DNA from: Schmidtea nova
Lineage: Eukaryota
DNA length: 64,000 bases
Assembly: GCA_044892505.1 (NCBI GenBank)
Contig: CM097884.1
Span: 62,001 to 126,000, forward strand
Reading direction: 5' to 3'
Shown one piece after another: positions 1 through 64,000 of this stretch. Both the position numbers and the translations under genes were made by a program. Under the pieces are notes generated by a model. That model was not told where the DNA came from. It ran no database searches and saw only the letters and a program-made list of their open reading frames with translations. Each line of letters begins with the position of its first letter. Within the stretch, counting starts at the first letter, position 1.

Positions 1-12200: not shown

Positions 12201-15200
12201 TATTAAAAATGAATCTAAATTAATTTTATATTATTTACTGGTTTAAATTTGAATCTCAGTGTGCCATGGACCCACAACATATTTTACATGAACGATAGAG
12301 ATTTGAAATTTACAGTAGGAGTTATTTTTACTTTTCAGTTTGAGTTTGTACTTTGTAGTTTGTAGTTTGTCAGTTTCTTTTAATTTGTGTGCTTAAAAAA
12401 TAATATGTTGGTATCAAAACAACTTAAGAAACGGAAATTAGAAGATGAAAAACGAGGCTTCCAAGAGCAATGGACTGAAAAGTTTTGTTTCATCGAACAT
12501 AAAGGTAACATTATATGTTTAATTTGTAAAGCAACAATTGCTGTGCCGAAAGGTTATAACTTAAAAAGACATTTTTAAAGTAAGCATTCTGATTTTAATG
12601 AAAAGTATTCTGTTGCTTTAAGAACACAACAATTTACTTAAATGGTCAAATTATTAGAAGCACAACAAGATATGTTTAAAAAGTGCAATGAATCTGCAGA
12701 GCAAGCAGTTGAAGTAAGTTTTGATATTGCCAATTTAATAGCAAAATCGTCTCGACCGTATACCGATGGTGATTTTGTAAAAAACTGCTTAATCGTAGCA
12801 TCAAAAAAATTATGTTGTACAAAATGCAACTCGAAATTTGAAGCACTAAGTTTAAACCGAATGACATTACAACGACGTATCACCGATATTTCTGCTGATA
12901 TCGTGACTAAATTTTCAAGAATATTCAAAAATTGTATCAATTTTTTGTTAGCTCTTGATGAATCTACCGATGTAACTTCCATTGCTCAATTGTGTATATA
13001 TGCCCGTTGTATAACATCAGATTATGAGATTTTTGAAGAACTTGTCGAACTCTATCCAATGAAAGACCAAACAAGAGGATCGGATTTATTGCAGGCATTA
13101 TTATCTTGCATGCAGAAGCATAATTTGGATTTATCAAAGCTTTCTGGTATAGTGACTGACGGTGCTCCTTCAATGATTGGTTCTAAAATCGGTATGACTA
13201 CTCTTTTATCCGAACATATGAAACAAAAAGGAATACATACTGATTTAATGAAGTATCACTGCATTATACACCAACAAAATTTAATTTGAAAAAATCTGGG
13301 TTTCGACCATGTTATGAAAAAATTTGTTAAAGCTGTAAATTTCATCCGATCACATGGATTAAATCACAGAAAATTTAAGGAACTTCTTAATGAAATTGAA
13401 TGCGAATATGGTGATGTTTTGTACTATAGTGAAGTTCGTTGGTTAAATAGAGGCAAAATTCTGCTACGTTTTCTTAACCTTATTGAAGAAATTAAAATGT
13501 TTTTAAATGAAAAAATTCAGCCAGTGGATTATTTGGAAGATTCAAAATGGATATGTGATCTCGCATTTTTAACAGATATATGCGGCCATTTAAATGATCT
13601 GAACCCAAAACTTCAAGGAAAATGTCAATCAATCACGAAATTACATGGTGACGTGTCAGCTTTTCGAATCAAGTTATCATTGTTCCATTCCCAAATAGCC
13701 AATAATAATACCTGTCACTTTCGAACTGCGATGAAATATTTAAAAAGTACAAAATGAACAGTAATCAATATGTTATTTATATTGAACAACTGCAGCAATC
13801 TTTCAATAAACGATTTGAAGACTTTGACCGGTACAAAATACGGTTCAGCACATTTGCTAATCCTTTCGAAGCATCACATGAAAATTCTGAATCAAAACTC
13901 CAGCTTGAGCTTATTGACATTCAGTCCAACGAAGAATTGAAGTCCAAATTTAAGGAAGGAGACTTAATGAACTTCTACAGATGTCTTCCTACAGAAAACT
14001 TTCCAAATTTACGAGAAAATGCTGCGCTTTGTGGAAGTTTATTCGGAAGTACATACATTTGTGAGCAAAATTTTTCAATAATGAAGTTGAATAAATCAAT
14101 TCAAAGAAACCGACTTACAAATGAAAATCTAAACGCCGTGGTAAAGGTGGCTACTACAAATATTACTCCGGATGTAAAAAAGTTAGCATCTAATATGCAA
14201 CCACAAAAATCACATTAAAATTAAATTGCTTTTGATTAAGTTACTAATATATTTTGAATTATTTTGAATGTGAATTTCGTTGTTTTTGTAATAAAGTATA
14301 TATGTAATAATAATTGTTTCTAGTTTTTGTGATTGTCTAATCAATAATTTTCTAATGCGGCCCACATTCAATTATTAAATTTCTAATGCGGCCCACAGCG
14401 TTAAAAAGGTTGTGCATGACTGATTTATAGGGTAATGATAACATAATCAAACATGCACAATCCAATAAAACATTTATTAATCCTAGTTAATAAATTACTT
14501 CAAAACTCTCAAAATGCATGTATATATTGCATTTTGTATGTTTATTTGTTTATAACCAGATGATGACAGCTGAGCTGTCGAAATACATTATTTTATTTAT
14601 AATAATAATAATCTACTAATAATAATGACTTACCATTTTAAAATCTTTTTCGAAAAGAATTTTAAGAAATTGACTTTTAGTGGTTTGAATTAATTCTGTC
14701 AGATCGGCATTGAAGAAATCTCGGTTTTTTTCAAGGAATCCGTCGATATGATAATGGACGATGCCAGCAAAATGCTCTATTCCAAATATCTAAAACATCA
14801 CGTCTTCTAACGATTTCAGAAAATTCAACGTACTTTAACAATGTCTGCCTTTTGTTTGATGAATTTCGAATGCTTTGAGCAGGTATTGACGAGCTTATTA
14901 AGAAGCGAATGGTCTGTCCCTTTTGGGAATCGGCTCTCTTCGTCGATCAGGGCGAGGATGTTGCAATTTTTCACTCCGATTAAATCTAATGTTTCTTGAT
15001 TGTCTGTAAACGAGATATGCTGCCAGTCTATTAGTTCCGTCGCGTACTCCTCTTGTTCCATCTTGAATATGTGCCGAACAAAAAATTGCTGGAGATTCTC
15101 ATTTGCGTAATTTATGCAAAGCTGCTCATAGCTGTTGTTATCGAAATTCTCAAAGCCAAATATATCAAGTACACCTATCGAGGTGAACTTAGAATTCGAT

Positions 15201-18200
15201 TTCGGATTCAATGCAGACTTGGGAACCTGTGACAAAGCCGGCCGATAAATTGCTGTGTTAATCTTCTCAACAATCCACACAAACAATCTCCCATAAATCC
15301 CCTTGACAAGCGCATCTCGAATATTGATACCTTGCGCTATAGAGACATTGGTAACGACAAAGTCATCTCTCGTGATAATGTTCTTCGTTGTTAATGCCTT
15401 TCTCAAATCTTCACTGTTGACCTTAATTTACCACATGAATAACTTAAGCGTTTCAAGGCGAATTAAAAAACCTGTAATAGTTTACTAGCGAAATTGAATT
15501 CTGAATCCATTGACACTTCACAGGAGTCCATATTTCTTTCAAGTTTCGCTTTGAAATTTATGTTACCAAGGTGCAAGAATGCGGCCAACAATTGGAATAT
15601 TTCCTGGCATTCATTCTCCGTGAACGTCAGCACTTTCATAGCCGAATAGAGGGTGGGGAAATCAACAATATCTGTACACCCTGTGAGATCAATTCGGCCA
15701 CCCTAAATGAGGTTGTGGAATTGAACTGCTACGAATACATTTATCCAGCCATATAAAGCAACAACATAATAATTAAGTCTTACTGTAAGTGTGAATAACA
15801 ACCATGGGAACCTTTTATTACCTGAACTATCCTTTATTCTTTGAACCCTCTCAAATATAGAGAACATCTACTTCTTGATTTGTATGTTAATTTTAAACGG
15901 TTTATATTTTTTTCAAAATCGCACACAACCGAATTCATTACTTCGGATTTTCGTCCTCTTTCATTGCAAATTATTTACCCTCATAAAATAATCCCTAGAA
16001 CATTTCAGAAGGATACATTACAATCCAATAACTAATCTGCACATAATTGTAGACCAGTTTGAATTAATATTTAATAGTACCGTGTTTCTCCGAAATTAAG
16101 CCCTAACACAATTTAAAAAAAAATTATATTGTAGCCCTAACACCGAAATTAAGCCCTAGCAATTTTGTTTTTTGATATATATTAAATAAAATTTCAGATC
16201 GTTATATATTGTTAAAAATTAAAAACATAGTTATATTAATATTAATAACTATTTGATAAAATTGAATAAATTTTTTTAAAAAATTAATCCTTACAAAATG
16301 GCAGGAACTAGAAAAAGCTATTCAGTTGAATATAAAATAAATATTGTAGAAGAATCAATGGAAAAATGTTTAACAACATTTTGTAATGAGAAGAATCTTG
16401 ATTTGAGGATGGTTCGACGATGGAGAGAAGAATATGACAATCTCATTCAACAAAGAGATGCTGGAAATTTAAAAGTCCGACGTGTTGGTGCAGGAAGGAA
16501 ACCGTTATATAATGAATTGGAAGATATGATTTTCAAATGGATTTTACAACAATAAGCCGAAACTTTTGTTTTTCGAAGAGTGAATGTTCAAAAACTTGCA
16601 ATTCAGTTAGCACCACAGTTTAATATCTCTTTAGATATGTTCAAAGCTTCACAACACTGGATTGATGGATTTCTAACCAGATACGAACTGTCTTTAAGAA
16701 GGTCAACGACATTATTTAAGCTGGATGACATGGAAATCATCAAACGAGCATTATCTTTTAAAACATTCATGGATAATTTAAATTTTGCACAATATCAACC
16801 ATCAAATATAATTTCTATGGAGGAAACATAGTTATTTTTTGGTCAGGCTGTACAAACAACAATTGATCGAAAAGGGGCTACGTCGATCAGTATTCCATCA
16901 ACCGGGTATGAAAGAACAAGAGTTACATGTATTCTTGCCATTGATTGAAATGGCAAGAAATTAACTCCTGTGCTGATTACAAAAGGAAAAAGGAAAATGA
17001 TGAATTGTATTTCGGGAATTTACGTCTTAGAAACTGAAAAAGCTTGGTGTACCCAAGATGTTATTAAAAAATGGATAAATTTGATGTTTCCACCAGTTTT
17101 ACGGCACAATCAAAAGAAACTACTGGTGTGGGACTCTGCCAGTACACACCGAGCTAAAACAATGAAAGAGTATCTCTCGAATCAGAATATTGATCAAGTT
17201 ATGATTCCATCCGGCATGTCAGCATATTTACAAAGTTTGGATATTGGCATAAATAAGCCATTTAAGAATTATCTTCGGGAAGAAATTAACATCTATATTG
17301 AAACCAAAAGAGAACGTAATGAGAAAAGTAATTATATCAAACCTAAATTACAGGATGTTGTTGGTTGGGTAAAAGCAGCTTGGAGTAAAATCACGAATGA
17401 ATGCGTTTTCAACTCTTTACGTGCCGGTTATTTGGACAGATCTTTTTCATTCGAGACTTCAGCAATTGCTAAACATGAACGTTTTGGTCCGTTGATTTTA
17501 AGGGAGTTAGAATCGCAAACAAGACCGGCTGATTTTTCAATTTTAAATTATCAAGACAATGTTTTAGAAGAAGATGATATGGTTGTACTAGAATGAAAAC
17601 ATTTAAATTAATTAAATTTTTATTTTGAATATTTGTATAATTTTTAAAAGTTTATTTTTATTCCAAAAAATAGAAAATCTCCCAAAATTAGGCCCTAAGT
17701 GTATTTTTGCCAAAATTTTTTTTAAAAAAATATATTTAAGCCCGGGGCTCTATTTCGGGGAAACACGGTAATTGACATGGATTATATTTTAATAAAAGCT
17801 ATTTTTGTCATATAAATAATTATTAACATCTCTTATTTTCACCTTTGATCTTTTCTTTTCTATTTCAGAAGTAGATTGATTTTTTAAAGATAAGTAAATG
17901 AATCTTTGGTAAAACCTACATAGTTCTTGTCGGTTAATTTCAAGAATGTTCAAATTTTTATTTCTAATTAAAATAAACTAAATTTATTAAAACATTTATT
18001 CATTATTCGGTTAAACTAAACTACTAAATAAATATAAATTCTGCCTTGAACATTTTTCTGATCCACGAATTTGATCACACTTTTACAAAATATATTTATT
18101 TTATAATGGCCGGGGTAATTAAAACATTCTAATTATATCAATAAACAAACATTTTTCATTGTATTTTCGGTAATATGAAGAATGACTGCAAAGAAAAGAA

Positions 18201-21200
18201 GAATAGTGGACGAAAATAGTATCATTATCATTATATTATCTGTTTAAATGTAGGAATAATAGTAAACACAATAATAATAACTCATTATGTTTCAATTTTT
18301 CACTTCCAAAAAATGTTTATAGTGTATCTAAATGTAATATGGGAATATATAAATTTATATAGAGTTCCCACGGAGTTATGATGCATTTCCAAAGTGGTGC
18401 GCAAAATCATTTGGGTTAGGCACCACTGACTTAGATATTGATAAACTTTATTGAAAATATATTAATAAATTGAATAAATAAAATGCCCTCGTTAATTGAA
18501 AAGAACCAAATACACACTTGAAAAAAGCTGTGCAGAAAATTCGTGTACTTTTTAAAAAAAATTTGATCCAGTCTTCGCCTGAGCATAACGCTTGTGCATT
18601 CTGTGAGAGTAGTATGTCAACTGAGCGTTTTATTTGAACACTGTGCGTTTGTGTTTTATTGCGAAAAATTTGTTGCTTCAAAATTTATATATGACATTTA
18701 TAAAAAAACACCGAATTCATGGGTACTTCTTTAAGCTTAATGAGTAAATATTTTTACAGAAAAATTATATTCCATAAATCAATTTACTCCGATTACGATT
18801 CCACACATTAAATAAATTTGAATAATAAAATTTCAAAAGTAGGCTTTGCTATTTCTTCATTGTTTTCGAAATAAATAAATTCTATTTTGAAAATAGCGTA
18901 CAGTTTTATTTGTATCGTTTGTTTGTATTTGTTAAAGATTTAGTTTAATGTGAAAAAGTAAATAGGATTACATTTAAAATTAATATTATATATACAATTA
19001 AAAGCACACGAAGTCTGCAATCGTTTGAAATAATTAGGTGAAGAACACAATTACAGCTTAAAGGATTTCAAACATTCATTATGATGTTGTCAATGATTTA
19101 AAAATTTTTATAACTTAGTGTCTCATCGTTAAACAGGGTTACCATCTGTCCCGCCCTCGGTTGGATTGTCCCACACACCTAAGATATTTCCCGCGTCCCA
19201 CACGCAAACTAATTTTGCCGCACGTCTCTCTAAAACGAGTTTAAAAAATTTCACATAAAACTTTCAGATTCTGAAAGGATTTTTAGCCTTATGACTAATG
19301 CTTGGCGGAAAGAAAGAAATCGTTTATTATTGGAAAATTTAGAAGCGGAATTAATGGTGAAACAAAATTTTGGAATGATTTGCGTACAATTTCAAAAATT
19401 TTTGAAAGAGGATGATTCAATTCTAAAAGACATAAAATCTAAAGATAAATACCATTGATATTTATAAATTAATCTTAATTTTTTTTACTTTTATTGTTTT
19501 TGAATTTTTGATCTCATTTTTAAGTTTATATTTTATGGTTGTATTCCTTTTTTTCTGTTTCGTTATGTTTTGTTAATTTGTTTATTTTTCATTAAGCATA
19601 TATTTTTTTATTATTTAGTTTATAATTTTTTTAAATTTTATTTTTTCATTATTTGTGACTATAATAAATATTATAATAATATATATATACATTGAATATT
19701 TGAAATATTCAAATTATGTGTTTTTTTTCTTTATTTCAATTTCGAGATTTTGTTCCGCATATTTTTGTCCCGCATATTTAAATCTCAAAGATGATATCCC
19801 TGTCGTTAAACCATAACAAAATATTCCTGTAATGTTTGTACTATTGCAAGCAATTTTGTAAAAACAATTCATACTAAAAGTGAAGAAAACCCAATAGAAA
19901 ATGTTGTATCAAGTGCGACGTTGTTTTCAATCTCAACCGAAGTCCACTATAAGCTCGAAAGGACGCTGAGAAATTTTGATGAGAATACTTCACATTAAAC
20001 ATTTTACTACAACATTGGCTATAACTGCAGAAGGAAAATTTAAAAAAACCAAAATATTTTTTATATTAATAGAATTGAATTTCAGAATAAAATTTTCATA
20101 TCTAAAAAGTACCTAGGCGTTTTATTCAAAAAAAAACTTTTCGTTTAGGGTTATGTTCGGGTGAAAACTCAAAAATATAAATATTTGAACTGTACCTAAA
20201 TATTGTGCATTTGTCTATTAAGAAATATATTTTAAGATGCCAGTAAATGTGATAGGCTAAATATTATTATTCACTATTTTCAAAAAAAAATTATGGAAAG
20301 ATTTCTTAAGACGATAACTGTGACGATACTTTTCAAGATTCTGGTGTAAGAAACCAATTTAATTTAATCATATAATCCAACCATGAGTTATCTCGTTGTT
20401 GGCAGGCAACGAGTTATTTGAGTTATAACGACAACTGGCTTTTTTCATCATTTTTTGAAATGGCATAATATAAATCAAACGGGCTCTGGAAACGCGTCAC
20501 ATTAACAATATGTCTCTCCTTCCTCACCCATTCCTAATATGTTTCGAATGCAACGCAACGCAGGCCAAACCTAACAGTCAGCAATTGATCAAAATTACAT
20601 CAATGCACAATCAAGTCATCAGTAGCATCGGCACCGAGATCACACCGGATTGTGTAGCACACACCTACGCAGCAATAAAATGATCAAACCGTCGACGTAT
20701 TGTGTGATAATCATTATTTTATTGAATATTTATGTTATATAAACACACAGCCGAATGAGTGCAAAAATCAATACCTGATTCAAATACGCATACTGATCAC
20801 TTGTACGCAACCCAAACGTTGAACGCGTTTCCAGCGGCAGACCTTCCAACATGCAATAAAACACGTGATAATTGCGCTCGTCACGCATTTGACTAACAAT
20901 GCGAGACTTCTCCAATAAAAACTGGTCAATTTTTGCTCCCTCTATCGCACCATTCAACCCGAAATAAATGTCAATATACTTCCCAAATCGGCTAGAGTTG
21001 TCGTTGCGTATTGTTTTTGCGTTGCCGAACGCTAAAACCAATCAAATGGTTGTAAATCATTTTTCCTGCATATTCAATGGGGTACCTTCGAGAATTGGGT
21101 TAGAATCGAGAACTTGCTGTTCGATCCACGAGTGTTGACCACTTACGGCAGCAAGATATTGTAGGATTAGTTTTGTGCTTTCGGTCTTTCCAGCGCCACT

Positions 21201-24200
21201 TTCTCCACTAATAATGATGGATTGGTCTCGGCTGACTCGACGCATATTATTGTACGCGTTATCGGCAATCGCAAATATGTGAGGAGACAAGTCACCAATT
21301 TTGCAGTTCTTATAATTTTTTATCTCATTAGGAGTATAGATGGGCAGGACGGCATAGGGGTTGACTGCAACGAGAATTCGTCCGGTGTAAGTCTAGAGTG
21401 CATTTCCCATAAATTAATAGATTTCGTTTTACAAACTTACATAGATTTCATTGCGTTTGTAACGAATCAAGAGGTTTCGCAAGATTCCAGCTTCATTCAG
21501 ATCTCCAAGGGATATCATGTCATCAACCCCTTGTAAAGACGATACATGCATGTGCCTTATCTTCGTCCCGGGCTTCAAGATGAATTCCTAAACAGAAACT
21601 TGAATGACGTCATGGATGGAAATTGACCGTTAATAGCACTCAATCCTTATTAGCACATCAGTTTGACATCAGAAGTAATAAAACAATTATAAGGATCAGG
21701 TTTAATTAAACATTTTATCCAACTAACACAATTATTTTTTTGTGATAAAGGATACATTAATTAATTATTTAATATGAATATTATATGTAAATAATAATTG
21801 TTGTTAGATGAGGTTATTAGTTGTCTTATAAATTGTGGATAATTTGTTTTTTATAGTTGACTATAATTTAAAGAGAATGTTTTTGGTGTTTTATTGTGAG
21901 ATGAAATGTGTATAAGGAGAACTGTAGAGCCCAGCGAAGTCTCCTGTAAAACTTGTATCGGGACTGCTGGGATGAATGCTATGTTGGGTACGAGTGTGCT
22001 GGTATGTACTATAACTACAAAGGACAGATAAAAATGAACAAACTTTGAAAATAACTTATATTTATTCAGAGAGATATAAAATATAAACACTACTCTCAGT
22101 GAATTGATAAATAGGAGTTTTATAATCTTCTTATTTACAGTTAGAAAATGTACCTTTATTTTCGGTTCGTAAAATTTTAATCTCCTGAGATTTGATTCGG
22201 TTACTTTCCTTTTATTTCTTTAGATCTTACAGGCAAATTCTTCAATTTCGAAATATTTTATATTTAATTTTTAGTTCGTTTCCTTTTAAAAATTGTCCAG
22301 TCTTTACAATTCTAATTAATTTTTTAAAATTTTTATTTCTTTAGTTTTTTTCTATAGTTATTATATATAATTTTTTTTTTGATTTTTTAAATTTAAATTT
22401 TTAATTATTATAACAAAAAATTGGTAAATCAAATAATAAAAAGGGGTAGTCACCCTGTGTCCGAAAGATGCACACGACAAAAAAATAATAATAGTACGAC
22501 CTTTACATAATAATAACAACAATATTAATACAACCTTCACAATTGTGTATAATAACTACAGCAATAACTATATAGCAATAATTATATAAAAGTAAGTAAG
22601 TGGTGCTTCAAGTACCCGACGAAACTGGGAAAAAATATTCCATAATACAATTTTTGTACAATCTTTTAATATATGTAAGTTTCAATTTTTGTTTGTTTGT
22701 ACTTTTGGTTAGTTACAATATTTCTGCGCTTTTTGAAATTTCGTCATAATCATGATTTCTGAAGTGAAGTATCACAGCATAATAAAATTTTTAATTTTGA
22801 AGAAGAAAACGGGTAGTGAAATCTTTGGTCTGTTGCAGGCGAACTACCAGAAGAATTTCCCCATCGGTGACTACTGTTAAATATTGGGTGAGAGAGCTCA
22901 TAGGAGGACGCACCTCAGCTTTTTATGAAGAAAAAAAAACCGACAAGCTAATATTTTGCCTTCTGTTTTTGAAAAATTACTGAAATTAATTCAATAAAAG
23001 TGTTCGAATTACCACAAGAATGCTGTCAACTCAACTGAATATAAGATTCGTCCCTCGCTTCTTGACTGACCAAATGATGGAGATCTACTAGAGCAGAAGT
23101 GGGCACATATGAGGCAAAAGAGAGCCACAATACTTTTTTTACATTTTATTATGATTCACACGTGAATACACAAATTCACTATTTTTTATTTAATGTAATT
23201 GCTTATTTTCACAAGTCACATATAAAAGCACAAGAACACATTGAAAAAAATTATTTTTAATAATAAAATTAATAATAAAAATTAATAAAAAATTTAATAA
23301 TAATAAATTTAATAATAAAATTCAAATATAATAAAAATTATACATAAAAATATAATAAAAATATATTTATTAATAGAAGTAGTATAATAACATTTAACAC
23401 TAATATTTGGTCAATTTTTTAAAATTTGGCGTAAAAATTAGTAAATCATACACATAAATAAATTTAAATACATGATAAAAAATCTATTTATTTTATTTAA
23501 ATAGTAAAACTACCATACACGATCGCCCATAAGGTTAAGTAGAAAAAATGCAATTAAAATTTGAATGGGAACCGCACTTGACTGTAAGAACAGCAACATG
23601 TGGCTCTCAGAGCCGCATTTGCCCACCGTTGTACAAGAGGAATCTGCGCATGTAGGAGTAACACTATGAGCATTAGGGATGTGATAGTATTGCGGTGCAG
23701 AAATATTAGGGATGCATTAGTAGTAGGGATGTAGTAATATGAGGAAAAAGTCGAGAAATTCAAAATATAAAAAATATAAAACATAACAAAGTCAACAAAT
23801 CTGAACATATAAATCATTTTCTATGTTTATAAATAGGAAATATACAATTTACGCACGATTGGATACGTAACTGTGTATACTGAGTACATATAGTGATCTA
23901 TCTAGCGACAGGATGTCAAGATACAATGCCGCCAAGAGTGAAATATTGATATAATCACATAGGAAAGGGTAGCTACAAAAATTGTGTGCATAAAAGACCA
24001 TTCATGCGAATAATGCGAATAACATGATGTTATATTGGCTAGTGAAATGTTAGGATTCACTCCCATGTATTAATGTTTATGAGTGACACTGACCTGTTAC
24101 AATTTCAAAATTCTGGCTTTTCAAGTTCTACCAAATTTTGCCTAATATAAAATTCTAAACCAACTGTGATGGATAATAAAACAAAGAAAATCAGAGTCAT

Positions 24201-26203
24201 TCCGTAATTTGGTTAACAGTTTAAAGAGTTTTGGTTTCACTAAAATATTTTGTTTTATTGTTCCTCTCTAATGAATACTTCAATTTTGTATTCTTTCCCT
24301 TCCTATGTACTAAAACACATCTCAGCATGCTAGGTATTGTGCATGTAAATAGATTGGGATGAAGTTCCATTTTTATAATAATAATAATATCTGCATTAAA
24401 TAATTTTTATTATTTTATTTATTATTATTATTGTTCTTTTTATTATAATATTGTCATTTTTATTAGTATAAATTTTATTATTATTTATTATTCAAAAAAT
24501 TTTATTTGTATTGTATAAATACAATAGGGTGTTACTTTGGTTAGTGATCTATAAAAGTAAAATTTCAATATAGTTAGGTTCTGCGCGTTTCTTTATGATG
24601 ATATAAATGATATAAATGATCATTCTAAAATTATTAGATAAATTTTAAAAAAATTGAAAAACTAACAAAGAAAATGGGTTATATATACTTCTTTTTGGAC
24701 TAAATAATATCTATAATCTAACCTTTCCTTGAACTTTTATCATTGTTTCGCCACAACGATAACAAGATTCAACATCTTGTTTATTTATTATTTCATGTCT
24801 TAGAAAAAGGTAATTAAATTCGTTTCATGCGCAATTTCATTATAAAAATCTTTTGTTAATATCGTACATGTTTATTTAGACTAATTGAAAAAATTAGACT
24901 AAAAATTTGGGATCACTAACCAAAATATTAGGAATGTGATCGCATACCCAAATATGACCAAAAATAGATCAAAATTGTTTTTGTTTTTTTGAAGTACACA
25001 AATTGTTGGTACACCCTTTTTAAAGTATGTATAGAAAGTAAAAATAAAATAAAAAACAATTTTAATCTATAGTGTATAAATATACCAAAAAATGAAAATT
25101 TTTGAAAAAACGAGATCAATGTTAAAAAATTAGATTTAAATGATTTTTTTATTATTATTATTTTAATTGTTATAATAAAAACCTTTACTATTACTATTAT
25201 TATTATTATTATTAATTCACATATAACAATAATAATACTGTCATTATAAAACAATTTAAAAAAATGGTAATTTATTCAAATAAATATAAGAACACAATTT
25301 TTAAAATATATTTGTTTGAAAAAGGCGATGTAGTAATGGCATGAATGATGATGTTGATAATTATAATAATAAATATAATGAAATAAAAAAAATACTTTGA
25401 ATGAAGTTATAGTTTTACCGTTTTTAAGAATTTTTAAGAATTTTAGAAAATCTATTATAAAAAATATTGGAAATACTAATGTTAAAATTATTTCTTATTC
25501 TTAAAAAGTTCAATCTGCGACGCCATTGGGCCTATATTCTGAACTCGATTATCATTTTACTTGTATAATGGGTGTAATGCCACATACATAGGAGATACTG
25601 CTCCTCATTTCTGCATACGAGTTCAAGACCACGCCAGAAATAGCGGAAAGAGTAACATTATTGAGCATAATAAGACTTGCAAGAAAAGCATTGACATTTT
25701 CAATTTCAAAATACTTTCTAGGGTTTTAAAAATTATTACGAACATGTGAATTGTGAGGCTTTGATGATAAAATCATTTAATCCTAAAATAAACATATAAA
25801 AGCAATATTTACATGCACTTTGATAGTTTTAAATTAACTTATTAACTAGCGTTAATAAAAGTTTTATTGGATTGTGCACATCTGGTTACGTAATCACCAA
25901 TAAACGTATAAAAAGGATCAATTTTTATTTTATTTGTTTATAGTTTAATGATGACAGCTGAGCTATCGAAATATATTGCCAAATCGTATTTTAAAAAATG
26001 TTGTTTTATTTATTGTCATTATTATTATTACGAAATGAAAATTATAAATAAGTGAGTGAAATATAATAAATATAATTGTTCACATTTCCATCATCATCAA
26101 TCACAGTGATCTGATCCTTCACTATGTCCTTGATTCTAGAGCCAATCGGTACCAATTGTGAACTTTTGTTCGAAGATTTGTTCTCGATCCACACAAAATC
26201 ACC
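1..26203 (-). CDS. MYO7A: Myosin VIIA-type unconventional myosin, multi-exon, 3' part continues beyond window start
   Basis: Exons in correct order encode the N-terminus (GDFVW...VPIG...DDDGN), motor P-loop [43 protein letters not shown]/neck region, MyTH4 ([11 protein letters not shown]...[12 protein letters not shown]; CFAP...[13 protein letters not shown]) and FERM ([14 protein letters not shown]; [11 protein letters not shown]); GT-AG splice sites traced by eye. Confidence 0.94.
896..1620 (-). pseudogene. Degraded mariner transposase remnant in myosin intron
   Basis: Minus strand reads ...[17 protein letters not shown]... (WVPHEL-like) and FTDE (TGDE-like) with stops; mariner-like end ctatagggggtttcaaaaagtt near 896; limits approximate. 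Confidence 0.55.
2124..4788 (-). CDS. MYO7A: Myosin VII exons, coiled-coil and MyTH4 region (4788-~4657, ~4473-4216, 4168-gap, gap-3287, 2476-2124)
   Basis: [70 protein letters not shown]; N-gap 3573-4000 lies inside this coding region; boundaries near 4470-4660 uncertain. Confidence 0.87.
2569..2870 (-). pseudogene. Mariner transposase C-terminal remnant with one TIR-like end
   Basis: [39 protein letters not shown] matches the mariner C-terminal pattern; ta-cgtggtgcgcccaataagt at 2569. Confidence 0.6.
3573..4000. other. Assembly gap (N run) inside myosin coding region
   Basis: N run. Confidence 1.
5588..5681. repeat. (ATCTAT)n microsatellite grading into (CT)n
   Basis: Directly visible tandem hexamer. 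Confidence 0.95.
5682..6309. mobile_element. Degenerate hAT-like MITE
   Basis: Ends ctgggccggattt / aaatctggctct resemble CAGGGCCGGATTT-type hAT TIRs; gggcc subterminal motifs; TSD obscured by CT repeats. Confidence 0.45.
6665..7141 (+). pseudogene. Chimeric ORF: degenerate C2H2 zinc fingers fused in frame to an Hsp70 N-terminal fragment
   Basis: [25 protein letters not shown]...KLIHT, then [42 protein letters not shown] (cytosolic Hsp70 [42 protein letters not shown]). Confidence 0.8.
7352..7689. mobile_element. MITE/foldback-like element with 27-bp inverted ends and internal AAACATCGAC repeats
   Basis: atttgactgagttctaaaacatcgact (7352-7378) is the exact reverse complement of 7663-7689; a related partial copy continues at 7759-7779 and 9241-9423. 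Confidence 0.65.
7780..9240 (-). mobile_element. Internally deleted Tc1/IS630-like transposon
   Basis: TIR CAGGTTTATTCAT / ATGAATAAACCTG with TA TSD; HTH region (ORF 8614-8961) and catalytic C-half [10 protein letters not shown]...[12 protein letters not shown] with frameshift; first catalytic Asp region missing. Confidence 0.8.
9636..10690 (-). CDS. MYO7A: Myosin VII exons, end of motor and IQ motifs (10690-10304, 10255-10076, 10030-9812, 9743-9636)
   Basis: [42 protein letters not shown]-like IQKTWR/IQTYIR/VQRYCRG/IQSQIR; introns of 48, 45 and 68 nt. Confidence 0.92.
11759..14422 (+). mobile_element. hAT (Buster/SPIN, GTF2IRD2-like) transposon, transposase disrupted
   Basis: TIR CAGCCATGCACAACC vs GGTTGTGCATGACTG (14/15); perfect 8-bp TSD ATTTATAG (nnnTAnnn, Buster type); transposase 12405-14218 with [38 protein letters not shown]; internal stops and frameshifts. 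Confidence 0.93.
11789..12020. mobile_element. Non-autonomous piggyBac-like element nested in the hAT left end
   Basis: TTAA duplicated at 11785-11788 and 12021-12024; TIR CCCTTTCCTATC / GATAGGAAATGG (11/12); internal acidic coding remnant ([16 protein letters not shown]). Confidence 0.75.
14634..15702 (-). CDS. MYO7A: Myosin VII motor exons (15702-15472, 15421-14834, 14789-14634)
   Basis: [38 protein letters not shown]...[22 protein letters not shown]...FLEKNRD; introns of 50 and 44 nt. Confidence 0.93.
16080..17768 (+). mobile_element. pogo/Tigger-family transposon, pseudogenised
   Basis: TIR CCGTGTTTCTCCGAAAT vs ATTTCGGGGAAACACGG; TA TSD; CENP-B-like HTH (RKSYSVEYK; GAGRKP), DDE_1 core LVWDSASTH...LQSLD with D35D spacing; in-frame stops at ~16553, 16829, 16946. 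Confidence 0.9.
19134..19802 (+). mobile_element. Non-autonomous hAT deletion derivative
   Basis: TIR CAGGGTTACCATC vs GATGATATCCCTG; perfect 8-bp TSD TCGTTAAA; retains the hAT dimerisation remnant [18 protein letters not shown]. Confidence 0.85.
20775..21587 (-). CDS. MYO7A: Myosin VII motor exons including P-loop (21587-21441, 21392-21086, 21031-20775)
   Basis: [63 protein letters not shown]...ERNYHVFY; introns of 48 and 54 nt. Confidence 0.94.
22760..23090 (+). pseudogene. Mariner N-terminal (HTH) remnant interrupted by a hAT MITE
   Basis: [16 protein letters not shown]...[16 protein letters not shown] and FVPRFLTDQ (WVPHEL-like). Confidence 0.6.
23094..23631. mobile_element. Buster-type hAT MITE
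   Basis: Ends CAGAAGTGGGCA / TGCCCACCGTTG; 8-bp TSD TACTAGAG vs TACAAGAG (7/8). Confidence 0.65.
25520..26000 (+). pseudogene. Penelope-like element 3' fragment (GIY-YIG endonuclease remnant plus terminal repeat motif)
   Basis: [12 protein letters not shown]...RVQDH...[10 protein letters not shown]...FNFKIL resembles the Penelope GIY-YIG domain; GATGACAGCTGAGCT.TCGAAA motif near 25950, also near 14560 and reversed near 11700. Confidence 0.6.
26084..26203 (-). CDS. MYO7A: Myosin VII N-terminal SH3-like exon
   Basis: [25 protein letters not shown]...VIDDDGN resembles Myo7a GDHVW...VPIGAVVK...VVDDE; GT donor at 26083. Confidence 0.8.
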
Positions 26204-27708
26204 CTTCAATGCTATGATAATCTGCCATTTAGTCACAACGCAAATTGGCCTACCTTTTGTGGAACGACCATTAAATGTTGATAAGTCACGGACAATAGGA
26301 TAACGAATGAAGATTATTAAATGAATTAAAACTCTTCAAACATATTTATGAAGATTTCAATGAATTTGTAACTCAATTTAGATCTGTCGTTTACAATATT
26401 GAAAAAAATACTGAAAAAATAAATATGTTTAAAATTAAAATTCTAATTAAAAAAACGCTCTCAACTAGTAGATTATGATTACGCGAATAAACAAAAATCA
26501 AAGTTTATTATTCTTAACAAAATAGTTTTAACTTAATTTATATTTCAAAAATTATTTTACTTTTAAAAAATTATTCTGATTTTTCAATATAATTTTATTT
26601 ATGTAATGTGAAATTTATTCTAGTTTATGGTTTGTCTTTATATTTCAATATTTTATTGATGGCATTTCAGAACTTATGACTCAAATTTGGAATTGAGATA
26701 ATTATTTAATTACTACAAACCTTTTGTGTAAAATTGGGAGAATAAAAACTGTCAAATTGTAATTGAAAACAAAAATAGTATTGTTCAAGGAAAACTAGTG
26801 AATTTAATATCGCTAGAAACAATATGAAAATTCAAAATAACAACTTTCAGCTTAAACTGCAGTAAAAGAAATATAAATATAAAATTTTCTTTTGTCACAG
26901 ATTTTAATTAACGTTTTTTAGGAGATTTAAAATTGAAATAATAATTACTTTGAATATAATACAGGTAGGTTGCTAGGGGTTAAGAAAAATCATAAGGTTC
27001 CCAAAGTAATCACACAAATCATTTTAACCACTAGTTACTTGTCGCTTACTAACGTTGGTACTGTAGTTCAATAGGTGGATACCCGCAAAATATGAGCACT
27101 GACTGATTTAGAAATATAATTGATTGAGTATCTCGTGGGTTTAAGCGCTGTCGTTAGAAGATTTGTGTCCATTTTCATGTACCTTACTAATATACTCAAA
27201 TACAAAACTTAATATGTTTAACGTCTCTAAGAAGAACGAATCACAGATGAAACTCGGAGTTAAAAGTTATTTGTGGATAAATAAAAATCTCTACTATATT
27301 TTAAACCATTTTAAAATCTTTATCAACTCTATCATAAGCGTACTATGAGCAAAATATACCTGCTAACAAATTAAGTTAACGCTATAAATGTGCATCAACA
27401 TGAAAAATAAAACCTTTATGTTAATTGAGATATTTTTAAATGTCAATACAAAACAACCATTACAAATAATTACTAAAAATCACACAAAATTAAATATTAA
27501 TTATAAATAATCTAATCAAATTTAAATATATGTGGAAAATTCCAGTGTAAGAAAATATATATTATAGCAAAATTAATAAAATATACCAGTAAGATTCCAC
27601 AAGAAAATTACCATGGTTCAAAAAAAACTAAAAGTAAGTTTCACAATAATATTTGTCATTAATATAGAATATGAATTTTCAATTCTAACAACGTTAATAA
27701 GATTAGTG

Positions 27709-30700
27709 CAGTGGCGGATTAAACGGTGGGCGGACTGGGCGGCCGCCCGGGGCCCACGTACTTGAAGGGCCCCCTTACAGTCTATTTTAAAGGAAAACGT
27801 CACCCGACGCACGGCGGAATTCAAAACAATCAGCTTTGACTTAGCTTAAAAAAAGAAAAAAAAAGAAACGTGATTAAACGGGTTTTTAAATATTTAAATT
27901 TTATGAAATAATTTTATATGTGGTGCTGTAAAGCTTGTAATAAATAGTAATATTATATTTATTATTTTACTTAAAGTTTAAATGCAAAATAAATGAGAAT
28001 ATATTTACATGCAATCAGTCGATTACTTTACGTATTATGTAATTAACTTTTAAGGTAAAGGTAAATTTATTAGGAAATGTTAAATTTGTGTTCCAAAATA
28101 AATGTAATAATACATTTTTTTCTTTCATTTCTGTATGATTCTTTTTAAGTTCGTAAGTATCTGCTGAAATGTCCGTCGTTTTAAATCTCACTATTTAAAT
28201 AACTTGTGTATGAAAATGATAACTTGTACCTTAACTTCGATATATTACAGAAATGTATAGAAGTTTTGATAAATAATAAAGTATTCCCTTCCACTTTTAT
28301 TCCATATTATTTATGTTTCTATTTCTTATTATTTCTATTTGTGAATTATATTTTTTGTTTTTGTGAGAACGGATATTTCATTTTGTGATTTTAAATTAAA
28401 AATTTTGTTTTTCTTTAATCATTATAATTTTTTGAACAGTTTGTTTGTGTATTTAAGATGCTAATTAAATCAATATGTTCGTTAAAACTAAAATTATGTT
28501 TTTTCATTATAGGAACATTTTAATAGAATCGTACACAATGAAAAAGTACAAATCGGGGTCAGAGAAAAGAAAAGAAATTAAACGTAGAGAAGCAATTTGT
28601 AATGAACAGAAAGATTCATTGTTGAAATTTTTAACTCCTTCTATCGAAGACACATCAGAACCGTCTACGTCTATTACATTCAATAAAAATTCAGAAAATT
28701 TTGCATTATGGGAAAATCAAGAGTTTGAAGTAGATACCGTGTCGAAACAAAATTCGAAGAATACATCAAAAATTACAGGAGAGTAAAAAACTGAATCCGA
28801 TGGAATAAGAGAAGTGTTGAAGATATTTGATGCGGAAGCAGATCAGGTACATATTATGAAAGATATTGCACTCTGGCCAAAAGTTTTAACAGACGAAATG
28901 ATAAAATTTGTAATTCTTAATAAACCAAATAACATTGGCAAAATGGAAAATTTAAAAGATTTGTATATCGATGGTACACAAACATCTTACAGAGGTTTAC
29001 AAGAGGACCATTTTTACCGAAAAATTTCTGATGGGAAAAAAGAAATGAGAAATTGGCTCATTTTATCCGAAATTTCTAAATGCATATACTGCTATCTATG
29101 TAAAATATTCCCTAGGTCGACCTCTAAGTTAACCCAAGGTTCTAAGAATTGGAGGCATGTTACAGAAGCTTTATCAGGACACGAAGTTTCAAAGGAGCAT
29201 ATAACTTCTATGTGTTCATTATACAGGTGCTCTTCAACATTAAATCGAATTGATGCAAAAATAGTACAGCAAACACTAAAGGAACAAAATTATTGGAGAG
29301 ATGTCTTACGAAGGCTAATATCGACAATAAAATTAATTGCAAGTCTCGGTAAAGGATTTAGAGGACACGATGAAAGCCAGACTTCTAATAGAAAAGACAA
29401 TTATTTAACGTGCTTGGAATATCTAAGTGAGTATGACTAATTTTTAAAATTACATTTGGATACGTATGGTAATCGTGGACGAGGAAATGCCAACTATTTA
29501 TCTCATCATATATGCGATGAATTTATAAAAACTATTAGCGACTCTGTTTTGGCTCTTATAGTAGAGGAAATAAAAGCTGCAAATTTTTACAGCATTATTG
29601 TAGATTCGACACCGGATATTTCTCACGTTGATCAGCTGACTTTTATTTTCCGATATGTGCTGTCAACTGGAGTTATTAAAGAGAGATTCGTAGGTTACCT
29701 TCCCATTGAAAAGCATGACGCTGCATATTTAGAAGAACAAGTGTGTGCAAAGTTAAAAACTATGCAAATTGATATTAAACTTTGTAGAGGACAGTCATTC
29801 GATAATGCTGCAAATATGTCTGGGAGATACACAGGATTACAAAGTCGTATTAAAAAGCATAGCCTGACAGCCGTCTATATTCCTTGTTCCACACATTCGT
29901 TAAACCTTATTGGTAACTTTGCAGCAGAAAGTTGTAGTAGTGCAACTCGATATTTTGTATTCGTACAAAATTTATTCACCTTCTTTAATGCTTCCATCCA
30001 TCGATGGAATATTTTATGGAAAAAACTTCAAGATTGTGACAGAAAATTGTCAATAAAAAAGTTATCTGATACGAGATAGTCCGCAAGGGCGGACGCGTTT
30101 CTGGCCCTAAAATGTGGATATCATAAAATTAAGGAAGTACTGATTGATTTAAGTAATTCGACAAATGAAAAGAAATTAACAGTAATTGAAGCGGAATCTT
30201 TGCTAAAAAATATGAATAAATATGAAACTGTTTTGATGACGATTATTTGGAACAGGATTATGCAGAGAGTAAATGCTACTAGTAAATCCTTGCAATCAGC
30301 AGAGTAAACTGTGCTTCACGGTGTATCTATACTAAATTCACTAGAAACTTTAATAAACAATTCAGAAAAGAATTTGAAATTGTTGAAAAAGAAGCCAAAA
30401 ATTATACAAATAGTGAATTTGAAGAAAGAAGAATGAAAAAGCGAAAACTTTCATTTGATGAAAAACGCGATACCGATCACCTATTTACTGTAAGAGAAGA
30501 TTTCATATATAATACATTCTATACAATCTGTGATCACTTGTTAACAGAATTTTGCCGCAGAAAAAAAGCATATGAAGATATTTTGCAAAATTTCAAAATA
30601 TTTTTCGATCTTTCTCTGCCAGAAAATGGAAAAAAAGAATGTGTGAAAAACCTCAAAGAAACATACGAGAAGGATATCAATAAATATCAATTCGAAGATG

Positions 30701-31299
30701 AAGTTGAACAATTTCTCCTTTTCATAAAAGAAGGAAAAAAAGAATACTCGGCTGCTGATACATATAAAGTATGGTCAGATATGATTCAAACATTTCCTAA
30801 TATGGAAATTATTTTAAGAATATTTCAGACTTTACCTATATCAAATGCTTCGGCAGAATGATCTTTTTCATCTCTAAAGAGAATTAAAAATTATGTAAGA
30901 AACAAAATGAACGAGGACCGTTTAAATTCGATGACAATTCTGTATATTGAGTATGAGTTATTAAATAATATCAACTGCGATTTCATTATTGATAAATTTG
31001 CAAATGAAAAATCTCGAAAAAAAACATATTTGAACACGTTTTTTTCTAAGCTATGCGAAAAAGAATGTTTAAAGAAAAATTCAATTTAATTATAATAAAA
31101 AATAAATTTATACTGAAACCTTAAATCATAATTCTTATTATTTTCTTCCATAAATTGCCTTAATAAGTCATTTAAACAAATACTTAAAATGAAAAGCGCT
31201 ATGTATTTTGGTAAAGATATCAAATCAAATTAGTCTAATAATATAGGGCCCTTTTCAATTATACCGCACAGGGCCTCCAAACCAGTTAATCCGCCACAG
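27709..31299 (+). mobile_element. hAT transposon (ZMYM1/DUF4371-like), pseudogenised
   Basis: TIR CAGTGGCGGATT vs AATCCGCCACAG; 8-bp TSD GATTAGTG/GATTAGTA; TTF-type zinc finger (CIYCYLCKIF...H), FRGHDE, IIVDSTPDISHVDQL, GQSFDNAANMSG, CSTHSLNL, LSDTR*SAR, PISNASAE*SFS. Confidence 0.92.
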
Positions 31300-34200
31300 G
31301 ATTAGTAGACTCTAAAATCCTAAAAATTCAATTTTTTAAAATAAACTTGTTAGAGGCAAATAAATCGCATTCATTATTTTCCTTTTGAATTTGATTACTT
31401 GGCTTATAATTCCTAATTTTAGAGTCTCAAACAACTTCACAATCAAGTGATATGCTATTTAAACAAATATTTCTACTCGAGGCTATTTTTTAATTTCGAA
31501 ATAAGTATCTGTGAGAGAAGCAGGAAAAGATATATATTCGAGCAAAATTGAAAGAAAATTCAAAACTCGAAATCTAAATTAAATCAATAAAATCAAATAG
31601 TCTACAATATAAATAAATCACCCTAGCGTAAAGATCTTATCAGTGACCCTGATCAATTTCGAGTAGGTAGCGATCAGTAATAAATCATTATCGATTTTTT
31701 AACAAATATACTTTTGCAAGTCAGTTCTCTTTGCAAAATCTTATCTACCCTTGTAGGTTTTCATTTTCCGAGGTCACATAAATAAGTTTTGGAGTTAACT
31801 TTACTTCTACGAAACCCATATGGGTAAATGTTCACAATAGTTATTGTGATCATTTTAATACTTTAATGATTTGATACTTCGACCATTCATGACACCACTC
31901 CATTTGCAATTAAAAAATATTTGATATTTATCATGAACACAATTGATAGTTTAGATAGATTTTTTAATAACCTTTCGACAATTAATATCTCATAGTAAAA
32001 ATATTTTATTTTTCTCTCAGGTATATAAACTAGAATTTTGAATAAACAATGGAAAGTTAAAGCATTGCTGAGAAAGAAAGAGACCGAACATCAAAATGAG
32101 CACATATCACCTATCGATAGTCCTTGAACCCATAGAAATTTATCGATCAATTAATGTTCTGATAAGAGCGCTCATTTTTAAGAGTATTTCGCCCAATAGT
32201 TACATTGCCAAAACTATAAGTCATCGTGAGCTCACTTCTACCTACTGCTGGCTACATTATGCAATAATAAAATCTTCTTTGGAGTAAAAAAAATTGATTT
32301 CAACCTGTTTCTAAAGAAATACTTATAATAATGTACAGTTATACGGACTAACAATAATTTTTTATGCAATATTCTGTCTTGTGAGATAAAGAAGGTATTA
32401 AAACATTAACTCAAATTCTTTGAAGAATATCTATGGCCTTGAGTTGTATTAAGATTAAACCCAGTCTCGTCTAGATAGAATTGATTAAATAAATTAACAT
32501 TTATATCAATAATCGAAAATGTACTCCTAACTTATAATATTTGGAAATCAGCGACGACTGTAATTTCTTTACTTTTTTCCAAATTTAATTTTCTAAGGCT
32601 TTTTGATACATCAGATCACGAATTTGTAATATATTGGCTAACAAGTACTTCAGTTAATTCTTTTTGAGTAAAAAGAGGATCATCCTGAACTGAATTAGAA
32701 ATAATTTTCATAGTACACGAAAGCGCAATTAGTTACTTGCCTGATTTTTAAGGAATTGTATTTTATTTCAATCGTTTTCATCGCAAATATCAATTTTTCT
32801 AAAGCAACTATAAACAGTTTGTTCTGATAATTGAACAACTCTTGCTATCTCCTTTGCACTGTTTATATCCTCTAATATTTTTATATTTTTTTCTAATTTC
32901 TTTATGCCTACTGATGTTCATTTTTCGGAATTACATTGAAATAACTTCCGTTGAATCATTATTTGTCATGTTATGACATAAATTAATTTGATCCACAGAT
33001 ATTAGACATAATTGATTTTAGACAAAAATGTTTTTAGACATAAATGCTTTTAGACATAATTGATTTTCGACATAATTGTTTTTGAGTTTTAAAATTTCAA
33101 ACCGTTAAATATGCCGAGTGTAGCGAAAACCAGAGAAGGAAAGCTTATGCTTGTAGACGATGAATTTGAGTATCATTTAAACTCAAAAACACATCAAGCA
33201 ATAAAGCATACTGGTCATGTACGAAAAAAAGATGTTTGTAAAGCCAGGCTAGTAACAAATTTTGATGTTGAGCAAGAGATAATTGTTTTTAAATCCACGA
33301 ACCACGTGCACTTGGGAGATCCTTCAAGTAAACTTGTCAGATCACTGTCAAACACAATGAGGGGAAAGGCAAAGATGTTTCCAAATGTTGCACCATCTGC
33401 AATTATTAGAGAAGAGCTTCGAGAAGTAGGATATTCGGAAGTGATTTTAGATATACCTGAGACTTGTACGCTTATAAGAATGGCTAATAGAGCTCAAAAC
33501 TCTACAAGGCCTAAGTTACCTGTTTCTTTAGCGGAATGTAAAATTGCATTTTCTTATAATCAAACAATATCTGGAGACCTCTTTCTGAGATTTGACTCGG
33601 GTGCAACCGATCCCAATCGAATATTAATATTTTATTCTGACGTTGGCTTAAGTTCTTTGTCAAGAAACAGCCAAGTATTTGGAGATGGTACTTTTGATAC
33701 CGTTCCGTCTATATTTTTCAGCTTTATACAATACATGGAAACATTTTTGGCTTTAGCTTTCCATGTGCATATGTACTATGTTCTCGTAAGAATCAAACAA
33801 CATATGACTTAATTTACTCTCGTATTATAGATGCAGTGGCAAGCACAGGCGTGACATTTAATCCTGAAGTACTAATGATTGATTTTGAAATTGCCGCTAT
33901 CAATGCATTGAAAAATATGATTCCTAATACGCTTGTAAAAGGATATTTATTTCATTTAAACCAGTCATGTGGAGAAAAATTCAAGAAGTTGGTTTATCGG
34001 AGTAGTAGGAGGACATGAGGAGTCTGGATCCGTATGAGTTATCGCGCGTTTTTTGGCGACATTTTTAAAGTGTGTTTTGTTTAAATGTTTGGAATTTATT
34101 ATTATTTTTATTTTATTATTATTTTATTTATTTATTATTTTTAAATTATATTATTTTTTTTTTAATTAGTTATTTATTTTTTAAATATTATTAATTTACT

Positions 34201-34483
34201 TTTGTTAGTATAATTTATTATTGTTATTATAATTTTTGAAACACTTCAATGATAAACGTTATATGAAAGCACTACTCAAAATATTTTAAGAATATATCAC
34301 ATGGTGAAATACGATAAATATTAAACTAATTATTTATTATTATTATTATTAATATTACTATTATTTCTATGACGTAACCATAGTTTCTAAAAATTATTAC
34401 CCAAATTATAAAAACAGACTGAAACTAATCTGTACAATATATAACTAAATAATTAAAAAACAAAGTTTTTCAATAAATTTTAT

Positions 34484-37400
34484 TTAAACAAAACTTTCAT
34501 CTTGGATATCTCCAGGTGGATCTTGGAATTGTTGATCTGGATTGATTCTTGGATCGGTATGTTGAAATATAACCAAGTCACCTTCCATATAATGGCCATA
34601 TGCCAAGCTTTTATTTTTCGCCACCCATTTCCTTTTATCATCTGCGTTTGTTAGTGCAGTCTTTTCATGTTTAATAGTAAAAAGTTGGTGATTTTTACTT
34701 GTGATTCTCGTTTGGGGAACAGAAAATATTTGGTTATTATTAAAACAGTCCAGGTACGACTGATGCTTTATGTCAGTACCCGCTAATGTTGCCCCCTTAG
34801 CTTTATTAGTTTCCTTGTCACCTAAAAGACTATAACATTTAGGTCTAAGAAACACCCACTCCTCGTATTTAAGCCCTTTATTCTCATCTTTGAACTTGCC
34901 AATGACAGAATCAAGGTTCCTACTGTATAGTGGGTGATTCGGATCGTAATTAGAAGTGTCAAGTAAGTTATCTCTTATCATGGCCGGTAAAAGAATATCA
35001 AGCTTACAATTTCTAATCTCAAGAAAAAACGAATCGGTGTCACCAGCTACGATGTTAATTTCGCAGTTGAATTCGTTACGATATTTTTGTAACTCTTCAT
35101 ACTGCAGCTGGTACATTCTAAGTTTAGATAGATCCAGTACAGTTTGACCAATGTAGTTGGGTCTATCCAAACACACCGATTCCTGATTCAGCAAGACGGC
35201 AACCAAATCATCGTCAATTTCGAAAGTCCTTTTAAAAGTTGGCTTAGAAGTATATGTAATCAGCCTAGAAGCCGAATTACATAATCTTAAATTTATGCGC
35301 TTTTTAAGATTCTCTATGGTTTTACCGTAGAGACTATTATTTAATAATTTATAATAATTTTTACCCAGAGCATTACTTGATTCTGCTCTAAGTCTGGTAT
35401 TGGTATCGATGTAATCCTTAAAAATACATGCTTGTTTAAATTTAATTGCCCTATGGACATGAGTTATTTTTACTCCAAGAGAAAGAAAAAGTTTGAGAAG
35501 TCTCCAATGAAGAACATAGTTCTTCTTGGGATAATGCGTAAGCATCAACTTCTCAACCTTTGAGCCAGGTGGACACATCTTTTCAGCGGCAACTGGCAAA
35601 TCATCCAGCTTGTCGTGAATCGAATCAGGAATTTCTAAATCGACTTCTAATGTAAATCCAAATGTTAATACTTCTAAATCAGCAGATTCACAGTAATAAA
35701 TTATTTTATTTAATTTTTCCCTATCAGTTACCCATTTAAATTCTTTATAAGGTAGTTTTTGGCTTAAAGCCCACCCATATAAATTATTTATATCTATATA
35801 AAGAAGCTCAATGTCGTCGGAGGATACTACATGGTGTTTGTTAACAAATGTTAACCCACCACGGATCCCCCCTTCGAAAAAATTATACATCTCCATATCT
35901 TGAAACAACTCGATAGGAAATTTCAAAGTCATCAAAGCTGAATTCCATGACATGCCTGGAATTCCCAAGAAATTAAGAGGCTCAAGTCGGTTATGTGCAA
36001 TGGATTTTGCCCTAAATTGCTGAAAAAAGTCGGCAAGTAAGAAAACATCCAATTTCAGGTATAACATCATATAATCAAACAATGTTTCACAATTAAATTC
36101 ATCCCATATATGTTGAGCTTTTTCATACTCATCGATATTAACTCCTTCCCAAATCGGTGGCAACTCGTATGTATTTTGTAAAACCTCTAAAGAAGTTGCA
36201 AAATTATATGGGAATATGCCTTTGGATGTAATAATAGTCCCTATAAATTCGGATGAAGTAAGAGGAAAATCTGTTAAAGTCTTTACAGCATCGTTTAAGC
36301 TACAGCTTACAAATTGGCAAGAATCGATAAATTTAATAGTTAAACTATCGACTCTTGCATATAAGGTCAAAAACTTTTCACTGGTAGTAGGAATACAACT
36401 TATATCCCATTTATCGAATTTATTTAAACCATACTTGAGAATATGATGTAAATCATATCCGCGTAAATTATGAAATAGTACAGGCATAATGAATCTTATT
36501 TGCCGAGAAAAATTGCATTTAGAGCAAGCTGCACCCAAGTATTTACCTGTATAATGGTCATGATCTTTAACCGGATTTTTCAAAGGTTTATTACACAAAT
36601 AACAAATTATAGAACTACGAAATGATCTTATTTGTGCAGGAGAAAGATATTCCATTTTCTTTTTGGAATTATTTATAAAGTAAGGTAAAACTACTTTTTC
36701 TCCTATATCATTGATTTCAGTCAAAAACTCTTCTACACAGTTAAGACCATAAAAGCTTTTATACGATTTTTCGCCAGTAAAGTTATTAATAAGCAACAAG
36801 CCAGCAGAAATAGGTAAGTGGCGTTGAAAATACTTATCGTCCTTGGGTAAAACAGCCTCAAAATCGGCATATACAACGAAAGGAGGGGTAACAATTTTTG
36901 ACCAATCTTTAAATTCCAAGTTCTTATCTGAAGGCAAAGTGTACAAAGTTGTACCTAACTGATTTTTTGTGCATAAAGTCTGATGTTTCTCAAAAGCTTC
37001 AGTCAATCTAAAACCATTCAAGCAGCGCTCACACCAAATGCTCTGAACCCTAACATTGGTAACCAAAGAATTTCTACAATTCAAAAGCCTGTCAAGATTG
37101 GTAACTGCAATATAATGAAAAGAGTCACTTTCCTCTAACAAAATCAAATTAATTGGAGTGCCACCTACAACCTTTGACCTATGAATAATATCTACAAATG
37201 GATGTTTCATGACTTCCTCTTCCTCAGTAATATAATTTAGATCATACTCGTCATATGAAAGAATATTTATTGCCAACCAGGGGTTTTTCGCTTCAAATTT
37301 GGGTATATTACATAATTTCATAGGAAGATCAGAAGGATCAAACACAAGGTCTGAGGGATTATAATTATAAGACTTACTTCTATTAGATTTCACATCCTTG

Positions 37401-38185
37401 TATTTTAAAATTGCCAAAATACTATATATAAAACACAATTTATCTGTATTCTTTACATTGACAGTGCAATGTTTTGCCTTTAATGATGGTGGGGTTGAAC
37501 AAGAACCGTGACCACTCAATCTACTTATTTGCGAATATTTTGTAAGTTTAAAGCTTATTTCCTTAATTTTATTTATTGACCAATTGCTGCCATTTTCGCA
37601 GACTTTAGTCATTTTTTCACTTAATAGAGCAATACCTTCATCTAAAAAGGTATCACTCATTGGTTTTGCAGAATTTGATATTATAAAAGATTGAAATTGC
37701 TTATTCTTTTCAAATTCTACATCAATGCAAAATTGTACTTTTACATACCCCATTTTGGAAATAACTGAATTAAATTTATTTAATAAAGGTGAAGGAATAA
37801 TTAATTTATTTAAATTTAAAGAATCCACATCCATTTTAACAATGGCATGCGATTTTTTCAAATTATATTTAACCAAAGGTTCAACAGAACCGCCATATTG
37901 GACAACATGTAAATTAGGAATAACTAAAACATCGTCATTTGATGAATGGACATCTTCATCATCAGATATTACATTTATTTTAGTCGGTTTAGGACAAATA
38001 GTAACATTTCGTCGTTTACATTTATTAATTAATGCGAAAAGACTTTTCTTAGTGCATGTGAATTGATTTAAATGGAGATAATGTTGGAAATAAAAATCAA
38101 TGTAATTTATATGTTGGGAGCTCTTACATGTGGGACATAAATAGAAGGTGACTTGGTTATTTATAATATGATAGTATCGCTCCAT
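34484..38185 (-). CDS. Protein-primed family B DNA polymerase (Polinton pPolB), left-arm copy; probable upstream exons 38873-38822, 38778-38725, 38680-38576, main exon from 38241
   Basis: 1233-aa open ORF; Exo I YADFE, Exo II FHNLRGYD, endonuclease-VII-like insert CYLC...DHDHYTGKYLGAACSKCN, Pol motifs YIDINNLYG, KLLNNSLYGK, GDTDS, KAKG. Confidence 0.96.
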   Translation of the reverse strand: MERYYHIINNQVTFYLCPTCKSSQHINYIDFYFQHYLHLNQFTCTKKSLFALINKCKRRNVTICPKPTKINVISDDEDVHSSNDDVLVIPNLHVVQYGGSVEPLVKYNLKKSHAIVKMDVDSLNLNKLIIPSPLLNKFNSVISKMGYVKVQFCIDVEFEKNKQFQSFIISNSAKPMSDTFLDEGIALLSEKMTKVCENGSNWSINKIKEISFKLTKYSQISRLSGHGSCSTPPSLKAKHCTVNVKNTDKLCFIYSILAILKYKDVKSNRSKSYNYNPSDLVFDPSDLPMKLCNIPKFEAKNPWLAINILSYDEYDLNYITEEEEVMKHPFVDIIHRSKVVGGTPINLILLEESDSFHYIAVTNLDRLLNCRNSLVTNVRVQSIWCERCLNGFRLTEAFEKHQTLCTKNQLGTTLYTLPSDKNLEFKDWSKIVTPPFVVYADFEAVLPKDDKYFQRHLPISAGLLLINNFTGEKSYKSFYGLNCVEEFLTEINDIGEKVVLPYFINNSKKKMEYLSPAQIRSFRSSIICYLCNKPLKNPVKDHDHYTGKYLGAACSKCNFSRQIRFIMPVLFHNLRGYDLHHILKYGLNKFDKWDISCIPTTSEKFLTLYARVDSLTIKFIDSCQFVSCSLNDAVKTLTDFPLTSSEFIGTIITSKGIFPYNFATSLEVLQNTYELPPIWEGVNIDEYEKAQHIWDEFNCETLFDYMMLYLKLDVFLLADFFQQFRAKSIAHNRLEPLNFLGIPGMSWNSALMTLKFPIELFQDMEMYNFFEGGIRGGLTFVNKHHVVSSDDIELLYIDINNLYGWALSQKLPYKEFKWVTDREKLNKIIYYCESADLEVLTFGFTLEVDLEIPDSIHDKLDDLPVAAEKMCPPGSKVEKLMLTHYPKKNYVLHWRLLKLFLSLGVKITHVHRAIKFKQACIFKDYIDTNTRLRAESSNALGKNYYKLLNNSLYGKTIENLKKRINLRLCNSASRLITYTSKPTFKRTFEIDDDLVAVLLNQESVCLDRPNYIGQTVLDLSKLRMYQLQYEELQKYRNEFNCEINIVAGDTDSFFLEIRNCKLDILLPAMIRDNLLDTSNYDPNHPLYSRNLDSVIGKFKDENKGLKYEEWVFLRPKCYSLLGDKETNKAKGATLAGTDIKHQSYLDCFNNNQIFSVPQTRITSKNHQLFTIKHEKTALTNADDKRKWVAKNKSLAYGHYMEGDLVIFQHTDPRINPDQQFQDPPGDIQDESFV

Positions 38186-40749
38186 TAATTTGTGGCAATC
38201 GTTATGATTTGACGACTTACAATAATTCGCATAAAATTTACCTTAATATGAAATATCTTTAAATTTATCAAAAAATCATTAAAATAAATTAATAGAGATA
38301 TGAATTATTAGAAAATAAATATGAAATTTAAGATAAATATGATTTAAATATAATAATTACTAAAATAATTTAAATTTAATATAAAACTTATTACAAAATA
38401 ATATTAAAGGAATTTGTTTAAATTAAATGTTTACGTAAAGTAAAGATTATTTAAATTATTACAAAATATTACCAAAATTATATATTTACAAATATTTTAC
38501 TAAAGTTATTTACTAAATTGATTAAAATAATTATCGAAATATAATTAAAATTAATTAAAATTAATCAATACTTACATTGAACATTCAATACCACATCAGG
38601 TATAACTCCATTATTCACAATATTCTCGTTATTAACAATCTCAGCTTGTACGGTAGTTTGTTCAGTCATATTTGCATCCCCTAAAGTAAAAGTTAAATAA
38701 TTTATTAAGTTAATGATCAAGTACCATTTTCTTCTGTATTTTCTAACATCGATTTCCCAATTGCATTATTGATATTACCTAAATTAATACTAAATGATAA
38801 TAAATTAAAAAATAAATTTACCATTTTCTTTCCCACTTGGGTTTTCGTTCATAAAACTTGTTATCATGTTCATTTTTAATGTTTATTATTTGTTAAAGTG
38901 AATAATGAATGAAAAAGGTTTGTTTATATATCAAAGTTATTACACACACATAACCTTTGACCAATAAAAATCGAGTAAGGGGTAGGAAATTTATTCTTAT
39001 TAGCCAATCAGAATCGAGTAAGAGGCAGTAAAGGTATTATTATCATTAGATAGAGAATTATGACTAATTATATATTACGTTGCAGTATTTTAAAAAAACT
39101 AGAAAAGTTATTTCAACAAATTATAATACACATCAAAGTTATAAAATATTTCAATGAATTGCATGCATGTCATATGATTAAAATATATTAGACTAAATAT
39201 TTCAGTAAATTACGTCTAAATTATATTACAATTCAATAATTACGTCAGTTATAAAAAATATTTTAATTAATTTTGATAAAATACATTAGAATTGTCAATA
39301 ACACACACAAAACTTTTATAATTTTCATTAGTATAGAAATTAAATTATATCTACACATGATTACAATAAATATTCGATAAATCTATGCTAAATAGTCGAA
39401 AAAATCCAGTATTTTATTACAAAACACGTGTGTAACACGAAAAACGACAACTTTTAGATTTCGAATCAAGCCATTTTATAGAAATTTAAATTTTATCTAT
39501 ACTTTATTACAATGAAAACTCAATAAATTTATTTTATATACACGAAAAATGCAAAATTAATTACAAAACACGTGTGTATTACAAACACACTAGCAAACTA
39601 ATTTTCTAATCAAGCCATTTTATAGGAAATTAAATTTTACTTATACTTTATTACAATGAAAACTCAATAAATTTATTTTATATACACAAAAAATGCAAAA
39701 TTAATTACAAAACACGTGTGTATTACAAAATACGACAACTTTCAGATTTCTAATAAAGCCATTTTGTAGACATTTAAATTTTACACATATAATATTACAA
39801 GGAAAACTCAAAAAAGTTATTTTATATACATGAAAAATGTAAAATTAATTACAAAACACGTGTGCATTACAAACACACCAACAAACTAATTTTCTAATCA
39901 AGCCATTTTATAGGAAATTAAATTTTACCTATACTTTATTACAATGAAAACTCACTAAAGTTACTTTATATTGTTAAAAATTTGAAAATTCAAAATAAAA
40001 CACGTGTGCATCGCAAAATACGACAACCGTCAGAATTCCAATAAAGCCATTTTGTAGACATTTAAATTTTATACATATAATATTACAATGAAAACTCAAA
40101 AAAGTTATTTTATTTAGGTGAAATATAGAAATTTAATGACAAAACACGTGTGCACAACAATATACACAACATTTTGAATTTTTAATTCAGCCATTTTGTA
40201 GACAATAAAATTCTGTCTATCTATTGTTTCACTAAAAACTCGATCGGGCCGGTTTATCGACTCGAAAAAGGCGTTTGAAGGTTTGTAGTAGGAGGCTATG
40301 TCCGGTCTGCCGCCCCCCCCCATGTGTGAACTCAAATACTTTTTTATTAAATTTAAAATAAAATTTTATATTTAAAAAAATTAAAACAAAAAATTCATAT
40401 AATTAAATAAAATATTCTAGTTATTTAAAACAAAAATTTCACTTAATTTAAACAAAAATTCACTTAATTTTAAAAAAAAATTCACTCAATTTAAAAAATA
40501 TACGAAATTACGTAATTATATACAAAATTACATAATTATCGGGTTTTATTGAGCACACTTGATTACGCAATGATTACGTAACTATGTGTGCTACATAAAA
40601 CCCCGAGCGATTACGTAATATACACACATGGGGGGTAGTGGCGCAGACAGGACACATCCTCCTACTACAAACCTTCAAACGCCTTTTTCGAGTCGATAAA
40701 CCGGCCCGATCGAGTTTTTAGTGAAACAATAGATAGACAGAATTTTATT

Positions 40750-41540
40750 GTCTACAAAATGGCTGAATTAAAAATTCAAAATGTTGTGTATATTGTTGTG
40801 CACACGTGTTTTGTCATTAAATTTCTATATTTCACCTAAATAAAATAACTTTTTTGAGTTTTCATTGTAATATTATATGTATAAAATTTAAATGTCTACA
40901 AAATGGCTTTATTGGAATTCTGACGGTTGTCGTATTTTGCGATGCACACGTGTTTTATTTTGAATTTTCAAATTTTTAACAATATAAAGTAACTTTAGTG
41001 AGTTTTCATTGTAATAAAGTATAGGTAAAATTTAATTTCCTATAAAATGGCTTGATTAGAAAATTAGTTTGTTGGTGTGTTTGTAATGCACACGTGTTTT
41101 GTAATTAATTTTACATTTTTCATGTATATAAAATAACTTTTTTGAGTTTTCCTTGTAATATTATATGTGTAAAATTTAAATGTCTACAAAATGGCTTTAT
41201 TAGAAATCTGAAAGTTGTCGTATTTTGTAATACACACGTGTTTTGTAATTAATTTTGCATTTTTTGTGTATATAAAATAAATTTATTGAGTTTTCATTGT
41301 AATAAAGTATAAGTAAAATTTAATTTCCTATAAAATGGCTTGATTAGAAAATTAGTTTGCTAGTGTGTTTGTAATACACACGTGTTTTGTAATTAATTTT
41401 GCATTTTTCGTGTATATAAAATAAATTTATTGAGTTTTCATTGTAATAAAGTATAGATAAAATTTAAATTTCTATAAAATGGCTTGATTCGAAATCTAAA
41501 AGTTGTCGTTTTTCGTGTTACACACGTGTTTTGTAATAAA
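40750..41540 (+). repeat. Six-copy 144-bp tandem array (mirrored at ~39413-40203) with CACGTG and AAAATGGC in every unit
   Basis: CACGTG at 40803, 40947, 41091, 41235, 41379, 41523; AAAATGGC at 40756, 40900, 41044, 41188, 41332, 41476. Confidence 0.92.
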
Positions 41541-41930
41541 ATACTGGATTTTTTCGACTATTTAGCATAGATTTATCGAATATTTATTGTAATCATGTGT
41601 AGATATAATTTAATTTCTATACTAATGAAAATTATAAAAGTTTTGTGTGTGTTATTGACAATTCTAATGTATTTTATCAAAATTAATTAAAATATTTTTT
41701 ATAACTGACGTAATTATTGAATTGTAATATAATTTAGACGTAATTTACTGAAATATTTAGTCTAATATATTTTAATCATATGACATGCATGCAATTCATT
41801 GAAATATTTTATAACTTTGATGTGTATTATAATTTGTTGAAATAACTTTTCTAGTTTTTTTAAAATACTGCAACGTAATATATAATTAGTCATAATTCTC
41901 TATCTAATGATAATAATACCTTTACTGCCT

Positions 41931-42030
41931 CTTACTCGATTCTGATTGGCTAATAAGAATAAATTTCCTACCCCTTACTCGATTTTTATTGGTCAAAGGT
42001 TATGTGTGTGTAATAACTTTGATATATAAA
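41931..42030 (+). promoter_or_regulatory. Putative PolB promoter: two inverted CCAAT boxes plus TATA (mirrored in left arm)
   Basis: Duplicated CTTACTCGATT..ATTGG modules 43 bp apart (ATTGG at 41945 and 41988); TATATAAA at 42023, ~50 nt upstream of ATG 42080. Confidence 0.6.
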
Positions 42031-42767
42031 CAAACCTTTTTCATTCATTATTCACTTTAACAAATAATAAACATTAAAAATGAACATGATAACAAGTTTT
42101 ATGAACGAAAACCCAAGTGGGAAAGAAAATGGTAAATTTATTTTTTAATTTATTATCATTTAGTATTAATTTAGGTAATATCAATAATGCAATTGGGAAA
42201 TCGATGTTAGAAAATACAGAAGAAAATGGTACTTGATCATTAACTTAATAAATTATTTAACTTTTACTTTAGGGGATGCAAATATGACTGAACAAACTAC
42301 CGTACAAGCTGAGATTGTTAATAACGAGAATATTGTGAATAATGGAGTTATACCTGATGTGGTATTGAATGTTCAATGTAAGTATTGATTAATTTTAATT
42401 AATTTTAATTATATTTCGATAATTATTTTAATCAATTTAGTAAATAACTTTAGTAAAATATTTGTAAATATATAATTTTGGTAATATTTTGTAATAATTT
42501 AAATAATCTTTACTTTACGTAAACATTTAATTTAAACAAATTCCTTTAATATTATTTTGTAATAAGTTTTATATTAAATTTAAATTATTTTAGTAATTAT
42601 TATATTTAAATCATATTTATCTTAAATTTCATATTTATTTTCTAATAATTCATATCTCTATTAATTTATTTTAATGATTTTTTGATAAATTTAAAGATAT
42701 TTCATATTAAGGTAAATTTTATGCGAATTATTGTAAGTCGTCAAATCATAACGATTGCCACAAATTA

Positions 42768-45700
42768 ATGGAGCGATACTATCATATTATAAATAACCAA
42801 GTCACCTTCTATTTATGTCCCACATGTAAGAGCTCCCAACATATAAATTACATTGATTTTTATTTCCAACATTATCTCCATTTAAATCAATTCACATGCA
42901 CTAAGAAAAGTCTTTTCGCATTAATTAATAAATGTAAACGACGAAATGTTACTATTTGTCCTAAACCGACTAAAATAAATGTAATATCTGATGATGAAGA
43001 TGTCCATTCATCAAATGACGATGTTTTAGTTATTCCTAATTTACATGTTGTCCAATATGGCGGTTCTGTTGAACCTTTGGTTAAATATAATTTGAAAAAA
43101 TCGCATGCCATTGTTAAAATGGATGTGGATTCTTTAAATTTAAATAAATTAATTATTCCTTCACCTTTATTAAATAAATTTAATTCAGTTATTTCCAAAA
43201 TGGGGTATGTAAAAGTACAATTTTGCATTGATGTAGAATTTGAAAAGAATAAGCAATTTCAATCTTTTATAATATCAAATTCTGCAAAACCAATGAGTGA
43301 TACCTTTTTAGATGAAGGTATTGCTCTATTAAGTGAAAAAATGACTAAAGTCTGCGAAAATGGCAGCAATTGGTCAATAAATAAAATTAAGGAAATAAGC
43401 TTTAAACTTACAAAATATTCGCAAATAAGTAGATTGAGTGGTCACGGTTCTTGTTCAACCCCACCATCATTAAAGGCAAAACATTGCACTGTCAATGTAA
43501 AGAATACAGATAAATTGTGTTTTATATATAGTATTTTGGCAATTTTAAAATACAAGGATGTGAAATCTAATAGAAGTAAGTCTTATAATTATAATCCCTC
43601 AGACCTTGTGTTTGATCCTTCTGATCTTCCTATGAAATTATGTAATATACCCAAATTTGAAGCGAAAAACCCCTGGTTGGCAATAAATATTCTTTCATAT
43701 GACGAGTATGATCTAAATTATATTACTGAGGAAGAGGAAGTCATGAAACATCCATTTGTAGATATTATTCATAGGTCAAAGGTTGTAGGTGGCACTCCAA
43801 TTAATTTGATTTTGTTAGAGGAAAGTGACTCTTTTCATTATATTGCAGTTACCAATCTTGACAGGCTTTTGAATTGTAGAAATTCTTTGGTTACCAATGT
43901 TAGGGTTCAGAGCATTTGGTGTGAGCGTTGCTTGAATGATTTTAGATTGACTGAAGCTTTTGAGAAACATCAGACTTTATGCACAAAAAATCAGTTAGGT
44001 ACAACTTTGTACACTTTGCCTTCAGATAAGAACTTGGAATTTAAAGATTGGTCAAAAATTGTTACCCCTCCTTTCGTTGTATATGCCGATTTTGAGGCTG
44101 TTTTACCCAAGGACGATAAGTATTTTCAACGCCACTTACCTATTTCTGCTGGCTTGTTGCTTATTAATAACTTTACTGGCGAAAAATCGTATAAAAGCTT
44201 TTATGGTCTTAACTGTGTAGAAGAGTTTTTGACTGAAATCAATGATATAGGAGAAAAAGTAGTTTTACCTTACTTTATAAATAATTCCAAAAAGAAAATG
44301 GAATATCTTTCTCCTGCACAAATAAGATCATTTCGTAGTTCTATAATTTGTTATTTGTGTAATAAACCTTTGAAAAATCCGGTTAAAGATCATGACCATT
44401 ATACAGGTAAATACTTGGGTGCAGCTTGCTCTAAATGCAATTTTTCTCGGCAAATAAGATTCATTATGCCTGTACTATTTCATAATTTACGCGGATATGA
44501 TTTACATCATATTCTCAAGTATGGTTTAAATAAATTCGATAAATGGGATATAAGTTGTATTCCTACTACCAGTGAAAAGTTTTTGACCTTATATGCAAGA
44601 GTCGATAGTTTAACTATTAAATTTATCGATTCTTGCCAATTTGTAAGCTGTAGCTTAAACGATGCTGTAAAGACTTTAACAGATTTTCCTCTTACTTCAT
44701 CCGAATTTATAGGGACTATTATTACATCCAAAGGCATATTCCCATATAATTTTGCAACTTCTTTAGAGGTTTTACAAAATACATACGAGTTGCCACCGAT
44801 TTGGGAAGGAGTTAATATCGATGAGTATGAAAAAGCTCAACATATATGGGATGAATTTAATTGTGAAACATTGTTTGATTATATGATGTTATACCTGAAA
44901 TTGGATGTTTTCTTACTTGCCGACTTTTTTCAGCAATTTAGGGCAAAATCCATTGCACATAACCGACTTGAGCCTCTTAATTTCTTGGGAATTCCAGGCA
45001 TGTCATGGAATTCAGCTTTGATGACTTTGAAATTTCCTATCGAGTTGTTTCAAGATATGGAGATGTATAATTTTTTCGAAGGGGGGATCCGTGGTGGGTT
45101 AACATTTGTTAACAAACACCATGTAGTATCCTCCGACGACATTGAGCTTCTTTATATAGATATAAATAATTTATATGGGTGGGCTTTAAGCCAAAAACTA
45201 CCTTATAAAGAATTTAAATGGGTAACTGATAGGGAAAAATTAAATAAAATAATTTATTACTGTGAATCTGCTGATTTAGAAGTATTAACATTTGGATTTA
45301 CATTAGAAGTCGATTTAGAAATTCCTGATTCGATTCACGACAAGCTGGATGATTTGCCAGTTGCCGCTGAAAAGATGTGTCCACCTGGCTCAAAGGTTGA
45401 GAAGTTGATGCTTACGCATTATCCCAAGAAGAACTATGTTCTTCATTGGAGACTTCTCAAACTTTTTCTTTCTCTTGGAGTAAAAATAACTCATGTCCAT
45501 AGGGCAATTAAATTTAAACAAGCATGTATTTTTAAGGATTACATCGATACCAATACCAGACTTAGAGCAGAATCAAGTAATGCTCTGGGTAAAAATTATT
45601 ATAAATTATTAAATAATAGTCTCTACGGTAAAACCATAGAGAATCTTAAAAAGCGCATAAATTTAAGATTATGTAATTCGGCTTCTAGGCTGATTACATA

Positions 45701-55455: not shown

Positions 55456-55938
55456 TTAAACAAAATTAAATAATAAATCGAGATATTTTTCATCAATTAA
55501 ATCATTATTGATTAATGAATTAATATAATTTTTAATTTCATTTACTTGATTAAAATAATCCAATGTTTTAATTCCTAATATTACAACTTTTCCACTTGAA
55601 AAAATATTAATACAAATCGGGTTATAATTTATTAATCTTAAAGCTGGAAATATTTCGGGTTCGTACCAGCACTCTGTTTTATTTTGCAATTCATATAAAT
55701 TTATGGATTTACCCATATCCAATGTTATAGTGATCGATTGAATTTTTAAATCTGAAATTTTATATTTCAAATCATCTGGTTTTAACGGTTGCTTACAACC
55801 CATTACACGGCATTTTCCCGATCTGAAAAATAAAATAGGATACTTTCCGCTCCTATCTATAACTTGCTGGGGTTTCCCAACAGGAAATAACATGTTTGGA
55901 ACTAAACACTTGCCCATATAATTAATATTACTTATCAT
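55456..55938 (-). CDS. TATA-box-binding protein (TBP)-like protein, ~160 aa
   Basis: Two TBP repeats: ISNINY...ILFFRSGKCRVMGCK and KIQSITITLDM...INLYEL...WYEPEIFPALRL...INIFSSGKVVILGIK (canonical YEPELFPGL...LIFVSGKVVLTGAK); first ATG at 55938. Confidence 0.85.
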   Translation of the reverse strand: MISNINYMGKCLVPNMLFPVGKPQQVIDRSGKYPILFFRSGKCRVMGCKQPLKPDDLKYKISDLKIQSITITLDMGKSINLYELQNKTECWYEPEIFPALRLINYNPICINIFSSGKVVILGIKTLDYFNQVNEIKNYINSLINNDLIDEKYLDLLFNFV

Positions 55939-55997
55939 TTTTATAAATTGAATAAATATAAACAATATTAAATTAATTAATAATTAATTAAATAAAA

Positions 55998-56621
55998 ATG
56001 GAATTAAGAAATGATGCAGTTTATCAAATAGTGGGCCCAAGTGGTAGTGGAAAAACATTATTTGTATGTAAATTGTTGCAATCAAAAATGTTTAAATCTA
56101 AATTCAATAAAATTTACTGGCATCGGGGAGCTGATGAAGAACATGGACTGACTCAAGATCAATTCTGTAAATTAAAAATGACAATTATAAAAGGGTTTGA
56201 TAAAAACTGGTCATCTAGACTACGACAAGGCGATGTTATAATTATCGATGATTTGTACCAAGAAGCAAATAAAGAAAAAGATTTTAATAATTTATTCACA
56301 AAAATTAGTAGACATTTAGGAGTTACTGTAATTTTCATTACTCAAAATTTATTTCATCAAGGTGGTAGTCACAGAACTCGTAATTTAAATGTTCAATATT
56401 TGGTTATATTCAAAAACCCAAGAGATGCTACAATTATTGATTTTCTAGCAAGACAAGCTTACCCTAATGATAGGAAATTCTTAATTAATTCATTTCAAGA
56501 TGCTACTAAAGTTCCTCATGGATATTTATTCTTTGATTTTACTCAACAATGTCCTGATGATTTACGTATCCGAACGGATATATTTAACGAAAAAGGAGTC
56601 ACGGTTTATAAACAAAATTGA
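55998..56621 (+). CDS. Polinton genome-packaging ATPase (A32/FtsK-like)
   Basis: Walker A GPSGSGKT, Walker B IIIDD, SRH, FITQNLF, R..NLN..YLVIFKNPRD; open 207-aa ORF. Confidence 0.93.
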   Translation: MELRNDAVYQIVGPSGSGKTLFVCKLLQSKMFKSKFNKIYWHRGADEEHGLTQDQFCKLKMTIIKGFDKNWSSRLRQGDVIIIDDLYQEANKEKDFNNLFTKISRHLGVTVIFITQNLFHQGGSHRTRNLNVQYLVIFKNPRDATIIDFLARQAYPNDRKFLINSFQDATKVPHGYLFFDFTQQCPDDLRIRTDIFNEKGVTVYKQN

Positions 56622-56642
56622 AAACAAATAAATGAAATAATA

Positions 56643-56828
56643 ATGTCATTTAAAAAAGTAATTGTCAAGTTAAATAAAGAAGCTGTTCAAAAAGCTGATC
56701 AAAAACTACTTTAAAAAGTTGATCAAAAACTTCTTAAAAAAGTTGATCAAAAATCTAAATTAGTTAAAAAAGTTGTCAAAAAGATTGGTAAAAGAAAGAA
56801 ACAAGTAAAGAAGTGGATAAAATTATAA
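56643..56828 (+). pseudogene. Lys-rich small basic protein with KKVDQKLL repeats, one premature stop
   Basis: MSFKKVIVKLNKEAVQKADQKLL*KVDQKLLKKVDQKSKLVKKVVKKIGKRKKQVKKWIKL; TAA at 56712 where the sister repeat has AAA. Confidence 0.55.
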
Positions 56829-56858
56829 ACGAAATAAATATACACAAAAATTTTAATC

Positions 56859-57188
56859 ATGAAATTTGAACGTAGTTTACCGTATTTTAATGCTTTGGTT
56901 AAAGCTCCAACAAATAAGCGAATGATAATTTTACAAGCTTTCCCACCCTTTGTTATTGATGATTTACTTGAAGTCGTTTTTAATATTGTTCATGGTAATG
57001 TAAATATTAGTAGATCAAAGAAAATTGAACTACAAAAACATAAAAATTCGCTTTTATCATTAGTGAATACCAAAAATAGAAATCTTATGCGAAAAATAAT
57101 ATATAAACAAAAGGGTGGGTTTCTCGGTACATTAATTCCAATAGTATTATCATCAATAAGCGCAATCTCATCTTTAAGAAATGGGTAA
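56859..57188 (+). CDS. Polinton small virion-type protein with QKGGF motif and hydrophobic C-terminal helix
   Basis: Open 109-aa ORF inside the structural cassette; ...L.EVVFNIVHGNV...QKGGFLGTLIPIV. Confidence 0.65.
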   Translation: MKFERSLPYFNALVKAPTNKRMIILQAFPPFVIDDLLEVVFNIVHGNVNISRSKKIELQKHKNSLLSLVNTKNRNLMRKIIYKQKGGFLGTLIPIVLSSISAISSLRNG

Positions 57189-57250
57189 TAAAATGTCTGA
57201 ACCGAATAAACATAATATAGATTTAAATATTTTAACAAATTGTTGTATTA

Positions 57251-58334
57251 ATGAAGAAAATCATGAAGAATATAAAAACGATATGGACAAACCCAAAAGA
57301 TCCCGATGGTTTTGGTTCAGTCAAAAAATTGGCAAAAAGAATAAAAAGTTCAAAGAATGAAACTCAGAAATGGTTATCTGATCAATTGGCATATAGTTTA
57401 AATAAACCAATGTTGAAAAGATTTCCTACACGCAAATATAAAACTTTTGGGGGTAACGATTTATGGCAAATGGATTTAATGGAAATGATTCCTTATTCTA
57501 AAATTAACAAGGGTTACAAATATATTTTGACTTGTATTGATGTTTTTAGCCGTTATGCACGAGCTATTCCAACAAAAACTAAATCTGCTAATGAAATGGC
57601 TGAGGCTATTGAATCTTTATTTAAAGATGGGAAGCCACATAATTTACAAACTGATTTGGGTAAGAAATTAAATTTTTAAAAATTAATTAATTTATTTTAG
57701 GAAAAGAGTTTTATAACAGCAAAGTAAAAGAAGTGATCAAAGGAATCAATCATTATTCTGTATTTTCTCAATTCAAAGCTGCTCATGTTGAAAGATTTAA
57801 TCGAACTTTAAGAGATCGTTTGAAAAAGTTTTTTGTGTATCAAGGTAACAAAACATGGATAAATGTTTTACCGAAATTATTTCCAGTTACAATCGTTCAC
57901 CGCATTCGGGATTAAATAAAATGAAACCTATCGATGTATATTCAAATAATAATTTTGATGGATGGATAAAAGATAGATTAAAATCAATTAATAAAAAACC
58001 GAAATATAAATTAGGCGATTATGTGAGAATGAGTAAAATCAGTGCTTCTCCCTTCATCAAAAATTTTGATAGTAATTGGAGTGATGAAGTATATCAAATC
58101 TCAAATGTTGATACTAATCAAAATCCTGTCATGTATACTATTTCCGATCATGAAAACAATGTAATCGAGGGTAAATTCTACGAACAAGAACTTCAAGTTA
58201 TTCCAGCTCCCACAGTTTTTAGAATTCAAAAGATTTTAAAAACCAAAACTGATGGGAAATATAAACAATATTACGTTAAATGGCATGGCTATGAAACTCC
58301 AAGTTGGATATCTGAAAAACAATTGATTAAATAA
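57251..58334 (+). CDS. Retroviral-type (RVE) integrase with C-terminal chromodomain; one intron (57660-57700) and a 1-nt frameshift near 57875
   Basis: WQMDL, YILTCIDVFSRYA, LQTDLG|KEFYN after splicing, VERFNRTL, KYKLGDYVRMS, YYVKWHGY. Confidence 0.9.
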
Positions 58335-58339
58335 ATATT

Positions 58340-59377
58340 ATGAAAGAAAACCAGTTTTATATGATTTTGCCTAGCAATGCATGTCCTCTTATTTATCCTA
58401 ATAATGAAGCTAGTAATTTTAATGTAGAATTTCAAAATCCGATTTATTTAAATAGTAATGACGATTGGGAAGTTGCTTTGATTGATTTTACTTTTGTGTA
58501 TAATTTGTTTCCGTATTATAGTAATTCTTTTATTCAAATTGAAACTAAAAGAGAAATTCAAGAAATTAGTTATTTGAGAATTAATAATCAAAATAAAACA
58601 ATTCAAGTTATAGTTTCTCAACCTAGTTCAGACACTGATGTATTTATTGAAAAATATAATTATTTAGTGATTGTTTGCCCACATGTTCCATTTAAAATTA
58701 CATTTCCAGATATTGAACATGCAAAAAGTTTTGGATTGGAAAATATATCAATTACAAGTGAAAATGATCATTGTCGTTTAAAATTACCAAAATTTACGAA
58801 TGATAATAGTCTTGAACAATTTGGAATTTTAATAAATTATGACATTAAAACTGTTAATGATTATTATTTTCAAGATGAATTATTCATAACGTCATTACCG
58901 GAATTGCAAGGATATTTAATGAAAATTAATCCATCTCCATTTAAAGAAATGAAACTTGTCAATAATGAATTGGTTAAAATTATTCTTCAGGATAATATTT
59001 CAAAAATTACTTTTGATTCAAATTTAACCAAATCTCTGGGTCTACAGAAACAAACATATACTGATACAGAAATAATTGGTGTAAAAATCCCCAAAATTTT
59101 ACAACTTCATCAGCAAATGTTCATTTACAGCAACATTATTGAACCAGTGACTGTTGGAGATGTACGAGTTCCCCTCCTTAAATCAATTTGGATCAAGAAA
59201 TATGACCAAGGCGAAGTTGTACAAATTGAAATAAAGAATCCAATGTATTTGCCGATTTCAACATCAACTATAAACAACATTGAAATCAATATTCGTGATG
59301 ACAGTGGAAAATTAATTAAATTTTCAAAAGATACAAAGACTCATTTGACTCTACATTTTCGTAAAATAAATGATTAA
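58340..59377 (+). CDS. Minor capsid protein (penton-like), copy 1
   Basis: FYMILPSN...N....F.V....PIYL...WEVAL N-terminus; FIYSNIIEPV.VGD..VPLL, NPMYLP, IEINIRDDSGK, LTLHFRK C-terminus. Confidence 0.82.
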   Translation: MKENQFYMILPSNACPLIYPNNEASNFNVEFQNPIYLNSNDDWEVALIDFTFVYNLFPYYSNSFIQIETKREIQEISYLRINNQNKTIQVIVSQPSSDTDVFIEKYNYLVIVCPHVPFKITFPDIEHAKSFGLENISITSENDHCRLKLPKFTNDNSLEQFGILINYDIKTVNDYYFQDELFITSLPELQGYLMKINPSPFKEMKLVNNELVKIILQDNISKITFDSNLTKSLGLQKQTYTDTEIIGVKIPKILQLHQQMFIYSNIIEPVTVGDVRVPLLKSIWIKKYDQGEVVQIEIKNPMYLPISTSTINNIEINIRDDSGKLIKFSKDTKTHLTLHFRKIND

Positions 59378-60392
59378 AAAAGATTTTTATGTTAATTTAC
59401 CAAGCAATTCTTGTCCATTGACACATCCCAATAATAAAGCTGGAAAATTCAATGTTGAATATCAAAACCCTATTTATTTGGGTGGTAGTTGGGAAGTTGC
59501 TCTTATGGATTTTACTTTTGTGTACAATGAATTTCCATTTTATAATAGTTCAAGTATAAAATTTATTAGAAATGAATTACATTCTAGTTATGAATATTTC
59601 AATTTTAACCAACAAAAGAAAGAATATGATATAAGTCACGATTCTAATTATTATTTAATGTATATTGATGGCAATATTTTAAATGTAAATTGTAAATATT
59701 TTCCATTTCAAATAATATTTGATAGTGTTGATGAAGCTAAAAAATTAGGGTTTCAAGAAAAAGCTGTGACATTTAATGATGAATTAAACAAAATTAAAAT
59801 TCCAGCAAATGAAAATAAAAAACTTGATGATACTATACGATTTACTATAACTTATACTTTTCCTGTTGAATACACAGATAATTTCAAAGACGATTTAATA
59901 ATAAATAATCTTACTGAATTATCTGATCAAATTGTAACTTTTTATCCACATCCATTTAAAGTGATTGATATTAAAGAAGGAAAATTAATTAAATTAATTC
60001 TTGAAGATGATATGACTAGTGTAAAATTTAGTATGAATTTAGCAAATTCGTTAGGATTAGTTGAACAAGAATTCTTTGACAAAATTATTGATGGCGTATA
60101 TTATCCACAAGTTTTAAAACTTCATCAACAAATGTTCATCTATACGAATATTATTCAACCAATTCTTGTTGGTGACATGTCAGTTCCCCTATTGAAATGT
60201 GTTTGGGTTGAAAAACATAAAAAGGGTGATTTGGTTCAAATTGTTGAGAAAAATCCAATGTATTTACCGGTCAGTTCCACATATATAAACAATATTGAAA
60301 TCAATATTCGTGATGACAGTGGAAAAATAGTTAAATTTGCAAAAGAAGACAAAACTTACTTGACATTACATTTCCGTAAAATAAATGAATAA
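59370..60392 (+). CDS. Minor capsid protein (penton-like), copy 2
   Basis: Same N- and C-terminal motifs as copy 1, divergent middle. Confidence 0.82.
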   Translation: MIKKDFYVNLPSNSCPLTHPNNKAGKFNVEYQNPIYLGGSWEVALMDFTFVYNEFPFYNSSSIKFIRNELHSSYEYFNFNQQKKEYDISHDSNYYLMYIDGNILNVNCKYFPFQIIFDSVDEAKKLGFQEKAVTFNDELNKIKIPANENKKLDDTIRFTITYTFPVEYTDNFKDDLIINNLTELSDQIVTFYPHPFKVIDIKEGKLIKLILEDDMTSVKFSMNLANSLGLVEQEFFDKIIDGVYYPQVLKLHQQMFIYTNIIQPILVGDMSVPLLKCVWVEKHKKGDLVQIVEKNPMYLPVSSTYINNIEINIRDDSGKIVKFAKEDKTYLTLHFRKINE

Positions 60393-60792
60393 TCCAGATA
60401 TTATCAGTTTCTATAGCAACAGCCAATCAGGTGGAGAATTACCGTATTTTGTAGGTAAGCAATATGGAACTGGTTGGTTGAAAACGATAGGTAGATTTGC
60501 ATTACCAATTCTTAGACGTATTGGAAATTTTGGTATGAAAACTGCCAATGATGTGTTAAATAATAATTCAAAGATTTTACCTGCACTAAAATCAAATGTC
60601 ATTTCTGAAATTAAAGATTCATTGCCCGATGTGATTCATCATTTGCCACAAGTAATTAGTAAAGTGACTGATGTGTTTAACGAAAATAAAACTGAAAATA
60701 AACAAAATGGCGGAATTCTTAAACGAAAAAGAAATATGAAGAAACATATAAACAAAAGAATGAAAGGATATGGAACAATATTTGAAAAATGA
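60385..60792 (+). CDS. Polinton core/maturation-type protein with QxGG motifs and an amphipathic helix
   Basis: QSGG, QYGTGWLKTIGRFALPILRRIG, QNGG, basic C-terminus; lies between the penton and MCP genes. Confidence 0.7.
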   Translation: MNNPDIISFYSNSQSGGELPYFVGKQYGTGWLKTIGRFALPILRRIGNFGMKTANDVLNNNSKILPALKSNVISEIKDSLPDVIHHLPQVISKVTDVFNENKTENKQNGGILKRKRNMKKHINKRMKGYGTIFEK

Positions 60793-62015
60793 TCAGTGCA
60801 AAATCTGAATTATGTCTTTTTGATAGACCATCTCCACAAGCAGTAATTGAACATGGTGCATTTGAAGATATTTACCCAACAAATTCAATTACAGATGCTG
60901 GGACATCATCTATTCAATTTTACATCAATGGATCTCAAACTGAATATTTAGATTTGAACGATACTTTACTATTTCTTCAGGTCAAAGTTGTAAACAAATC
61001 GGGTGAAAATTTAGGATTGGATGCTGATGTTACTCCCAACAATTTCTTTTTCCAAACTCTTTTTAAAGAAGCCGAATTAATTTTCAATTCTACTAAAGTT
61101 GAAGGAGGAAATGATACATTTACACACAAAGCCATGATTGAAACTATTCTCAACTACAATAGTGATACAAAACACACATATTTAACTCCAATGGGATACA
61201 ATGACCATGATCTTACTAGAAAAGCATGGATTGCAAAATCAAAACCATTTTCAATTTGTTCTCCATTACATTTCGATTTCATGGAACAACCCAAGTATTT
61301 ATTACCAGGTGTTAGTGTTCAAATTAAATTGACGAGATCAAATCCATCCAATAGTTTAACATGTACAAAAATTGAACCTATAATTGAATTATTAGAGGCA
61401 AAATTAATGGTTAGAAGAGTTCGAGTAGAACCATCAGTTTATGCTGGGCATCAAATTGGACTTGGTACAAGAAATGCAATTTATCCAATAAGAAATAAGG
61501 AAGTTGTAGAATTTTCATTGCCAATGGGTTCTTCTTCATTTTATAAGGAACAAATCTTTGGAGATAGACGATTACCAAACTTTATTCTTGTAGCATTTCA
61601 AGGAAATAAAAGACATAGTGGTTCTTTTACTGAAACTTATTCTATTTACGATCATTTTAATGTCAAATCATTAACTTTATCAAAAGGAAGTGATTATCGT
61701 GAAAAATATTCTCAAGATTTTGAAAATGATATTTGTAGTACTAGTTATATGCAATCTATTGTCCGTAACCTTGGTTACCTGAATAAGAGTATGAATTGCG
61801 GTATTACTTTAGCAGATTGGAAAAGTAAATATCCTTTTTTCACCTTCGTTTTGGCTCCAGATTTTGACCTAAATCAAAGTCAATTACCACAACAAGGTAA
61901 TCTAAGACTTGATATTAAATTTGGTACACCATTGACTGAATCAGTTTCTGTAATTGTATATGGAGTTTTTGAAAAGGAATTACAAATTACAGCTAATCGA
62001 ACAATACTGGTTTGA
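60789..62015 (+). CDS. Major capsid protein (double jelly-roll type)
   Basis: KSELCLF..P..Q..IE.G...IYP, IQFYI.G...EYLDL..T.L, LLPGV...IKLTR, G.L.L.IKF..PL...V.VIVYG.F...L.I; open 408-aa ORF. Confidence 0.88.
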   Translation: MISAKSELCLFDRPSPQAVIEHGAFEDIYPTNSITDAGTSSIQFYINGSQTEYLDLNDTLLFLQVKVVNKSGENLGLDADVTPNNFFFQTLFKEAELIFNSTKVEGGNDTFTHKAMIETILNYNSDTKHTYLTPMGYNDHDLTRKAWIAKSKPFSICSPLHFDFMEQPKYLLPGVSVQIKLTRSNPSNSLTCTKIEPIIELLEAKLMVRRVRVEPSVYAGHQIGLGTRNAIYPIRNKEVVEFSLPMGSSSFYKEQIFGDRRLPNFILVAFQGNKRHSGSFTETYSIYDHFNVKSLTLSKGSDYREKYSQDFENDICSTSYMQSIVRNLGYLNKSMNCGITLADWKSKYPFFTFVLAPDFDLNQSQLPQQGNLRLDIKFGTPLTESVSVIVYGVFEKELQITANRTILV

Positions 62016-62104
62016 GCAGAGCTCAAACAATACTCGTTTAATATAAACTAATTTTAATTAATTAATAAAGTAAATGAAGTAAGATTTATTAATTAAAAAA
62101 GTAA

Positions 62105-62483
62105 ATGAAGTAAGATTAATTTTAAATAATTAAATTTTATTGATTTTAGTTCAATTCAGGTAGATCAGATTGCTAGAAAATTGATTGGATCGGAATTTCT
62201 AGGAGTTTTTCCTCTAGATAAAATACCGTATATAGATGTGAATAAAGCATTGATTGTCAATACTCAATCATCAAATCTCAAAGGTGAACATTGGCTTGCA
62301 ATTTATAATAAACCCGATAAAATATACGTGTTTGATCCAATGGGATTTTATTATCCACCGATATTATTGAAAAAATTATCGTCAATGTTAAAACCAATAG
62401 AATATAACAGAATTCGATATCAAAATCCAATGACAAAAACCTGTGGGCAACATTGTTTAGCTTGGCTAAAATATATGAAATAA
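62105..62483 (+). CDS. Adenain-like cysteine protease, two exons (62105-62109, 62150-62483)
   Basis: ATGAA|GTAAG...TTTTAG|T gives MNSIQVDQI; catalytic residues GEHW, FDPMG, QNPMTKTCGQHC are intact. Confidence 0.9.
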
Positions 62484-62569
62484 AACTTTTTATTATAAAA
62501 CGACTTTTATTATAAAACGACTTTTTCTATTTATGGTATTCACTAATACAAAAGTGAATTTTTATGTTT

Positions 62570-62800
62570 GAATTTGTTAATTTAAAATTGCATATTGTAA
62601 AATATTTAATTAATTTTAAATTACATATTGTAAAAATATTTAATTAATTTTAATATTGTAAAAATATTTAATTAATTTTAAATTACATATTGTAAAATAT
62701 TTAATTAATTTTAAATTACATATTGTAAAAATATTTAATTAATTTTAAATTACATATTGTAAAAATATTTAATTAATTTTAAATTACATTAATTTAAAAA
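62570..62800. repeat. ~33-34-bp AT-rich tandem repeat
   Basis: AATTTTAAATTACATATTGTAAAA(A)TATTTAATT, about six copies. Confidence 0.85.
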
Positions 62801-62905
62801 TAATTTTGTTTAAATAAACGACATTTTTACGAACAAGCCAACTTAAGTAAGTAAGTTTAATTTTTTATGAATATTTTTTAATTTATTTTTACAGATCTTT
62901 AAATA

Positions 62906-63091
62906 ATGACAACAAAGAAAATTTTACCAAACAATATTATGTCAAAGAAAATTAAATCAAGCAATATTATGTCAAAGAAAATTAAATCAAGCAATATTAT
63001 GTCAATGAAAATTAAATCAAGCAATGTTATGCCAATGAAAATTAAATCAAGCAATATTATGTCAAAGAAAATTAAACCATCGATACTTAAA
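62906..63091 (+). CDS. Basic repeat protein exon with 10-aa SNIMSKKIKS units
   Basis: Five 30-nt units in frame; GTAAGT donor near 63092; downstream exon not identified. Confidence 0.5.
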
Positions 63092-63149
63092 TGTAAGTAT
63101 TTATATATTGATTAAATATATTATTATCAATTAAATGTTTATTTTTTAT

Positions 63150-63355
63150 ATGAATTTAATTAATTTAATTGATAGATTTTTATATGAATTTAATTAATTG
63201 ATAGATTTTTATATGAATTTAATTAATAATTGATAGATTTTTATATAGATTTAATTAATAATTGATAGATTTTTATATGAATTTAATTAATAATCGATAG
63301 ATTTTTATATGAATTTAATTAATAATTGATAGATTTTTATATAGATTTAATTAAT
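63150..63355. repeat. ~30-33-bp AT-rich tandem repeat
   Basis: AATTGATAGATTTTTATAT(G/A)AATTTAATTAAT, about six copies. Confidence 0.85.
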
Positions 63356-63454
63356 TTTTATAATAAATATATTTTATAAATGATATATTTATATATTATT
63401 TTAAAATATATTTAATGTAAATAAGAAAAAATAAAGAACAAATTAAACAAGAGT

Positions 63455-63983
63455 TTATTCATGAAAATCATTAATTTTCCAAATAGGTTTTATCACGTTT
63501 TCAGTTTGTTTAAATCCTTGTAAGATAATTTGAATTTGATACATTGAATTATCATCTAATTTGCCTAAATCTGTTTCTTTTTTGCAGTTCATATATGTGA
63601 ATTCCTCGTTGAATTGAATATCTTTATTTATTAGCATTAAAATTTCTGATAGATTCTTTCTATCAGTTTCCCCGATTTTTCCAACCTGAATATTGAATTG
63701 ACATTGTTTCAATGTAACAGGTTCCTGTAAATAATATTAATTAGATTTTAATAATTTTTAATAAATTACTTTAAATGAATATTTGATTGGATATTTCAAA
63801 TACTCCATCGAGTATTGCATGAATTGAACTGGTGAATTCAATGCCAAATTAGATGAAGAAATAGGATTTTCCTCAAGAATAATCTTCATTATTTCTTGTT
63901 TTGTCATTCTTTTCGATTCTAGAAAAAATAAATTTAAAAATAATCATTTAAAATTAATTAATCTTACTTTTCAGTTGATACAT
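63455..63983 (-). CDS. Three-exon Polinton gene of unknown function (63983-63968, 63918-63770, 63724-63455), ~144 aa
   Basis: ATGTATCAACTGAAAA|GTAAG, TCTAG|AA, AAA|GTAAT, ACAG|GAA; splicing the 49- and 45-nt introns gives one open frame. Confidence 0.65.
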
Positions 63984-64000
63984 TTTTTAATAATTATTTT

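Follow-up and report, generated by a model that had tools for sequence, protein, structure and literature searches.

The window analysed here, a stretch of 64,000 nucleotides from Schmidtea nova, contains an inverted repeat with arms at 34004-40295 and 40658-46949, flanked on both sides by the 6-bp TSD TATCGG, and each arm carries a single open frame of 1252 codons for a protein-primed family B polymerase (pPolB), transcribed outwards. The features of the locus, in window positions, are the following.

33995..34000, + strand: left TSD copy, TATCGG
34001..34026, + strand: left outer terminus, AGT followed by AGTAGGAGG-N9-GTCTG, of the family-1 outer end type
34004..40295: left palindrome arm, with 3 mismatches against the right arm
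34484..38242, - strand: pPolB open frame (1252 codons) in which an endonuclease VII-like insert accompanies the exonuclease and polymerase motifs
38450..40286: central hub, left half, found in palindromes of both family 1 and family 2
38576..38669, - strand: short exon predicted by splice signals and phase to open pPolB, the mirror image of 42284-42377
39332..40212: 144-bp tandem repeats (left), about 6 diverged copies
40287..40328, + strand: inner-left motif, in which the opening ~42-45 nt of the terminus recur in inverted form; the proposed fold-back landing pad
40329..40624: asymmetric AT-rich spacer (loop)
40574..40666, - strand: inner-right end, a genuine Polinton terminus sharing 80 of 93 nt with the autonomous end
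40658..46949: right palindrome arm
40741..41621: 144-bp tandem repeats (right)
42284..42377, + strand: predicted hub-encoded first exon, 31 codons plus 1 nt, with a GTAAGT donor; the acceptor AG ends at 42711
42711..46469, + strand: second pPolB open frame, 1252 codons
46927..46949, - strand: right outer terminus
46950..46955, + strand: right TSD copy, TATCGG

The arms are 6.3 kb long and mismatched at only three positions (34945, 37014 and 37025); their symmetry is first broken at 40296/40657, with imperfect pairing onward to about 40328/40625. The initial annotation had placed the end of symmetry correctly, albeit calling the arms perfect, which they are not, and its inner termini are corrected here to functional ends at 40287 and 40666, a span of 380 bp, since AGTAGG opens the free ends seen at other loci and the preceding TGT is arm sequence. 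An extra AGT (34001) is present at the left outer end only. The 144-bp repeats (39332-40212 and 40741-41621) contain a CACACGTGTG-like palindrome, and in some copies of the element their number is unequal between the arms; Rfam gave no matches within 38200-42800. The palindrome sits just downstream of a FLYWCH-domain ORF that is probably a decayed Mutator-like transposase, and it is flanked by 16-bp tandem arrays, inverted to each other (32997-33083 and 47633-47773), which are probably subterminal repeats of a host transposon interrupted by the palindrome. Elsewhere the window holds a Myosin-head exon (14825-15427, - strand), a DDE_1 transposase fragment (16949-17596, + strand) and a zinc-finger/DUF4371 pair (28787-30079, + strand). 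A different Polinton family occupies 55035-62015 and continues in G000:C3:126001-136000 (L172); it is 70-76% identical in nucleotides to the autonomous relative described below and encodes an A32-type ATPase (55992-56621), a chromo domain (57849-58334), two paralogous ORFs (58331-59377 and 59370-60392) and a 409-aa ORF, with its pPolB lying in pieces beyond the window. The termini of this Polinton were not found.

The assignment of the long frames to the protein-primed family B polymerases is based on homologues that carry PF03175 (E ~0) and PF02945, one of which is the PolB of Ladona dragonfly adintovirus (36% identical), together with strings in the frame that we take to be the named exonuclease and polymerase motifs. 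Pfam's own pPolB model did not match the window polymerase query, the endonuclease VII match within the polymerase is weak (E = 3e-4, below the Pfam cut-off), and a close-relative scan of viral contigs returned no pPolB relatives. Apart from antisense overlaps no other frame of at least 90 codons was present in the element (34004-46949), and no integrase, ATPase, protease or capsid gene was found in that interval, whose gene content is not that of an autonomous Polinton. The polymerase frames begin right after a stop, at AG. In both palindrome families described below the hub contains a predicted 94-nt exon that is led by ATG and has a GTAAGT donor in matching phase, while the autonomous element has a different candidate exon of the same phase, and homology switches from autonomous element to hub within the predicted intron. 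We infer from these signals that the hub-encoded first exon is spliced to pPolB. Contigs of four runs (type unstated, one study) aligned to 41625-43600 gave 43 joints, and none of the 15 listed falls at the predicted intron; three runs show a dip in depth at the intron, but this is also where the region is richest in AT, and the dip is taken neither for nor against splicing.

The motif AGTAGGAGG-N9-GTCTG occurs exactly four times in the window, at 34004 (+), 40287 (+), 40644-40666 (-) and 46927-46949 (-), and not once in 100 shuffled windows, so that the inner terminus-like motifs reported initially are real. Genome-wide there are 2,114 exact matches and none to the reversed-pattern control. 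Many of these matches represent the termini of ~15-kb autonomous Polintons, of which the three examined were all flanked by TSDs and had TIRs measuring at least about 580 bp. A domain scan of one copy established the presence of integrase and A32-type ATPase domains and did not identify capsid or protease genes. The autonomous pPolB is 95-96% identical in amino acids to that of the window, and the autonomous integrase region is in two overlapping frames of 150 and 218 codons in both copies compared (L062:2016-3082, L065:4500-5566), a candidate intron or frameshift. The subterminal 20-mer of the family-1 outer end has 1,462 exact genome matches, the family-2 outer end 449, and a 22-mer specific to autonomous Polinton ends 899 exact matches; the 1,462 and 449 outer-end matches imply several hundred to about a thousand insertions. 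A 26-nt terminus word had no matches in metagenome contigs. The bases at +10 to +31 after AGTAGGAGG vary as interchangeable blocks common to outer, inner and autonomous ends, a pattern which suggests that termini of different elements may have been exchanged frequently. The loci sampled throughout were either the 40 most similar ones or the pattern matches listed first, and lie mostly on contig C1.

The palindromes fall into two families. Those of family 2 have different outer ends and a pPolB that is 58.5% identical to that of family 1, and both families have the same core and ~1.8-kb hub. In a comparison with one autonomous copy, hub similarity was confined to terminal stretches of ~93 and ~45 nt and a weak 60-nt AT-rich stretch. 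The 6-bp TSDs were present at the window copy, at 4 of 4 other family-1 palindromes tested and at 9 of 9 family-2 end pairs, in which the polymerase arm was entered from both ends. No autonomous family-2 parent was found among these nine end pairs. Thirteen arms taken in list order comprised four of family 1, eight of family 2 and one in which another Polinton was inserted in the core. At one locus (L121/L122, C1:253772000-253787000) two cores are enclosed by inverted arms of different families, one of family 2 and one of family 1, possibly an intermediate of polymerase swapping.

The initial annotation had taken the centre of the palindrome for a ~385-bp mini-Polinton, of which free copies with their own 6-bp TSD would be expected. 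Used as a genome query, the core returned 1,919 candidates, and in the 40 that were scored the match covered almost its full length at 92-100% identity; no free, TSD-flanked core was seen among 30 returned loci, most of which had an arm on both sides. From 86 distinct cores carrying both inner motifs and measuring 330-400 bp, 69 had an arm on both sides, 8 on the left only, 7 on the right only and 2 on neither, and none was free with its own TSD. The armless core closest to a free element (L030) keeps arm remnants and has no TSD, and the other (L134) carries the same 42-bp deletion abutting both inner AGTs. The inner-left motif was searched with an exact pattern, which catches only flanks without T at -3 and misses about a third of free ends; this gave 364 matches genome-wide, 359 arm-attached and 5 otherwise preceded, the latter consisting of three point changes, the L134 deletion and a single free end, which has an arm on its other side and an outer partner without a matching TSD. 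The motif resembles autonomous termini well over ~45 nt only. A free mini-Polinton was accordingly rejected, and a parental Polinton carrying the core internally fared no better, as the three autonomous Polintons carry the sequence at their termini only. The 380-bp core is instead the conserved centre of ~13-kb palindromic, polymerase-only Polinton derivatives, and its inner-left motif is not an integration end and looks like a landing pad. As a separate observation, the spacer around 40507-40522 is a repeated insertion target (L075/L076, L113, L178): a family-2 palindrome is inserted with TSD at the spacer ATTACGTAAT site, one dimer junction falls at the same ATTACGTAAT site, and another Polinton lies nearby.

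The inner-right motif is a real integration end. It is identical to the first 93 nt of an autonomous Polinton at 80 positions, and precise free inner-right ends were observed at 6 of the 86 cores, at one split core and in 5 of 40 further windows (24 of the others having an arm and 11 having lost the end), 12 in total; the imprecise ends L116 and L117, neither of which shows a TSD, were left out of this count. When followed, six of the 12 closed a unit with a 6-bp TSD, for which the chance of a 6-mer match is about 6e-4 each, two reached an outer end without TSD, and four gave no assignable unit. The six consist of a full-length monomer of 6,672 bp that is 94% identical to the window monomer over its whole length (L112), a monomer of 7,225 bp (L166), two internally rearranged monomers of about 5.2 and 6.1 kb (L257 and L258), a family-2 monomer of 6,793 bp whose TSD lies inside a TTA repeat and is therefore weak (L168), and a hybrid with an autonomous-type left end. 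Given the TSD-bounded 6.67-kb monomers, the outer-left/inner-right unit therefore exists. Among the nested units initially envisaged it is this one, of ~6.67 kb and with 6-bp TSDs, that stands, whereas inner-left/outer-right was encountered once and lacked a TSD, and no 0.38-kb unit had one. The family is best explained as large, non-autonomous and polymerase-only, with two forms, a monomer of ~6.7 kb and a palindromic dimer of ~13 kb. From the outer end the monomer continues through pPolB, the hub (with the predicted first exon and the 144-bp repeats), the inner-left pad and a ~330-nt spacer to the inner-right terminus. Tail-to-tail dimers folded at another point of the inner-right end also occur, one of them (L119/L120) with both cores and a TSD.

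The two arms of a dimer were compared in 93 two-armed copies (69 from the cores and 24 from the further windows). At the polymorphic sites -5, -6 and -10, which lie outside the inner AGT, left and right sides of the same copy disagree in 0, 0 and 1 of the 93, while different copies, taken pairwise from the 69, disagree in 49%, 36% and 16% of cases. Inside the motifs, left-right differences within a copy are found at many positions from +10 on (up to 87%), and only 9 of the 93 have the same first 23 nt in both inner motifs. The last 200 bp of the arm are identical within a copy in 33 of 65 cases and between copies in 1 of 400 pairs. Over whole arms, identity within a copy is 99.95% in three recent copies and 97.8% in a fourth, as against 92-94% to the window copy. 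Furthermore, private frame breaks are mirrored in both arms of four of six other mapped two-armed palindromes (C, J, M and N), the remaining two being one with both frames open and one that is asymmetric, and the 42-bp deletion of L134 is likewise a lesion mirrored on both sides. A single template has thus served for both arms, and re-synthesis has its boundary at the terminal AGTAGGAGG. The structure is family-wide and not the product of a one-off event, the arms having apparently been renewed repeatedly. Matching bases outside the motifs and differing bases inside them fit a monomer 3' end that folds on the pad and repeated recopying of the arm. In several copies (e.g. L087, L088, L106 and L181) the pad carries inner-right sequence, which one-way priming does not yield and for which repair or reverse use of the pad is therefore needed.

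In Tetrahymena the rDNA palindrome is formed by fold-back priming at a short inverted repeat, and the suggestion in the initial annotation that the same process operated here is supported by the TSD-bounded outer-left/inner-right monomers, the one-template arms and the folding of the pad. The monomers provide a free 3' end beside a short inverted repeat, at the inner-right AGT, and as far as the priming site the arm derives from a single template. The 3' end of the monomer top strand folds onto the inner-left pad (z = -7.5). In family 1 this pairing is worth -40 kcal/mol, compared with -15 for pairing to the outer end; the corresponding family-2 values are -50 and -10. In the cycle that we propose, a displaced single-stranded monomer, its outer end being dissimilar, would form no good panhandle; its 3' end would pair with the inner-left pad 380 nt away and be extended along the arm, and copying of the hairpin would produce a palindrome with two identical outer ends. 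Such equal ends would suit an integrase supplied in trans by autonomous Polintons. Protein-primed initiation at a candidate internal origin, the inner-right motif, which alone carries the ~93-nt subterminal sequence of autonomous termini, would then regenerate monomers. A racket model exists for Polinton replication, which to our knowledge has been modelled but never observed. Protein-primed strand displacement, the general basis for the steps proposed, is treated in PMC11071308. Read as it is from integrated copies, we consider this monomer/dimer cycle of fold-back on the pad and an inner-right origin to be probable.

Protein-primed production of monomers and nicking of a snapped-back dimer would lead to the same sequence outcome, and the main alternative is accordingly one in which the palindrome alone replicates: a displaced 13-kb strand snaps back, the integrase or the endonuclease VII-like domain of the polymerase cuts one strand immediately beyond the inner-right motif, in a manner akin to parvoviral terminal resolution, and the new 3' end recopies the arm, with integrated monomers arising as by-products of the nicked intermediate. 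This predicts the same AGT boundary and the same mirrored lesions, and it agrees with the preponderance of two-armed cores (69 of 86) over free-ended ones (6 of 86) and with the presence of a weak endonuclease VII match (E = 3e-4) in the polymerase. Site-specific nicking by this domain is hypothetical, however; moreover, monomers end exactly at AGT with clean TSDs, and the inner-right motif has retained ~93 nt of autonomous terminal sequence and shows the variation of true termini, as is expected of a used origin. We therefore regard replication of the palindrome alone as unlikely.

An ancient insertion of a free ~385-bp mini-Polinton beside a pPolB gene, supplying the inverted repeat, would account for a core that is bounded by inward-facing terminus-like motifs and matches autonomous termini at one end, but appears very unlikely in view of the 0 of 86 cores that are free with a TSD, the arm remnants of L030, the inner-left motif that is free once versus 359 times arm-attached, and the unequal terminus matches of ~45 nt on the left and ~93 nt on the right. 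An origin of arm identity in gene conversion between the arms after insertion, or in fold-back during assembly, with the inner motifs as inert relics, is highly improbable. Conversion tracts could stop where heterology begins (+10), but they would need to reach within 15 nt of it in all 93 copies, and TSD-bounded monomers make the inner-right motif a physical end rather than a relic. An assembly artefact was rejected on account of the copy number and the TSDs at the window copy and at the 4/4 family-1 and 9/9 family-2 palindromes.

With fold-back on the pad as the preferred reading, the family may be compared to known systems. It has the AGT-type end motifs and 6-bp TSD described for Polintons in PMC8097293, and the comparison of ends, TSD and polymerase, for which PMC6431247 was also used, places it with the Polintons/Mavericks (Polintoviricetes, endonuclease-bearing pPolB type), which share the AGT ends, the 6-bp TSD and a pPolB of ~1250 aa. 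In contrast to Polintons, the window palindrome has no integrase, ATPase or other long ORF, its 6.3-kb arms hold the whole polymerase gene and exceed the 100-1,500 bp given for Polinton TIRs in PMC10748475, and its family has an internal second pair of terminal motifs and both monomer and dimer forms. In yeast and in mammalian palindromic amplification, a long palindrome is primed by a 3' end that folds back at an adjacent inverted repeat of ~42 bp (PMC7999016); the repeat in the window element is similar in size (~42-45 nt), although that process involves a chromosome break and host enzymes and occurs once, whereas here it is the element's own terminus that is used, recurrently, across hundreds of mobile copies. 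Parvoviruses such as AAV likewise have a self-priming 3' end and monomer and head-to-head dimer forms (PMC11575299, PMC10924063), a likeness that is limited by the absence from the window family of a T-shaped ITR and of a Rep/HUH nicking protein, the element having no second long ORF, by its own protein-primed polymerase, and by the dimer rather than the monomer being the main integrated form. Neither a palindromic two-polymerase Polinton nor self-copying of a Polinton by fold-back was found in the literature searched (including 10.1101/2024.01.15.575659), although Repbase, subscription journals and supplements may hold one.

A broader view, which we put forward tentatively and at slightly less than even odds, is that the hub may be a satellite module that takes over polymerase exons, together with the outer ends, from different Polinton families through recombination inside the pPolB intron, and that the resulting polymerase-only replicons may cycle between a protein-primed monomer and a self-primed dimer. 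If true, this would constitute a Polinton-derived, plasmid-like or defective-interfering class of replicon in an animal, and hub capture would be one way in which Polintons come to swap polymerases, as they are seen to do; with a hub common to two polymerases that are 58.5% identical, there is a concrete mechanism by which Polinton lineages could exchange them. The genome retains what appear to be replication intermediates, namely monomers, dimers, mis-folded dimers and a nucleotide-sharp re-synthesis boundary, and a Polinton terminus may serve both as internal origin and as self-primer, thereby linking protein-primed with hairpin-primed replication in one element. With many insertions being near-perfect palindromes of 13 kb, the family is also likely to destabilise the genome and to give rise to double-stranded RNA.

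Follow-up and report, generated by a model that had tools for sequence, protein, structure and literature searches.

The 64,000-nt stretch of Schmidtea nova DNA analyzed here (the window) harbors a Polinton of 15,140 bp that encodes a trimmed TATA-binding protein (TBP) homolog. Our comparisons suggest that this protein likely binds a TATAAAC(A) box of the element, recruits host TFIIB and RNA polymerase II (Pol II), and switches on the late genes.

A Polinton family with its own TBP gene

The element extends from position 53973 of the window to position 5112 of locus L031. Polintons, or Mavericks, are 15–20 kb long, have terminal inverted repeats starting with AG, and generate a 6-bp target duplication. 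The element has this size, its inverted repeats start with AGTAG, CCTGTT is duplicated on both flanks, and a second copy has the 6-bp target duplication ATTATC. The Polinton genes for pPolB, rve integrase, A32-like ATPase, and cysteine protease are all present. A cysteine-rich frame and the TBP gene are read leftward. The ATPase, a short basic ORF, a pX-like gene, the integrase, two putative minor capsid genes, a 135-aa gene, a putative major capsid gene, the protease, and pPolB follow each other rightward:

53973–54910, left terminal inverted repeat, starting AGTAG, partly N in the window
55035–55376, minus strand, cysteine-rich stop-to-stop frame downstream of the TBP gene, coordinates transferred from copy L042, no Pfam match
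55456–55938, minus strand, TBP-like gene, 160 aa, ATG at 55938
55957–55963, plus strand, TATAAAC box within the 59-bp spacer, 41 nt before the ATPase ATG
55998–56621, plus strand, A32-like packaging ATPase, whose C-terminal YKQ codons contain the box 56607–56613
56643–56714, plus strand, short lysine-rich (basic) ORF, 36 nt after the box at 56607, closing after 23 codons here
56824–56830, plus strand, TATAAAC box, 35 nt before the pX-like gene
56859–57188, plus strand, pX-like gene, adenovirus pX-like motif at E 1e-4, below the cut-off, contains the box 57102–57108
57251–58334, plus strand, rve integrase with chromodomain, AATAAAC at −46, contains the box 58260–58266
58340–59377, plus strand, putative minor capsid protein 1, by size and position, no Pfam match, contains the box 59269–59275
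59370–60392, plus strand, putative minor capsid protein 2, with 45% identity to protein 1, contains the box 60284–60290
60385–60792, plus strand, 135-aa conserved cassette gene, contains the box 60747–60753, 42 nt before the putative major capsid gene
60789–62015, plus strand, putative major capsid protein, 408 aa, by size, position, and one weak match
62042–62048, plus strand, TATAAAC box after the putative major capsid gene, 32 nt before an ATG
62193–62468, plus strand, adenain-type cysteine protease, Peptidase_C5 at E 1.3e-5, over the cut-off
in L031, pPolB, DNA_pol_B_2 at E 6e-11
L031:5112, right end of the Polinton, beyond the window

Polintons have double jelly-roll major and single jelly-roll minor capsid proteins; for the putative major capsid protein, a double jelly roll-like Pfam match was obtained in only one of seven relatives (E 0.039), and no PDB match. 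The short lysine-rich ORF spans 41–61 codons in 12 of 13 other copies. The window copy is partly decayed: pPolB contains internal stops, and the integrase frame closes 70 codons after a 41-nt GT-AG intron candidate (57660–57700). Another very short intron candidate lies in the protease gene (around 62080–62150), and both genes are single-frame in metagenome relatives. The ATG located 32 nt after the box 62042–62048 probably opens the protease gene through this candidate intron. Sister families carry exonuclease-like and SSB-like genes that are missing from the window's family, in which the TBP gene is nevertheless kept. Its putative minor capsid gene (58340–60392) is duplicated, each copy with its own box, and is single in sister families. 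A small ORF starting with MG at 57181 overlaps the integrase start in another frame, has its own box 79 nt upstream, and is conserved in relatives (L084:3410–3658 and L095:640–879); the MG start presumably makes myristoylation possible. In some TBP-bearing elements, the second gene downstream of TBP encodes a leucine-rich-repeat protein whose N-terminus is hydrophobic (L074:1918–3327, L077, L080, L083, and L085).

Other features were recorded around the element. Approximately 1 kb past its right end, a second, decayed Polinton of another family (L031:6150–10000) encodes its own TBP (54% identical), head-to-head with an ATPase gene and with the same boxes. Two arms of 6,325 nt (34004–40328 and 40625–46949), 100% complementary and 296 nt apart, each contain the pPolB of another Polinton family (approximately 70% DNA identity to that of the window element) and 144-nt tandem repeats. 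Elsewhere in the genome, there are further divergent pPolB pairs with a spacing of approximately 10 kb, and also TBP copies that face each other (L020/L021); such arms could be either fold-back replication products or an assembly effect. The region 52293–53280 contains 120-nt repeats and frames whose translation we take to resemble antisense large-subunit rRNA. The Rfam search of positions 46000–64000 returned nothing at the gathering score. By eye, myosin exons with a MyTH4-like tail were recognized on the minus strand (2000–21500, 12600–14200, and 28400–30900), interrupted by remnants of hAT-like and other transposases.

The 160-aa protein had been predicted to adopt a two-repeat TBP fold, and all comparisons agree. 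The Pfam TBP profile (PF00352) matches residues 64–130, in the C-lobe only, with 61.4 bits for a cut-off of 22.9 (E 7.4e-17), and the PDB sequence matches of the ORF are TBPs in 35 cases out of 35. With an AlphaFold2 model based on 22 aligned relatives (pLDDT 91.2, pTM 0.79), Foldseek ranked TBP chains first (E 8e-9). VIA-align superposed this model on human TBP with a Z of 12.8 and an rmsd of 2.6 over 144 residues (1–144), both lobes included, which provides the fold comparison proposed with the original prediction. The model forms the two-lobe pseudo-symmetric saddle; of the ten-strand sheet, strand S2 of the N-lobe is not formed. Repeat 1 is shortened, as noted initially, and in a specific way: DSSP assigns no helix to residues 1–80 of the model, so that H1 and H2 of the N-lobe are absent, and deletions are also visible in the alignment. 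In this model, the Polinton TBP lacks the canonical set of four helices (H1, H2, H1', and H2'); a longer family member, P0101, possesses both N-lobe helices and shares the concave-face pattern (112 rows). This long form is Polinton-borne in at least one case, because at locus L100 it directly precedes a Polinton ATPase, a pX-like gene, and an integrase.

Residues were mapped by alignment to canonical TBPs, with yeast numbers taken from the tables of PMC12529657 and PMC2265533 and transferred by motif. Three of the four intercalating phenylalanines are retained, as expected from the motifs FFRSGK, EIFPA, and IFSSGK, which are all present. F38, F97, and F113 correspond to yeast F116, F190, and F207 and are found in 66, 68, and 68 of the 68 short-form rows, respectively. 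The fourth phenylalanine (F99) had been aligned to a lysine, an assignment that has to be corrected. In the MAFFT and hhalign alignments, it corresponds to Pro23, which is essentially invariant (65/68), and the preceding R98 to Lys22; a third alignment places Pro23 on the stirrup proline and deletes K-R-F, and none of the three places a lysine in the Phe column. The predicted replacement of one conserved asparagine by serine stands: within the central pair, N69 is kept as N4 and the C-lobe N159 has become Ser68 (68/68). The protein thus displays three Phe and one Asn, instead of the four and two of canonical TBPs. The DNA-facing residues replaced in the window copy are P23, N6, R44, M46, S68, R101, C109, and N111. 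Among the 68 short-form rows, V71 is changed to N in 65, V122 to R (R44) in 66, T124 to M (M46) in 68, I194 to R (R101) in 64, V203 to C in 67, and L205 to N (N111) in 68. The C-lobe stirrup glutamates E93 (yeast E186) and E95 (E188) are conserved in 67 and 66 rows. According to the available text of PMC7221094, two C-lobe glutamates of TBP contact TFIIB, and helix H2 of the N-lobe binds TFIIA, TAF1, Mot1, and Brf1.

The genome contains at least 150 intact TBP copies, full-length, stop-free, and 99–100% identical (best 150 of 18,913 candidates), and further Polinton families whose TBPs show 53–65% identity. A survey of Polintons for orthologs, as initially suggested, identified the gene in all those Polinton families of the genome that were examined, and at 55 metagenome loci. 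Of these, 21 encode another Polinton core gene (tblastn), and the remainder are mostly short contigs. A profile search of 1.84 billion representatives yielded 57 proteins at E 1e-30, and an Atlas search with the homolog P0007 retrieved TBP clusters only. Six scans of viral contigs recovered no relatives of the short TBP, the long TBP, the ATPase, or the putative major capsid protein. A PF03175 search of the genome for a TBP-less Polinton clade led back to members of this same clade: they have the box and, where the flank extended far enough, TBP. The distance of 59 bp between the TBP and ATPase ATGs (55938 and 55998) was correctly given in the original prediction, and its emphasis on a head-to-head organization holds for this genome, where 64 of the 66 loci examined show it at 58–119 bp and two have no ATPase in the flank. 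It does not extend to metagenome relatives. Among the 14 loci with both genes, TBP is co-oriented upstream of the ATPase in 11, downstream of the cassette in one, and divergent at a distance of 0.4–1.7 kb in two.

Polinton TBP genes are under purifying selection. Estimates of dN/dS, proposed earlier as a check, are well below 1: they range from 0.07 to 0.26 in 23 of 28 family pairs, the other five being saturated, and have a median of 0.20 (0.10–0.42) in 34 metagenome pairs chosen for a dS of 0.1–1.5 and an identity above 60%. Between families, ATPase values are 0.01–0.10. Polinton TBPs are 25–30% identical to cellular TBPs. In a 36-row TBP tree, built without TRF2 or identified giant-virus rows, the 19 members of the family fall together (100/100) on a stem of 1.83 substitutions, and among them the ten short forms make up a subclade (95/83). 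The five rows from the host sit with the eukaryotic TBPs (89/82), outside the Polinton clade, and a quick 141-row tree agrees. The nesting within host TBPs that had been named as contrary evidence is thus not seen. The host itself encodes at least four divergent TBP paralogs (L107, L108, L110, and L112), one of them highly derived, besides the canonical TBP (L106). A neutral and recent capture of a host TBP gene would account for the homology to TBP and for nothing further. We consider it refuted with near certainty because of the low dN/dS, the separate long-stemmed clade with host paralogs among eukaryotic TBPs, and the presence of TBP in all genome families examined and at 55 metagenome loci. 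The Polinton TBP is a family gene and not a one-off capture.

The TATAAAC box of the cassette genes

Between positions 55957 and 62048, TATAAAC occurs nine times on the sense strand, each time before a gene start, and once in antisense; window-wide, it is at the chance level (28 occurrences for 25.7 expected). The motif was first spotted by eye and then counted, post hoc, on largely the same loci. The sample comprised the window, the 55 metagenome loci, and eight genome stretches, de-duplicated per gene for seven cassette genes, and the counts are not independent events because the elements are related. Sense-strand ATAAAC lies 16–115 nt before 58 of 62 de-duplicated cassette starts (6.5 after shuffling and 2 in antisense), and the full TATAAAC precedes 46 of them (1.9 after shuffling). 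The hexamer was found before 12/12 ATPase, 8/8 pX-like, 8/9 integrase, 8/9 minor capsid, 7/7 135-aa, 8/8 major capsid, and 7/9 exonuclease-like genes. When aligned, the 58 boxes give T(43)-ATAAAC-A(51)/G(7), and their distance to the ATG varies from approximately 30 to 105 nt. All genome families examined share TATAAAC, which precedes the ATPase gene in 64 of 64 head-to-head loci, and the box is common to metagenome elements of 27–40% GC with different gene orders. In one lineage, L100, CATAAAC is found at three genes out of three together with a long-form TBP in which the P191 equivalent is unchanged.

Many boxes fall within the terminal coding part of the preceding gene, and there the box is kept at the DNA level. 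In the last 120 nt of coding sequence, the hexamer occupies 52 of 82 amino-acid-compatible sites in 15 elements (23.2 expected from codon usage), against 24 of 120 compatible sites elsewhere (25.8 expected). This in-coding hexamer typically corresponds to the rare codon pair ATA AAC.

The TBP genes are preceded by TATAAAC in one case out of 37 (1.0 after shuffling), by ATAAAC in five (2.1 expected), and by the canonical TATAWAWR in 18, about half of them (4.5 expected from shuffling). By eye, a CCAAT-like word often lies upstream of this TATA, and an initiator-like word of the TCA type downstream. No canonical TATA occurs in the 120 bases before the TBP gene of the window itself. Among 30 host histone-fold loci, 14 were dropped (ten with no in-frame ATG, two duplicates, and two of wrong length); ATAAAC precedes none of the 16 others and TATAWAWR six. 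Host H2A/H2B genes share a AATACCGCAACGTA-like motif 40–100 nt before the ATG (L212, L213, L215, L217, L218, L232, and L233).

TATAAAC is also present upstream of pPolB and at scattered sites of the elements. These sites could be expected if the Polinton TBP were an architectural DNA-bending factor acting in replication, integration, or packaging, and the boxes binding sites without a promoter role. We judge this hypothesis very improbable, as the boxes are strand-specific, precede gene starts, and number one per gene, and as the TFIIB-contact glutamates are invariant.

A candidate early-to-late switch

TATAAAC departs from TATAWAWR at base 7. TBP kinks its box between bases 1–2 and 7–8 (PMC10005294), and its C-lobe touches base 2 with I194, V203, and L205 (PMC1636458). 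The N-lobe should therefore lie on the downstream half of the box. TBP structures are in line with this orientation. We read the Polinton TBP as the cognate factor because the base-7 change would face the N-lobe, where a Phe has been lost and Arg, Met, and Asn gained. TBPm3 selects against C at positions 5–7 (PMC1636458), and TBP binds the C(−25) TATA variant through a Hoogsteen pair (1qn3 title; PMC8643651).

The best reading of these sequence data is a one-protein early-to-late switch. The TBP gene would be an early gene, read by host TBP via a canonical TATA. The Polinton TBP would then bind DNA at the TATAAAC box, dock host TFIIB through E93 and E95, and recruit Pol II. The loss of the N-lobe helices may free it from control by TFIIA, TAF1, Mot1, and Brf1. 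As a late class, the genes for packaging, integrase, protease, and the putative capsid proteins would be turned on, a timing predicted from this scheme. These data support the earlier proposal that the element encodes a basal factor whose specificity has been altered toward late genes. The arguments in its favor are the non-canonical box before each cassette gene, purifying selection, a clade apart from host TBPs, the conserved TFIIB-contact glutamates, and intron candidates pointing to Pol II. Those in the integrase and probably at the protease start indicate nuclear Pol II. Pol III was considered and set aside because of these intron candidates and because the N-lobe surface used by Brf1 is missing. 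A Pfam TFIIB search of the genome gave 25 candidates and six matches, none high-copy, and identified no element TFIIB, although an unassigned ORF might encode a very divergent one; TBP queries in the same genome gave 12,000–19,000 candidates. The host has more than one TFIIB-like locus (L200 and L201), with the TFIIB repeat split over exons. One may speculate that binding at the ATPase box also shuts off the TBP gene, whose ATG on the opposite strand is 19 nt away in this genome.

Some observations weigh against DNA binding by the Polinton TBP. Changes of Val122 to Arg and of Phe99 abolish DNA binding by yeast TBP (PMC2265533 Table 1), and the Polinton TBP may for this reason not bind DNA. Furthermore, base 2 of the box has remained the canonical A, yet the residues that contact it, I194, V203, and L205, are replaced. 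The variable distance between box and ATG and the missing canonical TATA before the window's TBP gene also count against the switch, and the searches recovered no TBP-less Polinton in which a dependence of the box on TBP would be visible. In an alternative scenario, the box would be a deliberately weak TATA for host TBP, productive only after amplification of the element DNA, and the Polinton TBP would be a decoy soaking up host TFIIB or dampening host or early transcription. Substitutions equal to DNA-binding-null yeast mutations are indeed fixed in the family next to an invariant TFIIB stirrup, and a canonical TBP has been crystallized on the C(−25) variant. We nevertheless hold this scenario to be unlikely: three Phe, N4, and the new set of concave-face residues are invariant across very divergent elements, which would be needless for a non-binder, and a TATA can be weakened in many ways, yet the elements hold on to one hexamer, even where this takes a rare codon pair.

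A second possibility is that a host factor, such as a divergent TBP paralog or an AT-binding activator, reads the box, or that the Polinton TBP does so only together with an element or host partner replacing the lost helices. The host encodes four divergent TBP-like loci besides canonical TBP that could read the box, small unassigned genes adjoin TBP in many relatives, and herpesvirus TBP mimics require five further viral proteins (PMC12529657). Against this possibility, the same box is found in metagenome elements of diverse GC content and gene order, and before 0 of 16 host histone genes, and only one unassigned gene lies beside TBP in the window's family. We rate this possibility as quite unlikely, and retain direct recognition of the box by the Polinton TBP as the probable mechanism.

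Relation to other TBPs and late-gene systems

The Polinton protein shares with the cellular TBP family the two-lobe saddle, three of four Phe, the N-lobe Asn, the C-lobe stirrup glutamates, and, mostly, the P191 equivalent. It differs by the absence of N-lobe H1 and H2, the replacement of one Phe by Pro, a concave face with family-invariant residues that are polar or larger, its own clade, and its carriage by a mobile element.

A viral TBP with its own late box is a known kind of system, and the architecture found here is unlike the herpesvirus and giant-virus versions. KSHV ORF24, EBV BcRF1, and HCMV UL87 are viral proteins with the TBP fold whose DNA face is more polar, and they act at TATT late promoters with host Pol II (PMC12529657). 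The Polinton TBP is similar in its fold, its polar DNA face, and the one-base TATA variant before putative structural genes. The layout is herpesvirus-like as well, with a TATA variant before structural genes and a canonical TATA before early ones, these classes being defined by gene type and not by timing. In contrast, ORF24 is 752 aa long, has four Phe and no TFIIB glutamates, and binds Pol II directly with a requirement for five more viral proteins (PMC12529657), whereas the Polinton TBP has 160 aa, three Phe, and conserved glutamates. Moreover, the herpesvirus box is changed at base 4 (TATT) and the Polinton box at base 7. Foldseek gave a weak structural match to BcRF1 (E 0.02), and matches at E 7e-8 and weaker, with 11–20% identity, to NCLDV and mirusvirus TBP-like proteins. 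The latter are also divergent viral versions of the fold and, in the accessible text of PMC7221094, have lost the N-lobe regulatory signature. According to the same text, these viruses nearly always encode their own TFIIB and have the first stirrup glutamate in approximately 40% of cases, compared with 67 of 68 short-form rows for E93.

Other mobile elements of this size carry late-transcription genes. VLTF3, reported in part of the literature from some polintoviruses and Polinton-like viruses, is likewise a late-transcription factor gene on a Polinton-sized element. It has a different fold and is tied to giant-virus transcription, unlike the window Polinton, which would rely on host nuclear Pol II and its own core-promoter box. 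Virophage late promoters, in the accounts available to us, are borrowed from giant viruses, whereas the box described here is the element's own.

One earlier annotation bears on novelty, which the original prediction had made conditional on orthologs not being already annotated. A "TBP" label appears in the Fig. 5 legend, in the non-animal section on MELD viruses and related elements, of Starrett et al. (2021, PMC8502044). That legend alone indicates that at least one element combines an adintovirus-like PolB with a TBP-like gene. The extracted text of PMC8502044 has no TBP label for the animal adintovirus maps, though the annotated maps themselves may name one, and proposes no promoter or function for the "TBP" gene. 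The main texts of PMC11131425, PMC12220804, and bioRxiv 2026.06.19.733378 contain no TBP, and the available text of PMC7221094 does not mention Polintons. A search of the openly accessible literature found no published description of the TATAAAC box or of a TBP-box pairing. The gene had thus been labeled once, and no description of the system was found in these sources.

More broadly, we lean, somewhat above an even chance, toward a widespread clade of animal Polintons with an autonomous early-to-late program. It would depend on a single TBP of 150–160 aa with a DNA face rebuilt for TATAAAC, of which only the TFIIB dock is kept and the N-lobe regulatory surface is shed. Among natural orthogonal TBP-promoter pairs, this one would be the smallest, and its evolution would have been independent of herpesviruses. 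It may also be viewed as a natural TBP experiment, in which the specificity for the downstream half is changed, the N-lobe helices are dispensable, and the TFIIB site is kept, a mirror image of the herpesvirus solution. In the literature available to us, the timing of capsid gene expression and the production of virions by Polintons are open questions, and no virions have been observed. A cognate factor-box pair would offer a direct handle on both, the box marking late genes and the TBP transcript marking cells with active elements. If this interpretation is correct, these "transposons" would have a regulated virion-producing phase.
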